DNA from: Dehalococcoidia bacterium
GTDB taxonomy: Bacteria > Chloroflexota > Dehalococcoidia > Bin125
Direction: 5' to 3'
Assembly (NCBI GenBank): GCA_963663235.2
Contig: CAXXNO010000005.1
Location: 96,001-160,000 of the forward strand
Length of the DNA: 64,000 bases
The notes under the pieces were generated by a model that had not been told where the DNA came from, did no database searches, and saw only the letters and a program-made list of their open reading frames with translations. The translations under genes and the position numbers were made by a program. Positions 1 through 64,000 of the stretch are shown one piece after another (the stretch's first letter is position 1; every line of letters begins with the position of its first letter).

Positions 1-752
1 GGTTGGGACAAGCCGAGCCGTTCTCCACGCGACGTGTTCGCATAGCGGGCCTGCAGCAGGCTGCGGCACATATTCGCGTTGAAGTCCATATTGATGCGGA
101 CGTGACGGAGCGTCCGCAGGTAGTCCTTGAGGGTTTTCGGATCGAGAGGCTGCCCATCCACCGTGACGAATGCCGGGCTCGATGCCTCCGCGGCGACGCC
201 GATCGTCGTCAAGCCGTCGAGATAACGCTGTAGCAGATGCGCGGCTTGGGCGTCGGCCATGGGCAAGGCACGGAGATCCCGGACACGCAGGCCAAGCAGC
301 GCTTGCGGCGTTTGCCCGTGTTGAAGCAGATAGCGCAAGAGCACCTCTTGCCGTCGTTGAAAGGCCTTTCGGCCAAAGATCGAGCGAAGCTCGTCCAAGT
401 CGCTGTCGGCCTCATTCGGAAAGGTCTCCCGCAGCGACCCGCTCTGAGCGACGCCCCGGTTGATCTGTTCCGCTGAGTAGTGATCGCTCAACTCCACCTG
501 CACCCTCTGCACCCACGGGAGCTCCTCCAGCGCCTCGCGCATGTCGTTCGCCATCAGGAAGGCGAAGTTCGCGGCGCACCAGTAGGTCGGCAAGCGGAAG
601 CGGACATGGACACCGTCGTCCTCGTCCACATGGACGGTTTCCACGAAGCCCATCTCTGTCACGGCCTCGTCCAACTCCGGGTCGGCGACGGTGGCGAGCT
701 GGTCCCACACTTCCTGGGATTTCGCGTTCTCGCCCCCATCGAGCGCCGTCAT
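1..752 (-). CDS. DUF59/PaaD-like metal-sulfur cluster assembly protein (propane monooxygenase accessory type), runs off the window edge
   Basis: Not in ORF track (no stop inside window). Manual translation from ATG 752: MTALDGGENAKSQEVWDQLATVADPELDEAVTEMGFV...VRFRLPTYWCAANFAFLMAND, with DPEL and RLPTYWC motifs; open to base 1. Confidence 0.8.
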   Translation of the reverse strand, partial: MTALDGGENAKSQEVWDQLATVADPELDEAVTEMGFVETVHVDEDDGVHVRFRLPTYWCAANFAFLMANDMREALEELPWVQRVQVELSDHYSAEQINRGVAQSGSLRETFPNEADSDLDELRSIFGRKAFQRRQEVLLRYLLQHGQTPQALLGLRVRDLRALPMADAQAAHLLQRYLDGLTTIGVAAEASSPAFVTVDGQPLDPKTLKDYLRTLRHVRINMDFNANMCRSLLQARYANTSRGERLGLSQ

Positions 753-759
753 GGTGGTG

Positions 760-1761
760 CTAGTTCCTCCGCAGTTTCGCTTTTTGGGCCTCGATGTCGA
801 TCCCGTAGAGCCGTGCGGCGTTTTCGCCAAGGATCTTCTTCTTGACCTCCAGCGTGAGGCTTGTCCCAGTCTCCTCTTGGATGTCCTCCGGCAATTCAAA
901 TGCCATGAATTTCTCGACGAGCCATTTTGGTTGCCAGATCGCATAGTCGCTCGCGAACAGTAACCGGTCTTCCCCCAGCCAGAAGAGGAGCTCCGAGATG
1001 ATTTCGGCGAAGTACCTGGGCCGAGGGTGGATGAAAGCCATCGCCACCGCGAGCCCCCCGTACACGTTCGGCTCCTGGACCGCAATCCAACAGAAATCAT
1101 CCAGGCGCGGCAGGCCGACATGTTCCACGATGAAGTTGAGTTCGGGAAAGCTCGTCGCGGCGTCATCGATATCGGCGACATCGAAGGCATCGCGATTCAG
1201 CGGCAGAATGGTGGGCCCTTTGTGCACGTGGATGTTCTTAATATCGAGCTCTTGGCATTTCTCCAAGTAGCGTTGGGCCCACGGCTCCCACAGCTTGTAT
1301 CCCTTCGAATCCCCTCGCCATTCAGCCGTATATAGCTTCACGCCCTTGATCGCGTGTTGCTCCACCAGCCGTTCCAACTCTTCCAGCCCGGCTTCCCCAT
1401 CGCGGGGATCAAAGGCGCCGTTGAGAATGATCCGATCGGGCTCCCGCGCCTTGATCGCGGCGTTTCGTTCCGTCGTGTTGAAGCCGTTCCTGTAGAAGTC
1501 CGTCAGATAGGTCGGCTGGCAAATCGCCATGTCGGCATAGCCATGACCGAACAGATCGTCGACCATCGTGTCGAGCGAATACTTCTGAAACTTGTCGGCC
1601 GGCCACACGTACTCCTGCGGGCTCAACGCGCTGTGATAGTCGTGGAAGCAGTTGATGAACTGCGCCCCGTGAACGTTCCGTTGGTTCTCGGGGCTCGCAT
1701 CCCAAAAGTGGACGTGGCCGTCGATGATGAAGACTTCCTCGCCGGCTTCGGTTTTGAACAT
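760..1761 (-). CDS. Amidohydrolase 2 family protein (type found in prm/SDIMO clusters)
   Basis: IDGHVH, KGVKLYTAEW, HVHKGP, EHVGLP and LFASDY motifs. Confidence 0.9.
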   Translation of the reverse strand: MFKTEAGEEVFIIDGHVHFWDASPENQRNVHGAQFINCFHDYHSALSPQEYVWPADKFQKYSLDTMVDDLFGHGYADMAICQPTYLTDFYRNGFNTTERNAAIKAREPDRIILNGAFDPRDGEAGLEELERLVEQHAIKGVKLYTAEWRGDSKGYKLWEPWAQRYLEKCQELDIKNIHVHKGPTILPLNRDAFDVADIDDAATSFPELNFIVEHVGLPRLDDFCWIAVQEPNVYGGLAVAMAFIHPRPRYFAEIISELLFWLGEDRLLFASDYAIWQPKWLVEKFMAFELPEDIQEETGTSLTLEVKKKILGENAARLYGIDIEAQKAKLRRN

Positions 1762-1876
1762 TCCTTTCCCTTCTCAATGTTCCGTTGGCCGGTTCAAACA
1801 CAAACGCCGGTCGGCTCAAGCCGCTCCCCATCGCGATTCCACACGCATCCCCAACCACTTCAGGACGCGCCGCCCA

Positions 1877-2921
1877 TCAGGGCACCAGCACCGCCCGTCC
1901 CTGGACCCGGCCTGCGTGGAGGTCGTGCAGCGCAACGTTCGCATCGCTCAGCCGGTACTCCTTGTTGGTCAGATGCACCAACCCGCCCTCGGCCAGCGCC
2001 ATCAACTCCACCAGTTCCGCGTAAGTACCGACCAAATTGCCCACGATCGTCTTCTCCGTGACGATCATGTCGATCGCTGGAATCTGGATCCCCCCCCCCG
2101 TACCCCACGATGTAGTAGGTGCCGGCGTTGCGGGTCATCGCCAGGCCCGCCTCGATCGACCCCCGTTCCCCGACGAAATCGACCACCGCCTCCGCTCCGT
2201 GCCCGTTGGTGAGGCGCCGGACCACCGCAGTTTCGTTCCCGTCGGCCGGCACAGTCTGGTCGGCGCCACATTCCTCGGCAAGGTCAAGGGCCAGCCGCGA
2301 GCGATCGACGACGATGATGGTGGCTGCACAGAGCCGGCGCAGAACCTGGATGCCAATATGGCCCAGACCGCCGGCGCCGATCATCACCGCATACTCTCCC
2401 GGGAGGAGATGCCGCGCCGCCTTCTTCGCCACTCGATAGGCGGTCAGTCCGGCATCGGAATAGGGCGCGACAGCCTTTGGGGCCAGGGACTGGGGCAGTT
2501 TGACCAGCGAGCGTTCGCTGGTCTTCAGAAACTCCGCGTAGCCGCCGTCTGCGTTGATGCCCGGAAAGACACTTTCCCCCACGTGCATATCGTTACCCCG
2601 GCGGAAGGCCAGGTCGTGGCCGCGAGTGACCAGGGGATGGCAGATCACCGGATCGCCAACCGCAACGCTCGTCACCTCGCTGCCGATCGCTTCCACCCAA
2701 CCGGCATTCTCGTGGCCAAGCACGTAGGGCAGGTTCACCTCGACCTTATCGCGCCAAATCTCCTCGACGATGTGCAGATCGGTCCGGCACACCCCCGCAC
2801 CGCCGATGCGAACGATCACATCGAACGGCCCCTCGATGATCGGTTCGGGAACATCCTCATACACCACCCAGTCGGGTCGACTGAGCGTTTGGTCATATTC
2901 GTGCAGGACGGCTGCCTTCAC
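1877..2921 (-). CDS. Zn-dependent NAD(P) alcohol dehydrogenase, frameshifted at a 10-base homopolymer (2090-2099)
   Basis: GVCRTD, GHE and GAGGLG motifs; true C-terminus (..IQIPAIDMIVTEKTIVGNLVG..GRVQGRAVLVP) is in ORF 1877..2068; removing one base of the run restores the frame. Confidence 0.85.
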
Positions 2922-3008
2922 CGCGATCCCCCTCCCGCATCAGCGGCCGCGGTGCTCGGGCGGCGAGGGCACGGGACAGCGATGGTCCGCAGGCGCGAGG
3001 GGTTCCGC

Positions 3009-3025
3009 TGCATGGGTCACGCCAA
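3009..3025 (-). promoter_or_regulatory. Candidate sigma54 (-24/-12) promoter for the adh-amidohydrolase-DUF59 operon
   Basis: Minus strand TTGGCGTGACCCATGCA has GG-N10-GC spacing, ~90 bp upstream of the adh start. Confidence 0.5.
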
Positions 3026-3291
3026 TCTCCGCACGCCCCGCGTCAAGGGGAGCGACCTGAGTACCCTACTGCATACTTCTGGAACATGCGGACAAGGGCG
3101 ATCGCGGCCGAGATCGCCTCATCCGTGAACGGCGTGTCGAAGCACTTGCCCCGTTCGATGGCGTCCGCGGCGGCCGCTTGCAGCCGCGCGGCGGTCCGGC
3201 TACCCTGCGCTGCATTGGGACGTCTGTCCGGAGAGCGCACCCGAGCGGCGCAAGCCCGAGCGGTTCCATCGACGTTCCCACGCGAGGCCCA

Positions 3292-5103
3292 GTGGCGACT
3301 GTTGACCCTGTCCAGCTTCTCGTCATGGCCAATCGGGTAGACGGCATCGCCCGCGAGATGACCAACACGCTCATCCGCACCGCCCGCTCGAGTACCCTCG
3401 CTGTGCGCGACTTTTCCACGTCCGTCTCCACCGCCCAGCACGAGCTCTTCTCCGCCCCCGAAGGCATCCCCGTTCACGTGTTCGGCTCCGGCCTCCTCTG
3501 CGAGGCCATGGCCGAGCTCCACCCCGACTTCAAGGAGGGCGATGCCTTCCTCCACAATGACCCCTATCTCGGCAATTCCCACCCCGCCGACCACACCCTG
3601 CTCGTCCCCGTCTTCTTCGAGGGCGAGCACATCTTCACGACTTGCGTCAAAGCCCATCAGGCCGACTGCGGCAACGCCATCCCCACCACCTACACGCCGA
3701 AAGCGATCGATGTCTACGGCGAAGGCTCGTTGATCTTCCCTTGCGTCCAGATCCAGGAGAACTACCAGGACGTCGGCGACATCATCCGCATGTGCGAGAA
3801 GCGCATCCGCGCCCCGGAGATCTGGTACGGCGACTACCTCTCAATGCTCGCCGCCGCCCGCGTGGGGGAGGATCGGCTCAAGGAGCTCGCCGCCAAATAC
3901 GGCCTCGAGACGGTGAAAGTCTTTGTCCGCGAGTGGCTCGACTACACGGAGCGCATCGCCGCGACGGAGATCAAGAAGCTCCCCGCGGGCCACGTCCACA
4001 ACTCCACCGCCCTCGATCCCTTCCCGCCCAATTTGCCCGACGGCATCCCGCTCCAATGCGATATTGAGATCGACTCTGATAACGGCTACGTCACCGTGGA
4101 CTTCCGGGACAACCCGGACTGTGTCCCTGCGGGCGTCAACCTCAGCGAGTCGACGTCCATGAACTCGGCCGTCAGCGGCGTCCTCACGGTCCTCAACTCA
4201 AAGCGCGACGCCAAGGACACCATCGTCCACAACAACGCCGGCGCCTTCCGCCGCATCAATGTCTTGCTGCGCGACAACTGCGTCATCGGTATCCCCCGCC
4301 ACCCCGTCTCCTGCTCCATGGCCACCAACACGGTCGCCGATCGGGCGCTGGCCATGGTCTACTCCGCCTTCAGCCAGGTCGCCGATGGCATCGGCTTGGC
4401 CGAGCCCTGCTTCGGCTCCGGTCCCTACCAGGGTGTCGTCTCCGGCTGGAATAAGCGCCGAGACGGGCCCTTCGTCTTTCAAATCTTCGCCGGTACCGCC
4501 GGTGGACCCGGCAGCGCCGAATCCGACGGCTGGCTCACCGTTCTGATCGCCGTCGCCGGCGGCGTTGCCTACTTCGATGAGTGTGAGGTCCTTGAGCAGA
4601 AATACCCGATCGTCGTTTGGGAAACCAAAGTCCGCGCCGAATCCGAAGGCGCGGGACGCCAGCGCGGCGCGCCCGGCAACGTTTGCATCTACGGCCCCCT
4701 CGCGAATGAGAACGCCATCGAGGTGCACTACTCCCAGGACGGCATGATCACCCCGCCCCAAGGTGTCCGCGGCGGCGGTCCGGCCAAGGGCTCGCAGGCG
4801 TGGCTCCAGGAACCCGACGGCTCCCAGGACATCCTTCCCAACATGATCGGCGAACAGATCGTCGGCCCGGGACAACGCATCGTCTCCCTCTCGGCCGGCG
4901 GCGGTGGCTACGGCGACCCCCACACCCGCGACGTCGCCGCCGTTCTTGAAGACGTTGTCGAAGGCTACGTCTCCATCGATCGCGCCCGCGACGCCTACGG
5001 CGTCGTCATCACCGGAGACCCTGCTCGCGTCGAAACCCTCGCCGTCGACCAACGAGCCACAGTCGCAAGCCGAGTCGGCGCGCCCTCCGCGGGCGGCCGC
5101 TAA
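3292..5103 (+). CDS. Hydantoinase B / 5-oxoprolinase family subunit
   Basis: DPVQLLV..REM..TLIRTARS N-terminus; HNDPYLGNSHPAD, AHQADCG and GGGGYGDP motifs; likely GTG start 3292. Confidence 0.9.
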   Translation: MATVDPVQLLVMANRVDGIAREMTNTLIRTARSSTLAVRDFSTSVSTAQHELFSAPEGIPVHVFGSGLLCEAMAELHPDFKEGDAFLHNDPYLGNSHPADHTLLVPVFFEGEHIFTTCVKAHQADCGNAIPTTYTPKAIDVYGEGSLIFPCVQIQENYQDVGDIIRMCEKRIRAPEIWYGDYLSMLAAARVGEDRLKELAAKYGLETVKVFVREWLDYTERIAATEIKKLPAGHVHNSTALDPFPPNLPDGIPLQCDIEIDSDNGYVTVDFRDNPDCVPAGVNLSESTSMNSAVSGVLTVLNSKRDAKDTIVHNNAGAFRRINVLLRDNCVIGIPRHPVSCSMATNTVADRALAMVYSAFSQVADGIGLAEPCFGSGPYQGVVSGWNKRRDGPFVFQIFAGTAGGPGSAESDGWLTVLIAVAGGVAYFDECEVLEQKYPIVVWETKVRAESEGAGRQRGAPGNVCIYGPLANENAIEVHYSQDGMITPPQGVRGGGPAKGSQAWLQEPDGSQDILPNMIGEQIVGPGQRIVSLSAGGGGYGDPHTRDVAAVLEDVVEGYVSIDRARDAYGVVITGDPARVETLAVDQRATVASRVGAPSAGGR

Positions 5104-5199
5104 GCCCTCTCTTGCCACCTACCGCGCGGGGCAGACCGTCGTCTCGATAGGTGCTGGTGGTTGACGGCCTCGGCGGCTCCGCGGTCGCTCGCGGGCTCG

Positions 5200-6705
5200 C
5201 TACAGGCTCGCCAGGATCTCCGCGGCCGCCCGCGCACCGCTGCGAACGGCCGCGTGGGTGGTCCCGGCGGCCGCTTGGTCGGTGGCTTCGCCGGCGAAGA
5301 AGAGCCGGTCGGATACGGGGGCTGCCAGCAGGGGCCGCGCCCCGTACTGGCCCACCCTCACGAACGAATAGCCGCCGCGCACCCATTCGTTCGCCGTCCA
5401 ATCCTGGTATGCGAAGTCGACGAGATGAGAGGCGTCCGCGTCGGATCCGAAGACGCGGACCAGTTCGCCGGTGGCGATCTCGCGGATCTGGCTCTCAGTC
5501 AAGCCCGCCACCCGGGCGTCGAAGGTGTTTCCGGCGAACCCGATGATCACTGCGTCGAGATCATCGCCGTCCCGCGTTGTGCCGGGCAGCCACCACTCGG
5601 GCGGGTCGCCGTCGGTAAGGATGGTGCTCGTCTCGGCGGGCCAAGGGGCGCGATCGTAGCGCATGAGGACTTTCGCAATAGGGCCCATCCCAAGGCCATC
5701 GATAGCCTCCTGCTTCTCTGTTGGGAGGAGTGGATCAAACTCGATCATTGCCGCCTTGAGCACCCCGATCGAGACTGTGATCAGGGCCCGTCGCGCGCGG
5801 ATGGCGCCCCGCGTGGTGTGGACCAACACCTCCACCCCGGACCAAGCGACGCTCGTCACCGCCGTCGAGAGGTGGATCGGCGAGAAGTCGGTCAGGTACT
5901 CAGGCAGCGTCGAATACCCCTCGCGGATGCTGTGATCCCCGCCCGGCGCGACAATCCCCTCGTTCACGGCGAAGGCGCTCATCGCGTCGACATCGCCCGA
6001 CTCGTCCAACGACGCGTCCTGCCGCAGCAGCTCGGTTGCGAGCGGACTCAGGCCCAGTGAGGCGATGACCTCCCCGACCGACATCGAGTCGTCCTCGATC
6101 TCGGCGATCTCGCAGAAGCTCAGGTCGTTCTCGAAGATCAGAGCCAGGTCGTCGTCCCCCTCCAGGTCGTCGCGGAACTGGCGAGCGCCGTTGAGGAACA
6201 CGATCAGGTCTTCGTCCACGTCGTATTCGGCGTCCGGGATCGTCGCCACGCCGGCCGCCTCGGCGAGTTGCCACGAGGCATGGCCGGTGCCGTGCAGGAA
6301 TTCCGCCCCGCGCTCGACGGGGAAATTCGCAAAGCTCCGGTCGGTGAAGACACGCCCTCCCACGCGGTTCTCCGCCTCAACGACCGCGACGTCCACTCCG
6401 GCGGCCGCCAGATCGCGCCCGGCGCTCAGGCCGGCGAGCCCGGCGCCGACGATGACTACGTCGACGGTGTCGGGCAGCGGCCCTGTCTGCAGTCCGCCCG
6501 CGCGGGTCGGCGCGCGGATCGCGTCACCATCGGCCGGCTCGCGCGGCCCATCGCTGCTGCAGCCCGCCCACGCCGTCGCTCCGAGCGCGGCCAAGCCCGC
6601 GCCCGCGCGGAGCAGCTTGCGGCGTGAGATCTCGCGAGAAAGTCGATACCGCGCCTTGTCACCGCTCACGCGCGGCAGATTAGCCCGGAGGCCTCGGCGG
6701 GGCAA
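5200..6705 (-). CDS. Flavin monoamine oxidase family protein, Tat-exported lipoprotein
   Basis: SRRKLL twin-arginine and AWAGC lipobox; GAGLAG, RVGGRV, GAEFLHG and FFAGEAT motifs; start uncertain. Confidence 0.85.
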   Translation of the reverse strand: MPRRGLRANLPRVSGDKARYRLSREISRRKLLRAGAGLAALGATAWAGCSSDGPREPADGDAIRAPTRAGGLQTGPLPDTVDVVIVGAGLAGLSAGRDLAAAGVDVAVVEAENRVGGRVFTDRSFANFPVERGAEFLHGTGHASWQLAEAAGVATIPDAEYDVDEDLIVFLNGARQFRDDLEGDDDLALIFENDLSFCEIAEIEDDSMSVGEVIASLGLSPLATELLRQDASLDESGDVDAMSAFAVNEGIVAPGGDHSIREGYSTLPEYLTDFSPIHLSTAVTSVAWSGVEVLVHTTRGAIRARRALITVSIGVLKAAMIEFDPLLPTEKQEAIDGLGMGPIAKVLMRYDRAPWPAETSTILTDGDPPEWWLPGTTRDGDDLDAVIIGFAGNTFDARVAGLTESQIREIATGELVRVFGSDADASHLVDFAYQDWTANEWVRGGYSFVRVGQYGARPLLAAPVSDRLFFAGEATDQAAAGTTHAAVRSGARAAAEILASL

Positions 6706-6953
6706 TCACGACGACGTTGGAACATGGAAAAGGCGGCCCACGCCGCCGGCTACGACGCGGCTGTGCCTGCCATAGCCCGCGGCTGAGCACGATTTGTCAA
6801 TCCGCGGGTCGCCTGATCAAGCGCCACGAGACGGGAGACCCGGACCCGCGCGCGGGCCGTTGCCGCCACGGCCGTGTCGCCCGTGCGGCGATTGCTCTAA
6901 ACTCGCGCACGGCTGCGAAGGCACGTCTGTTGCCCGTTCGTGAGGAGGAGCCG

Positions 6954-7256
6954 ATGCCTGCCTACGTCGTCGTAGAGGGCCGCATCCACGACCGAGAGCG
7001 CTTCGGAAAGTATGTGCAAGGCGCGAATCCCACGGTCACCGCGCACGGAGGAAAGCTGCTGTCGATTGGTGATCCGGCCGAGGTGATCGAGGGCAAGGTG
7101 GACCTGCCGCGGCTCGTGATTATCGAGTTCCCGTCGCTGGATGCGGCCAAGGCGTGGTACGAGTCCGCCGAGTATCGGGCGGTGGTGGAGGACCGCCTCG
7201 CCTCCTCGGTGAGTCGCTTCTTGCTGGCCGACGGGGTGGCGCCGGCTGCGCCGTAG
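6954..7256 (+). CDS. DUF1330 family protein
   Basis: MPAYVVV..D.ERF..Y..HGGK..IIEFPSLDAAKAWYES.EY; GAGGAG RBS. Confidence 0.85.
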   Translation: MPAYVVVEGRIHDRERFGKYVQGANPTVTAHGGKLLSIGDPAEVIEGKVDLPRLVIIEFPSLDAAKAWYESAEYRAVVEDRLASSVSRFLLADGVAPAAP

Positions 7257-7279
7257 GCGGATCCGCAGTCACGTCCGGA

Positions 7280-8005
7280 CTAGGAGCGCCCGTAAACGGG
7301 GATCGCTGCGCCATGGATGGCTTGCGCGGCCTCGGACGCGAGAAACAGCATGACCTCCGCGATCTGCTCGGGCGGCACCCAGCGTTCCGGATGGGCGCGG
7401 GGAAAGGCACGGCGGTTCTCCGGCGTATCGATCACGCCGGGCAGCACGCAGTTGGCAGTCACACCCGCGTCGCAGACCTCCTCCGCGATCGCCTCCACCA
7501 GCCGGATCACCGCGCTCTTCGACGCGCTGTAGGCGGCGGCGCGTCCGTCCGCCATCAGCGCCGAGCGCGCCGCGACGCACACGATCTTGCCGGATCCCCG
7601 CTCCAGCATCGACGGCAACACCGCGCGGCAGGCAACGAAGGTCGAGCGGGCATTCAGGCTGTGCATCGCCTCCCAGTCTTCAATGGGTGTCTCTGCGACC
7701 GCGTGGTCTGCGTGGTAGCCGCCCACCGTGTGCATCAACACGTCGATCCGCCCGAAACGCTCGTGCACGGCAGTGACCGCCGCGCCGAACGAGTCCGCAT
7801 CCGTGACATCCACACCCTCCGCGATGTAGTGCTCGCCTCCGCTGACCTCGGGGAACTGGTCCCGCACGACATCGCCGCGTCGAGCCACCGCGGCGATGTG
7901 GGCGCCGGCGTCCAGCAGGGCGCGAGTCACCGCGCCACCGAGTCGGCCGGTCACGCCGGTGATCAGAACGACTTCGTCGGAGAAGTCGATTGTGATGCTG
8001 GACAT
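7280..8005 (-). CDS. Short-chain dehydrogenase/reductase
   Basis: TGVTGRLG, YSASK and NCVLPGVIDT motifs. Confidence 0.9.
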   Translation of the reverse strand: MSSITIDFSDEVVLITGVTGRLGGAVTRALLDAGAHIAAVARRGDVVRDQFPEVSGGEHYIAEGVDVTDADSFGAAVTAVHERFGRIDVLMHTVGGYHADHAVAETPIEDWEAMHSLNARSTFVACRAVLPSMLERGSGKIVCVAARSALMADGRAAAYSASKSAVIRLVEAIAEEVCDAGVTANCVLPGVIDTPENRRAFPRAHPERWVPPEQIAEVMLFLASEAAQAIHGAAIPVYGRS

Positions 8006-8027
8006 GGAGATCTCCTTCCTTAGCGGC

Positions 8028-8963
8028 TCAGCCTTGTACTCGAACGTCGGTGCCGAGCGGATAACACAACTGCGGGCCCTCTGGGAACTCCGACCGGTCG
8101 AGCAACCCGGTGTACGGGAGCGCGCTCTCCTCCTCTGCCGTTTCCCAAGCCCGCACGAAACCGTCGCCGGTTCGAATCGCGTTGAAGCGGTCCAGCAATG
8201 GACGCTGTCCGGCCGACGCGAGTTAATCCACCCAGCACGTGTGGTTTCGGTAGAACGCGTATTTCTCGAAGAGGTAGGTCAGTTGTAGGTGGTTGTTCGC
8301 TTCCAACGGACGCAACGGATTCACCGCGATGAGGTCTCCTCGCTGCACGCGGCTTCCGATCTCCAGCCCCTCGATCAGGTCGACGTGCTCATACAGGAAG
8401 CCCCACCCTTCGCCGTCGGGATAGCGGCCGTCGATGAGCAGCGTCACGATGGATCCTGGTCGCTGGTCGACGCTGGCGCTGACCGAAAGAATGATCCCGT
8501 CCGCCACCGCGTAGAGGTCCGCCCCCTCGTCCAGCGGGATGTCGATCCCGGAGTGACCGAACTCGGCTCGGTCCAGGGACCAGCGCACGACGCCGAACGG
8601 GCTGAAGAATCCGCCGTCCGCGTCGACCTCGGTGACGTCGAACGGCAGCGCGAGTTCGGTTGGCGGCGCCTCGCTTGCATTGAGACGATGCTCGTCCCCC
8701 GCCTCACTCTCTGACGGGGTGGCTGCCGCCGCCGCCGCGCCGTCCCTGATGCTCTCGTCCGCTCTGGAATTCGCCTCGTCCACGGCGCCTCCGGCGTCCC
8801 CTGCCGCCATCGCTTTCTCGTCGGTCGCCGGATGCTCCGCTTCGATGTCCGCCGCCGCAAGCGGCGAACGCTCCTCGGATGCGTCGCCGCCACACGCCAA
8901 GATGCCCGCGGCGATGATCGCAGTGAGGGCGGTCGCTGCGCTCCAGCGGAAGAGGCGCGCCAT
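8028..8963 (-). pseudogene. M23 peptidase-like lipoprotein with in-frame premature stop at 8223-8225
   Basis: ILAC lipobox; HSGID, YEHV and HLQL M23 motifs; the frame continues past TAA as LASAGQRPLLDRFNAIR...PEGPQLCYPLGTDVRVQG to TGA 8028. Confidence 0.6.
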
Positions 8964-9056
8964 AATCCCGGATCAGTCTCGTCCTACGATGACGTACGGC
9001 GCTGGTTGATCGCCCGTGCTCGCGCGGAGCGGCCGGTTCGCCGGCCCCGGGAGCGT

Positions 9057-9461
9057 CTAGTCGGCCCGCTTGGCCATCAGCGGCTTCTGCGTCTTCGCAT
9101 AGGTCTGCTTCACGATAATCTTGCCCGCTTTGAAGTGGAGGATGTCCAAGCCGCGCCAGCCGCCGGCCCGCCCCGGGCTCTCCAGCGTGCACTCCCAACT
9201 GATCAGCGCCTTGCCTGCCTCGGCATCGACGAATAGATCCTCGGCCTGAAACCGGATCTGCCCGAAGTCGCCCCGGAACTGCGGCTCGAACGCCCGGCGG
9301 ATTGCCGCTTTCCCGACCGAGCGGGTGCCGTCGTATTCGTCGTAGACGGCATCCTCCGCCATGAAGGACAGTACCCCGTCGAGGTCATCCCGATTGAACG
9401 CGTCCGTGAAACGCGCTACAAGATCCGCAAGCGCGGCTCGATCGTTGCTCTGTTGAGCCAT
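9057..9461 (-). CDS. NTF2-like / SnoaL-like protein
   Basis: FTDAFNRDDLDGVLSFMAEDAVY..GKAAIRRAF..GLDILHFKAGKI pattern. Confidence 0.85.
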   Translation of the reverse strand: MAQQSNDRAALADLVARFTDAFNRDDLDGVLSFMAEDAVYDEYDGTRSVGKAAIRRAFEPQFRGDFGQIRFQAEDLFVDAEAGKALISWECTLESPGRAGGWRGLDILHFKAGKIIVKQTYAKTQKPLMAKRAD

Positions 9462-9538
9462 GCGGGTGTCTCCTGTTCGTGGGACCACCCAGATCGTAGC
9501 TAGCGCCGACCGGCCCCAACCTGGACGTGGAGGCTCCC

Positions 9539-9997
9539 ATGAAATGCCCGCGCGATCAAACCGACCTCCTCGTCGAGCACATGCACGGCATCGAGGTGGA
9601 CCACTGCCCTACGTGCAACGGGCGCTGGCTCGATCATCACGAGCTCGATCAGCTGGAGGCGACGCGCGCCTCGGAGGACGTCCGCCGCGCCACCATCGAC
9701 TACGCTCGCCGGGCCTCCGACCTCAAGTGCCCCGTCTGCGCCGAGCAAATGGTCGCCTTCAACTATCGCGCCTACGACTTGGAGCTCGACACCTGCGAGC
9801 AGGAGCACGGCTTCTGGCTGGACGCGGGCGAGGAGGGGCGCGTGCGCGATATCATCGATGACCGGGTGCGCGGGCTGAAGCGGGCGGCATCGGCGGAGGC
9901 CGCCTGGGACGGGTTCCTTGAGGGCCTCCGTGGTGGCGGCAGCGGGGGAGGCGTGTGGGGCTCGGTGCGATCGTTCTTCGGTGGGCGGAAGCGCTGA
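9539..9997 (+). CDS. Tandem zf-TFIIB zinc-ribbon protein
   Basis: CPRD..IEVDHCPTCNGRWLDHHEL and CPVC..ELDTC..HGFWLDAGE; GGAGG RBS. Confidence 0.8.
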   Translation: MKCPRDQTDLLVEHMHGIEVDHCPTCNGRWLDHHELDQLEATRASEDVRRATIDYARRASDLKCPVCAEQMVAFNYRAYDLELDTCEQEHGFWLDAGEEGRVRDIIDDRVRGLKRAASAEAAWDGFLEGLRGGGSGGGVWGSVRSFFGGRKR

Positions 9998-10243
9998 GAC
10001 CACTCCTTGCCCGACTTGGTAACCGGTCACATTAGCGGCGCCGCCAAGGTAGCGCTGTTTGACTTCACTTCGACAATCGATCGCCGATTCGGCACTGCTA
10101 GGGCTTCGCCGCCGCCGTGATTCCCGCTCTTGCGCGGCACGCCGGCGGGAGTCGCTAGACTCGGACGGATGTCGCTGCGCCTCAAGACGGCGGCGCTTGT
10201 TGCTGTGCTCCGCCGGACGCCTGGAGGAGGAGAGGGATACACG

Positions 10244-10908
10244 ATGACTGACCTCGTATTCCTGCTTGACGTCGACAACACGCTGCTCGACAACGACCGC
10301 GTCCGGATTGAGCTAGATGCCGCGGTCGCGGACGCTGTCGGTCCGGTGCACCCGTGCGGTTTTGGGAGATCTACGAGGCCGTGCGCGAGGAGCTCGACTT
10401 CGTCAGCTTTCCCGAAACGATGGAGCGCTTCGGCCTCGAATGTTACGAGACGGAATGCTTGGGACGCCTGAGTTCGGTCCTGTACGGCTTCCCCTTCGCC
10501 GAGTCCCTCTACCCCGGTGCGTTGGAAGCAATCGATCATGTGAAGTCGCTGGGGGTTCCCGTGATCCTCTCTGATGGCGACCAGCTCTTTCAGCGCTACA
10601 AGATCCGCGTTGCGGGGATCGAGGCGGCCGTCGACGGACGCGTGTTGGTGTACGTGCACAAGGAGCAAAGCACGGACGACATCCGCAACCGCTACCCGGC
10701 CGAACACTACGTGATGGTCGATGACAAACCGCGCATCCACGCCGGGCTGAAAGCGGCCCTCGGAGACTCGGTGACGACCGTGATGGTCTGCCAAGGGAAG
10801 TACGCGACCGAAGCTGGTCATCACAACTACCCGGAGGCCGACTTGTCCCTCGACTCCATTCGAGACCTGGCGGAACTGACGGCGGGCCAGTTGCGAGGCG
10901 GCGGCTAG
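10244..10908 (+). pseudogene. HAD-superfamily hydrolase with frameshift near 10350
   Basis: Motif I LLDVDNTLLD in one frame; ILSDGD, HKE and MVDDKP in ORF 10354..10908. Confidence 0.75.
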
Positions 10909-11165
10909 GCCCCGGCTGCGCTGAACCCGCCGGGGCCGGTAGCCCGTGAGGCCCGATCAGGGCCGGTCCGGCGATGACACGGGGATCGGCGCGCTCCGCT
11001 CGCGGGACTTCGACGAAGCCTGACCGCTGCCCCCGCCAAACGGCAGGGCCGCCGCCCCCTCGATCTTCCTGCCCGCAAACCGGCCGCGTGGCAGGCGCGC
11101 GGGCGCCCGGCCTCCGCCACTCTGGAGTCAGAACAGCCCGCCAGGGCTGCGGGAGGATGCCAGCG

Positions 11166-11380
11166 ATGACGATGCCCACCACGACCACCGCCGTTCGGAG
11201 GGTCCGCTTTGACGCCTGCGGCCGCTGTGGCGGCGACGCCTTCTTCGACCGCATGGACGAGGATGGCGCTGCCTCCAGTGCGCTCGGCCGCTGCGGCAAT
11301 CCGCGCAGGCCTTCGGCCCGCTGCGAACCCCCGTACCGGTCCCGGTTCCCATCCCCGTGCAGCCGCCACGGGCCGCCTGA
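11166..11380 (+). pseudogene. Small zinc-ribbon protein (CxxC...CxxC) split by a 1-nt frameshift near 11262
   Basis: ACGRCGGDAFFDRMDE in one frame, WRCLQCARPL...PRAA* in another; GGAGG RBS at 11152. Confidence 0.55.
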
Positions 11381-11459
11381 CGGCTCGGCCCGCCACCCCG
11401 CACCAAAAAAGAGATCTGCGGCGCCGCCCCCGCGCCGCCGCTACCAAAGGAGGCCCCCA

Positions 11460-11714
11460 ATGCCAACGAACACCGTCAACAGCCGGCCTGAGCCGATCTG
11501 GGAAGTCATGGGCGATGTCCGGGTTGCCGGCCGCTTCCACGCCGACGTGGCCGACCTCGCCGTCCGGCGCCGTTCCCCGGCCGGCGACCCGCGACCGCGG
11601 CGCGCGAACGTGCGCTTCCAGTTCGCCCTCCCGGAGGGCTTGGCCCGCTTCGTCGAGTTGCTACGCTGCCACGGATGGCAGGTCACCCGCCGCCCGGCCT
11701 CGGCGGACTGCTGA
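11460..11714 (+). CDS. Small hypothetical protein
   Basis: Strong AAAGGAGG RBS before ATG 11460; 84 aa; no recognised family. Confidence 0.4.
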   Translation: MPTNTVNSRPEPIWEVMGDVRVAGRFHADVADLAVRRRSPAGDPRPRRANVRFQFALPEGLARFVELLRCHGWQVTRRPASADC

Positions 11715-11764
11715 GGCGGCCACGGCGCCTTCTGGCCGCTCCGCCGCCACCAGGAGGCTTCGAG

Positions 11765-12112
11765 ATGGAATCCGTTCGCGAGGTGACCGACGGCAATTTC
11801 GCCGCCGAGGTGCTCGGCCAGCGGATCCCCGCGCTCGTCCGCTTCTGGACGCCCTGGTGCGGCCCCTGTCGCCTCGGGGCGCCCGTCTTCGACGAGGTGG
11901 CCGCCGAGTACGAAGGTCGCGCGGCCTTCTACAAAATGGACGCGGATCAGAGCCGCGAGACGGTGGTCCGCTACCGTCTTCGCAATCTCCCAACCATCGT
12001 GGTGTTCCAGGACGGGGAGCCCGGCACAAGGATCGTCGGCTTCCGCCCCAAGAGCGCCTTGGTCCGGCAACTCGACGAGATCCTGGAGTCATCCGCCACC
12101 GAGCCCGCATGA
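11765..12112 (+). CDS. trxA: Thioredoxin
   Basis: FWTPWCGPC active site, NLPT cis-Pro motif; AGGAGG RBS. Confidence 0.88.
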   Translation: MESVREVTDGNFAAEVLGQRIPALVRFWTPWCGPCRLGAPVFDEVAAEYEGRAAFYKMDADQSRETVVRYRLRNLPTIVVFQDGEPGTRIVGFRPKSALVRQLDEILESSATEPA

Positions 12113-12212
12113 CTGGGCGGAACGCCGGCCACGCTCCTTGACCCCCTCTCGGCCGACGACTATACCGCTTGCGGGAAGCGGAACCGACGCACGCGATAGA
12201 GGGGGCACTTCG

Positions 12213-14204
12213 ATGACCGATCTCGATGTTCTTTGGCAGCCGCTGCAGGTCGGACCGACGCAGCTCAAGCATCGCATCTTCGTCTCGGCCCACACCCAGA
12301 TGTACAGCCAGAACAATCTGCTCAGCGATCGGCACGTCGCCTACTACGCGGAACGCGCCAAGGGCGGAGCCGCGCTCGTCATTACGGAGCAGCAGGGCGT
12401 GCATTGGACCGCCTTGGGCGGCTACCACGGCATATCCAAGGGCTATGACGAGGAGGTGATCCCGCAGTACAAGAAGCTCGCCGATGCCGTGCACGCGGAG
12501 GGATGCCGCGTCTTTATGCAGGGAGTCGCGCTCGGCGCTCAAGACGACGGGGTGATGTTCATCGAGAACCGGCACGCCGTGCAGGCCCCTTCGGCCATCC
12601 CCTCCGTCACCTACCGCGCCAACCCGCGCGAGATGGCCCACGAGGACATCGCCGATATCTGCCGCGGCTATGGCCAGACGGCGCACAACGTGATGACCGC
12701 CGGCGCGGACGGCTTCGAGGTCCACGGGGCGCACGGCTACCTCCTCTGCCAGTTCCTCTCCCCACTGACAAACCACCGCACGGATAAGTACGGCGGCAGC
12801 ACGGAGAACCGCTGCCGCATGCTGATCGAGGCGGCCGAAGAGGTGCGCCGACGGGTCGGCGATTCCATCACGGTCGGGACCCGGCTCAGCGGCGACGAAT
12901 GGGTCGATGGCGGCATCACCGCCGACGAGGGGGAGCGGATCATCCGCACGCTCAAAGAGACCGGCCTCTTTGACTATTTCAACATGACCGGCGGCAACTA
13001 TCACTCGCTGCACCGCATCATGTCCCCCATGAACGTCGAGCATGGCTTCATGGTGGAGCACGCCCGCCGCGCCAAGCAGGTCGCGGGCGACACGCCCGTC
13101 TTTACCGTGGGGCGCATCGTCACCGTCGATGAGGCGGCCCGCGTCATCGCCGACGGCCACGCCGACATGGTGGCGATGACGCGCGCACACATCGCCGATC
13201 CGGAGCTGGTAAACAAAGCGCGTTCCGGCCGCGTCGACGAGATCCGCAAATGCGTTGGCTCCAACCAGGGGTGCATCAATCGTGCCTTCCAGAACACCGG
13301 CATGTCGTGCACCGTGAACCCCGCTGTGGGTCTGGAAGGCCGCTGGGGCATCGGCACGCTCACGCCCTCCGCAACGCCGAAGCGGGTGGTGGTGATCGGG
13401 GGTGGGCCCGCCGGCATGAAGGTGGCGGAGGTGGCGGGCAGCCGCGGCCATCAGGTGACGCTGTTCGAAAAGTCGGGCCGGCTCGGTGGCCAGATGAACT
13501 ACGCGGCCATGCTACCCACCCGCGCCGAGTGGAGTGGGGTGACCGACTATCTCGCCGGGGCGATGGAGCGCGCCGGCGTCGACGTGCGCCTCAATACGGC
13601 GGTCACGCCCGACCAAGTGGCCGCTGAGAACCCCGATGACGTGGTGGTCGCGACGGGCTCCGACTACGACAAGTCGGGCTACTCGATCTTCCGCGGAGAG
13701 CGTGAGGGGATCCCGGGCTTGCAGCGGGAAAACGTCCTCACCCCCATCGAGGCGCTGGCCGATCCGGATCGCTGTGGGGAACGGGTGCTCATCTTGGATG
13801 AGCAGGGAGATTACCCGCCGCTCGGACTGGCCGAGTTCCTCGCGGACAAAGGGAAACAGGTGGAGATCGTCACGCGGCACATGTTCGTCGGGGATAAGAC
13901 CGCCACCCAGTTGCACCTGCCGTACATCTACCCCAGGCTGGCGCAAAAGGGGATCAAGCTCTCTCCCCAGAAGTTCGTGGAGAGCGTTCGCGAGGGAACG
14001 GCGGCGGTCTACAACATCTGGGATGGCAGCCAGACCGCGGTGGCCGTGGATTCCATCATCCTGAACATGGGACGGACCCCGGACGCACTCTTCGACGCGT
14101 TGAATGACCGCCTGCCGAGCGTCCACCGCATCGGCGACTGCCTGGCCCCCCGCAACGTCGACGAAGCCATCTACGAGGGCGAGGAGCTCGGCCGCGCGCT
14201 CTGA
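12213..14204 (+). CDS. NADH:flavin oxidoreductase (OYE/FadH-like, with Fe-S and FAD domains)
   Basis: ERAKGG, EVHGAHGYL, NHRTDKYGGS.ENR, CTVNP, GGGPAG and IGDC motifs. Confidence 0.92.
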   Translation: MTDLDVLWQPLQVGPTQLKHRIFVSAHTQMYSQNNLLSDRHVAYYAERAKGGAALVITEQQGVHWTALGGYHGISKGYDEEVIPQYKKLADAVHAEGCRVFMQGVALGAQDDGVMFIENRHAVQAPSAIPSVTYRANPREMAHEDIADICRGYGQTAHNVMTAGADGFEVHGAHGYLLCQFLSPLTNHRTDKYGGSTENRCRMLIEAAEEVRRRVGDSITVGTRLSGDEWVDGGITADEGERIIRTLKETGLFDYFNMTGGNYHSLHRIMSPMNVEHGFMVEHARRAKQVAGDTPVFTVGRIVTVDEAARVIADGHADMVAMTRAHIADPELVNKARSGRVDEIRKCVGSNQGCINRAFQNTGMSCTVNPAVGLEGRWGIGTLTPSATPKRVVVIGGGPAGMKVAEVAGSRGHQVTLFEKSGRLGGQMNYAAMLPTRAEWSGVTDYLAGAMERAGVDVRLNTAVTPDQVAAENPDDVVVATGSDYDKSGYSIFRGEREGIPGLQRENVLTPIEALADPDRCGERVLILDEQGDYPPLGLAEFLADKGKQVEIVTRHMFVGDKTATQLHLPYIYPRLAQKGIKLSPQKFVESVREGTAAVYNIWDGSQTAVAVDSIILNMGRTPDALFDALNDRLPSVHRIGDCLAPRNVDEAIYEGEELGRAL

Positions 14205-14293
14205 CCGCCGTCCCGGCCGTGCCGATCGCATCCGGGCCGATAGCCGCTATCATGCCCCCGCACGCTTCGGCCAAGAAAGGATCCGCACACACT

Positions 14294-14779
14294 ATGCCTA
14301 TCGCTGTTGGAGCCAAACTCCCTACGGACGTCAACGGGTTCGTGTTGGAGAAGGGGCTCCCCGCCAAGAAGTCCCTCGGCGATATCGTCTCCGGCAAGAA
14401 GGTGGTCATCTTCGGCATCCCCGGCGCCTTCACCCCCACCTGTAGCAACGAGCACCTGCCCAGCTACACCAAGGAGGTCGGGGCGTTCAAGGCCAAAGGC
14501 GTGGACGATGTGATCTGTCTCGCCACCAACGACGTCTTCGTCCTCGACGCCTGGAACCAAGCCACCGGCAACGCCCAGATCACCATGCTCTCCGACGGCA
14601 ACGGCGACATCACCCGCGCCCTCGACCTCGGCCTGGACGCGGGCGGCTACGGCATGGGCTTCCGCACCACCCGCTTCGCCATGATCGTTGAGAACGGCGT
14701 TGTCAAAGCGATCGACGTAGAAGAGAGCGCGGTCAATTGTGGCGTGAGCGCCGGGCCCAGCATCCTGGCGAAGCTCTAA
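14294..14779 (+). CDS. Peroxiredoxin (Prx5 type)
   Basis: PGAFTPTCSNEHLP, NDVFVLDAW and RFAMIVENG motifs. Confidence 0.92.
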   Translation: MPIAVGAKLPTDVNGFVLEKGLPAKKSLGDIVSGKKVVIFGIPGAFTPTCSNEHLPSYTKEVGAFKAKGVDDVICLATNDVFVLDAWNQATGNAQITMLSDGNGDITRALDLGLDAGGYGMGFRTTRFAMIVENGVVKAIDVEESAVNCGVSAGPSILAKL

Positions 14780-14939
14780 GCAACCCGCCTTGACTGCGCC
14801 GCCGGCTCGCTTCCGCTCACGACGCCATGGGGCCAATCACCGCGGCTGAGCGCCTTGCTCCGCGGACACCCGTGCCGCGCCGGACGTCGTTGATTCGTCG
14901 TGGATTGGCGGCTGCGACTCCGGGCCGGAAAGGGAAACG

Positions 14940-15389
14940 ATGATTAAGGGCATCTTCCACGTCAACGTGAACTGCACGGACTTTGAGCGCTCGCGCGCCT
15001 TCTACGAAATGCTCGGCTTTAAGGTCGTGCTCGATCTGCCGGAGCACGACCTGAGCGACGCCGGAGTGGTCGGGCTGGGTGTTCCCGATGGTGCGACCCG
15101 CACCGCGCTCCTCCGCATCGGCGATGACCCCTGGGGGACCCGCATTGACCTCATCGAATGGAAGAAGCCGAAGACGGAAGGCCAGCCGTACCCCCACCTC
15201 TACCACACCGGCATCGCGCGGATCGCGCTGCGGACGGAGAACCTGGCGCAGGTCTATGAGGACCTGAAGGCCAAGGGCGTGGAGTTCCTCTCCGAGCCCC
15301 AGGGCCTCAACTTGGCCGGCGGCGAGCGCTTCGTCTGCTTCAAGGACCCGGACGGCGCCATCCTGGAGCTGCTCGAGATCCTGCGCTGA
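14940..15389 (+). CDS. VOC/glyoxalase family protein
   Basis: HVNVNCTDFERSRAFY..LGF and FKDPDG..LEL motifs. Confidence 0.9.
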   Translation: MIKGIFHVNVNCTDFERSRAFYEMLGFKVVLDLPEHDLSDAGVVGLGVPDGATRTALLRIGDDPWGTRIDLIEWKKPKTEGQPYPHLYHTGIARIALRTENLAQVYEDLKAKGVEFLSEPQGLNLAGGERFVCFKDPDGAILELLEILR

Positions 15390-15437
15390 GCGCTCCCACG
15401 GCGCCCGCCGGCCCCACCGCCGCGGGCGCGTGATCGG

Positions 15438-15467
15438 CGAGAGGCCCCTCGGTTGAGGGGCCTCTCG
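15438..15467. terminator. Hairpin terminator between convergent genes
   Basis: CGAGAGGCCCCTC-GGTT-GAGGGGCCTCTCG, 13-bp perfect stem followed by TTT. Confidence 0.75.
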
Positions 15468-15500
15468 TTTGTCGTCGCTGCCGGCGAAGGCGTTGCGGCG

Positions 15501-17333
15501 TTAGGCCGTAAAGACGATATCCCCGTAGTCGATGAGATTGTCGCCACGGTAGTGAAAGCCGCTGACGTTGTCGCGGAAAATGTACTGCGGGTTCGTCCAG
15601 GCGATGTGCTGGAAAGGGGCGTCTTCCGCGAGTATGCGCTGGGCCGTGTCGTAGAACGCCAGCGCATCGGGGGCCTGGTCATCCCCCACTTCAATCCCGG
15701 ACTGCACGGCCGCCCAGAAGTCATCCCATTGCGCGCGGCCCGTGTCGTAGAAAGCAAAGTTGATCGGCGAGCCGCTCTGGAAGAAGAGCTGGAGGTAGTA
15801 GGGCATGGTCTGCACGAAGGACGCGGAGCGGACCAGCCACGTGGGCTGCCGCGCCTCCGGTGTGCCGCGGTTCTCGTCGGCGGCCGCGGGCGGCAACGCC
15901 ACCAGGTTCAAGCGGATGCCGGCCTTCGCCGCCGACTCGCGCATGAGGACCGCGGCCTCCTCCTGGTCGGGGAGGGCCAGCTCGTACGACATGTCGATGT
16001 CAAAGCCGTCCGGCACTCCGGCCTCCGCCAGCAGCTCCTTGGCCTTGTCGATGTCGGTGACGTATTGGTGAGAGTGCTCCGGCGCGGCGCCGGGGATCGG
16101 CGGCCAGACGTACGAAAATGCACGGATCGCCAGGCCCTCGTAGACCGTGTTGATCATGTCGTCGTACGGGATGACGTAGGCCAGCGCTTGACGGACCCGC
16201 GTATCTCCCCACACTTCTTCGTTCATGTTCGTCACGGACCACAGGTTCAAGTTCGTGTTGGCGGTGGGAACGTAGGTCCCTTCCTCGCCCTCCGTGCCCA
16301 CCTGCTCGCGCGCCAGCATCGCCTTGGCGATGTGCACGTCGCCCCGGCGGACCAGCGCCAGCCGGTTGGCGCTCTCCGGCACCACCCGCCAGATGATCCG
16401 CTCGATCTGCGCGGGGTTGATCCCGTCGCCCCGGGCCCAGCCCTCGTTGCGGAGGAAGACCGCCTGTTCCCCTTGCGTGAAGATCTCGAGCTGGTAGGCC
16501 CCGAAGCCGTGGGAGTGCGTGACCGCCCACTCTGCCGACCACGGGTCGTCCTCCGTGGCGTTCTCCTTCATCAACTTGGAGTCGACGATCGCGCCCACGT
16601 GCTGGGCCATGATCGTCTGCTCGAACGTGGGGTACGGCCGGTTGAGCCGGAACTGCACCGTGAAATCGTCGATCCGCTGGATCTGGTCCGGATCAAAGAG
16701 CTCCGCCGCGAACGCCGCGATGAAGGATCCCAGCCCCCCCGCCGCAATCTTGCGCTCCATGGTGTAGGTCACGTCGTCGGCCGTGAACGGGTTGCCGTTA
16801 TAGCTGACCACGCCTTCGCGCAGCGTGAATTCGTAGGTCGTCCCGTCCTCGCTCTTGCTCCAGTCAACCGCCAGCCGCGGTTCCCAGGGGCCCGTCACAT
16901 CCTCCCCCAAGAACCCGCCTGGCTGCTCCACGATCTTGTTGCGGATCAACGTGGAGTGGAGCATCACGTCGGCCTCTTGGCTCTCGTGGGTATTCGCCAA
17001 CTCCTGGTCCAACGTGGTGAACAGGGCAGCCTGCGCGACGATCAGATCGCGCTCCGCGTCCACCCCCGCCTCTTCGGCCGCCTGCTCGATCTCTTCCGCC
17101 GCTTGCTCGACGGCCGCGACCTGCTCCTCCTCGGTGACCTGTGCCTGCGCCTGATCTTCTTCGATCACCTGCGCAATGGCTTGCGATATCGCTTCGTCGT
17201 CGTCGTCGCCGCAACCGACCAGGGCCAGTCCGGCCGCTCCCAGCCCGGCCACCCCTGAGGCGGCCAGCGCCCGTCGCCGCGACATCCGCTGGCCAAGCAT
17301 TCGCCGGTAGGGGCTCACATACCGCTCTTTCAT
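15501..17333 (-). CDS. ABC transporter substrate-binding protein, family 5, Tat lipoprotein (copy 1)
   Basis: SRRRAL and LVGC; EPRLAVDW..SEDGTTYEFTLREGV..FTADDV family-5 signature; VRQALAY. Confidence 0.92.
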   Translation of the reverse strand: MKERYVSPYRRMLGQRMSRRRALAASGVAGLGAAGLALVGCGDDDDEAISQAIAQVIEEDQAQAQVTEEEQVAAVEQAAEEIEQAAEEAGVDAERDLIVAQAALFTTLDQELANTHESQEADVMLHSTLIRNKIVEQPGGFLGEDVTGPWEPRLAVDWSKSEDGTTYEFTLREGVVSYNGNPFTADDVTYTMERKIAAGGLGSFIAAFAAELFDPDQIQRIDDFTVQFRLNRPYPTFEQTIMAQHVGAIVDSKLMKENATEDDPWSAEWAVTHSHGFGAYQLEIFTQGEQAVFLRNEGWARGDGINPAQIERIIWRVVPESANRLALVRRGDVHIAKAMLAREQVGTEGEEGTYVPTANTNLNLWSVTNMNEEVWGDTRVRQALAYVIPYDDMINTVYEGLAIRAFSYVWPPIPGAAPEHSHQYVTDIDKAKELLAEAGVPDGFDIDMSYELALPDQEEAAVLMRESAAKAGIRLNLVALPPAAADENRGTPEARQPTWLVRSASFVQTMPYYLQLFFQSGSPINFAFYDTGRAQWDDFWAAVQSGIEVGDDQAPDALAFYDTAQRILAEDAPFQHIAWTNPQYIFRDNVSGFHYRGDNLIDYGDIVFTA

Positions 17334-17451
17334 CGCTCGATCCTTCCTCCTGGTTCTGCCGAATCCCGCTTCCGCCACCCGGATGGCGTACCCGCCCCGG
17401 GCATGATCGGCATCATACATGACTTACGAAACGGGTTGCCCACTTCGCAAG

Positions 17452-17511
17452 GAAGAGCAGACGCTACATCTGAAGAGCAGACGCTACATCTGAAGAGCAG
17501 ACGCTACATCT
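17452..17511. repeat. Three exact tandem 20-bp repeats GAAGAGCAGACGCTACATCT
   Basis: Read directly; the paralogous site (~22380-22399) has a single unit. Confidence 0.9.
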
Positions 17512-17789
17512 GCAGAAACCGCTCCTTGGCCCAGCCCTCCTCGTAGCTCGTGAAAAACGCGAGGTGAACGTTGGAGGCGTCGATGACCCAGCTCCCGTCG
17601 ACTTTCTTATAGGTATCGTCGTAGGTCGCGGCCAAGAACGCCGCACGGCCCTTCACCGTCAACGGCACCCACGTGTACCACGAACCCGTCGCATCGATGC
17701 CGTTGTCGTCGACGTCGATGATCTCTCCCAGCATGTAGTGCAACGAGAACGGGTACATCTCGGCGCCGGGGACGAAGAAGGCATGGATC
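17504..17789 (-). pseudogene. SnoaL/NTF2-like gene, 5' 183 bp including start codon deleted
   Basis: Matches the 3' part of 22392..22859; segment 22678..22860 absent, joined at ATC microhomology. Confidence 0.88.
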
Positions 17790-18013
17790 GCTGTTCCTTT
17801 CTCCGGGCGGTTCCAGCGCGTGCGGAAGGCTACCACTCGCCGCATCCCGGGAAAAGGCGACGATGGCGCTCTCGCGAGGTCGCCCGCGTCGCTCCTTGAC
17901 CGCCCACAGGTCAGCGCTTATACAGGCGGAACCTGAGTCTGGGCCGCGCTCTCTGACGCTCGCGCCCTGCACAGCCCCGGCGCGACCCTCTCGGCCGCCC
18001 AGCGGAGGAAAAC

Positions 18014-19048
18014 ATGAGCAAGCTGCCGCCGATCAACATCTCCCTGAGCGGTTTCCCCTATGACGACGCGATCACCATGGTCAAGGAGGCGGACAAGGCG
18101 GGGCTGTACGCTACCTGGGTGCCGGAGTTCCAACGCGACTCCCTGACCTATCTCGCCGCCATGGCCCCCCTCACCAGCGACATCAAGCTCATCAGCAGTG
18201 TCGCCACCTGGACCCGTACCCCCGTCAACATGATGCGTGCCTGCAAGGACTTGGACATGCTCAGCCACGGCCGCTTCATGCTCGGCCTGGGCTCCATGCC
18301 CGCCTCGTGGAACCGGGACTATCACGCCATCCCGCCCGAGAAGCCCGTGGCGCGCATGCGCGAATACGTGGAGACGCTGCGGCTCCTGTGGAAATCGGAC
18401 CCGGACACACCCGTGAACTACGAGGGCCGCTTCTACCAAATCTACGATTACCGCGTCCTCGAGCCGCCCGATCGGCCGCATCTCCCCATCCTTCTTGGCG
18501 CCACCCGGCCGAACATGCTGCGGACCGCCGGAGAGATCGCCGACGGCGTCCTCTTCAACTGGAACTTCACGCTGGATTTCGTCAGGAACGAAGCGCTGCC
18601 GGCGATTGTGGAGGGGGCCAAGAAATCCGGCCGCACCTTGCAAGACCTCCACATCGATGCCGGGCGGCCCGTCGTCTTCACCGACGACAAAGAAGAGGCC
18701 GACGCGGCCATCGCATGTTGGCGACGCGGGACGGCTTACATCTTCATACAGGCGGACTACCATCGCGACATGCTTGAAACACTCGGCTTCGAGGAGGAAG
18801 TGGCTCGCGGCAAGAAAGCGATGGCGGTCGGAGATTTCGACGGCGTCATCGAAGCGATCAACGACCGCATCGTCGACACCTTCGTCATCAGGGGCGCTCC
18901 CGACGAGTGCCTGGAGCGCATCGCCGAGTTCAGCGATTTCGCGGACTCCTTTTCCGTCGCGAGTTCTACCTGGACCGGTGTGGGCGGCAAGGAGAGCATG
19001 AAAGCCACGCGCAGAGTGATCGAAGTGCTCGCGGACGCCGGCCGCTGA
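18014..19048 (+). CDS. LLM class flavin-dependent oxidoreductase (copy 1)
   Basis: WVPE, LSHGRFMLGLG, PILLGATRPNML..AGEIADGV motifs. Confidence 0.9.
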   Translation: MSKLPPINISLSGFPYDDAITMVKEADKAGLYATWVPEFQRDSLTYLAAMAPLTSDIKLISSVATWTRTPVNMMRACKDLDMLSHGRFMLGLGSMPASWNRDYHAIPPEKPVARMREYVETLRLLWKSDPDTPVNYEGRFYQIYDYRVLEPPDRPHLPILLGATRPNMLRTAGEIADGVLFNWNFTLDFVRNEALPAIVEGAKKSGRTLQDLHIDAGRPVVFTDDKEEADAAIACWRRGTAYIFIQADYHRDMLETLGFEEEVARGKKAMAVGDFDGVIEAINDRIVDTFVIRGAPDECLERIAEFSDFADSFSVASSTWTGVGGKESMKATRRVIEVLADAGR

Positions 19049-19122
19049 TGCCCTTGAGGTGACGACGGCGTCCACGCTGGACCCATGCGCCGGGTCGGCC
19101 GACCTGCGAAAGGACGCAATCG

Positions 19123-20154
19123 ATGCAAATCGGCTCCTGCATGAACACCCACGGCGTGGTCTTCCGCAGCGAGACGGAGTTCTGGGTGGAGAACCTCGCC
19201 GCCGACGACATGCGCCCCATCGAGTTCGCGCAGCGCGCCGAACGCCTCGGCTATCATTCCCTCTGGTTCCCGGACCACGTCACGCTGCCGCTCCAAACCA
19301 CCGATGTCCACATCGCCAATCCGGAGTCGGGCAAGCGCCACTACGTCGAGCGGCCCGAGATGCTCGACGCGCTCGTCACGATGGGCGCTGTGGCGGGCGC
19401 TACCAGCACCATCAAGCTGGCCACCTCCGTGCTGATCTCCCCCTACCGCCCCCCTCTTCACGACGCCCGCCAGTTCGCCACGGTCGACCGCCTGTCCAAC
19501 GGCCGCCTCATCGCCGGCGTCGGGGCCGGCTGGGCCAAGGAGGAGTTCGACGCCCTCCACCTCAACTACGCGAAGCGCGGCGAGATGACCGATGAGTGCA
19601 TCCAGGTCTACAAGACCGCCTGGCAGGACGGGACCCCCAACTTCGATGGGGAGTTCTACAGCTTCCACGACATCACCATGGACCCCAAGCCGGTGCAGAA
19701 GCCGCGGCCGCCCATCGTCTTCGGCGGCATGTCCAAGGCCGGAGCCCGCCGCGCGGCCCGCCTCTGCGACGGCTTCTACCCCATCTTCATGCACCCCGGG
19801 GCGCGGCCCCACGAGCTCGATCACTTCCAGGATGAGATCCGGCGCGAGGCCCAGCGCATCGGCCGAGACCTCTCCGACTTCATGATGATCGGGCAGGTGG
19901 CCGCCCGCATCACCGACGCCAACGATCCGCACTTGCAGCGCAAGGTGCGCCCGATCTGCGAGGGCACGCCGGAGATGATCCTCTCCGACCTCCAGGAGTT
20001 CGCCGAGGCCGGCTACTCCTTGATGGTCGTGCATCAGGATTGCCAGACCAGCACCGCCGAGGAGCTGTTCGAGCGCACGGAGCAGTTCGGCCGGGAGATC
20101 ATCCCCCTCGCCCAGGACTTCAAGCCGGGCGGCGAGTGGAAGCCGGTCCCCTAG
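19123..20154 (+). CDS. LLM class oxidoreductase, probably F420-dependent (Rv2161c-like)
   Basis: SLWFPDHV, ATVDRLSNGRLIAGVGAGW.KEEF, PKPVQKPRPP motifs. Confidence 0.88.
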   Translation: MQIGSCMNTHGVVFRSETEFWVENLAADDMRPIEFAQRAERLGYHSLWFPDHVTLPLQTTDVHIANPESGKRHYVERPEMLDALVTMGAVAGATSTIKLATSVLISPYRPPLHDARQFATVDRLSNGRLIAGVGAGWAKEEFDALHLNYAKRGEMTDECIQVYKTAWQDGTPNFDGEFYSFHDITMDPKPVQKPRPPIVFGGMSKAGARRAARLCDGFYPIFMHPGARPHELDHFQDEIRREAQRIGRDLSDFMMIGQVAARITDANDPHLQRKVRPICEGTPEMILSDLQEFAEAGYSLMVVHQDCQTSTAEELFERTEQFGREIIPLAQDFKPGGEWKPVP

Positions 20155-20192
20155 GCTGCCAACCATCGCATGCCATCGAGAGGAGGCGACCG

Positions 20193-20315
20193 ATGAAGGT
20201 GCACGCGCTGGGCCACGCGGCCATCAAGGTGCGCGATGTGGAGCGCGGCGAGCGCTTCGTCTGCTTCAAGGACCCGGACGGCGCCATCCTGGAGCTGCTC
20301 GAGATCCTGCGCTGA
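20193..20315 (+). pseudogene. Chimeric VOC stub at the duplication breakpoint
   Basis: MKVHALGHAAIKVRDVER (N-terminus of another VOC gene, AGGAGG RBS) fused to GERFVCFKDPDGAILELLEILR, identical to the end of 14940..15389. Confidence 0.85.
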
Positions 20316-20363
20316 GCGCTCCCACGGCGCCCGCCGGCCCCACCGCCGCGGGCGCGTGATCGG

Positions 20364-20393
20364 CGAGAGGCCCCTCGGTTGAGGGGCCTCTCG
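20364..20393. terminator. Hairpin terminator (duplicate)
   Basis: Same 13-bp stem as 15438..15467. Confidence 0.75.
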
Positions 20394-20426
20394 TTTGTCG
20401 TCGCTGCCGGCGAAGGCGTTGCGGCG

Positions 20427-22259
20427 TTAGGCCGTAAAGACGATATCCCCGTAGTCGATGAGATTGTCGCCACGGTAGTGAAAGCCGCTGACGTTGTCGC
20501 GGAAAATGTACTGCGGGTTCGTCCAGGCGATGTGCTGGAAAGGGGCGTCTTCCGCGAGTATGCGCTGGGCCGTGTCGTAGAACGCCAGCGCATCGGGGGC
20601 CTGGTCATCCCCCACTTCAATCCCGGACTGCACGGCCGCCCAGAAGTCATCCCATTGCGCGCGGCCCGTGTCGTAGAAAGCAAAGTTGATCGGCGAGCCG
20701 CTCTGGAAGAAGAGCTGGAGGTAGTAGGGCATGGTCTGCACGAAGGACGCGGTGCGGACCAGGAACGTGGGCTGCCGCGCCTCCGGTGTGCCGCGGTTCT
20801 CGTCGGCGGCCGCGGGCGGCAACGCCACCAGGTTCAAGCGGATGCCGGCTTTGGCCGCCGACTCGCGCATGAGGACCGCGGCCTCCTCCTGGTCGGGGAG
20901 GGCCAGCTCGTACGACATGTCGATTTCAAAGCCGTCCGGCACTCCGGCCTCCGCCAGCAGCTCCTTGGCCTTGTCGATGTCGGTGACGTATTGGTGAGAG
21001 TGCTCCGGCGCGGCGCCGGGGATCGGCGGCCAGACTTGCGAAAATGCACGGATCGCCAGGCCCTCGTAGACCGTGTTGACCATGCCGTCGTACGGGATGA
21101 TGTAGGCCAGCGCTTGACGGACCCGCGTATCTCCCCACACTTCTTCGTTCATGTTCGTCACGGAGAACAGGTTCAAGTTCGTGTCGGCCTTGGGAACGTA
21201 GGTCCCTTCCTCGCCCTGCGTGCTCGCCTGCTCGCGCGCCAGCATCGCCTTGGCGATGTGCACGTCGCCCCGGCGGACCAGCGCCAGCCGGTTGGCGCTC
21301 TCCGGCACCACCCGCCAGATGATCCGCTCGATCTGCGCGGGGTTGATCCCGTCGCCCCGGGCCCAGCCCTCGTTGCGGAGGAAGACCGCCTGTTCCCCTT
21401 GCGTGAAGATCTCGAGCTGGTAGGCCCCGAAGCCGTGGGAGTGCGTGACCGCCCACTCTTGCGACCACGGGTCGTCCTCCGTGGCGTTCTCCTTCATCAA
21501 CTTGGAGTCGACGATCGCGCCCACGTGCTGGGCCATGATCGTCTGCTCGAACGTGGGGTACGGCCGGTTGAGCCGGAACTGCACCGTGAAATCGTCGATC
21601 CGCTGGATCTGGTCCGGATCAAAGAGCTCCGCCGCGAACGCCGAGATGAAGGCTCCCAGCCCCCCCGCCGCAATCTTGCGCTCCATGGTGTAGGTCACGT
21701 CGTCGGCCGTGAACGGGTTGCCGTTATAGCTGACCACGCCTTCGCGCAGCGTGAATTCGTAGGTCGTCCCGTCTTCGCTCTTGCTCCAGTCAACCGCCAG
21801 CCGCGGTTCCCAGGGGCCCGTTATATCCTCCCCCAAGAACCCGCCTGGCTGCTCCACGATCTTGTTGCGGATCAACGTGGAGTGGAGCATCACGTTGGCC
21901 TCTTGGCTCTCGTGGGTATTCGCCAACTCCTGGTCCAACGTGACGAACAGGTTGGCCTGCGCGACGACCAGATCGCGCTCCACGTCCACCGCCGCCTCTT
22001 CGGCCGCCTGCTCGATCTCTTCCGCCGCTTGCTCGACGGCCGCGACCTGCTCCTCCTCGGTGACCTGCGCCTGCGCCTGATCTTCTTCGATCACCTGCGC
22101 AATGGCTTGCGATATCGCTTCGTCGTCGTCGTCGCCGCAACCGACCAGGGCCAGTCCGGCCGCTCCCAGCCCGGCCACCCCCGAGGCGGCCAGCGCCCGT
22201 CGCCGCGACATCCGCTGGCCAAGCATTCGCCGGTAAGGGCTCACATACCGCTCTTTCAT
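20427..22259 (-). CDS. ABC transporter substrate-binding protein, family 5, Tat lipoprotein (copy 2)
   Basis: Same length (1833 nt) and motifs as copy 1, with scattered substitutions. Confidence 0.92.
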   Translation of the reverse strand: MKERYVSPYRRMLGQRMSRRRALAASGVAGLGAAGLALVGCGDDDDEAISQAIAQVIEEDQAQAQVTEEEQVAAVEQAAEEIEQAAEEAAVDVERDLVVAQANLFVTLDQELANTHESQEANVMLHSTLIRNKIVEQPGGFLGEDITGPWEPRLAVDWSKSEDGTTYEFTLREGVVSYNGNPFTADDVTYTMERKIAAGGLGAFISAFAAELFDPDQIQRIDDFTVQFRLNRPYPTFEQTIMAQHVGAIVDSKLMKENATEDDPWSQEWAVTHSHGFGAYQLEIFTQGEQAVFLRNEGWARGDGINPAQIERIIWRVVPESANRLALVRRGDVHIAKAMLAREQASTQGEEGTYVPKADTNLNLFSVTNMNEEVWGDTRVRQALAYIIPYDGMVNTVYEGLAIRAFSQVWPPIPGAAPEHSHQYVTDIDKAKELLAEAGVPDGFEIDMSYELALPDQEEAAVLMRESAAKAGIRLNLVALPPAAADENRGTPEARQPTFLVRTASFVQTMPYYLQLFFQSGSPINFAFYDTGRAQWDDFWAAVQSGIEVGDDQAPDALAFYDTAQRILAEDAPFQHIAWTNPQYIFRDNVSGFHYRGDNLIDYGDIVFTA

Positions 22260-22391
22260 CGCTCGATCCTTCCTCCTGGTTCTGCCGAATCCCGCTTCCG
22301 CCACCCGGACGGCGTTCCCGCGCCTGGGCATGATCGGCATCATACATGACTTACGAAACGGGTTGCCCACTTCACTAAGGAAGAGCGGACG

Positions 22392-22859
22392 CTACATCTG
22401 CAGAAACCGCTCCTTGGCCCAGCCCTCCTCGTAGCTCGTGAAAAACGCGAGGTGCACGTTGGAGGCGGCGATGAGCCAGCTCCCGTCGACTTTCTTATAG
22501 GTATCGTCGTAGGTCGCGGCCAGGAACGCCGCACGGCCCTTCACCGTCAACGGCACCCACACGTACCACGAACCGGTCGCATCGATGCCGTTGTCGTCGA
22601 CGTCGATGATCTCGCCCAGCATGTAGTGCAGCGAGAACGGGTACATCTCGGCGCCGGGGACGAAGAAGGCATGGATCTTCTCCCGGCCTTCCAGGTGGTA
22701 ACCCATCTCGTCCGAGTGCCACGTCGCGTCCTCGGTGAACAGGTTGGAAAGCCCGACCGGATCGAAGTCCTCGTCCGCCAGCCGGGCGTAGCCCTGCTTC
22801 AGCCGCCGGATCGCCTCAATGTTCTCCAGCCGTTGAAGCCGTTGCTCGATCGTGGGCAT
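22392..22859 (-). CDS. SnoaL_4 / NTF2-like protein (LinA/BaiE-type fold)
   Basis: RLENIEAIRRLK..YARLAD..LFTEDATW..SLHY..YDDTYKKVDGSWLI pattern. Confidence 0.85.
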   Translation of the reverse strand: MPTIEQRLQRLENIEAIRRLKQGYARLADEDFDPVGLSNLFTEDATWHSDEMGYHLEGREKIHAFFVPGAEMYPFSLHYMLGEIIDVDDNGIDATGSWYVWVPLTVKGRAAFLAATYDDTYKKVDGSWLIAASNVHLAFFTSYEEGWAKERFLQM

Positions 22860-23104
22860 CGCTGTTCCTCTCTCTGGATGGTTCCAGCGCGTGCGCGCCG
22901 AAGGCTACCACTCGTCGTATCCCGGGAAAAGGCGACAAGGGCGCTCTCGCACGGTCGCCCGCGTCGCTTCTTGACCGCCCACAGGTCAGCGCTTATACAG
23001 GCGGAGCCTGGGTCTGGGCCGTGCTCTCTGACGCTCGCGCCCCGCACAGCCCCTCCGCCACGCTCTCCGCTGCCCAAAGGAGGAACCCCCAAAGTGAGGA
23101 ACCG

Positions 23105-24139
23105 ATGAGCAAGCTGCCGCCGATCAACATCTCCCTGAGCGGTTTCCCCTATGACGACGCGATCACCATGGTCAAGGAGGCGGACAAGGCGGGGCTGTAC
23201 GCTACCTGGGTGCCGGAGTTCCAACGCGACTCCCTGACCTATCTCGGCGCCATGGCCCCCCTCACCAGCGACATCAAGCTCATCAGCAGTGTCGCCACCT
23301 GGACCCGCACCCCCGTCAACATGATGCGTGCCTGCAAGGACTTGGACATGCTCAGCCACGGCCGCTTCATGCTCGGCCTGGGCAGCATGCCCGCCTCGTG
23401 GAACCGGGACTATCACGCCATCGCGCCCGAGAAGCCCGTGGCGCGCATGCGCGAATACGTGGAGACGCTGCGGCTCCTGTGGAAATCGGACCCGGACACA
23501 CCCGTGAACTACGAGGGCCGCTTCTACCAAATCTACGATTACCGCGTCCTCGAGCCGCCCGATCGGCCGCATCTTCCCATCCTTCTTGGCGCCACCCGGC
23601 CGAATATGCTGCAGACCGCCGGAGAGATCGCCGACGGCGTCCTCTTCAACTGGAACTTCACGCTGGATTTCGTCAGGAACGAAGCGCTGCCGGCGATTGC
23701 GGAGGGGGCCAAGAAGTCCGGCCGCACCTTGCAAGACCTCCACATCGATGCCGGGCGGCCCGTTGTCTTCACCGACGACAAAGAAGAAGCCGATGCGGCC
23801 ATCGCATGTTGGCGACGCGGGACGGCCTACATCTTCGTGGCGGCGGACTACCATCGCGACATGCTTGAAACACTCGGCTTCGAGGAGGAAGTGGCTCGCG
23901 GCAAGAAAGCGATGGCGGCCGGAGATTTCGACGGCGTCATCGAAGCGATCAACGACCGCATCATCGACACCTTCGTCATCAGAGGCACTCCCGACGAGTG
24001 CCTGGCGCGCATCGCCGAGTTCAGCGATTTCGCGGACTCCTTTTCCGTCTGGAGTCCCACCTGGACCGGTGTGGGCGGCAAGGAGAGCATGAAAGCCACG
24101 CGCAGAGTGATCGAAGTGCTCGCGGACGCCGGCCGCTGA
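23105..24139 (+). CDS. LLM class flavin-dependent oxidoreductase (copy 2)
   Basis: Near-identical to 18014..19048, same 1035-nt length. Confidence 0.9.
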   Translation: MSKLPPINISLSGFPYDDAITMVKEADKAGLYATWVPEFQRDSLTYLGAMAPLTSDIKLISSVATWTRTPVNMMRACKDLDMLSHGRFMLGLGSMPASWNRDYHAIAPEKPVARMREYVETLRLLWKSDPDTPVNYEGRFYQIYDYRVLEPPDRPHLPILLGATRPNMLQTAGEIADGVLFNWNFTLDFVRNEALPAIAEGAKKSGRTLQDLHIDAGRPVVFTDDKEEADAAIACWRRGTAYIFVAADYHRDMLETLGFEEEVARGKKAMAAGDFDGVIEAINDRIIDTFVIRGTPDECLARIAEFSDFADSFSVWSPTWTGVGGKESMKATRRVIEVLADAGR

Positions 24140-24210
24140 TGCCCTTGAGGTGACGACGGCGTCCACGCTGGCCCGATGCGCCGGCCGCCCGGCGCCTGAG
24201 TGGAGGAACC

Positions 24211-25005
24211 ATGTCAATCAAGCGAGCCTACGTCGATGTCGACGGCCGTCAGCTCCACTACCGCGTCGCCGCGGGCAGCCGCGGCACGCCCATCGTCTAC
24301 CTCCACCAAACCGCCAGCTCCTCCGCCATGTACGAGGGGCTGTTGGCGCAGCTCGATGGCGAGCGCCCGCAATACGCCCTCGACACGCCGGGCTTCGGCC
24401 AGTCGGACTTCCCGCCCCCGGAGCCGACGGTGAACTCGTACGCACAGGGTCTCCTGGCGGCGGCCGGTGCCCTCGGCCTCGATCGCTTCCACGTCTTGGG
24501 GCACCACACGGGCGCGTCGATCGCCTGTGAGATGGCCGCCATCGCGCCGGACCGCATCGCCACCTTGATCATGGCCGGCCCGCCCTACCTCGATGCCGAG
24601 GCGTGCAAAGAGTGGCTCGACGAGACCGCGGCCATGGTGATCGATGCGAAAGGCGGGCACTTGATGCCCGCCTGGGAGCGCGCCAAGGACCTCGGCCCCA
24701 ATTCGTCGCTCGACATCGTGCATCGCGAGACGGTCGATACGCTCCGCGCGGGCGAGCGCTGGCACGAAGCCTACCTCGCCGTCTTCACCTACGACATGCC
24801 CGCGCGTCTCGCGCTGGTCCGCTGTCCCATCCTCATGCTCTGCACCCATGACGACCCTCTGCTGCCCTACTTTCCGCACGCCCGCGAAGCCCGGCCCGAT
24901 GCTCGCTCCGTCGAGATGGACGGCGGCGTCTTCGTGATCGACGAAGCGCCGGAGGCGATCGCTGGCGAGGTCCGGACGTTCTTGGCCTCGGTCGAGTCGA
25001 GCTAG
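24211..25005 (+). CDS. Alpha/beta fold hydrolase
   Basis: YLHQT, ALDTPGFGQSD, GHHTG elbow. Confidence 0.85.
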   Translation: MSIKRAYVDVDGRQLHYRVAAGSRGTPIVYLHQTASSSAMYEGLLAQLDGERPQYALDTPGFGQSDFPPPEPTVNSYAQGLLAAAGALGLDRFHVLGHHTGASIACEMAAIAPDRIATLIMAGPPYLDAEACKEWLDETAAMVIDAKGGHLMPAWERAKDLGPNSSLDIVHRETVDTLRAGERWHEAYLAVFTYDMPARLALVRCPILMLCTHDDPLLPYFPHAREARPDARSVEMDGGVFVIDEAPEAIAGEVRTFLASVESS

Positions 25006-25081
25006 CTACGGCAGCGATCCTCTGCGGGAGCTTCGGGACCGGCGCGGCCATCCTTTGAGTGACTGTGCGAAGGGATACACC

Positions 25082-25903
25082 ATGACCGACGACCGGGCCC
25101 ACGCCGATCGCAGGCGCGTCGCCGTTGAAGGCGTGCGCAAGTTGCGTGAGGGCGTCCTCGACGATGTCGAGGGTTATCTTCAGCACTCAGAAGACCGCAT
25201 GGGGGCGGTCGGATCGTTCAGCGTTGACTTCGTCTTCGGCGATATCTGGGCGCGGCCGCAGCTCTCCCGCCGAGACCGCAGCCTGGTGACGCTGGCGGCG
25301 TTGATCGCGGGAAGCGGTGCCGAAAGGGAGCTGGCGGTGCACGCAGAGAGCGCGATCATTCATGGGCTCTCGCGCGAGGAAGTGGAGGAGGTGGTCACGC
25401 ACCTGAGCGCCTACGCGGGTTTCCCGCGCGCGCTGGCGGCGCTCCGGCACATTCAGGCTGGCCTCAATGCCGCGGACAGCGGATCGCCACCACCGCCCCG
25501 CCAGCCCGCGCAGCGTAAGAGCGATGCGGAGCGCCGCCGCGACGGGATTGATGTCCTTTCGACGCTGATGGGCTGGTCCGACCCCGAAGCGGACCTCGCG
25601 CAACTGCGGGAGCGGATGGGGCCGATGGCGGACGTGTCGATCCAATTCTTGTGCGGCGAGGTCTGGGCGCGGTCCCAGCTATCCCCTCGCGACCGCAGCC
25701 TCGCCACGCTGTCGGCGTTGACACTGCTTGGTCGCACGGATCATCTGCCCACCCACGTCCGCGGCGCGCTCAACCACGGCCTCACCCGCGAGGAGATCGA
25801 GGAGGTGATGGTGCACCTGCTGGTCTACGCGGGCTGGCCGCTCGCGGTAACGGCGTTCCAGGCGGTCCGGGAGATCTTCGCGGAGATCGATAAGAGCGAG
25901 TGA
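25082..25903 (+). CDS. Carboxymuconolactone decarboxylase family protein, two CMD domains
   Basis: GDIWARPQLSRRDRSL..HGLSREE..YAGFP, repeated as GEVWARSQLSPRDRSL..HGLTREE..YAGWP. Confidence 0.9.
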   Translation: MTDDRAHADRRRVAVEGVRKLREGVLDDVEGYLQHSEDRMGAVGSFSVDFVFGDIWARPQLSRRDRSLVTLAALIAGSGAERELAVHAESAIIHGLSREEVEEVVTHLSAYAGFPRALAALRHIQAGLNAADSGSPPPPRQPAQRKSDAERRRDGIDVLSTLMGWSDPEADLAQLRERMGPMADVSIQFLCGEVWARSQLSPRDRSLATLSALTLLGRTDHLPTHVRGALNHGLTREEIEEVMVHLLVYAGWPLAVTAFQAVREIFAEIDKSE

Positions 25904-25904
25904 C

Positions 25905-27179
25905 CTAGGTGATCACGCCGGCGGCGCGAAGCGCTGCCACCTCCTCGGCCTCGAAGCCGTGCACTATCAACACCGCGTCGCTGTCACGGCCGTACGCGGG
26001 CGCGGCGCCATGCGCCGCCGTGGGCGTCACCGACATGGAGACCGTCGGCCCCGCGACCTGCTGGGGACCCGTCACCGGATGCTCCAGTTCCCACATCAGC
26101 CCCGCAGCCCCCACGTGCACGTCAGCCGCCATCTCCTCCGGGAAGTTGACCGGGGCCGCGGGCGCGCCTGCCGCTCGGAACGCTTCGTCCCATTCCTGCA
26201 CTGTTCGCCCCAGCATTCTGCGTTCGACCTCCGCCTTCCACTGCGCGAACCGCGACATGTCCGCGGCGTTCTTGGGGTCGAAGTCGCGGCCGTCGATCTC
26301 GTCGCTCACGCCTACCACGGTGCACGCCGCCGCGCGGTTCGCCGGCGTGAGGCAGCCGAGCGCGATGTATCCGTCCTTGGCTCGATAGACCTCGTAGTAC
26401 AGACGTGGGGGCCCCGCCTCCGCCACCCGATACCGATCGCGGATCGCCAGCTGCTCTTGGTAGGAGCCGCCCTCTCGACGGCTCTCCGCGATTTCGGTCA
26501 TCATCGGCGCGCGGACCCCGGCGTCGCTCACGGGCTCCTCCATCACGTGGATATCGAGCAGCGACAGCGCCGTTCGCAACAGGGACGCCTCGATGCGTTG
26601 GCCCCGGCCGCTCCGCTCGCGCTGGTACAGGGCGGCGCAGATCGCCATGGCAGCCGCCAGGCCGGTGGCGTAATCGACGGTCGGCGGGCGGTTGAACGCG
26701 GGCAGCCCCTCCTTATCCATCTTCCCCCCAACAACGAGCAGCCCGGAATAGGCCGCCATCGTCAGGTCCGTCGCCGCGTCTTCTGACCGTGGCCCGCGGT
26801 GTCCCCACCCCGTGATGTCGCAATAGATCAGGCGCGGGTGTGAGGCCGAGAGGGTCGCGTAGTCGATCCCCAGCCGCTTCACCGCTCCTGGGCGCAAGTT
26901 GACGGTGACCACGTCGAAACCCGGAAGCATACGATCGATGACCGCACGGCCCCGCGCATCCTTGACGTCAATCGCCAGGGCTTGCTTGCCTCGGTTCAGC
27001 GCCTGGAACCGTTTGCTCTCATGCGGCTCCACGGCGCCCTGGTTTCGGTACGGCTCGCCCTCGCGCGGCTCGATCTTCACCACCTCCGCGCCGAGGTCGG
27101 AGAGGTTCACGCCGCAATACGGTCCCGCGACGAGCTGCGTGAACTCCAGGACCCGGACGCCGTCCAGTGCACCGCCCAC
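25905..27179 (-). CDS. CoA transferase family III (CaiB/BaiF)
   Basis: LDGVRVLE..AGPY..LSDLGAEVVKIE, NRGK, NLRPG, VDYATG motifs. Confidence 0.92.
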   Translation of the reverse strand: MGGALDGVRVLEFTQLVAGPYCGVNLSDLGAEVVKIEPREGEPYRNQGAVEPHESKRFQALNRGKQALAIDVKDARGRAVIDRMLPGFDVVTVNLRPGAVKRLGIDYATLSASHPRLIYCDITGWGHRGPRSEDAATDLTMAAYSGLLVVGGKMDKEGLPAFNRPPTVDYATGLAAAMAICAALYQRERSGRGQRIEASLLRTALSLLDIHVMEEPVSDAGVRAPMMTEIAESRREGGSYQEQLAIRDRYRVAEAGPPRLYYEVYRAKDGYIALGCLTPANRAAACTVVGVSDEIDGRDFDPKNAADMSRFAQWKAEVERRMLGRTVQEWDEAFRAAGAPAAPVNFPEEMAADVHVGAAGLMWELEHPVTGPQQVAGPTVSMSVTPTAAHGAAPAYGRDSDAVLIVHGFEAEEVAALRAAGVIT

Positions 27180-27333
27180 GCCTGGCTCCCTCCCTCCATC
27201 CCGGCGACCGGTCGCGCCCTCCGGGCGCGCCCCAGCCTAGCGGGTCCATCCTGCCGCCGCAGAGACCACGCGATGCCGTCCCTCGGCCTGCGGCGGGCGG
27301 GCTACGACCCTACCGCGGGCGCCTCCTCGATGC

Positions 27334-28314
27334 TCACACGGGCACCCAGAACAGCTTCCTCTCGCGCTTCGCCTTGGCGAGCTGGCCCTCTTCAAATAGG
27401 TACTGGAGGTGGGCCAGTGTCTCGAAGCCGGCCGCGCGCTGCATGAACGGCTCGAAGTCGCTCAATCTGCCCGTCGTCCACTCGATCCGGCCGGCGACCT
27501 CCCAGGCCGTGGAGCCGCCACGGTCCACGCATCGCAGCATCTCTTCCAGCCGCGTCTTGTGGTGGTCGTGGATCTCCCTGATCCGGCGTTGCAGCTCTTT
27601 CGTGTCGAACTCGTGCGCGGGCAGGACGTGTTCGACGTCCAGCTTGCCCACAACGTCCAAGGACCGCAGATAGTCCCCCAGAGGGTTGGCGGACGTCTGC
27701 GGATGCATCGACACGTTGGGAGTGATCGTCGGCAGGATATGGTCGCCGCTGAGGAGGATCTTCCGGTTCGGCTCGTACAGGCAGATGTGGCCCGGCGCAT
27801 GGCCGGGCGTCCACACCACCTCGAATTCAAAGTCGCCCGCCTTGAGGACTTCGCCGCCCTGAAGCTCGACGTCCGCCGGCGTCGCGACGCCGTGCTCCTC
27901 CAGGTAGGTCGACATCTCCTCCATCAAGCGCTTCGGCGCCGAGTAGCGTGAGCCGATGACCTCCGCTTCCTTCGCGTGCATGAGAACGTCGCAGGCGGAG
28001 ATCTGCTTCACTCGTCCGGCCATGCCGAAGTGGTCCGGGTGGACGTGGGTGATGACCAGTTTGGTCACTTCCGCGGGATGGGAGCCGTGCTCCTCCATGC
28101 CGGTGGCCAGCGCCGCATAGGCCGCTTCCGTGTTCCAGCCACAGTCGACGAGCATCGTCTCGCCACCGCTCCGGATCAGGTACGGGAGGACGTACGGGAG
28201 GCCCTTTGTGACCCGCGGCTTCTTCTGGAGGTCACGCCGCAGCTGCGTCGCGTCTTCCAGCGTGAATTTCGGGAAGGGCGTGAGCAACTGGTAGAGGCCC
28301 GCGACGATTTCCAT
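27334..28314 (-). CDS. MBL-fold metallo-hydrolase
   Basis: THVHPDHFG, TPGHAPGH, SGDH and PAH motifs. Confidence 0.9.
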   Translation of the reverse strand: MEIVAGLYQLLTPFPKFTLEDATQLRRDLQKKPRVTKGLPYVLPYLIRSGGETMLVDCGWNTEAAYAALATGMEEHGSHPAEVTKLVITHVHPDHFGMAGRVKQISACDVLMHAKEAEVIGSRYSAPKRLMEEMSTYLEEHGVATPADVELQGGEVLKAGDFEFEVVWTPGHAPGHICLYEPNRKILLSGDHILPTITPNVSMHPQTSANPLGDYLRSLDVVGKLDVEHVLPAHEFDTKELQRRIREIHDHHKTRLEEMLRCVDRGGSTAWEVAGRIEWTTGRLSDFEPFMQRAAGFETLAHLQYLFEEGQLAKAKRERKLFWVPV

Positions 28315-28557
28315 GCAGGTCGAGCCTCCGATCGCTGCCCGATGCTAACAGTCCCCAATCCGTGCCCGCCGCCCGCCGGCGCGATCGCGCCTTCGTGGTG
28401 GGCGGCGCGATATGCTCTGACCTGATGCCGCCTCGGAGGCCCTTGATATCCGACGCTGCGCCCGACGGATGGAGGACGCCGGAGGAATGGACGAATCGCG
28501 GATGACTTTGGATAGGGCAAGCCGCACGGGGCTTACGCGTGAGCGGCGGCGGCCGGG

Positions 28558-29115
28558 ATGAACGGTCCCTCGCTTCGCGGTCGACTCTTGGTAGCGGCGC
28601 CGCGTCTCATCGATCCGAACTTCTTCCGGACCGCGGTGCTCATCATCGACCACGGGGACCACGGCGCGGCCGGCCTGGTCTTGAACCGTCCCACCAACGT
28701 CCGCACAGGCGGAACCATTCCCCGCTGGGATCGCTTGGCGGCTCTTCCCGCTGTCATTTTCGTGGGCGGCCCGGTACAGCGAGATTCCGCCATCGCTTTG
28801 GCAAAGGCCGGGCCCGAGGCCACGCTGCCCGACTGGAGGCCCATCGTCGATACCGTGGGCATCGTGGACCTCCGCCTCGACCCTGATGAGGTGGGGACGG
28901 ACATCGAGCGGCTGCGTGTCTTCTCCGGCTACGCGGGATGGGGAGCGGGACAACTGGAGGCGGAGATCAGCACCGGATCGTGGCTCGTGGTTGATGCCCG
29001 GCCTGACGATGTCCTCACCGCCGCCCCCGCGCGCCTCTGGCACCTGGCGCTCACACGTCAGCGGGGCCGGTTCGCCGGGCTGGTGACGCTGCCCTCGGAT
29101 CCGTCGCTGAACTAG
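28558..29115 (+). CDS. YqgE/AlgH (DUF179) family protein
   Basis: LLVA.P...DPNF.RT, GLVLNRP, GGPV, GYAGWGAGQLE.EI motifs. Confidence 0.92.
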   Translation: MNGPSLRGRLLVAAPRLIDPNFFRTAVLIIDHGDHGAAGLVLNRPTNVRTGGTIPRWDRLAALPAVIFVGGPVQRDSAIALAKAGPEATLPDWRPIVDTVGIVDLRLDPDEVGTDIERLRVFSGYAGWGAGQLEAEISTGSWLVVDARPDDVLTAAPARLWHLALTRQRGRFAGLVTLPSDPSLN

Positions 29116-29151
29116 ACGGGACGGGCTCGTGCGCCCTGCCCCAGCCTGCGG

Positions 29152-29904
29152 CTACCACTGCCGCCCCATACCTCCGCGGGTGCCGTAGAACCCCGCCGGC
29201 CAGTTCCGCCCCCCCATCACCGCCTTGTCCACGTCCTCTTTGCTGGCGATACCCTCCGCCACGATGCTATCCGCCTCGCGACGGGCCGCGGCGAAGATGC
29301 GATTGAGGAGGAAGCCGTAGGTCTCTGGCGTGTCCCGCACCATGCTCACCTCCTTGCCCGCGCGCTCGGCGAGGCCTCGCACTGTCTCGATCGTCTCCGC
29401 GGACGCCTGGGGCGTGTAGACCACTTCGCACATCTTCATCTTGGGCACGGGGTTCGAGAAGTGCATCCCCGCGAACAGCGCTTTGCGCGACTCCGACAAG
29501 TCCCGAGCGACCTCGCCGATGACGAAACCGGAAGTGTTCGAGGCGAAGATCGCCTCGGCCTTCACGATCGCATCCAGCTCCTTGAACACCCGTTGCTTCA
29601 GTTCGAGATCCTCCGTGACCGCCTCGATGACGACGTCGGAATCCCCCAGCGCGGCCATATCGGTGGTGAACGAGATCCGCTGCATCGCCTCCACGCCGAC
29701 GTCAAACTGCAACTTCCCGATCTCCACGGCTCGCTTGATGCCCCAGCGGCCCTCGATGGCTGATTCCTTCGTCGCGGACAGGATCTCCTCACTGATGTCG
29801 CAAACGACCACCTCGTAGCCGCTGATCGCCATCACTTCGGCGATGCCACCCCCCATGACCCCGCCGCCGAGCACGCCGATCCTCTGCACTTGGTTCAACT
29901 GCAC
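29152..29904 (-). CDS. 3-hydroxyacyl-CoA dehydrogenase family protein
   Basis: GGGVMGGG, VIEAVTEDL..K, ASNTS, GMHFSNP, GFLLNRI motifs. Confidence 0.9.
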   Translation of the reverse strand: MQLNQVQRIGVLGGGVMGGGIAEVMAISGYEVVVCDISEEILSATKESAIEGRWGIKRAVEIGKLQFDVGVEAMQRISFTTDMAALGDSDVVIEAVTEDLELKQRVFKELDAIVKAEAIFASNTSGFVIGEVARDLSESRKALFAGMHFSNPVPKMKMCEVVYTPQASAETIETVRGLAERAGKEVSMVRDTPETYGFLLNRIFAAARREADSIVAEGIASKEDVDKAVMGGRNWPAGFYGTRGGMGRQW

Positions 29905-30154
29905 GCTCCTCCTCCTTCCGTGGTCCGGCGTCGCCGGCCGATGCGAGGCTACGACACGAGACGGCTCTGCCGCGAGCCCGCCCGCAGGCCGCGCGGCGCC
30001 CAGCGGGCCCGCCGGCCCTGTCCACTAGAATGCGGGAGTTCGTCGCGGTTGGGCTCTCTGCCAGCCCCGAGTCTGGGCGGTGTCGCGATGGCGCTGCGGC
30101 CGGATCCCGCAACTTCGATGCTGCTCCCGGTGCCCTCCTGGGTCCACGGCGACG

Positions 30155-30286
30155 GCGGAGAAGTACGCCGAGATCAACCGGCCAATCCACCCCCAGGAGC
30201 TGCGACAGGCCTTCGATAATGCGACGAAGGCGGGCCTTTGGCGGCTCGACGCTCGCTGGAGGACGCTCTCTCCCAGTGACAACTAG
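30155..30286 (+). pseudogene. C-terminal remnant resembling a PflX-like radical SAM protein
   Basis: AEKYAEINRPIHPQELRQAFDNATKAGLWRLDARWR recalls the PflX C-terminus (from memory); no upstream body present. Confidence 0.45.
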
Positions 30287-30319
30287 ACTCGCACGCACCT
30301 TCGGACGGCAGAGAAACGA

Positions 30320-31750
30320 GTGAGCATGGCCACGTACCAAGAGGTCCCCACAGTCAAGGCGATCGCGGACGGCCTCGCCAAGGGTGAGTTCTCCAGCCGC
30401 GAGATTACCGAACGCTGCCTCCGGCAGATCGAGACCACGGACGGCGTCATCAAGGCCTTTAATCTGGTCACCACCGATGTGGCCTTGAAAGCGGCGGACG
30501 CCTCCGACGAGCGACGCCGAAACGGCCGCCCGCTCGGTCCGCTCGACGGCGTCCCCTACGCCGCCAAGGACCTGGTCGAGACCGCGGGGATCGAGACCAC
30601 GGGATCCTCCAAGGTGCTCGCGGGCAACGTCCCCACTCGCGACGCCTCCACGGTGGAGCGCTTGAACGCGGCCGGGGCGGTCCTCATCGGCAAGACCAAC
30701 ACCCACCAGTTCGCCTACGGCGTGCAGACGCCCCCTACGCGCAACCCCTGGGACATGGAGCTGGCCCGCGTCCCCGGCGGTTCCAGCGGCGGCACCGGCG
30801 CGGCCGTCGCCACGACGCAGATCCCGCTCGGCCTCGGCACGGACACGGGCGGCTCCATCCGCATCCCCGCCTGCCTCAACGGGATCACCGGACTGAAGGC
30901 CACCTTCGGACGCATCCCCAAGGACGGCGTTTTCGTCTTGTCGTATTCCCGCGACAACATCGGGCCTATGTGCTGGACCGCCGAGGATGCCGCGCTGACC
31001 CTCAACGTGCTCGCCGGCCGCGACGCGCGCGACCCCAACTCGTCCGCCCGGCCGACGGAGGATTACACGGCCGCTCTCGCCACTGGCGTCATGGGGCTGC
31101 GGATCGCGGTCCCCACCAATTACTTCGTGAGCCACTATCCGGCCGTCACCGCTGCCTTCCGCGCCGCCGCAGAGCAACTGCGGGCGTTGGGCGCCGATCT
31201 CTTTGAGGTCACCGTCCCGCAGAGCGTCGCGCAGGCCCCACCGGCGGGTTTCATCGTCACCTTGGCGGAATCGGCGGCCTGGCACGGCCCCCGCTTGCGA
31301 CGCCAGGGGCAGGACTATGGCGACGACGTACGCCGCAATCTCCAACTGGCCGAGCTGGTCCTCGCCACGGATTACATCAACGCGAAGCGCTTCCGCTCGC
31401 GCTTCATCGCGGACATGCGCCAGCACTGGCGCGATGAGCGGATCGACGTCATGATCACGCCCACTATCGCCGTGACGGCCGCGCGGCACGGACAGATGGA
31501 GTACGAGGCGCCCGACGGGTTCTCGGAGACGCTCATGGCCGCTTCGACCCGCTGCACGTCGCCCTTCAACCTCACGGGCCAGCCGGCTCTGACGGTCCCG
31601 TGCGGCTTCGACGAGAAAGGCCTTCCCGTCGGCTTGCAGATCGTTGCCCGGCCCTGGGAGGAGGCGCTGGTCCTGCGGGTGGGCCACGCCTACCAGCAGG
31701 CGACCGACTGGCACGCGCGGCGACCGGACCTGGCCGCGCCCGACGCCTGA
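30320..31750 (+). CDS. Amidase signature family protein
   Basis: GPLDGVPYAAKD, GKTN, PGGSSGG, GTDTGGSIRIPA motifs; no gatB/gatC nearby. Confidence 0.92.
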   Translation: MSMATYQEVPTVKAIADGLAKGEFSSREITERCLRQIETTDGVIKAFNLVTTDVALKAADASDERRRNGRPLGPLDGVPYAAKDLVETAGIETTGSSKVLAGNVPTRDASTVERLNAAGAVLIGKTNTHQFAYGVQTPPTRNPWDMELARVPGGSSGGTGAAVATTQIPLGLGTDTGGSIRIPACLNGITGLKATFGRIPKDGVFVLSYSRDNIGPMCWTAEDAALTLNVLAGRDARDPNSSARPTEDYTAALATGVMGLRIAVPTNYFVSHYPAVTAAFRAAAEQLRALGADLFEVTVPQSVAQAPPAGFIVTLAESAAWHGPRLRRQGQDYGDDVRRNLQLAELVLATDYINAKRFRSRFIADMRQHWRDERIDVMITPTIAVTAARHGQMEYEAPDGFSETLMAASTRCTSPFNLTGQPALTVPCGFDEKGLPVGLQIVARPWEEALVLRVGHAYQQATDWHARRPDLAAPDA

Positions 31751-32202
31751 GCCGCCCGCCGCCCCAGCCGTCAGATCCGGCAGATGGGTCGGAACTCCCC
31801 CCGCGAATGAGCCGTCCGTACCTGCGCACGCTTGCTGCACTCCGCCACAGTGTCGGGGAGCGCTAATCGACGCGCTCGGATGCGGAGGACTCAGATGTTG
31901 CAGCAGCCTCGATTCCCAGACACCCTTCGATTTCCGGACACTGGAGCCACGTCCCCCCACGCGGCCGGGAGTAACGGCGGCGGCGGAGAGACGTCCATGC
32001 GCGTGATCGTCACTGTGCCCGTTCCCAGCGCCGGGGAGATCGTCCAGGTGCGCCTCGTCCGCAGCGGGCAACGAACGGCTGCCTGAGACGCGGACTGCCG
32101 CTCTGGTCGCATGGCGGCGGTCCCGCCCGCCCTTCGCAATCGGAGGCACGCGGGCCGGTCACGATCGATAGGCGCTGCACACCTGGCTCGCTCGTCCCAC
32201 GC

Positions 32203-33231
32203 TCACGCGAGCCGCTGCCATTCCCCCTGCGGCTCGATCCGTTTCGCCGCCGGGATGACCTCTCGCCCCACGCGCTCCACCAGCTCCAGGTACTCGCTCA
32301 GCGTGCCCGAACGCACGTGCATCAGAAAGACCACCAGCGAGTAGCCTGCGGCGGCATAGCCTTGAAGATCTTCCAGGATCTGCTCCGCGGTCCCGGCGCA
32401 GTTGGCGCGCGGCTTCATCCGCGCCGGCTCGTCGTCCGCATCCGTCGGCAGCGCGGTGACGGCCACCAACATGGCGAACTGCGAGAGATCCTTCCCGGCC
32501 TGCTCTGCTTCTCGCCGGATCTCATCCTGCAGCGGCGCCAGACGATGGGGATCCTCATGCTGTTCCACGAGGATCGGGTAGAAGCCGTCGCAATGCCGCG
32601 CCGCTCGGCGCGCGCCCGCCTTCGATACGCCGCCGTAGTAGATCGGCGGGCGCGGCCGCTGGATCGGCTTGGGGTCCATGCTCAGGTTCGCGAAGTTGTA
32701 ATGCTGCCCGTCGTAGCTCACCGCGTCGTCTTCCCAGGCGCGCTTGTAGATCTCGATGCACTCCTCCGTCATCGCTCCGCGCTCTTCGATCGATATCCCC
32801 AGCGCTTCGTACTCCTCTTTCTGCCAGCCCGCGCCGACGCCGAACAGGAGTCGGCCGTTGGAAGCGACGTCGATCGTCGCAAACTGACGCGCATCGCTGA
32901 GCGGATGGCGGTACGGCGCAATGAGCACGGACGATCCCAGCTTCACGCGCTGCGTGTGGGACGCCACCATGCCCATCGTCACGGCGCAGTCCAGCATGGT
33001 GTGGCGCGGTTCGTAGGCGCGCCTCCCCGACACGTTCGCCGGATGGTCGCTGATCGTTGTCAAGGGGATCGTGACGTGGTCCGGGAACCAGAGCGAGTGG
33101 TACCCCAGCCCCTCCGCCAGCTGCGCAACCTTTACCGGCTGCATCTCTTGGGCCGGGATGCTGCGCAGGACGGCCTCCTTCCCGTCCCGCGTGTTGAACC
33201 CGTGGGTATTCATATACAGGCCAATTTCCAT
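32203..33231 (-). CDS. LLM class oxidoreductase, probably F420-dependent
   Basis: MNTHG, SLWFPDHV, SNGRLLFGVGAGW motifs; paralog of 19123..20154. Confidence 0.88.
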   Translation of the reverse strand: MEIGLYMNTHGFNTRDGKEAVLRSIPAQEMQPVKVAQLAEGLGYHSLWFPDHVTIPLTTISDHPANVSGRRAYEPRHTMLDCAVTMGMVASHTQRVKLGSSVLIAPYRHPLSDARQFATIDVASNGRLLFGVGAGWQKEEYEALGISIEERGAMTEECIEIYKRAWEDDAVSYDGQHYNFANLSMDPKPIQRPRPPIYYGGVSKAGARRAARHCDGFYPILVEQHEDPHRLAPLQDEIRREAEQAGKDLSQFAMLVAVTALPTDADDEPARMKPRANCAGTAEQILEDLQGYAAAGYSLVVFLMHVRSGTLSEYLELVERVGREVIPAAKRIEPQGEWQRLA

Positions 33232-33460
33232 CAGCAGACCTTTCTGTCGTCCACACCGCATGCCTGCGCGGCCGCGGCCCGCGCGCTTCGATGTCGGCGG
33301 CAAAGCCTACCCCTTCGAGCAGGGCCGAGTCACCTCCCGGCCGCCGGCCGCGCCCTCTGCGACGCTGCCCGCTCCTCCCGGCGCGGGGGCCGGGGGCCGC
33401 CCGTCTGCGCTACCGTGATCCCGACGCCGACGGATCGCAGGACAACGGAGACAGAGCCCA

Positions 33461-33916
33461 ATGAGCGCATTCGCCATACTCGGCACCAACCACACCGGCA
33501 TCACGGTTTCCAGCTTGGACCGCGCCGTCGCCTTCTACCAGGACGTCCTCGGCTTCGAAGTGCGCGATAGAGCGCCGCGCGATCCCGCCTTTATCGAGCG
33601 CGTCGTCGGCGTCCAGGGCGCGGACGTGGAGATCGCCTACGTCACGGCGCCCGGCCACACGCTGGAGCTCATCGAATACCGCGGCCCCGCTGACCGCACG
33701 ACGGTCCGCGCCCGCCCCTGCGACGCCGGCGCTACCCATGTCGCTTTCAACGTCGATGATGTGGATGCCGTCGTCGTCGCCGTGGAGGCTGCCGGCTGGA
33801 CGGCGGTGAGCGACCCCATCCTCGTGACCGCCGGGCCAAACCGGGGCGCACGCGTGGTCTACACGCGGGACCCGGACGGCGTCACGCTGGAGTTCATCCA
33901 GCCACCCCCGCGCTGA
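33461..33916 (+). CDS. VOC family protein
   Basis: NHTGITVSSLDRAVAFY, HVAFNVDD, RDPDG.TLEF motifs. Confidence 0.9.
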   Translation: MSAFAILGTNHTGITVSSLDRAVAFYQDVLGFEVRDRAPRDPAFIERVVGVQGADVEIAYVTAPGHTLELIEYRGPADRTTVRARPCDAGATHVAFNVDDVDAVVVAVEAAGWTAVSDPILVTAGPNRGARVVYTRDPDGVTLEFIQPPPR

Positions 33917-33940
33917 GCCCACCGCTCGGAGCGGCCGGGG

Positions 33941-34882
33941 TCAGACGACGTTCTCCAGCGGCAGCCCGCGGCGCAGTCGCTCGACATTCTCGGCGACCGC
34001 TCCGGCCATGAGGTCATACGAGTAGTCCGTCACTCCGGCGACGTGTGGCGACGCCACCACGTTCTGCTCCAGGATCGGGTCCGCCGGGTCGACCGGTTCG
34101 CGCCAGTACACGTCCAGCCCCGCCCCGGCGATACGGCCTTCCCGCAGGGCCCACAACAGGCCGTCGTAATCCACCACCGGCCCGCGCGACACGTTGATCA
34201 GGTACGCGCTGCGCTGCATCCGCTCCAGCTCCTCTTTCCCGATGAGGCCGCGCGTTGCGTCGTCCAGGGGCAGCGCGATGATCACGAAGTCGGCCGCCTC
34301 CAGCGCCCGGCTCAGATCTCCGGGGCCGCCCAGGAAATCGATGCCCATCGACGCGGCATCCGCGCTCGTGGGGTCGCGCTTGATCCCCGACACCTCCATG
34401 CCCAGCGCCTTGAGCCGCGTCGCGATCGCGTTCCCCAGGTTGCCGAGCCCCAGGATCGTCGCCCGTTTGCCGGAGAGCGTGGTGCCCAGCGGCGTTCCCA
34501 GACGCCGCTGGGCCAAGGATTCCGCCTGGGCCGGGCGCTGCCGGGCCAGCGCGAGCATGAGAAACAGCGTCCACTCCGCCACGGCGATGGCATTGCCCGT
34601 GTCCCGGCTGGGCACGCGCGCCACGGCGATCCCGCGCCGCTGGGCGGCGGCGATGTCCACGCCGTCCAGACCCACGCCGAACTGGTGGATCAACCGCAGC
34701 TTCTGGCCTTTCTCGAGACGCGGCGCGTCCAGCATGGCCATCAATGGAATCGCCACGTCCACGTCGCTGATGCGATCGCCGATCGCCGCCTCGGGGCAGT
34801 GCAGGATCTCGTCGTCCGGCAGGTGGCGCCGCAGCGCTTCCCGCGCGTGCTCGAATGTGGTGTCGCAAAAGAGGATCCTCAC
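33941..34882 (-). CDS. D-2-hydroxyacid dehydrogenase family protein
   Basis: GVGLDGVD, GLGNLG, INVSRG, GLDV..EP, SPHVAG motifs. Confidence 0.92.
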   Translation of the reverse strand: MRILFCDTTFEHAREALRRHLPDDEILHCPEAAIGDRISDVDVAIPLMAMLDAPRLEKGQKLRLIHQFGVGLDGVDIAAAQRRGIAVARVPSRDTGNAIAVAEWTLFLMLALARQRPAQAESLAQRRLGTPLGTTLSGKRATILGLGNLGNAIATRLKALGMEVSGIKRDPTSADAASMGIDFLGGPGDLSRALEAADFVIIALPLDDATRGLIGKEELERMQRSAYLINVSRGPVVDYDGLLWALREGRIAGAGLDVYWREPVDPADPILEQNVVASPHVAGVTDYSYDLMAGAVAENVERLRRGLPLENVV

Positions 34883-34950
34883 AGCCTACCCCCTTCAGGG
34901 ACGGCGCAACGCGATCGTGCCCCCGGCGCCGCCCACGCGATCTGCCGGGC

Positions 34951-36057
34951 CTATGCGATTAGCATGACGCCCGCGACTGCCAGGATCGTGCCCACGGCCA
35001 CCCAGATCGTGATCCGATCGCGCAGGAACACCGCCCCGAGCAGTAGCCCAATGATCGGGGACGTCGAGAACAGGACGACCGCTGGCCCTGCGCCCACCTC
35101 CCCCAACGCGACGATAAACAGCAGGCTGCCCACGCCGTACCCCAGCGCTCCGGAAGCGATCAGAATGATCGAGGCCCGACGAGGCAACGTCCGGCGGCGG
35201 AACTGGGACTCTGGCTGCGCCATGGTCGCCAGCAGGAGGAGCGGCGCCCCGCCCCACAGGCGCACCGACCCCGCCGCCGCGGAGTCGAATCCGTCCGCCG
35301 CGCTGCTCAGCCAGACGATACCCCCGCCCCACGCCACCCCGGTAATCACGGCCAGCGCGAATCCCACCCAGAAACCCGGCGTGATCCGGCCGATGAAGGG
35401 AAGTCGCGTCTCCAGGCCGCCCGCCGTGTGCTCGCCTGCTCCACGTCCTGCCGGTTCCCCAAGCCCCCCGGCGCGTCGATTGCCCCCACGAGGCCCCCCA
35501 CGAACCCCCCCACGAAACCGAAGGAGGCTCCACCGCGACCCCATCAGCGGCCCGGGCGCTTGCACGCTGGCTGGATCGCTCGCCCGCCCGGCGGGCGGGT
35601 CACACGCTGCCGTCCCGGCCGCTTGCGGCGCCCGACCGTAGAGCGCGACCAGGTACACGCCTGCGATTACCAGCAGCGACCCGACGGCGATCTGCCAGGT
35701 CACCGTCTCGCCCAGCAGGACCGCTGCCAGGAGGAATGCGAACACGTACTCCAGGCCCATCACAGTGGGAAAGGCTCGCGTCAAGCCGATCGTCGCGATG
35801 GACGCTGTGTAGAGGCTCTCGCCCACCACCAGCAGCAGAATGCCCGTCCCCATGAGTTGCAGCAGGTCGCTGGCGCTCATCCGCCCCACGTCGCTCGCCG
35901 CTCCCAACGCGAAGATCGCGACCGCAAAGAAGCCCACCGCCCCAATCGTGCGCAGCGCGCTCGCGGACAGCGTGTCCGTCCGCGACACCTGCGACGCGAA
36001 CAGCGTGCTGGCCACCGCCCAGGCGAGCGCGGAGCCGAGCGCCGCTACGATGCCCAT
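34951..36057 (-). CDS. DMT/EamA family transporter with long central linker
   Basis: Two five-helix hydrophobic EamA repeats ending LGETVT and LRDRIT. Confidence 0.85.
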   Translation of the reverse strand: MGIVAALGSALAWAVASTLFASQVSRTDTLSASALRTIGAVGFFAVAIFALGAASDVGRMSASDLLQLMGTGILLLVVGESLYTASIATIGLTRAFPTVMGLEYVFAFLLAAVLLGETVTWQIAVGSLLVIAGVYLVALYGRAPQAAGTAACDPPAGRASDPASVQAPGPLMGSRWSLLRFRGGVRGGPRGGNRRAGGLGEPAGRGAGEHTAGGLETRLPFIGRITPGFWVGFALAVITGVAWGGGIVWLSSAADGFDSAAAGSVRLWGGAPLLLLATMAQPESQFRRRTLPRRASIILIASGALGYGVGSLLFIVALGEVGAGPAVVLFSTSPIIGLLLGAVFLRDRITIWVAVGTILAVAGVMLIA

Positions 36058-36313
36058 CCCTGCTCCTTTACCCTCGCGTGTCTCATGAAGGTGTACGTCG
36101 GCCGACGCAGAAGGTCACGGCCGGCGCCGCCCTCTATGCCGTGCGACGGTACTCGATGCCGCGCGCTCGGCGGCCTGAACCGCTCGCCCGGGCGAAGCCG
36201 CCCGCCCCCGGGTCGTCGCGATCCGGGGGCGGCTCCCGGCCCCGTCCGCCGCCGGACGCGCCGCACCGCGCCTCGCCCGATCGGTATCATGCGGACAGCC
36301 GGAGCGACGAATC

Positions 36314-36955
36314 GTGCAGATAGAGATCCGCCCCGCCGCCGCCACCGATATTCCAGTGCTGGAGCGCCGCTGCTGGCGTGGGGGCGAGGAGGAAATGCGC
36401 CGCCGGATCAGCGACCAGGGCGCTTGCTCCATCATCGCCCTGGACGGCGCGCGTCCGGTCGGCCAGCTTTACGTTCGCGCCTATCAGCCGGGCTTCCGCT
36501 CACCGGAGGGCTTGCACGACGGCTCTTGGTGGGCGGACCTCTCCGGCGTGGAGGACCGGGCGGAGCTGCCGCCTCGCACGGCCATGCTCGGCTGCTGGCA
36601 TGTCGGTTGGGTGCTGGAGACGGACGGCGAGCGGCGCGAGGCGCCGGAGTATCGCGGGCGGGGCATCGGCATCGCTCTGCTCCGCGGCGCCATCGACTGG
36701 CTCCGATCGGACGCCGCCCCCTTCGACGCGATCGCCGCCAAAGCCGCCGCGAGCGAGGAACGCCCCTACCTGGAGTGGCTCGGCGGGCTGCCGCTTGCCA
36801 TCTATGCTTCGTTGGGATTCGCCACTCTCGCCACCTACGACGATCCCTATCTGCTGGCCGAGCCCACCGCCGTGCCCGCGGAAGCCATGGTCACGCACCC
36901 CGCTCGCTTCCACCTCGTACGGCTCTCCCTTCCGCCTGCCCCCCCGGATCGGTAG
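36314..36955 (+). CDS. GNAT family acetyltransferase
   Basis: IEIRPA N-terminus; PEYRGRGIGIALL motif A; IYASLGF. Confidence 0.8.
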   Translation: MQIEIRPAAATDIPVLERRCWRGGEEEMRRRISDQGACSIIALDGARPVGQLYVRAYQPGFRSPEGLHDGSWWADLSGVEDRAELPPRTAMLGCWHVGWVLETDGERREAPEYRGRGIGIALLRGAIDWLRSDAAPFDAIAAKAAASEERPYLEWLGGLPLAIYASLGFATLATYDDPYLLAEPTAVPAEAMVTHPARFHLVRLSLPPAPPDR

Positions 36956-37029
36956 ACGCCCCCGCGCTCGATCGGCGTGCCACATCGCCCCTCCTCGGTC
37001 GATGCGCGCTCCTCATCTCGCGGCGGCCG

Positions 37030-39777
37030 TCAGCCATCCTCCCGGGCGCGACCGCGCGAGATCTCTTCCTCCTTGGGAGACTTGATCACCCAATCGATGA
37101 TCTCGCGCCAGTAGCGCTTGATCACATACTGGCCGGCGATCGCAAAGATGATGGCCGGGATCACAATCGCCCACTCATCGCCATCTACGGGCTGGAAATC
37201 GAAGAGTTCCCGGAACCACTCCGTGTACAAGATCAGCATGAACATCCCCAAGAGCAACAGGCCGAAGAGCGTCACGATGATCGGGCGCAGCGGTTTGCGC
37301 AATTTCGCGCCCTCAAATCCCACGATCTCGACCATGAAGACCAGGCCCACGATTCCGATCGTCAGCGAAACCAGCGTCCGCGCATCATCGATCGACCGAT
37401 CCAGGAACCCTCGCGTTAGAAGATGGACGGAGGCCGTCGCGGCCGCGAGCGCCAGCGACGCCGGCAGCGCGAACCGCAGGACGTTCGTGGTGAAGTTCTC
37501 GCTCGCGGAGAGCGGAGATCGCGTCACGGCGATGAAAATCGCGGGAATCCCCAGCGTGATCACGGCGGTCAGACCCCCCTGGCGCGGCAGGAACGGGAAC
37601 TCCAGACCGAGGAAATTCGTCGCCACGATGATGAAGTACGCGTAGAAACTCTTGGTGATGTACAGCTTGCTCAGCTGCGAGCTGTTCCCCAACACCGACT
37701 GCGCGATCGCGGCGCCGCGCACGAATGCTTGAAACGAGTCACGCCGCAGGATGATGCCCGCTACCCCTCGCGCCGTGTTGGTCCCGGACTCCATCGCTAT
37801 GGCCACGTCGGCGGCGCGCAGCGCGCGGACGTCGTTGGCGCCGTCTCCCACCATCGCCACAAAGTGCCGTCCATCGCGCAGCGCAGTGACGATCCGCGCC
37901 TTCTGCTGCGGCCCGATCCGGCCGAAGATGCTGTTCTCCTCCACGGCCTGCGCGAACGCCTCGTCATCCAGGGCGTCCAGCTCGCGACCGGAGATCACGC
38001 CCCCTCGCAGATCCAGGTTCAGCTGCCGGACCAGCGCGGTCACCGTCTGCGGGTTGTCCCCGCTGATGATCTTGGGCTCGATCTCCAGCTCCGCCATCTT
38101 CTCAAACGCGCTGGTGATCTCGGGCCGGAGCACATCCGACACCGTGATCAAGGCCACGGCTCGCAGGTGGGTGAGACCTCCGTCCGGGTCGGGCAGGGCC
38201 TCCGCTTCGGCGAAGACCACGCTGCGCAGCCCCTGCGCGGCGGCCTCATCCTGAGCCGCGCTCAGCTCCTCACCGTTGCCGCAATGCGGCAGCACCGTCT
38301 CCGGCGCTCCCAGCACGAACGATCGTCGGGTGGCGCTCCGGGTCAGCTCCAGCGCGCTCCAGCGCCGGTCGGAGCTGAACGGCACGTTGCCCGTGGGGTG
38401 CGCGCCGTTCGTCGACTCCGCCAGCTTCACGGCCAGCGCACGCGCCGTTGGGCTCTCTTCCTGCGTCGCCGCCGTGAACGCTCCCAACCATGGCAGGTCC
38501 TGCTCCGCCTCGCGCGTCCAGTGCACACCGTCAAGGACCAGTTGGTTGGCGGTGATCGTGCCCGTCTTGTCCAGGCAGACCACGTCCACGTAGTTCAAGG
38601 CCTCCACGGCTCCGATGTCCTGCACCACGGCGCCGGCGCGGCTCAGCCGGACCGCCCCCACCGCGAACGCCACCGTCATCGCCAGCAGAAGCCCTTCCGG
38701 GACGATTGTCGTGATGGTGGCGGCCGTGTCGGTGATGGCGTCGCCAAGGCTATCGTCCGCCACAGCGGAGGAGATGAGCAGCAACACGCCCAACACGCCG
38801 GTTGCGATCAGCATGACGCGCAGGATGCGCCGAAAACGGATCTGCAGCGGCGTGTCCCGTCGCACACGCTCACGGGCGTCTCCCGTCAGTCGCTGCGCAT
38901 AGGCCTGCATCCCGACCCGTTCCGCGTTGTAGTGGCAGTGTCCGCCTGTGCAGAAGCTCCCGGACAACATCTCGTCGCCCGTCTCTTTCCGGATCGACGC
39001 GGACTCCCCCGTCAACAACGATTCATCGATCTCCACGGCGCCGGCGACCACACGCCCGTCGGCGACCACCTGGTCGCCACGCATCAGGTGGAGCAGATCG
39101 CCCTGCACCACCTCCTGCGATAGCACCTCCGACTCTCGCCCCTCGCGGACCACCCGGGCACGCGGCGCCGTCAGCGCGACAAGCTCCCGCAGCGTGCGCG
39201 CCGCCCGGATCTCTTGAAACGTCCCGATCGCCACGTTCGCCGCCACAACGATCCCGACAAAGATGCCGTCTTGGAACTTCCCGAAGTCTTGCTCCACGGC
39301 GCCAACGATGAACAGCATGACGATCAGCGTTCCCAGGACGCCGTTGAAGAACGTCAGCGTGTTCTCTCGGATGATGTCGCCGTTGGTCCGCGGGCGGGAA
39401 CTGTCCACGTTGGCCAGGCCTTCGGCGCCGCGCTGCGCCGCAACGGCGCTGGTGAGGCCGGTAAGATCGGCCGCCGGCGTCGCCCTCACCGGAGGGCGCA
39501 CCGGCTCGACGACGGAGGCCGTCGCCTCGCGCTCGGCCACGCCCGCCTCGGCCGGTTCCACGGCATCCGCTGCGCCCTCGGTGTCTCGCACCACCGGGGT
39601 CCGCTCTTGCGGCGCTTCGTCCGCGTGAGTGCGCGCGCCGCTCGTGTCCGGCGGCCCCGTGGATTCGGTGCGCTCTGCGGACCCGGGCGCCCGCTCGCGC
39701 GGCCGGAGGGGTGGCTGCCCCTCCTCGAGCGCCGCAAGATCGAATTCCTGGTCGTTCTGGTTGTCTTGGTCGTCCAC
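37030..39777 (-). CDS. Cation-translocating P-type ATPase (CtpE-like)
   Basis: DESLLTGES, VPEGL, DKTGT, ISGDN, MVGDGAND motifs; GTG 39777 preceded by TAGACT (possible leaderless start). Confidence 0.92.
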   Translation of the reverse strand: MDDQDNQNDQEFDLAALEEGQPPLRPRERAPGSAERTESTGPPDTSGARTHADEAPQERTPVVRDTEGAADAVEPAEAGVAEREATASVVEPVRPPVRATPAADLTGLTSAVAAQRGAEGLANVDSSRPRTNGDIIRENTLTFFNGVLGTLIVMLFIVGAVEQDFGKFQDGIFVGIVVAANVAIGTFQEIRAARTLRELVALTAPRARVVREGRESEVLSQEVVQGDLLHLMRGDQVVADGRVVAGAVEIDESLLTGESASIRKETGDEMLSGSFCTGGHCHYNAERVGMQAYAQRLTGDARERVRRDTPLQIRFRRILRVMLIATGVLGVLLLISSAVADDSLGDAITDTAATITTIVPEGLLLAMTVAFAVGAVRLSRAGAVVQDIGAVEALNYVDVVCLDKTGTITANQLVLDGVHWTREAEQDLPWLGAFTAATQEESPTARALAVKLAESTNGAHPTGNVPFSSDRRWSALELTRSATRRSFVLGAPETVLPHCGNGEELSAAQDEAAAQGLRSVVFAEAEALPDPDGGLTHLRAVALITVSDVLRPEITSAFEKMAELEIEPKIISGDNPQTVTALVRQLNLDLRGGVISGRELDALDDEAFAQAVEENSIFGRIGPQQKARIVTALRDGRHFVAMVGDGANDVRALRAADVAIAMESGTNTARGVAGIILRRDSFQAFVRGAAIAQSVLGNSSQLSKLYITKSFYAYFIIVATNFLGLEFPFLPRQGGLTAVITLGIPAIFIAVTRSPLSASENFTTNVLRFALPASLALAAATASVHLLTRGFLDRSIDDARTLVSLTIGIVGLVFMVEIVGFEGAKLRKPLRPIIVTLFGLLLLGMFMLILYTEWFRELFDFQPVDGDEWAIVIPAIIFAIAGQYVIKRYWREIIDWVIKSPKEEEISRGRAREDG

Positions 39778-40099
39778 GCAAAGCAGTCTATCGTGCGCCC
39801 CGCCGCTCTTTCGCGTCAGGCGCGCCGTGCTGGCGGCTGGCGGCGCCGGCGGCGGTTGCGATGGCGCTGTCCCGTCGACGCGGGCGGATCGCTGCCACTT
39901 TTGGCCGGATGCTTCCGCTCTGATGCGGACTCGACGGCGGCGTGCGGCGCTCCTCGCGCTCGCCGATCTGATGAGCGACGCCAAGCGCGTGCGGGTGACA
40001 GCCTACGGCCCCAGCGCGTCCGCCGGGGAAGCCACGGTGATGCAGAAGCTCCTGGACCGCCGCCGGCGACGGTAGACGCAGCCCGCCAAGCGCGTCGTC

Positions 40100-40582
40100 T
40101 TAGGACGCGCTCGGCTCCCCCTCCGGCTGGATCAGCAGATGACTGATCACGCCCTTCACCTCGTGCACTGCTCGGATCCGCTGAATGATGTCGGTGGCTT
40201 CGGCTTCGCTTTGCGCTGATCCAAATACGTGAATCACGCCTTCCGCCGCCGTGAGGTTGATGTGTGAGAGCTCCTGGGGGGAATGCCGAAAGGCCGTGCT
40301 GCGCACCTTGTCCACCAGCGTGCCTTCTTCGTCCGGCAGCGGCGGCTCCTCCGAAAGGTGTGTGCGCACGGCGGCGTCGTGGATCACGTCCTTCACGTGG
40401 CCGCGCTCGTACCGCGCGCGCTGCTGCACCGTATGCTGAACTTGCCGCGATCGATGCGCCAGTTGCTCCCGCGTGCGAACCCGCCGTTCCCTTCCGCTGC
40501 GGGGATCCAAGAGGGTCATCAGCGCGGCGCCGCTGAGAGCCCCGGCCGCGAAAACAGTGCCGTAGCGCAATAGTGCCGGCAT
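40100..40582 (-). CDS. Membrane-anchored BON domain protein
   Basis: N-terminal GAALM.LLDPRSGRERR; C-terminal INLTAAEGVIHVFG..VKGVISHL. Confidence 0.7.
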   Translation of the reverse strand: MPALLRYGTVFAAGALSGAALMTLLDPRSGRERRVRTREQLAHRSRQVQHTVQQRARYERGHVKDVIHDAAVRTHLSEEPPLPDEEGTLVDKVRSTAFRHSPQELSHINLTAAEGVIHVFGSAQSEAEATDIIQRIRAVHEVKGVISHLLIQPEGEPSAS

Positions 40583-40610
40583 CTTCAGATCCTTTTCCGC
40601 CCGGATGCCC

Positions 40611-41297
40611 TCAATCGGCTGGGGCTCCCCCGGTCAAGTGCCGCAGGAACCAGTCGCGGGCCAGCCCGGCCACCTGTTCAAGCGTACCCGGTTCTTCGAA
40701 GAGATGGCTAGCGCCCGGCACGACAGCCAGCTCCTTCTCGGCCGGCAGCTGCGCCAGCGCCTCGCGGTTGAGCGCCAGCACCGTGGTGTCCAGCCCGCCC
40801 ACGATGAGCAGCGTGGGTGCACGCACGCGCGACAACGCCGCCCCCGCCAGGTCGGGCCGTCCGCCCCGCGACACGACGGCGTCCACCAGCGCTGGCCGCT
40901 CCGCCGCCGCCGCCAGCGCCGCTCCCCCGCCCGTGCTGGTCCCGAACATCCCTACCCGCAACTGGGCCGTCGCCGCGCTCTGCTTCAACCACTCCATCGC
41001 CCCCACCAGCCGCTCCGCGAGCAGATCGATGTCGAGCCGCAATGCGCCTGTCCGCAGATCCACCGCCTCTTCCTCTTCCGTGAGCAGGTCCAAAAGGAGT
41101 GTCGCGAGTCCTGCCTCTCGGAGCACCCCAGCCACATATCGGTTCCGCGGGCTAATGCGGCTGCTGCCACTCCCGTGCGCGAACAGCACCACACCCTGGG
41201 CCTCTGCGGGCACGTGGAGATCGCCGGCCAGCCGCACCCCCGCTGCGGGTACCGTCACCTCTGGCGCCGTCTCCGATCGCACCGGCGTCTTCTCCAT
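40611..41297 (-). CDS. Dienelactone hydrolase-like alpha/beta hydrolase
   Basis: FAHGSGSSR.SPRN, FGTSTG, VSRGGRPDLA, HLFEEPG motifs. Confidence 0.9.
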   Translation of the reverse strand: MEKTPVRSETAPEVTVPAAGVRLAGDLHVPAEAQGVVLFAHGSGSSRISPRNRYVAGVLREAGLATLLLDLLTEEEEAVDLRTGALRLDIDLLAERLVGAMEWLKQSAATAQLRVGMFGTSTGGGAALAAAAERPALVDAVVSRGGRPDLAGAALSRVRAPTLLIVGGLDTTVLALNREALAQLPAEKELAVVPGASHLFEEPGTLEQVAGLARDWFLRHLTGGAPAD

Positions 41298-41860
41298 GCC
41301 GCCCGCCCGCCCGCCGCCGCGCCGCTCGCCCATGTAAAGCCGTTGGCGCTCGGCGCCCACTCACGGCTGCCGCGCGGCCCCTGCGCCCGGCCCTGAGGAA
41401 ACTGTGGTAAACTGGCCCCGTCGCCGATGAAATTCGAACCGGCAACCCAACGCTCGCCGAACGCATTTCGAACGCACGTCTCGTGCCTTGGCCATCCTAC
41501 ATGCCCGTGCGTCGGCTGATCCCGTCAAGCCCGAAGCGGCGCGTTATCCGCTAAGGCGCAACTCTCCGCTGGTGCGGGCTCCGCCTGATCGGGGTCCCAC
41601 GGAGGCGGAAGCGATACAGGAACAAGGGGAGAGTTTGTCTATGCCGCGTATGCGACCCCGCCGTCGCTCTTCGGAGGATCAGCGGAACCCCGACAGCCAG
41701 CCCGCCAACCTGGACCATCGGGTCGGCCACCGCAGCCTGCTTCGAGATGGGATCCCGGCCTTCGCTCGAGCCTCCCACTGGGCGCACAGCCGCCGATCCC
41801 GCCGAGACGCCCCCAAGAACGCTGCCAAAGAACGGCGCTGAGATACCGAGAAACGGCGAA

Positions 41861-43486
<1,626 letters not shown>

Positions 43487-43585
43487 GCGCCGTCCTCGCG
43501 GATCCGGCGCCTCGGCCCCCGTCCCCACGGGGAGTTCCCCTCCCCGGCCGGCCCCCGCCCATCCTCCCCGGCGCCGCTGGCGCCG

Positions 43586-44590
43586 TCAGGCGCGGCCCGC
43601 CAGCCGGTAGGCATCCTCGATCAGCGCCATCGCCCGGGCGCACTCGCGCGCGGGCACCGGGGGCGGCAGTCCCTCGCCGATGCGCTCCAGGCAGTCCTTG
43701 ATGGTCAGGGGATACCCGGGTGCGAAGGTCGACGGTGAGGGCATGACCTCGTCGCGCTCCGGCGTCAGGATGTGCAGTCCGTCCGGCACCAACCGCAGCA
43801 GCGCCTTCTCGCCCGCCACCTTTTGCTCCAGGTCGCTGCTGTTCTTCGGCCACGTGGGCATGGTGTAGCCGACTTCGTTGTGGATGATGATCCCGCTCGG
43901 CGTACGCAGCGTGGCCAGGGCGTAGTCCTCGACCTCCGTGCCATGCACGGCGTTGCTGATCACGGCCGAGATGACCTCAGGCTCTTCGCCCGTGATGAAC
44001 CGGGCGATGTCCATCCCGTGAAACCCCAGGTTCAACAGCGCACCGCCCCCCGCCGCCCGGCGCTCGTACATCCACTCCGATAGCCAATCGCGGTAGCGTT
44101 GCATGGTCGGCCGGATCATCCGAAACACGATGTGCGAGACCGTCCCGAACTCACCCTGCTCCATCATCCGCTTGGCCGTCGTCGCCCAGGGCAGGTACCG
44201 CATCATGAACGGCGCCGCCACCCAGGTGCCCTTCGCCTCCGCGAGGTCCGCCAGGCTCGACACCGTCGCCGCGTCGATGCCCCACGGCTTCTCCATCACA
44301 AACGGGATGCCGGTCTCCACGAGATAGCGGAACGTCGACGGCATATCGACGTGGCGCCCCAGCGCGATCACGAACTCCGGCTGGCTCTCCTCGATCATCC
44401 GTCGGTAGTCGCTGTATGCCCTGCCGCCGTATTCGTCGGCCCGCTGCTGGGCGATGGCGATGTTGCGGTCGGACACCCCCACCACCTCCACCCCCAGCTC
44501 CCCCAGCACGCGGAGGTAAGCGGCGTCGTAGGCCGCGTGCCAGTGGCTCACGTCGATCACGGCCGCCCGTCGTGGTCGCGCCACAGCCAT
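43586..44590 (-). CDS. Gfo/Idh/MocA family oxidoreductase
   Basis: MEKP and GGGALLNLGFHGMD motifs. Confidence 0.88.
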   Translation of the reverse strand: MAVARPRRAAVIDVSHWHAAYDAAYLRVLGELGVEVVGVSDRNIAIAQQRADEYGGRAYSDYRRMIEESQPEFVIALGRHVDMPSTFRYLVETGIPFVMEKPWGIDAATVSSLADLAEAKGTWVAAPFMMRYLPWATTAKRMMEQGEFGTVSHIVFRMIRPTMQRYRDWLSEWMYERRAAGGGALLNLGFHGMDIARFITGEEPEVISAVISNAVHGTEVEDYALATLRTPSGIIIHNEVGYTMPTWPKNSSDLEQKVAGEKALLRLVPDGLHILTPERDEVMPSPSTFAPGYPLTIKDCLERIGEGLPPPVPARECARAMALIEDAYRLAGRA

Positions 44591-44864
44591 CTCCGTTCAC
44601 GCTGCGAGCCCCGGTCGGCTCCCGCCGGAGAATAGCAAGAACGTCGTCGGCCGCCCCCGTCGGACCCCACACGCCGCCATCGCCCGGCGATACCGCTGAG
44701 ACCTTCGCCGCCTTTCCGCTCCTTCTGGGACCCGTCGCTTGCCCCTGCCTTGGTTTCTGCCCCGCCTTATATTCCCGCCGGGTCGCGGTCGGTTTGACCC
44801 AACGACAGCCGCCTTCGTATCGTCAGTTCAGCCACCCTGGACGGTGGCAGGGCGGAGAATCTCG

Positions 44865-45384
44865 ATGCGTGGTCGCCTCCTTGCCCTTTCCGCAATCTCG
44901 ATGCTGGCCGCAGGGCTGTTGATCGCCTGCGGTGGCGACGGTGAAGAAACGGTAACCATCCGCGGCGACGATGGAGAAGACATCCAGGCCACAATCCGCG
45001 TGGAGGGCGACGGTGACGAGGTCACCATCACCAGTGAGGAAGGCGATGTGTTTGCCAGCCTCGGAGGTGATCTCGTCGACGGCTATCCGCAGGAGCTGAT
45101 CTACCCCGGCGCCGAGCTGACCTTCAGCGCCGCGACGGAGGTGGAGGGGAAGCAGCAGTTCGTCGCCTTCTGGGAGACGGACGACGACGCGGACGCCGTC
45201 CTGGACTTCTACGAGCGGGCCTTCGATGCCCTCGGGATCCAGGGCGAGAAGGAGCGCGTGTCGTTTGGCGGGATCGCCACCTTGAACGTCGGACCGGAGG
45301 ATGCCGGCGCCGCGGTCCTCTTCGACGAGGGCTCCGGCGAAAGCGGTGGCAAACGTGGTCACGATCGCCTACTTCGCTGACTAG
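44865..45384 (+). CDS. Hypothetical lipoprotein, probable 1-nt frameshift near the C-terminus
   Basis: LLIAC lipobox; removing one A at ~45351 gives GGNVVTIAYFAD* (TAG 45382-84). Confidence 0.6.
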
Positions 45385-45402
45385 CGCGTCGCTCGCGCCC
45401 CG

Positions 45403-45969
45403 TCAGGTTTGTGTAAGCCGCACCCCTCGACGGCACAGGGGACAGTCGCCCGCCGCGTACGTCTCGATCTCCAACGTCATGCAGGCGTGGAACGGGAGCC
45501 CGAACTCCGTCCGGCCGCCGCTGCGATCCACCACCACCCCCACCCCCACCGCTTCGCCCCCGGCGGCGCGGACCGCCGCCAGCGTCGCTCGCACCGATCC
45601 GCCCGTCGTGAGCACATCGTCGACGACCAACGTGCGTTGGCCACTCTGGAACGTGAATCCCCGCCCAAAGCTCCGGCCGGCGCCCTGCGCGTCACGCTCC
45701 GCGAAGTACGCCTTGGCGCCCAGCGCTCGCGCCGTCTCGTACGCCACGATGATCCCGCCCGTCGTCGGCCCCGCCACCACCTCCACCCTCGCATCGCCGA
45801 ACCGCTCGGCGATCTGCCCGCACAGCCGTGCGGTGACCTCGGGGTTTTCCAGCAGCCGGAACTTCTCGACGTAGACCTCGCCGTGGCGGCCGGACGTGTA
45901 CTGGAAGTGCCCCGTGAGGAGCGCGCCGGCCTCCCGAAGCAGGCGGCTCGCCTCGGCCTCCCGGCTCAC
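45403..45969 (-). CDS. pyrE: Orotate phosphoribosyltransferase
   Basis: GHF.YTSGRH, VVDDVLTTGGS, VDRS motifs; GTG overlaps lepB TGA. Confidence 0.92.
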   Translation of the reverse strand: MSREAEASRLLREAGALLTGHFQYTSGRHGEVYVEKFRLLENPEVTARLCGQIAERFGDARVEVVAGPTTGGIIVAYETARALGAKAYFAERDAQGAGRSFGRGFTFQSGQRTLVVDDVLTTGGSVRATLAAVRAAGGEAVGVGVVVDRSGGRTEFGLPFHACMTLEIETYAAGDCPLCRRGVRLTQT

Positions 45970-46595
45970 GGCGAACGCATCCGCAACGCGGACGGATCCT
46001 CCACGAGTTCGATGTCCTCGCTGCCGCAGCCGCCGATCTGATTGAGCGGCAGCCAGCGGAACCAGCACTTCCCAACGATGAGCCGCTCGTGGATCGGGCC
46101 GAAGCTGCGGGAGTCCAGGCTCGCATTGCGATTGTCGCCGAGTACGTAATAGTGCTCGGGCGGCACGGTCGTGGGCGCCGTATCCCCCACCAGCGGGCCG
46201 TTCGTGAACGCCGTGTCGTCCAGGACCTCGCCGTTGACCAGGACGCTCCCGCTCCGGATCTCCACCACGTCGCCCGGTAACCCGATCACCCGCTTCACGA
46301 AATCCCGCGACAAGTCACTCGGCGACTGGAACACCACGATGTCCCCGCGCCCCGGTCCGCCGAAGAGGAAGTCGCCGTTGCTCTTGCCCGGCGCCAGCGC
46401 GTCCAACGGGCCGATGTCCAGCCGCTTATACGACAGCTTGTTGACCACCACAAAGTCGTTGTCACTCACGGTGGGGACCATGCTGGATCCCTCAACCTGG
46501 AAGTTCTGCATCCCTTCGCGCACCAGCAGGAAGACCAGCAGCGCGAGAATGACGGTCTCGATGATGTCGCGCAGGGGACCGTGACGAAGGTTCAT
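45966..46595 (-). CDS. lepB: Signal peptidase I
   Basis: GSSMVPT, RGDIVVF, FVKRVIGLPGD, GDNRNASLDSR motifs. Confidence 0.95.
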   Translation of the reverse strand: MNLRHGPLRDIIETVILALLVFLLVREGMQNFQVEGSSMVPTVSDNDFVVVNKLSYKRLDIGPLDALAPGKSNGDFLFGGPGRGDIVVFQSPSDLSRDFVKRVIGLPGDVVEIRSGSVLVNGEVLDDTAFTNGPLVGDTAPTTVPPEHYYVLGDNRNASLDSRSFGPIHERLIVGKCWFRWLPLNQIGGCGSEDIELVEDPSALRMRSP

Positions 46596-46835
46596 TGTTG
46601 ACGCCGGAATAGACAGGCGTTGCCAGGGTATGCTCGCCCTTGCGCTGTGCCAACCGCCGGAGCCTCACGCGCCGTGCCCGCGGTCCGCCCGCGTGCGCGG
46701 CGGACGGCGCACCGCTCGGAGCGCTGATACACTCGGCCCGAACTCTCGCAGACCATCGTGGCGATGACGACATCGCCCGGCTGAAACGGACCACTCTCCG
46801 GGGCCTGCTCGCGCGAAAGGCCCGATTGAAAAGAG

Positions 46836-47495
46836 ATGACTGAACGCCAAGGCGATGAGACGCCCCTGAACGACGATGCCCTGGCCACCTTGGCCCAGGC
46901 CGGCGACCTCCCCGCCTTCAACGAGCTCGTCGAGCGCTATCAGCGCTCCGTCTTTGGTCTCTGCCTGCGCATGCTGTCGTCGCCCGCCGCCGCCGAGGAC
47001 GCGGCCCAGGAGACCTTCCTCTCCGCCTGGCGCGGCCTGCGCACGTATCGCGGTGGCTCGTTCCAGGGGTGGATCTTGCGCATCGCGGGGAATCGCTCCC
47101 GCGATGAGTTGCGCCGGCGCAAGCGCCGCCCCGCCGACTCCCTGGACAATCTGATGGAGTGGCAAGGCGAAGCCGCGGCCGGCTCCGCCCCCGGTCGGAC
47201 CCCTGAGCAGGCCGCCTTGGGGGCGGAGACGCTGCGGGCGGTCCAGGCCGGGCTCCAGACCTTGCCCGATGAGCAGCGCCTCGCCGTCCTCCTGTCGGAC
47301 GTCCACGGTCTCTCTTATCAAGAGGTCGCCCGGGCCATGGACACCTCCGTCGGGACCGTCAAATCGCGCATTAGCCGTGGACGGGCGCGCCTCCGCGACT
47401 ACCTCCTCGCACGAAGGGAACTCCCCGGCGGCTCCCGCCGTCTTGCCGAGTATCACCAGCCGCCCGGGCCGTTCCGGGCAAGGAGCGACCAGTGA
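46836..47495 (+). CDS. ECF sigma-70 factor
   Basis: AEDAAQETF, F.GWILRIA.N, LSYQEVA..GTVKSRISRGR motifs. Confidence 0.93.
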   Translation: MTERQGDETPLNDDALATLAQAGDLPAFNELVERYQRSVFGLCLRMLSSPAAAEDAAQETFLSAWRGLRTYRGGSFQGWILRIAGNRSRDELRRRKRRPADSLDNLMEWQGEAAAGSAPGRTPEQAALGAETLRAVQAGLQTLPDEQRLAVLLSDVHGLSYQEVARAMDTSVGTVKSRISRGRARLRDYLLARRELPGGSRRLAEYHQPPGPFRARSDQ

Positions 47496-49030
47496 GAGCT
47501 TGGTGGCCGTGGCGGTCTCGCGTTGGACACGAAGACGCCGCCGCGTTCGTCGATGGGGGACTGCCGCCGCCCAAGCGGGACGCCTTCGCGCACCACCTCG
47601 CCCTTTGCTCCCAATGTCGGACCAGCGTGGAGGAGCATCGCCTCACCAAGGCCCTGCTCGGCGCGCTGCCCCCCGTCGCCCTTCCCCGCAGTTTCATCCT
47701 TACGCCCCAGCGAGCGGCGACGCCTCGGCCCATCCGGCCGGTGCGGGCGCCTCTCTGGCGGGATCTGGCAGGCGCCCGTCTCGCCGTAGCCGTTTCGACC
47801 CTCACCGCGGCGGCCATGCTCGGCGCCGTCCTCGTCGATTTCCGGGACGGCGCCGGCGTGCAGAGCTCGGACGGGGGTGGGGTGAATGCTGCCCAAGCCG
47901 TCGCGCAGTTCGACACGGATCCCGCCCCAGACGCCCCGCCCCAGCCGGTTGCAACATCGCTCGAACTAATCGACTCCGCGCCCGCGCCCGCGCCCCCAAG
48001 CTCGACCGCCCCGGCGGCTGAATCGCTGCCCGATGAGACGGACCTGCCGGTCGCTGCTGCTCCGGAGGAGGCGGACCCGCCACCTGTTGCGGAGTTGGCC
48101 CCCCTGGCCGTACCGGGGGGTGGGGGGGAAAGCGAACGCGATGCGCCTCCGCCCGATCAGTCGACGGAGACGGTGGACGCAGAGGGTACCGTGCTGGTGG
48201 CCGCTGCCGAGCCCGAGCAGAGCCTGCCGCCGTCGGAGGCTCCGGACGCCCAGGCGGGAAGCCCGGAGCCCGAGGATTCGGCCCTCGACCCGGACGCTGC
48301 GGCGGATGGGCAGGACGTCACGGAGCCCGAGGACGCCGCGGAAGCGGCAGACGCCCCGGCGGATGGGGCCCCGCCCGAGACGGACGGCGGTGCCAGCGTC
48401 GCCCAGGAGTTCGAACCCGCCGCGCAGGCGGGTGCCGACGCTGCCCCCTCCGAAACCGCGGAGCCGCCCACGCCGGCTGGCGACGCCGAGGATCTCTCGA
48501 CGGTCACCTCGACATCGGACGCTGAGAATGCGACGGACGCCTCGACGTCCGATGCCCCAACACCTGAGCCCGGCGCTGCCGCTTCCACCGAGCGGGAGCC
48601 GCAGGATACGGCCGTCGCCGCGCCCGACGAGATCGAGGCCGTGGAAGAGGTCGTCGCTGCCGCTGGCCCCGGCGCTTTCGATGAAGCCGCTGACGCCGGC
48701 GATATCGTGCCCGCACTCGATGCCGCGCCCGTCGCGCCGCCATCTGACGAGACGGCGTCCCCCGCGTCCGGCGTCGACGCTGCGCTGCCGGAGGACGCGA
48801 CTTCGGCTGAAGCGCCCCCCGCGGAGGTGCAGCCGCAGGCGGAGGGGCGGCCATCTGCGGTTTCCCTTGAGCCGCAAGGGACGGCTCAAGACCGGGCGCC
48901 GCTGGCGCGGTCTGCCGGCGCGGAGTCGGACCGGCCGTGGCTCCTCCCGCTGGAGATCGCCTTGGGCGTGATCACCGTGCTGGCGCTCGCTCTCGCGCTC
49001 TGGCTGCATCGGCGCGCGCTGCCCGGCTAG
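47492..49030 (+). CDS. Zinc-binding anti-sigma factor with long acidic linker and two TM segments
   Basis: HLALCSQC (HxxxCxxC), TM helix, long Ala/Pro/Asp/Glu-rich region, C-terminal TM; overlaps sigma stop. Confidence 0.8.
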   Translation: MRAWWPWRSRVGHEDAAAFVDGGLPPPKRDAFAHHLALCSQCRTSVEEHRLTKALLGALPPVALPRSFILTPQRAATPRPIRPVRAPLWRDLAGARLAVAVSTLTAAAMLGAVLVDFRDGAGVQSSDGGGVNAAQAVAQFDTDPAPDAPPQPVATSLELIDSAPAPAPPSSTAPAAESLPDETDLPVAAAPEEADPPPVAELAPLAVPGGGGESERDAPPPDQSTETVDAEGTVLVAAAEPEQSLPPSEAPDAQAGSPEPEDSALDPDAAADGQDVTEPEDAAEAADAPADGAPPETDGGASVAQEFEPAAQAGADAAPSETAEPPTPAGDAEDLSTVTSTSDAENATDASTSDAPTPEPGAAASTEREPQDTAVAAPDEIEAVEEVVAAAGPGAFDEAADAGDIVPALDAAPVAPPSDETASPASGVDAALPEDATSAEAPPAEVQPQAEGRPSAVSLEPQGTAQDRAPLARSAGAESDRPWLLPLEIALGVITVLALALALWLHRRALPG

Positions 49031-49112
49031 CGCAATAGCGCAACCGGCGGATAATCACCACGACGCGATGGGTCCGCTCACGCCCGCGATCCGCTTCCGG
49101 AAGGGTCAGCCT

Positions 49113-49868
49113 GTGAATATTCGACTTCGACGCAACGTTCTCGCGCTCGCCCTGCTAGGGCTCGCTGCTGTGGTGGTGGCCGCCGCCTGCACCACGGTCA
49201 AGGAGGTGGGCGGAGACCGCGGTGCGGCGGCGCGCAACATACTCTCGATTAATGGCGAGGGCCGTGTCTCGGGCGCCCCGGACGTCGCGCGGGTCGACCT
49301 AGGGGTCTCGGTGCTCCGCGATACGGTCGCTCAGGCGCAGGACGAGGCCGCCCGCGCGATGGCCGCTGTGCTCGACACTCTGCAAGACAACGGCGTCGAT
49401 GAAGACGACATCAGTACCACATCCTTCAATGTCTTCCCGGAGTTCGATTTCACCGAGCGGGGGCAGACGCTGCGCGGCTTTCGCGTGCTGAACTCCGTCT
49501 CCGTGCTCATCCGCGACATCGATTCCGCCGGCGACGTCATCGACGATGCCATCGCCGCCGCGGGCGACGACGTCGTCGTCAACAGCATCACCTTCACCAT
49601 CGAAGACCCCACGCCCCTCTTGGACCAAGCCCGCGAGCTCGCGGTGGCGGACGCGCGGCGCAAGGCAGAGGCCCTCGCCGGCCTTAACGACGTCAGCCTC
49701 GGCCCCGTCGTCGCCATCTCCGAGAGCGGAGCGCTGCCGTCGGCCTCCGTCGCCTTCGACGGCCGCGGCGCCTTTGCCATCGAGCAGGCGGCATTCGCTC
49801 CCACGCCCATCAGTGGTGGTCAGATTGAAGTCTTTCTCTCCGTCTTCGTGACCTACGCGCTGGAGTGA
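49113..49868 (+). CDS. SIMPL (DUF541) domain lipoprotein
   Basis: GEGRVSGAPDVA, GV..DDI.T, ARELAVADARRKAEALA motifs. Confidence 0.88.
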   Translation: MNIRLRRNVLALALLGLAAVVVAAACTTVKEVGGDRGAAARNILSINGEGRVSGAPDVARVDLGVSVLRDTVAQAQDEAARAMAAVLDTLQDNGVDEDDISTTSFNVFPEFDFTERGQTLRGFRVLNSVSVLIRDIDSAGDVIDDAIAAAGDDVVVNSITFTIEDPTPLLDQARELAVADARRKAEALAGLNDVSLGPVVAISESGALPSASVAFDGRGAFAIEQAAFAPTPISGGQIEVFLSVFVTYALE

Positions 49869-49960
49869 CGCTCAGCGATCCCGCCCCCGTGCGACAATAA
49901 GACCGCCGCAGCCGCTGGCGCCGTTCGGCGCGCCCGCGGCCCGCGGGTCCGGAGGGGGCC

Positions 49961-50545
49961 GTGATCCTGTCCGATCGCGACATCAAGCATGCCCTGACCG
50001 AGGGCCGGATCGCCATCGATCCCGATGACCGGCTGGAGGAGCGCATCGGGCCCGACTCGATCGATTTCCGCCTCGGCGCGACCTTCCTCCTCTTCGAGCG
50101 CAACAGCGAGCCCTTCATTGACGCCCGGCGCCCCGAAACGGCGCAGGGCACCACCCGCCTGGTCACTCTGGAGGAGGGCGAGCCCTTCGTCATCCATCCC
50201 GGCCGCTTGGTCCTGGCGACCACGCTGGAGCGCCTGCGCATCGCGTCCGATCTGGTGGGCCGCCTGGAGGGACGGAGCAGTTTGGGACGGCTGGGGATCA
50301 TCGTCCACAGCACGGCCTCCCTCTTTCATCCCGGCTGGGACGGCCACCCCACCATGGAGCTGGGCAACCTCGGCGTGATGCCCGTGGCCCTCTATCCCGG
50401 GATGCGGGTCTGCGCCTTCACTTTCCAGTTGTTGACCTCCCCGGCCGAGCGTCCATATGGTTGCAGCCCCGCGCACAAGTACGTCGGGCAGGAGGCGTCT
50501 TTGGCCAGCCGGATCTGGGAGGACGAATGGGAGCCGCTGCCGTGA
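49961..50545 (+). CDS. dcd: dCTP deaminase
   Basis: MILSDRDI, DFRLG, LEGRSSLGRLG..VHSTA, GHPTMELGN motifs. Confidence 0.93.
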   Translation: MILSDRDIKHALTEGRIAIDPDDRLEERIGPDSIDFRLGATFLLFERNSEPFIDARRPETAQGTTRLVTLEEGEPFVIHPGRLVLATTLERLRIASDLVGRLEGRSSLGRLGIIVHSTASLFHPGWDGHPTMELGNLGVMPVALYPGMRVCAFTFQLLTSPAERPYGCSPAHKYVGQEASLASRIWEDEWEPLP

Positions 50546-52206
50546 CCGTCTCGACGGCTCCGGACCCGGCTTCGGAGACCTCCGCGCCGATGCTCCGTGC
50601 CCTCACCCTCGCCCGCTCGGTGTTGGGCTCCACCAGTCCCAATCCGGCGGTCGGAGCGGTGCTCGTCCGCCACGGCGCCATCGTGGGTGAGGGTGCTACC
50701 CAGCCGCCCGGCGGCCCGCACGCGGAGGCGGTCGCGATCCGGGCGGCCGGCTCCCAAGCTCGCGGCGCGACTCTCTACGTCACGCTTGAGCCCTGCTCCA
50801 CGCGCGGGCGCACCCCGCCCTGCGTCGACGCTCTCCGCAACGCCGGCATCCGCGAGATCGTCATCGCCTCCGGCGACCCCGACCCGCGCGTCAACGGGGA
50901 CGGCATCGCTCGCCTGCGCGCCGCGGGCCTGGCCGTGCGCCTCGGAGACGGCGCTCCCGAAGCCCGCCGGCACTACGAGGCCTACTCACATCACCGCCGC
51001 ACCGGCCGCCCCTTCGTGATCGCCAAGTTCGCCGCCAGCCTGGATGGGAAGATCGCCGCCGTCAGCGGTGACTCCCGCTGGGTCAGCGGGCCGGAGACCC
51101 GCGCCTGGGCGCACGCCCAGCGCGCCACCGTCGACGCCATTCTGGTCGGCGTCTCCACCGTCCTCATCGACGATCCCGCTCTCACCGCCCGCCCCGACGG
51201 CCGCGCGGGCGGCGCACCGCAGCCCCTCCGCGTTGTGCTGGACAGCACCGGCCGCACGCCCCTGACCGCCCGCCTGCTCCGCGATCAAGACATCGCGCAG
51301 ACCCTGCTGCTCACGACGGCGGCCGCGCCCTCTGACTGGCGCACCCGTATCGAGGCCGCCGGCGCCACGGTGCGCGAGATTCCGGCCGAGGGCGGCCGGG
51401 TGGCGCTGGAGCCCGCGCTGGAAACCTTGGCCGGCGAGTTCGGGGTCGTCTCGCTCCTGGTAGAAGGCGGTGGCGTCGTGCACGGCGCACTGTTTGATCG
51501 CGGGCTCGTGGACAAGGTGCAGGCCGTCATCGCTCCGGTCATCATCGGTGGCGCCGCAGCCGGCGCCGTGGCGGGCGGCGGTGCTCAGCGCATGACCGAT
51601 GCCTTCCGGCTTCACCAAGTCGCCGTCGAGCGCTTGGGCTCGGACGTGTTGATCAGCGGCTACCCGCACCGCAGCCGGCCCTTGCAGGAGGTGACCGTCA
51701 GGCCGGCGGGACTCGCCGACTGCGACGCCGTCCTTGCCCTCATCGATGACCCCGCCCAGCGCGATCTCCTGCAGCCGGCCGTTGCCGCCGCCTTCGCTCG
51801 CCTGGAAAACAATGCCGGCAACGTCTGGATCGCGCACCACGGCGAGGCCACCGTCGGTGCCGTCGCCCTCGCCTACTGCTGGCCGGATGACCCAGTACGC
51901 GCGGACGGCGCCGCGACTGCCGCGATCGATCGCCTCGCCGTGAGTCGAGACTGGCGCAATGAGCCGCTCGCCGGCCGCCTACTGGACGTGGCGGAAGCAT
52001 CGGCCTCTGGGCGGGGCTTCCGCTGGCTCACACTGGAGCTGGAGCCCTCCACCGACGCCACCGCCATCTCCCGCGCCGACTGGACCGCGCGCGGGTATCG
52101 CTACTTCCGCCACTCCCGTCGCGCAACGCCGCTCCTGATTAAGGAACTCGGTGCTCCCGCCCCCGCCGACGCCGACAACGCCGCCGACGCGGCGAGTCCG
52201 GGCTAA
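50542..52206 (+). CDS. ribD: Riboflavin biosynthesis deaminase/reductase with C-terminal GNAT-like domain
   Basis: PNPAVG, HAE, LEPC..GRTPPC, SLDGKIA, VEGGG, then ~175 extra aa (VTVRPA...IDRLAVSRDWR...RLL). Confidence 0.9.
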   Translation: MTVSTAPDPASETSAPMLRALTLARSVLGSTSPNPAVGAVLVRHGAIVGEGATQPPGGPHAEAVAIRAAGSQARGATLYVTLEPCSTRGRTPPCVDALRNAGIREIVIASGDPDPRVNGDGIARLRAAGLAVRLGDGAPEARRHYEAYSHHRRTGRPFVIAKFAASLDGKIAAVSGDSRWVSGPETRAWAHAQRATVDAILVGVSTVLIDDPALTARPDGRAGGAPQPLRVVLDSTGRTPLTARLLRDQDIAQTLLLTTAAAPSDWRTRIEAAGATVREIPAEGGRVALEPALETLAGEFGVVSLLVEGGGVVHGALFDRGLVDKVQAVIAPVIIGGAAAGAVAGGGAQRMTDAFRLHQVAVERLGSDVLISGYPHRSRPLQEVTVRPAGLADCDAVLALIDDPAQRDLLQPAVAAAFARLENNAGNVWIAHHGEATVGAVALAYCWPDDPVRADGAATAAIDRLAVSRDWRNEPLAGRLLDVAEASASGRGFRWLTLELEPSTDATAISRADWTARGYRYFRHSRRATPLLIKELGAPAPADADNAADAASPG

Positions 52207-52212
52207 CGCCGG

Positions 52213-52809
52213 GTGTTCACCGGCATCGTCGAGGAGGTCGGAACGGTGCGGGAGGCGGAGCGCGGCGTCCTTCGCATCGCCGCCCCGCAGATCCTGGCCG
52301 ACGCTCATCTCGGCGATAGCATCGCCATCAACGGCGTGGACCTGACCATCGCGGAGCGGGACGGGGAGACCTTTCTCGCCAACGTGATGCCGGAGACCTA
52401 CCGTCGCAGCAACCTCGAAGCGCTCAACACCGGCGATCGGGTCAACCTGGAGCGCTCCCTCCGGCCAACGGACCGGCTCAGCGGGCACATCGTGCGCGGC
52501 GTGGTGGAGGGCACCGGCGTCCTGCTGGAGCTGCGCCCGGAGGAGGACGCCCTGATTGCGACCTACTCGGCGTCCCCGGAGCTCTTGCGCTTCATGGTGG
52601 TGAAGGGCCCGGTCTGCGTCGATGGCGCCAGCCTCACCATCGTCGCCAAATCGGACACCACCTTCTCTGTTTCGCTGGTGCAATATACTCAGCAGCACAC
52701 CAATCTCACTCAGCGGGAGCCGGGCGATCAGGTCAATCTGGAGACCGATATCCTGGCCCGCTACGTGGGGCAATTGCTGGAGGATCGCGGGCTGGGAGAT
52801 CGCTCCTAG
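52213..52809 (+). CDS. ribE: Riboflavin synthase
   Basis: MFTGIVEE, GDSIAINGV, VNLER, VNLETD motifs. Confidence 0.95.
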   Translation: MFTGIVEEVGTVREAERGVLRIAAPQILADAHLGDSIAINGVDLTIAERDGETFLANVMPETYRRSNLEALNTGDRVNLERSLRPTDRLSGHIVRGVVEGTGVLLELRPEEDALIATYSASPELLRFMVVKGPVCVDGASLTIVAKSDTTFSVSLVQYTQQHTNLTQREPGDQVNLETDILARYVGQLLEDRGLGDRS

Positions 52810-52839
52810 CCGCGCCGTCCCTCGGCGCAGCGGCTGAAC

Positions 52840-54210
52840 ATGGCAACGCGTAAGCGCACTCCGAAGTCCTCAAGCCCCCCTTCGACGGATCGCCGCCGCG
52901 GCGACCCCTTCTGCACGGTGGAAGAGGCGATCGCCGAGTTTGGGCAGGGACGCTTCGTCATCATCACCGACGATCAAGATCGCGAAAACGAAGGCGATCT
53001 CTGTATCCCCGCCCAGTACGTCACCCCCGAGGCGATCAACTTCATGGCCAAGTACGGCCGCGGGCTCATTTGCGTCGCCATGAGCGGCCGGCGGCTGGAC
53101 CGCCTGGGCTTGCCCCTCATGGTCGGGGAAGATCACAATGACTCGCAGTTCGGAACCGCCTTCACGGTGTCGGTCGAGGCCCGCAAAGGCGTCAGCACCG
53201 GCATCTCCGCCGCCGACCGCGCCCGCACCGTCCACGTGCTCATGGCGCCCGATAGCAAGCCCGGGGATCTCGCCGTACCGGGCCACATGTTTCCCTTGCG
53301 CGCCCGCGACGGCGGCGTGCTCGTGCGGGCCGGGCAGACGGAAGCCAGCGTCGATCTCTGCACGCTTGCTGGCCTGCACCCCGGCGCCGTCATCTGCGAG
53401 GTCATGAAGTCCGATGGAGCCATGGCCCGGCTCCCGGACCTCGTCCGCTTCTCCCGGCGCCACGGCATCAAGATGATCAGCATTGACGAGATGATCAAGT
53501 ATCGCTTCCGCACCGAGAAGCTCGTCGATCGCATCACCGATGCCACGCTCCCCACGCGCTACGGCTCCTTCCGCGTCGTCGGCTATGAGGTCCACGGCGC
53601 CCCGGATGAACACGTGGCGCTCGTGATTGGCGACCTCTCCCAGCCGGATCCGGTGCTCGTCCGCGTCCATTCCCAATGCGTCACCGGCGATGTCTTCCAT
53701 TCGCTGCGCTGCGACTGCGGCGAGCAGATGGAAGCCGCCCTGCAGCGCATCGCCGAGGAGGGACGCGGGGCGTTCATCTATATGCGTCAGGAGGGACGCG
53801 GTATCGGGCTGCACAACAAGCTGCGCGCCTACGCCCTGCAAGACGGCGGCATGGACACGGTGGAGGCCAATCTGGCGCTCGGTTTGCCCGTCGACCGCCG
53901 CGACTACGGCATCGGGATGCAGATCTTGCGCGACCTGGGTATCTCCAGGATCCGCCTGCTCACCAACAACCCGGCCAAACGCGCCGGCCTCACCGGCTAC
54001 GGCCTCGAAGTCGTGGAGCGCGTCCCCCTCACCGCCGAACCGAACCCCTACAACGCGGGCTACCTCGCTACCAAGCGTGAAAAACTCGGGCACCTCTTGG
54101 ACGATATCCCGGCGGACATGGCCAAGCCCGACGCCGACGCCGGCCCCGCACCCGCGCCCCGCAAGAAAGCGGCGCGTCCGGCCCGGCGACGTCGGACCCG
54201 GCGCACCTAA
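52840..54210 (+). CDS. ribBA: Bifunctional DHBP synthase / GTP cyclohydrolase II
   Basis: DRENEGD, TGISAADR, RVHSQC.TGD..SLRCDCG, QEGRGIGL, LLTNNP motifs. Confidence 0.95.
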   Translation: MATRKRTPKSSSPPSTDRRRGDPFCTVEEAIAEFGQGRFVIITDDQDRENEGDLCIPAQYVTPEAINFMAKYGRGLICVAMSGRRLDRLGLPLMVGEDHNDSQFGTAFTVSVEARKGVSTGISAADRARTVHVLMAPDSKPGDLAVPGHMFPLRARDGGVLVRAGQTEASVDLCTLAGLHPGAVICEVMKSDGAMARLPDLVRFSRRHGIKMISIDEMIKYRFRTEKLVDRITDATLPTRYGSFRVVGYEVHGAPDEHVALVIGDLSQPDPVLVRVHSQCVTGDVFHSLRCDCGEQMEAALQRIAEEGRGAFIYMRQEGRGIGLHNKLRAYALQDGGMDTVEANLALGLPVDRRDYGIGMQILRDLGISRIRLLTNNPAKRAGLTGYGLEVVERVPLTAEPNPYNAGYLATKREKLGHLLDDIPADMAKPDADAGPAPAPRKKAARPARRRRTRRT

Positions 54211-54213
54211 CCC

Positions 54214-54696
54214 ATGCCGCGCGTCTTCGACGGCAACCGCGACGCCACCGGCCTGCGATTCGCCATCGTCGCCGCCCGCTTCAACATCTTCGTGACGGAG
54301 CGGCTCTTGAACGGCGCCCTCACCACGCTGCGTGACCACGGCGCCGCCCACGACACCGTGGATGTCTTCTGGGTGCCGGGCGCCTTCGAGATCCCCCTCC
54401 TCGCCCGCACCGCCGCCGAGAGCGGCCGCTACGATGCCGTGATCTGCCTCGGCGCCGTCATCCAGGGCGAAACCGACCATTACCGCCTCGTCGCGGAGGC
54501 GGTCGCCCGCGGCGTCGCGCGTGCCGCCTGGGAGACCGGCGTCCCCTGCATTTTCGAGGTCCTCGCGGCCCCCAGCGTTGAACTCGCTGTTGCCCGGGCC
54601 GGCGGCGCGGCCGGCAACAAGGGCGAGGACGCCGCTTTGACTGCCATCGAGGTCTGTCGCGTGCTTGCCGCCGCTCGCCGCTCCGACGACGCCTAA
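54214..54696 (+). CDS. ribH: Lumazine synthase
   Basis: ARFN, VPGAFEIP, LGAVIQGETDH, GNKG motifs. Confidence 0.95.
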   Translation: MPRVFDGNRDATGLRFAIVAARFNIFVTERLLNGALTTLRDHGAAHDTVDVFWVPGAFEIPLLARTAAESGRYDAVICLGAVIQGETDHYRLVAEAVARGVARAAWETGVPCIFEVLAAPSVELAVARAGGAAGNKGEDAALTAIEVCRVLAAARRSDDA

Positions 54697-54759
54697 TCGG
54701 CCCGCGCCCGCCGCCCCGTCGTCGGAGATTCCCAGGCGTCTCGATGCCGGTGACCAAGG

Positions 54760-54830
54760 TTGATCAATCCCACGTGCCTACTTACAATCGCGGAGCTTCG
54801 CCCAGATTTCAGGAGATTTGCCCAGATTTG
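54760..54830 (+). promoter_or_regulatory. Sigma70-type promoter plus three 10-bp-phased AGATTT direct repeats
   Basis: TTGATC(54760)-17 nt-TACAAT(54783); CCCAGATTTC AGGAGATTTG CCCAGATTTG (54801-54830) covers the RBS and TTG start. Confidence 0.6.
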
Positions 54831-55523
54831 ACGTCCATCGCAACCCGATCACGCCACGCTGAAACGGACTGGCTCGGACTGGGTCAGGCCTGCCGCCTCT
54901 TGGGTGTCAACGAATCCACCCTCCGCCGCTGGGCCGATGCGGGCACGGTGCGGAGCTTCCGAACCCCCGGCGGGCACCGGCGCTTCCCCCGGGCCGAACT
55001 GCGCCGCCTCATGGCCCCGCTCCCCGCCGCGGGCGACCGCCCCCCGTTGGACGGAGAAGCGCTCCAGCACATCCGCGCTCTTCTCGATCGCCGCGACCAC
55101 GACCCACAGCCCTGGCTTGACCCGCTGACCGTCGAGACCCGCGGCACTCTGGGCCGACTGGGCCGCCGGACCTTGGAGTTGGTGAGCCGCTCGGCTCATC
55201 CCGACGCCGACGCTGACGCTGACGCTGACGCCGATGCCGACGCGCTCGCCCCGGACGCTGCGGCGCTGGGCCGCGAATACGGCCGCATCCTGCGCGGCGC
55301 TGGTCTCAGCCTGTCCGACGCGGTCTCGGCCTTCGCCTATTTCCGCCACGGGATGGCGGAGGCCGTAACGGCGCACGCCCAGGCTCTCCGCTTGCCCACC
55401 GATGCCGCCGCCGACCTCTCGGAGCGCGTGTCGGTCTTGGAGGATCAGGTGCTGGTCGCGCTGGCCGGCGAGTACGAACGTGAGACGCCGCTTGCGGAAC
55501 CGGCGCCGCTCCCGGAACGCTAG
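54828..55523 (+). CDS. BldC/excisionase-like (MerR-type HTH) regulator with C-terminal helical domain
   Basis: WLGLGQACRLLGVNESTLRRWADAG.VRSFRTPGGHRRF; AGGAG RBS before TTG 54828. Confidence 0.8.
   Translation: MTSIATRSRHAETDWLGLGQACRLLGVNESTLRRWADAGTVRSFRTPGGHRRFPRAELRRLMAPLPAAGDRPPLDGEALQHIRALLDRRDHDPQPWLDPLTVETRGTLGRLGRRTLELVSRSAHPDADADADADADADALAPDAAALGREYGRILRGAGLSLSDAVSAFAYFRHGMAEAVTAHAQALRLPTDAAADLSERVSVLEDQVLVALAGEYERETPLAEPAPLPER
55203..55244 (+). repeat. In-frame hexamer repeat encoding (DA)7
   Basis: GACGCC GACGCT GACGCT GACGCT GACGCC GATGCC GACGCG. Confidence 0.85.
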
Positions 55524-55541
55524 GACCGGTGCACAGGGGAG

Positions 55542-56258
55542 GTGGTGGCCGTCGTGGCCTATTACCCGGTCTTTCTGGATGTCACCGACCGTCCTTGCCT
55601 CGTCATCGGTGGCGGCGAGGTGGCTCTCCAGAAAGTGCGCGGGCTGATCGCGGCCGACGCCGCGATCACCATCGTCAGCCCCGGCCTCCACCCGGATCTC
55701 GTCGACTTGGCCGCGCAGGGCCGGATCAACCATCTGCCCCGCAGCTACGTCTCTGGCGATTCCCAAGGCTTCGACATCGTCATGATCGCCACCGACGATC
55801 GCTCCGCCAACGCCGCCATCCGCGAGGAGAGCCGCGGGCTGGGCGCTTGGGTGAACGCCGCCGATGACCCCGCCAACTGCGACTTCATCCTGCCCTCCGT
55901 GGTCCGGCGCGGCCTCATGACCATCGCCATTTCGACCGGTGGCGCCAGCCCGGCCATGGCCCGCCGCGTGCGCGAGGAGTTGGACGCCTACTTTACCGAG
56001 GACTTTGAGCCCCTCGCCGAATTGCTGGCGGAGGTCCGCAACGACCTCAAGCGGCGCGGCCTGCTCCTCCAGATCGATCAGGAAACCTGGCAGCGCGCCA
56101 TCAACGGCCCTCTGCGCGCGCTGCTCGCCCAACGGCGCTGGGGTCAGGCCAAGGCGCTCCTCCTCTCCCGCCTGGGTGCGCCGGTTGCCCCCAACGATCC
56201 ACCTCCAGAGGAATCGCTGGCGCCGCCGCTCGAACAACCGTTGAGGAAATCGTCGTGA
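55542..56258 (+). CDS. Precorrin-2 dehydrogenase / sirohydrochlorin ferrochelatase (SirC/CysG-N)
   Basis: YYPVFL, VIGGGEVA, VNAADDP..CDF, AISTGGASP motifs. Confidence 0.92.
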   Translation: MVAVVAYYPVFLDVTDRPCLVIGGGEVALQKVRGLIAADAAITIVSPGLHPDLVDLAAQGRINHLPRSYVSGDSQGFDIVMIATDDRSANAAIREESRGLGAWVNAADDPANCDFILPSVVRRGLMTIAISTGGASPAMARRVREELDAYFTEDFEPLAELLAEVRNDLKRRGLLLQIDQETWQRAINGPLRALLAQRRWGQAKALLLSRLGAPVAPNDPPPEESLAPPLEQPLRKSS

Positions 56259-56317
56259 CCTTGATCGCGGCAGGCATCTCGTATCGCACGGCCTCCGTCG
56301 CTCTCGATGTCGGCTAG
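56255..56317 (+). pseudogene. hemA: Glutamyl-tRNA reductase stub (internal deletion)
   Basis: GTG overlapping sirC TGA reads TLIAAGISYRTASVA (HemA N-terminal GxxHxTAxV-like) then LDVG*; occupies the expected hemA slot. Confidence 0.72.
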
Positions 56318-57233
56318 CGTGGAGGCGCTGCGGCTCGGTACGCGCCGGAGCGCGCTGGCCGGGCGGCAGACGCAGGAAGCGGCCGACGCCCTCGCGGCGC
56401 TCGGCGTCGCTACGCAGGCCGTCATCTGCCGAACCCAGGGCGATCTGGACCGCACCACCCCGCTGCCGGAACTCGGAGGACAGGGGGTCTTCGCCCGCGC
56501 CATCGAGCAGACCCTTGTGGACGGCGGCATCGATGTCGCCGTCCACAGCGCCAAGGACTTGGAGCTGGATCTGCTGGACGGCACGCAACTGGTGGCCTTC
56601 CTGCCCCGAGCCGATGTCCGCGACGTCCTGGTCAGTCGCGATGCCCTCACGCTTGAGCGGCTCCCCGCCGGCGCCCGCCTCGGGACCAGCAGCCGGCGTC
56701 GAGCGGGCCAGGTGCGCGCCTGGCGTTCCGACCTCCAAGTGGTCGACATTCGCGGCAACGTCGACACCCGATTGGCCAAGGTCGCTCGTGCGGACTACGA
56801 CGCCACCATCCTCGCCGCCGCTGGGCTCGCCCGGCTCGGCCGCCTCGACGCCGTCGCGGAGTACCTCAGCATCGACCGCGTGTTGCCGGCGCCCGGACAA
56901 GGGGCCATCGCTCTCCAGGCCCGCCGCGCCGATGCCCGCACCGTGAGCCTCCTGCGCCGCATCAACCATGAGCCCACCGCTGTGGCGGTCAGGACGGAGC
57001 GTGCGTGTCTGCGCGCCCTCGGCGCGGGCTGCTCGCTGCCGGTCGCCGCGCTCGCGCACGTGCGCGGGACGGCCGTGACCGTCGCCGGGATCGTCGTCGA
57101 TGAGCACGATGGTCGCCTCATCCGCGCCCAACGCAGCGGCGACGCGGCCGATCCGGAGGCGGCTGGCGCCGCGCTGGGGGAAGCGTTGCTTTCGCAGGGT
57201 GCCGGTGCGCTGATCCGGGAGGCGGTGTCATGA
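56307..57233 (+). CDS. hemC: Hydroxymethylbilane synthase
   Basis: GTRRSALA, VHSAKD, GTSSRRR, RGNVDTRL, PAPGQGA, GAGCSLP motifs. Confidence 0.95.
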   Translation: MSASVEALRLGTRRSALAGRQTQEAADALAALGVATQAVICRTQGDLDRTTPLPELGGQGVFARAIEQTLVDGGIDVAVHSAKDLELDLLDGTQLVAFLPRADVRDVLVSRDALTLERLPAGARLGTSSRRRAGQVRAWRSDLQVVDIRGNVDTRLAKVARADYDATILAAAGLARLGRLDAVAEYLSIDRVLPAPGQGAIALQARRADARTVSLLRRINHEPTAVAVRTERACLRALGAGCSLPVAALAHVRGTAVTVAGIVVDEHDGRLIRAQRSGDAADPEAAGAALGEALLSQGAGALIREAVS

Positions 57234-58774
57234 GTGCGGACGGCGGCCGCGGCTTCGTGAGTCTCGTGGGCGCCGGACCCGGCGATCCCGGCCTGATCAC
57301 GGTCGCCGCCCTCGATCGCCTCCGCGACGCCGATGTCGTCGTCTACGACCGCCTCGTCAATCCCGCCTTCCTTGCGGAGGCGCGGCCGGACGCGGAACGC
57401 ATCTTCGTCGGCAAGGCCCCGGACGCGCACACGCTATCCCAGGACCGCATCGACGATCTGCTGGTCGAGAGGGCGCGAGCGGGTCGCCGCGTGGTCCGGC
57501 TCAAGGGTGGCGACCCCTTCGTCTTCGGGCGCGGTGCGGAAGAGGCCCAGCGCCTGGTCCAGGACGGCGTCGATTTCGATGTCGTGCCGGGGGTCACGTC
57601 CGCGCTGGCAGCGCTGGCCTACGCCGGCATCCCGCCGACCCACCGGCGCCATGCCTCGTCGTTCACGGTCGTGACCGGCCATGAAGATGCCACGAAGCAG
57701 GAGCCAGCGGTCGATTGGGCCCGCATCGCACAAGGCGCGGACACGCTCATCGTCTTAATGGCGCGCCACTCGCTCCCATCCATCGCCGACCGCCTGATCG
57801 CCGGCGGCCGTCCTGCCGAAACGCCCGCCGCGGTGATCGAATGGGGCACCACGCCGCGACAGCGCGTGGTCGAGGCGACGCTGGCGACCGTCGCCGCCGC
57901 CGCCGATCGAGCCGGGCTCGATGCCCCCGCCGTGATCGTCGTCGGTGATGTCGTCCGCCTCCGGGACGGCCTGCGCTGGTTCGATCGACGTCCGCTGTTC
58001 GGGAAGCGCGTTCTGGTGACGCGCACCCGCCGGCAGGCCGGCGAGATGTCACGCTTGCTGATGCGCGAGGGGGCCGATCCGGTCGAGTTTCCCGCCATCG
58101 GGCTCGCCCCCGCCGATCCCGCCGCGGCCCAGGCGGCGGCCCGGCGGCTCGCTGCCGCCGGCTACGACTGGGTTGTCTTCACGAGCGCCAACGGCGTGCA
58201 CGAGTTCTTCCGCCATCTTGACGCCGTGCAGCTGGACAGCCGCGCCTTCGGCGCGGCGCGCCTCGCCGTCGTCGGACCGGCGACGGCCCGCGCCTTGCAC
58301 GAGTACGGCCTCGTCCCCGATGTTGTCCCGGACCGCTTCGTCGCCGAGGCCTTGCTCCAGGCTCTGGCCGATGTTCCTCTGGAGGGCGCACGCGTGCTCT
58401 TGGCGCGCGCCGAGGATGCGCGCGCGCTCTTGCCGGAGGGGCTGCGCGCTCGCGGCGCGCTGGTCGAGGATCTGCCGCTCTACACCGCCCGTCGCCCCGC
58501 GACCGCGGACTCGGCGCTGATCGGGCGCCTCGAAAGGGGCGAGATCGATATCGTCACCTTCACCGCCTCATCCACGGTTCGTGGCTGCCTCGACCTGCTC
58601 GACGGGCGCCGCGAGCTGATCGAGTCTCCGCTGGTCGCCTGCATCGGACCAGTGACGGCGGAGACGGCCCGTTCGCTCGGCCTGAACGTTGATCTGGTAA
58701 GCGAGGAACACACGGTTCCTGGACTCGTCGCCGCCCTGCGGCGGCGCTTCGAGAAGGTGGTGTCGCATGCTTGA
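57230..58774 (+). CDS. cobA: Uroporphyrinogen-III C-methyltransferase / uroporphyrinogen-III synthase fusion (CobA-HemD)
   Basis: [12 protein letters not shown] and [13 protein letters not shown], then VLVTR, FTSANGV, FTASSTV, CIGPVT. Confidence 0.95.
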
Positions 58775-59777
58775 GACGAGACAGGCCGCCGGGCTTGATC
58801 TCCCGCTCCGGCTCCGGCGTTTGCGCCGGACGACGTCGATGCGCCGCATGCTCCGCGAGACGGTCCTGAGCCCAGCGGACTTTATCTATCCCCTCTTCGT
58901 GACGCACGGCCACGATGTCCGCCAGCCCATCGCGTCCATGCCCGGCCAGTTCCGGCTCTCCCTTGATCAACTGCCGGGGGAAGCGCAGGAGTTGCGGCGC
59001 CTCACGATCCCCGCGCTCCTGTTGTTCGGCCTGCCGGCCGCCAAAGATCCGCGCGGGTCGGAGGCCTACGCCGCGGACGGCATCGTGCAGCAGGCGGTCC
59101 GCGTGCTCAAGGACGCCGACCCCGATCTCGTTGTCATCACCGACGTCTGCCTCTGTGAGTACACCGACCACGGGCATTGCGGTGTGATCGGCTCCACAGG
59201 CGAAGTCGAGAATGACCCCTCCGTCGAACTGCTGACGGCGACGGCCCTGAGCCAGGCCGAAGCCGGCGCCGACATCGTCGCGCCCAGCGACATGATGGAC
59301 GGCCGCGTGCGCGCCATTCGCTCCGCTCTGGACGCTTCCCGCCTCCAGGAGGTGGCGATCCTCGCCTACGCGGCGAAGTTTGCCTCCGCGTTCTACGGCC
59401 CCTTCCGAGAGGCGGCGGACTCGACCCCGGCGTTCGGCGACCGCCACGGCTATCAACTGGACCCGCCCAACGCACGCGAGGCGTTGCGCGAGATCGCCCA
59501 GGATATCGACGAGGGCGCGGACCTGGTGATGGTGAAGCCCGCGCTGCCCTATCTCGACCTCATTCGCCGGGCACGTGAGCGCTTCGATCGGCCGCTGGTG
59601 GCGTACAACGTCAGTGGCGAGTACGCGATGCTCAAGGCGGCCGCGGCGAACGGCTGGCTGGACGAGCAAAACGCCGTCACCGAGGTACTGACCGGCATCA
59701 AGAGGGCCGGCGCCGATCTCATCCTCACCTACCACGCGAAGGAGATGGCACACTGGCTGCAGTCATCGGCGGGCTAG
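58767..59777 (+). CDS. hemB: Porphobilinogen synthase
   Basis: [39 protein letters not shown] motifs. Confidence 0.96.
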
Positions 59778-60532
59778 ACGCCGTCGATCCCTCCACGTTC
59801 CGCGCCGTCGCTTTCGATTGCTACGGCACGCTCATTGACTTCGATGAGCGCGCCTTCGCCCCGGCGCTCAGGCGGCTGCTGGATCGGCACGGCCTCGGGC
59901 ACGTCGACGCCCAGCAGCTCTGGGACGACTGGATCAAGGCGGCCAAGGAGTTCTCCAAGCTCCTCGGGGTTGACCCGGCGCGCCCACTCGATGGCCTCGA
60001 GCCGCCCTTCCGGTCCTTCGCGGAGAGTTGGCCCCGCTTCTTCGACCTCGTGTTCCAACGCTCGCGGATCGAAGGGATCGCGCCGCAAGTCGTGGTGGAC
60101 TACCTGTTCGCGGAGCTCAGCCAAGCGCCGCCCTATCCGGATGCGCCGGAGGTGATCGCCGCCCTGCGCCGGACCGGCATGACCGTCGCTATCGCCAGCA
60201 ACGCCGACGACGCGCACCTCTACGCGGCGCTCGATCACGCTGGCATCACCGCCGATGTCGTGATCTCGTCGGAGTCGGCCCGCTCGTACAAGCCCCGCCG
60301 CCCATTCTTCGAGGCGCTCAGCCGGGCCTTGGATCTCCCCCTCGAAGCGATCCTTCATGTCGGTGACCATCCGCTGGCGGACGTCACCGGGGCGCGCAAC
60401 GTTGGCATGTCCGTCTACCACGTGCAGCGCTACCAGCGCCCCCCGCACGATCACACGCCCGCCCACGAACCCACGTGGCAGTTCCCGGACTTGCGTGGCC
60501 TGCTGACGCTTTTCGGAATCGGCTCCGCCTGA
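59753..60532 (+). CDS. HAD-superfamily hydrolase (haloacid dehalogenase-like), probable CTG start
   Basis: Frame of ORF 60050..60532 extends upstream without stops to motif [13 protein letters not shown]; also ASNAD, YKP, HVGD..D; AAGGAG 8 nt before CTG 59753. Confidence 0.8.
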
Positions 60533-60878
60533 CCGCCCTGCCCCGATCTCGCGCGGCCTTCCAGGTGGCGCAGCGCGTGCTGCCCGCCTGGCCGCCGCCT
60601 TCTGCGCCTTCGCACGCTGGGCGGAGACCGAGCGAGTGGTCTCCCGCGTTGGCTCCATGCTTACGCCGTTCTTCCGGACCCAAACGCCGACGGACGCCGA
60701 GACCGCCGCCCCCGACACGACCGCCTACGCGGGCTTCGTGCACGCCGCCCGCGCCGCCGGCGTCATTCTGGCCCCCTCCCAGTTCGAGGCGATGTTCTGC
60801 TCGTTCGCCCACGACAACGCCGTCATCAACGCCACCGCCGCCGCTCTGGCTTCGGCCTCCGCGCCACCGCGTCCCTGA
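60529..60878 (+). pseudogene. hemL: Glutamate-1-semialdehyde aminomutase remnant (internal deletion)
   Basis: N-terminal PRSRAAFQVAQRVLP joined out of frame to C-terminal RVGSMLTPFF...GVILAPSQFEAMFCSFAH; PLP-binding core absent. Confidence 0.85.
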
Positions 60879-60890
60879 CGATAATCCTCG

Positions 60891-60910
60891 TTATCCACCC
60901 GTTCTCCACC
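60891..60910 (+). promoter_or_regulatory. Two DnaA-box-like 9-mers upstream of dnaN
   Basis: TTATCCACC (60891) and TTCTCCACC (60902) versus consensus TTATCCACA. Confidence 0.45.
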
Positions 60911-60986
60911 CTCTTCTGTCGCTCCCTTGGACGATCGGCGGGATCCGTCCCTCCTCCCGCATCCGGTCGGCTACAATGAATGAGTA

Positions 60987-61010
60987 AATTGCATACATTT
61001 GTATGCAATT
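60987..61010. promoter_or_regulatory. Perfect inverted repeat (candidate operator) between -10 box and dnaN RBS
   Basis: AATTGCATACA-TT-TGTATGCAATT; TACAAT at 60972; AAGGAG at 61012. Confidence 0.6.
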
Positions 61011-61026
61011 GAAGGAGATCGACGCG

Positions 61027-62157
61027 GTGAAACTGGCGACGCAGCAGGAGGCGCTTCAACGCGGGCTCAACACCGTCGGCCGTGCCGTAGCAGTCCGCAG
61101 CACCCTCCCGCAGACCTCTCATGTCTACGTCGCTGCAGAGGGCGAGCAGGTCAAGCTCGTCGCGACGAATCTGGAGATCGCGATCACCTGTTGGGTGTCG
61201 GCCCGGGTCGATGAGCCCGGCGCGATCACGATTCCCGCCCGCCTCCTCACCGAGTTCGTCTCCTCGCTGCCGCCCGCCGAGATCGCCTTCAGCGTGGCCC
61301 CACGATCCCGCCAGGCGCAGATCGTCTGTGCCCGCAACGAAGCCACCATCACCGGCATGGACGCCGATGACTTCCCGCCCATCCCCTCCATCAGCGATGG
61401 CGACACCTTCCGCCTCGAGCCGCAGGCCCTCCGCCAGGCCATCGAGCATGTGGTCTTCGCCGCCGCCAGCGATGACAGTCGCCCCGTCCTCACCGGCGTC
61501 CAACTCAAGATCGAAGACGGCCGCCTGACGTTGGCCGCTGCCGATGGCTTCCGATTGGCCGTCTATCACTTGAACATCGCGGAGCAACCGCCCAGTGCCA
61601 TCGAGATCATCGTGCCCGCCCGCGCTCTACAGGAGTTGAGCCGCCTCCTCCCCGATCAGGAGGAGGCGGCCACGCTTCAGCTCAACAGCGTCCGCAGTCA
61701 GATCCTGTTCAAGCTGGAGGACGTGGAGCTGACCGCTCAGCTCATCCAGGGCACCTTTCCCAGCTACCAGCAGCTCATCCCCTCCGAATATCAGACCCGC
61801 GCCACGCTCGACGCCGCCGAGTTTCTGCGTGAGGCCCGCACGGCCGCGGTCTTCGCCCGCGACGGCAGCGGGATCGTGCGCGTCGTGCTCGCCGCCGGCG
61901 ACAGCGGCGCTGGCCGCGTGACCATCTCCGCGCGGGCCGAAGAGCAGGGCGATCACCAGGGCGAGATGGACGCCGAGATCGAAGGGGAGGACGCGCGGAT
62001 CGCCTTCAACAGCCGCTACTTGCAGGACGTCTTGCAGGTCCTCGGCGGGGGGCGCCTGGCGCTCGAGACCACCGGCCCGTCGAACCCCGGCGTCTTCCGG
62101 CCTCACGACCGCGAAGACTACGTCCACGTCATCATGCCCATGTTCGTCCAGTGGTGA
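61027..62157 (+). CDS. dnaN: DNA polymerase III beta clamp
   Basis: ATNLE, SRPVLTGV, AADGFRLA, LIQGTFPSY, AFNSRYL, IMPM motifs. Confidence 0.96.
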   Translation: MKLATQQEALQRGLNTVGRAVAVRSTLPQTSHVYVAAEGEQVKLVATNLEIAITCWVSARVDEPGAITIPARLLTEFVSSLPPAEIAFSVAPRSRQAQIVCARNEATITGMDADDFPPIPSISDGDTFRLEPQALRQAIEHVVFAAASDDSRPVLTGVQLKIEDGRLTLAAADGFRLAVYHLNIAEQPPSAIEIIVPARALQELSRLLPDQEEAATLQLNSVRSQILFKLEDVELTAQLIQGTFPSYQQLIPSEYQTRATLDAAEFLREARTAAVFARDGSGIVRVVLAAGDSGAGRVTISARAEEQGDHQGEMDAEIEGEDARIAFNSRYLQDVLQVLGGGRLALETTGPSNPGVFRPHDREDYVHVIMPMFVQW

Positions 62158-62218
62158 CCAGAAGTCGCTGATCCGTTCGCCCGGCAGCGCCGGGGGAGGC
62201 CTCCCGAACGCGTCCGGC

Positions 62219-63250
62219 CTACGGCACCGCCATCCACTCGCCGCCCGGCTTGAAGTCTTTGGCGATCGGGATGATCTCCTGCCCGAACTGCTCTATACGC
62301 TCGAACACCTCGGCGGCAGTGCTGGTCTGACAATCTTGATGTGCGACCATCAGAGAGTAGCCCGCCTCGGCGAACTCCTGGAGGTCGGCGAGGATCATCT
62401 CCGGCGTGCCCTCGCAGATCGGGCGTACCTTGCGCTTCAAGTGCGGATCGTCGGCGTCCGTGATGCGGACGGTCACCACAGCCATCATCATGAAATCGGA
62501 GAGGTCCCGGCCGACGCGTTCCGCTTCGCGCCGAATCTCGTCCTGGAAGCGATCCAGATCGTGCGGCCGGGACCCGGGGTGCGAGAACATCGGGTAGAAG
62601 CCGTCGCAGAGCCGCGCCGCGCGGCGGGCGCCGACCAGGGACTGCCCGCCGAAGACGATGGGCGGGTGGGGCTTCTGCACGGGCTTGGGGTCCATGGAGA
62701 GGTTGTCGAAGTTGTAGAACTCGCCGTGGAAGGCGACGACGTCGTCCGCCCACGCGCGCTTGTAGATCTCGATGCATTCGTCGGTCATGTCGCCGCGCCG
62801 GTCGTAGGGCAGGCCCAGCGCGTCGAACTCCTCCTTGGCCCAGCCCGCGCCCACGCCGGCGATCACCCGGCCGTTGGAGAGCCAGTCAACGGTGGCGAAC
62901 TGGCGGGCGTCGTGGAGCGGCGGGCGGTAGGGCGAGATGAGCACCCCGGGCGCCAGCTTGACCCGCTCGGTCGTCACCGCCACCGCGGCCATGGTGGCCA
63001 GGGCGTCGAACATGACCGGCTTCTCGGGGTAGTGCCGTTTCCCCGTCTCTGGGTTGACGACGTTCACGTTGGTGGTCTTCGTCGGAAAGGCGACGTGGTC
63101 CGAGAACCAGAGCGAATGGAAGCCCACCCGTTCGGCGAGCCGGGCAAACCGCACCGGCTCAATGTCCTGCGGCGGCAGCGACTCCAGCCACATCTCCGTC
63201 TCGCTGCGAAACACCACCCCGTGGGTGTTCATGTAGGTGCCAATATGCAT
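62219..63250 (-). CDS. LLM class oxidoreductase, probably F420-dependent
   Basis: Close paralog of 19123..20154 (MNTHGVVFRSETE...RKVRPICEGTPEMIL). Confidence 0.88.
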   Translation of the reverse strand: MHIGTYMNTHGVVFRSETEMWLESLPPQDIEPVRFARLAERVGFHSLWFSDHVAFPTKTTNVNVVNPETGKRHYPEKPVMFDALATMAAVAVTTERVKLAPGVLISPYRPPLHDARQFATVDWLSNGRVIAGVGAGWAKEEFDALGLPYDRRGDMTDECIEIYKRAWADDVVAFHGEFYNFDNLSMDPKPVQKPHPPIVFGGQSLVGARRAARLCDGFYPMFSHPGSRPHDLDRFQDEIRREAERVGRDLSDFMMMAVVTVRITDADDPHLKRKVRPICEGTPEMILADLQEFAEAGYSLMVAHQDCQTSTAAEVFERIEQFGQEIIPIAKDFKPGGEWMAVP

Positions 63251-63312
63251 CGATCGGCGTCCTCTCGTCGTCCCTGCGGGACACGGAGGCTAGTCGGCAG
63301 GCCTAGCGGCCG

Positions 63313-63376
63313 TCAACGGCAGAGCGCGCGGTTTGGGGCCGCGAGGCCGGCGGTTCGAATCCGCCCACCCCGGCCA
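63313..63376 (+). pseudogene. Degenerate tRNA-Pro(UGG), 5' acceptor strand disrupted
   Basis: CGCGG-TTTGGGG-CCGCG anticodon arm, GGCGG-TTCGAAT-CCGCC T arm, CACCCCG-G-CCA end; complementary CGGGGTG missing upstream. Confidence 0.72.
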
Positions 63377-63555
63377 TCCCCTCCACCCGGCCGTTCCTCG
63401 CGATGCCGCATCCCGGCGTACCGGCGACGCCGCGCCCGGTGTCCGAGTCGTGCGTCGCGGCGGGCGCGGGGGCGTGCTAGACTCCGGCCGTTCTCGCCGG
63501 TCCAGCGCGCGGCCCCGTGGCTCCGCGCCGCACAGCGTCAGCGAAGGAGCACAGC

Positions 63556-64000
63556 ATGGACGTCGGCGTACACATGCTTTACCAGAACTATCAGGATTGG
63601 AAGCGCTATAACGCGAAGTCCTCCGCGCCCCCGATCGTGCCGGACTCGCAGATCTACGATGAGGACCTGCACCTGGGGAGCCTGGTGGAGCCGCTGGGCT
63701 TCGATTCGATGTGGGCGATCGACCACTCCTTCTCGCCCTACGTCATGACCGGCAACGCGATTCAGAACCTGACCTACTTCGCCGGGCAGACGAAGCGGCT
63801 GGACTTCGGCACGATGATCATCGTGCTGCCGTGGTACGACCCGATCGTGGTGGCGGAGCAGATCGCGGTGCTGGACAACATGTTGCAAGGGCGCCGCTTC
63901 ACGATCGGGCTGGGGCGCGGCGCGGGGCAGCGGGAGTTCGACTCCTACCGGATTCCGCTGGGCGAATCGCGCGGCCGCTTCATGGAGTCGCTGGAGATCG
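63556..64000 (+). CDS. LLM class flavin-dependent oxidoreductase (partial, runs off the window)
   Basis: AAGGAG RBS; MDVGVH..LGFDSMWAIDHSFSPY..VLPWYDP..AEQIAVLDNML..GLGRG. Confidence 0.88.
   Translation, partial: MDVGVHMLYQNYQDWKRYNAKSSAPPIVPDSQIYDEDLHLGSLVEPLGFDSMWAIDHSFSPYVMTGNAIQNLTYFAGQTKRLDFGTMIIVLPWYDPIVVAEQIAVLDNMLQGRRFTIGLGRGAGQREFDSYRIPLGESRGRFMESLEI

Follow-up and report, generated by a model that had tools for sequence, protein, structure and literature searches.

Enteric bacteria with a mutation in hemA or hemL grow on 5-aminolevulinate (ALA) that is fed to them and taken up via the dipeptide permease, and ALA auxotrophs of Vibrio fischeri reportedly colonise squid. Eight ALA are needed for each molecule of haem. 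A life on external precursors was also predicted by Shelton et al. (2019; PMC6461909): the sections of that study used here give 180 predicted precursor salvagers, name Clostridium scindens, C. sporogenes and Treponema primitia as such, report dependence on ALA in culture for three species and describe 78% of the salvagers with habitat data as host-associated. Here, we describe a tetrapyrrole operon from a Dehalococcoidia bacterium, located in a stretch of 64,000 nucleotides ("the window"; contig CAXXNO010000005.1, positions 96,001 to 160,000), in which most of hemA and hemL is deleted and the genes for the use of ALA are retained.

The tetrapyrrole operon contains remnants of hemA and hemL

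The locus was compared with those of eight relatives, five hemA-bearing ones and the genomes G007, G043 and G011. In the five hemA-bearing relatives the order sirC-hemA-hemC-cobA/hemD-hemB-HAD-hemL-dnaN is unbroken. In the window, where all genes of the locus are encoded on the forward strand, the head of the locus is formed by a gene for a BldC/MerR-like HTH regulator (54744-55523; NF033787 HTH_BldC 50.7 bits, under the cut-off of 77), which is kept upstream of sirC in all five hemA-bearing relatives inspected; none was found at this spot in the loci of G007, G043 or G011. The downstream boundary is dnaN (61003-62157), which is syntenic in the five hemA-bearing relatives with 72-78% identity. 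The sequence-only reading had described sirC, hemC, cobA-hemD and hemB as intact, and this was confirmed by the scores of whole family models, by which intactness was judged: sirC (55542-56258), encoding a precorrin-2 dehydrogenase of the CysG N-terminal type, scored 146.1 bits with TIGR01470 cysG_Nterm (cut-off 62.3) and is 73% identical to that of the hemA-bearing relative G004; hemC (hydroxymethylbilane synthase, 56319-57233) scored 289.7 bits with TIGR00212 (cut-off 164); the cobA-hemD fusion (uroporphyrinogen-III C-methyltransferase and uroporphyrinogen-III synthase, 57230-58774) scored 306.8 bits with TIGR01469 (cut-off 185), and HemD models match its residues 256-509; hemB, encoding the ALA-consuming porphobilinogen synthase (58767-59777), scored 495.4 bits with NF006762 (cut-off 297). 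These four consumer genes span ~4.2 kb, are free of stops and frameshifts and are all above the curated cut-offs. The motifs GAGPGD and MVKPA are visible, which we take to be those of CobA and HemB, respectively. With SirC/CysG-N and CobA both present, the siroheme branch is represented, and to judge from the family name SirC is probably also a sirohydrochlorin ferrochelatase. The gene between hemB and the hemL remnants (59753-60532) encodes a HAD-type hydrolase (TIGR01428 100.4 bits, under the cut-off of 125.4), is conserved at this position and is syntenic in seven of the eight relatives' loci. Its start is probably the CTG at 59753; the first ATG, GTG or TTG in frame does not occur before 60050, AAGGAG is found 8 nt upstream of the CTG, and the arrangement is shared by G004.

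What is left of hemA is a stub of 20 codons plus stop (56255-56317), in which the first 15 and the last five codons of the glutamyl-tRNA reductase gene are fused; it reads VTLIAAGISYRTASVALDVG before the stop. Its GTG overlaps the stop of sirC as GTGA, 12 of its residues 1-15 match the N-terminus of the HemA of G004 (MTLLAAGISHRTASV), with 79% identity to G004 at the DNA level across 43 nt. At its end, the last five codons (ALDVG) and the stop are followed by a single C and a GTG. In all five relatives inspected, native hemA ends in FALEER, FGVEDD or LGVEDG and a stop, followed by 1-2 nt and the TTG, GTG or ATG of hemC; the stub end repeats this pattern and, therefore, the deletion of hemA is in frame. 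Since the same pattern of stop, 1-2 nt and start is found in the five relatives, hemC probably starts at GTG 56319, with ATG 56307 as a possible alternative. As hemA measures 1239-1314 nt in these relatives, about 392-417 codons were removed, and with only 20 codons left the catalytic N-terminal, the NADPH-binding and the dimerisation domains are missing. The stub and its overlap with sirC had already been recognised in the sequence-only reading; the two deletions that it proposed are both real, with the correction that the one in hemA preserves the frame.

The remnants of hemL lie in two frames. The N-terminal one comprises 19 codons (60529-60585), of which 10 are identical to the HemL N-terminus of G004, and its CTG overlaps the stop of the HAD gene as CTGA. 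The C-terminal one comprises ~100 stop-free codons (60576-60878), matches positions 326-418 of TIGR00713 with 49.9 bits and retains APSQFEAMF; no class-III aminotransferase fold of full length that exceeds the cut-off of 527.3 bits is found at the locus. That the ends are joined out of frame and overlap the upstream neighbour had been proposed before and holds true; that neighbour is, however, the HAD hydrolase gene and not hemB, as had been implied. The junction, previously placed at ~60587, was located at about 60576-60585. Compared with G004, about 918 nt are missing, i.e. the middle three quarters of the gene, presumably including the PLP-binding lysine (HemL numbering). The two remnants overlap by ~10-13 nt, which may be a microhomology. 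The C-terminal remnant is 52-60% identical to intact orthologues, and intact orthologues from different genera are 54-68% identical to each other. Judged from the sequence, the loss of hemL is recent, because the decay of the remnant is no greater than the divergence among intact orthologues.

The junctions were checked in independent contigs. Logan contigs of the runs X15, X16 and X20, which stem from three studies, one of them possibly based on the source sample, cover positions 55500 to 59169, 59300 or 57529 and positions 59609 or 59638 to 61100; they carry the deleted form at both junctions, gap-free and with 0-5 differences. Further, a related strain (X1), ~96% identical, was found in a run labelled as seawater metagenome. 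At the hemA junction, 154 extra letters are the sole difference of its contig and, therefore, X1 also lacks most of hemA. Of the 151 differences between this one contig and our genome, the 38 listed comprise 24 synonymous and 14 other changes, with 23 of the 38 at third codon positions, an excess of synonymous changes whose underlying divergence may partly predate the deletion.

Search for other ALA-forming genes and for an ALA importer

The whole assembled genome (14 contigs, 91.89% complete) was searched for intact hemA, hemL and ALA synthase genes, and none was found elsewhere in the assembled 91.9%. PF05201 (GlutR_N) had no match genome-wide, and the best match of TIGR01035, 31 bits, fell on a Rossmann stretch. 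The best matches of TIGR00713 in the genome scored 340, 338 and 296 bits, compared with a cut-off of 527.3 and with 577-605 bits for the true HemL of relatives; these three HemL-like paralogues share no more than 36-39% identity with the HemL of a relative. A tblastn search of the whole genome found nothing with a relative's HemA and only the paralogues and the remnant with a relative's HemL. The best match of TIGR01821 for ALA synthase was 247 bits (cut-off 338.55). It is the single alpha-oxoamine synthase of the genome, for which no model was above its cut-off; as an ALA synthase it was rejected, since the models for serine palmitoyltransferase (458 bits) and BioF (372 bits) outscore TIGR01821. 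Its gene is flanked by genes for a PAP2 phosphatase and an epimerase/3-beta-HSD-type reductase. None of the 61 genomes of the family exceeded the TIGR01821 cut-off, and a match with a similar score was found in all 61, with or without hemA.

An ALA transporter was not identified. The suggested import of ALA by family-5 binding proteins encoded in the window (15501-17420 and 20427-22370) was not supported: they scored 88-90 bits with the DppA model, compared with a cut-off of 1005, and are thus only generic, and no obvious permease genes adjoin them in the crude ORF list. ALA above 100 nM was undetectable in several biological samples according to the part of Shelton et al. (PMC6461909) considered here.

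Distribution in the family and fate of siroheme

Among the 61 genomes of the family, hemA was found above the cut-off in 15, hemL in 14, hemB (PF00490) in 60 and cobA-hemD in 61. Thus, hemA is absent from 46 of the 61, single-contig assemblies among them. Each relative that bears hemA or hemL has a single above-cut-off match, which is located in this operon. All 45 genomes of the genera g3, g7, g8 and g9 lack hemA and hemL, yet have hemB and cobA-hemD. In two hemA-less loci, those of G007 and G043, sirC adjoins hemC and the HAD gene adjoins dnaN directly, and remnants are not found. The operon is intact in five relatives, and the same two genes are absent in the sister clade, as the comparison with sister genomes called for in the sequence-only reading has shown. 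The remnant-free loci and the 45 hemA-less genomes that keep hemB and cobA-hemD indicate that this state looks stable over genus-level divergence. A tree of CobA-HemD groups the 16 sampled rows from g3, g7 and g8 in one clade (100/100) and has our genome as sister to the hemA-bearing genus g5 (93/88); its position beside g5 and apart from g3, g7 and g8 argues for a second, recent and independent loss. Random hits on two of the seven genes that run from sirC through hemL would strike hemA together with hemL in one case out of 21, and the sister clade lacks this pair as well. An uncharacterised gene is found near the operon in each of the 45 older hemA-less genomes (in 44 of 45 within ~3.5 kb of cobA-hemD) and, therefore, their persistence is no clean proof that salvage alone suffices. 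Besides the lack of remnants, the siroheme decarboxylase gene has also gone from the older sister clade.

The consumer side of our genome has gaps: searches with known models found neither an NIR_SIR sulfite/nitrite reductase nor UroD, ferrochelatase, CbiX or CbiC; CbiC (PF02570), the sole cobamide marker searched, also had no match in four relatives. A fused AhbA/B-like protein (G000:C12:204458-205651) passes PF17805 and is under the NCBIfam cut-offs (68 vs 125 and 45 vs 140 bits). The best match of the AhbD model in the genome was MoaA (50 bits), on which a 46-bit match of the AhbC model was also seen, and from these matches no AhbC/D-like radical SAM enzyme was recognised. The genome encodes COX1. 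The use of siroheme in this genome is, hence, only partly explained. In the three genomes of g5, the nearest hemA-bearing ones, NIR_SIR is likewise missing while the operon is complete and the AhbAB-like gene present; therefore, siroheme has a use in the lineage.

Discussion

Our findings are the two deletions, no further ALA-forming gene in the assembled 92%, intact consumers and recurrence in relatives. From these, we consider it probable, though well short of certain, that the bacterium is auxotrophic for ALA, which it would salvage to make siroheme and perhaps haem (a "tetrapyrrole precursor salvager"), apparently without cobamide synthesis. Two options had been given in the sequence-only reading, auxotrophy for ALA and replacement of the lost steps by a different route; neither of the refuting conditions set there was observed, the inference stands, and auxotrophy is the likelier of the two. 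In the proposed scenario, the C5 pathway would have been lost recently through one deletion that took almost the whole of hemA, in frame, and another that took the three quarters in the middle of hemL. The operon would still be read as one unit, in which the stub, with its start overlapping the sirC stop and its stop one base before hemC, may serve translational coupling. ALA supplied by a host or by microbes in the vicinity would be imported and converted to siroheme by the retained HemB, HemC, HemD-CobA and the CysG-N-type SirC; the fused AhbA/B-like siroheme decarboxylase encoded elsewhere in the genome could possibly lead on to haem.

Three other explanations have to be weighed. The completeness of 91.89% and the 14 contigs leave some room for intact hemA and hemL in the unassembled 8%, or for the deleted form being an artefact of binning or assembly, but we regard this as very improbable: the remnants lie at the single native locus, where the relatives have their only above-cut-off match, the deleted form recurs, with 0-5 differences, in contigs of three studies, and tblastn revealed nothing for HemA and only paralogues and the remnant for HemL. 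More weight, although still little, is given to an ALA route that is neither C5 nor C4, either by the SPT/BioF-like alpha-oxoamine synthase from glycine and succinyl-CoA or by one of the three glutamate-1-semialdehyde-aminomutase-like transaminases, for example acting on 4,5-dioxovalerate. It is equally doubtful that the family as a whole, in which the 46 genomes keep hemB-hemC-hemD-cysG, apparently by selection, without hemA, hemL or ALA synthase, holds such a route and that our genome is the second, recent lineage switching to it. A clade of 46 out of 61 genomes that lack hemA and keep hemB and the common pathway is large for dependence on an external metabolite that, as far as the consulted part of PMC6461909 reports, is hard to detect; candidate enzymes exist with the alpha-oxoamine synthase under all cut-offs and the three paralogues of 296-340 bits, and formation of ALA by dioxovalerate transamination is an old proposal for which enzyme activities are reported in the excerpt of PMC13564367 available to us. 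However, genomes with and without hemA and hemL alike have the alpha-oxoamine-synthase-like match (61 of 61) and, across the genera, one of the HemL-like paralogues, the other two paralogues are common to the hemA-bearing g5 and, therefore, none of the candidates tracks the loss. Moreover, the genes next to them (PAP2 and epimerase; enoyl-CoA hydratase and amidohydrolases; gltB) point to functions in lipid metabolism or catabolism, and the portion of PMC6461909 used describes no hidden route in the only salvagers cultured.

Decay of the whole operon is likewise unlikely. Siroheme and haem would then be obtained ready-made or unneeded, hemA and hemL would merely be the first genes lost, and the rest would be intact for lack of time. 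This would agree with the recent loss, with the lack of a siroheme-dependent sulfite/nitrite reductase and of recognisable later haem enzymes in the genome, and with a preprint whose accessible part predicts a substantial share of haem auxotrophs among the Chloroflexota (10.1101/2021.01.11.426183). On the other hand, the four consumer genes are without stop or frameshift and above the cut-offs, the in-frame deletion preserves the sirC/stub/hemC overlap and spacing signals, and the differences to strain X1 are mostly synonymous (among the 38 listed of 151). Further, g5 keeps the full operon and the AhbAB-like gene without NIR_SIR, and the older clade keeps the truncated operon in 45 of 45 genomes.

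If ALA auxotrophy holds true, ALA would be a metabolite exchanged within the community or host that this bacterium inhabits, and ALA salvage as a life style would reach beyond cobamide-making gut Firmicutes into marine Chloroflexota, with siroheme and perhaps haem as their products. The remnants would represent a loss caught early and the older sister clade the end state, together a dated series of the outsourcing of a cofactor pathway from the top down. For cultivation, members of the group are predicted to require ALA, and perhaps also haem, in the medium, and the large hemA-less clade is a defined place to seek an unrecognised ALA source or ALA importer.

Like the mutants of enteric bacteria and V. 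fischeri, in which loss of hemA or hemL leads to life on external ALA, reportedly even inside an animal host, the bacterium lacks hemA and hemL; unlike in those engineered or selected mutants, the loss is natural, is present in contigs from several studies and comes without a Dpp-type system tied to ALA. With the predicted haem auxotrophs of Kim et al. (10.1101/2021.01.11.426183), as far as the preprint was available, it shares the uncultured aquatic lineage and gapped tetrapyrrole synthesis, and the preprint names Chloroflexota as a group with a substantial share of such auxotrophs. In the acI genomes covered by that work, however, not one gene of the common middle part is present and most of those of the upper and lower parts are missing; here, that middle part is intact, and what is missing is the ALA-forming module alone. 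The loss is neither unique nor unprecedented, since hemA is missing from 46 of the 61 genomes of the family and a class of ALA salvagers has been described before. In the portion of Shelton et al. (PMC6461909) considered, ALA-type salvagers keep the downstream steps, need added ALA for tetrapyrrole production in culture and are mostly host-associated; as in these, all ALA-forming genes are gone and hemB, hemC and hemD are kept, within a genome that is 91.9% complete. That class covers cobamide producers with a complete corrin-ring and nucleotide-loop pathway, mostly Firmicutes, whereas here CbiC was not found and the branch ends in siroheme, possibly haem. Also unlike them, our genome, in which both genes can still be recognised by their remnants, belongs to a Dehalococcoidia-like family in which the loss occurred twice.

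Deletion of hemA and hemL from the tetrapyrrole locus

The genome studied (G000) comprises 2.75 Mb in 14 contigs with a contamination of 0.73%, and the G+C content is ~70%. The tetrapyrrole locus is located on the + strand at 54.7-62.2 kb of the window. Its first gene encodes a BldC/MerR-like regulator, followed by a CysG-N-type sirC (55542-56258; CysG N-terminal domain match of 146 bits, cut-off 62), a 20-codon ORF (56255-56317), hemC (ending at 57233), a cobA-hemD fusion (57230-58774), hemB (58767-59777), a HAD hydrolase gene (ending at 60532), ~350 nt of hemL debris (60529-60878) and dnaN (61003-62157), all on the + strand. The gene order merR-sirC-hemA-hemC-cobA/hemD-hemB-(HAD)-hemL-dnaN was common to all five inspected relatives from this family (G003, G004, G005, G009 and G012), and compared to their locus the window lacks hemA and hemL only. 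The frame of the HAD hydrolase contains no ATG, GTG or TTG before 60050; on inspection of 59741-59760, a CTG at 59753, located 8 nt downstream of an AAGGAG within the end of hemB, was found to be the probable start codon, and G004 is arranged alike. The closest named records to the DnaN of the window (72-77% identity) were from Dehalococcoidia or Chloroflexota MAGs. Directly upstream of the regulator gene are three + strand ORFs (52213-52809, 52840-54210 and 54214-54696, spanning 52213-54696), which, from their N-terminal sequences, are putative riboflavin synthesis genes (ribE, ribBA and ribH); similar ORFs are also present upstream of the locus in G004 and G012.

The 20-codon ORF is a stub of hemA. 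Its first 15 codons correspond to the hemA start, with 12 of 15 residues identical to HemA of G004, and its GTG overlaps the stop codon of sirC. The stub ends with ALDVG*, followed by one base and then GTG; in five relatives, native hemA ends with FALEER*, FGVEDD*, LGVEDG* and the like, and hemC starts 1-2 nt past the stop codon. Since the stub keeps both the native hemA start and the native spacing between the hemA end and hemC, the deletion, which removed ~392-417 codons, was in frame. The translational signals of sirC, the stub and hemC remain, and by these retained signals the stub would keep hemC translationally coupled.

A CTG that overlaps the stop codon of the HAD hydrolase gene opens the hemL remnant; G004 has GTG at this position. 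Nineteen codons of the N-terminal part are recognisable, and the last ~100 codons follow in another frame, with APSQFEAMF intact and no stop. Relative to G004, ~918 nt are missing, a stretch that presumably holds the PLP-binding lysine (HemL numbering). The N- and C-terminal homologies overlap by ~10-13 nt; this may represent a microhomology that gave rise to the deletion. Between the C-terminal remnant and intact orthologues from other genera, identity is 52-60%, compared with 54-68% among these orthologues. The remnant has thus hardly decayed, and the loss appears to be recent relative to the divergence of the genera.

The sequence-only reading had claimed that both genes were excised from the operon, and this was borne out by the remnants at the syntenic locus and by contigs from three studies: Logan contigs of the sequencing runs X15, X16 and X20 span both junctions in the deleted form, ungapped and differing from the window at 0-5 positions; one of the three runs might be the source sample of G000. 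A further run, X1, labelled as seawater metagenome, contained a strain ~96% identical to the window (28+56 differences across 55500-57523). As 59801-61100 is barely or not at all covered by X1, this comparison is confined to the hemA side. The X1 contig matched both flanks of 56300/56301, which is exactly where the hemA junction is placed, with 154 additional letters between them and, therefore, the X1 strain seems to hold a longer hemA remnant. As 154 is not divisible by three, this remnant would be out of frame, which suggests stepwise erosion. JGI metagenomes scanned with SirC revealed no relative with >68% identity. Other runs, in which the sequence had a small share, were labelled as seawater, sediment and sponge metagenomes and are not taken as evidence of habitat.

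Search for other ALA-forming enzymes in G000

A search of the 91.9%-complete genome revealed no intact copy of hemA, hemL or an ALA synthase gene. For hemA, the PF05201 profile gave no match in G000, the best match of TIGR01035 (31 bits) was on a Rossmann stretch, and tblastn with HemA of G004 found nothing. For hemL, TIGR00713 matched three paralogues with 340, 338 and 296 bits (cut-off 527.3) in addition to the remnant, and tblastn with HemL of G004 likewise found the remnant and the paralogues, the latter with 36-39% identity. The three paralogues were rejected as a HemL replacement, since all are shared with hemA-bearing relatives and are found in catabolic or gltB contexts; in a cell that lacks glutamyl-tRNA reductase, no substrate is known for them. 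The 296-bit protein, a HemL-like class-III aminotransferase (G000:C6:178863-180224, - strand, outside the window), is encoded ~340 nt from gltB, the large glutamate synthase gene, and a paralogue of this score class was found in every genus of the family.

The ALA synthase model TIGR01821 matched the sole alpha-oxoamine synthase of G000 (G000:C6:223974-225254) with 247 bits (cut-off 338.55). The protein scored 458 with the serine palmitoyltransferase model and 372 with BioF, and its gene is flanked by genes for a PAP2 phosphatase and an epimerase/3-beta-HSD-type protein. TIGR01821 matches of ~228-275 bits were found in 61/61 family genomes, none of them over the ALA synthase cut-off. Because of its better scores with serine palmitoyltransferase and BioF, its neighbours and the similar match throughout the family, it was rejected as a specific ALA synthase replacement.

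The window also encodes two paralogous family-5 solute-binding proteins of 639 and 647 aa (15501-17420 and 20427-22370, both on the - strand), which match the DppA, NikA and GsiB models weakly (~80-90 bits). These matches are generic only and lend no support to a role as ALA importers. A crude ORF list contained no obvious permease genes adjoining them; ORFs with similar N-termini are present at 19123-20154 (+) and 62219-63250 (-).

Distribution of hemA and hemL in the family

The family survey covered 61 genomes, G000 and 60 others, as a sample of a larger group. HemA was found over the cut-off in 15/61: in genera g2 (3/3), g4 (1/1), g5 (3/3), g6 (1/1) and g10 (7/7), and in none of g1, g3 (0/2), g7 (0/33), g8 (0/9) and g9 (0/1). 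HemL was over the cut-off in 14/61, in the same genera; the miss is G048, which is 84% complete and also accounts for the one miss of hemB (60/61). CobA-hemD was present in 61/61. In the hemA-less G007 (g8) and G043 (g7), sirC adjoins hemC, and dnaN comes after the HAD gene; translation of the gaps at these two loci revealed no hemA or hemL remnant. A maximum-likelihood tree of CobA-HemD (single gene, midpoint root) was calculated from 33 rows, of which 30 belong to the family (G000 among them) and three are named outgroups, leaving out the partial-gene rows L119, L101, L087 and L071. Genera g3, g7 and g8 formed one clade (100/100), and G000 was placed with the hemA-bearing genera, as the sister of g5 (93/88), on the same side as the outgroups. 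Together with the visible remnants, the tree therefore indicates two independent losses of the hemA/hemL pair, an old event and a recent one in the window.

In the old hemA-less clade (g3, g7, g8 and g9), a gene for a conserved protein of ~310 aa, here called gene X, is located directly upstream of sirC (L139:11056-12006 (-) in G007, L140:11180-12343 (-) in G043 and L141:3308-4195 (+) in G011). Identity between the copies of G007 and G043 is 62%. Gene X matched no Pfam family and no solved structure by sequence (best E-value 0.048, antibody chains, which is noise); the nearest Atlas clusters were unnamed or GH43/GH32-like at 0.90-0.91. It is located at most ~3.5 kb from cobA-hemD on the same contig in 44/45 genomes of the clade, the 45th being split over contigs, and was found away from the locus in g10 (7/7) and g2 (1/3). 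Since gene X was not found in G000 and is also present in the hemA-bearing g10 and g2, it was rejected as an ALA enzyme replacement in G000; it was not found in g4, g5 and g6 either.

Possible uses of the retained genes

The sirC-type protein together with CobA would give siroheme. UroD, CbiC, CbiX and an AhbD-like enzyme matching better than MoaA were found in none of the five genomes G000, G004, G009, G007 and G043; ferrochelatase was found in G043 only, and COX1 in all five. The AhbC model gave a 46-bit match on the MoaA protein of G000. Outside the window, G000 encodes a fused AhbA/AhbB-like siroheme decarboxylase (G000:C12:204458-205651, - strand), adjoining a Crp-type regulator. This decarboxylase (PF17805) was found in 15/61 genomes, restricted to G000 and hemA-bearing genera, and in 0/45 of the old hemA-less clade; its distribution thus follows that of hemA and hemL, with the exception of G000, which keeps it. 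A NIR_SIR-type sulfite/nitrite reductase was found in 56/61 genomes, including 45/45 of the old clade, and not in G000, g4 and g5. Therefore, the old clade seems to have kept siroheme for reductases and to have dropped the decarboxylase along with hemA and hemL. In G000 and its nearest relatives, the decarboxylase is the only recognisable candidate for a siroheme user.

Discussion

ALA auxotrophy with salvage is the most economical explanation for G000. The earlier proposal of either auxotrophy or a replacement route is supported, since no other ALA-forming gene was found. That hemB and the genes after it persist would also fit an ALA route that we did not recognise; we regard such a route as unlikely. 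Similarly improbable is that the operon is in early decay. Of the 151 differences between the X1 strain and the window, 38 are listed; 24 of these are synonymous and 14 non-synonymous, and 23 fall at third codon positions. Within this subset, taken from a single contig, the pattern is consistent with sirC and hemC remaining under purifying selection. A hemA or hemL copy could lie in the missing part of the incomplete assembly; with the deleted form in contigs from three studies, we consider this very unlikely.

Auxotrophy with salvage has precedent. Passages of the study by Shelton et al. designate 180 species as tetrapyrrole precursor salvagers (PMC6461909), of which 78% of those with habitat data are host-associated. 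There, corrinoid production by C. scindens and C. sporogenes required the addition of ALA, and ALA boosted T. primitia. We found no paper on hemA/hemL loss in this group; the supplementary salvager tables of PMC6461909 may hold Chloroflexota cases. Siroheme genes are reported in marine Dehalococcoidia in sections of PMC7506110 that are silent on hemA, and no haem terms occur in PMC10444878. G000 would be a new member of this described class of salvagers, and its family context is informative. Unlike the salvagers of Shelton et al., G000 does not appear to make cobamides, as judged from CbiC, which was not found, and it is of a Dehalococcoidia-like lineage; moreover, in G000 the loss event is caught with its remnants.
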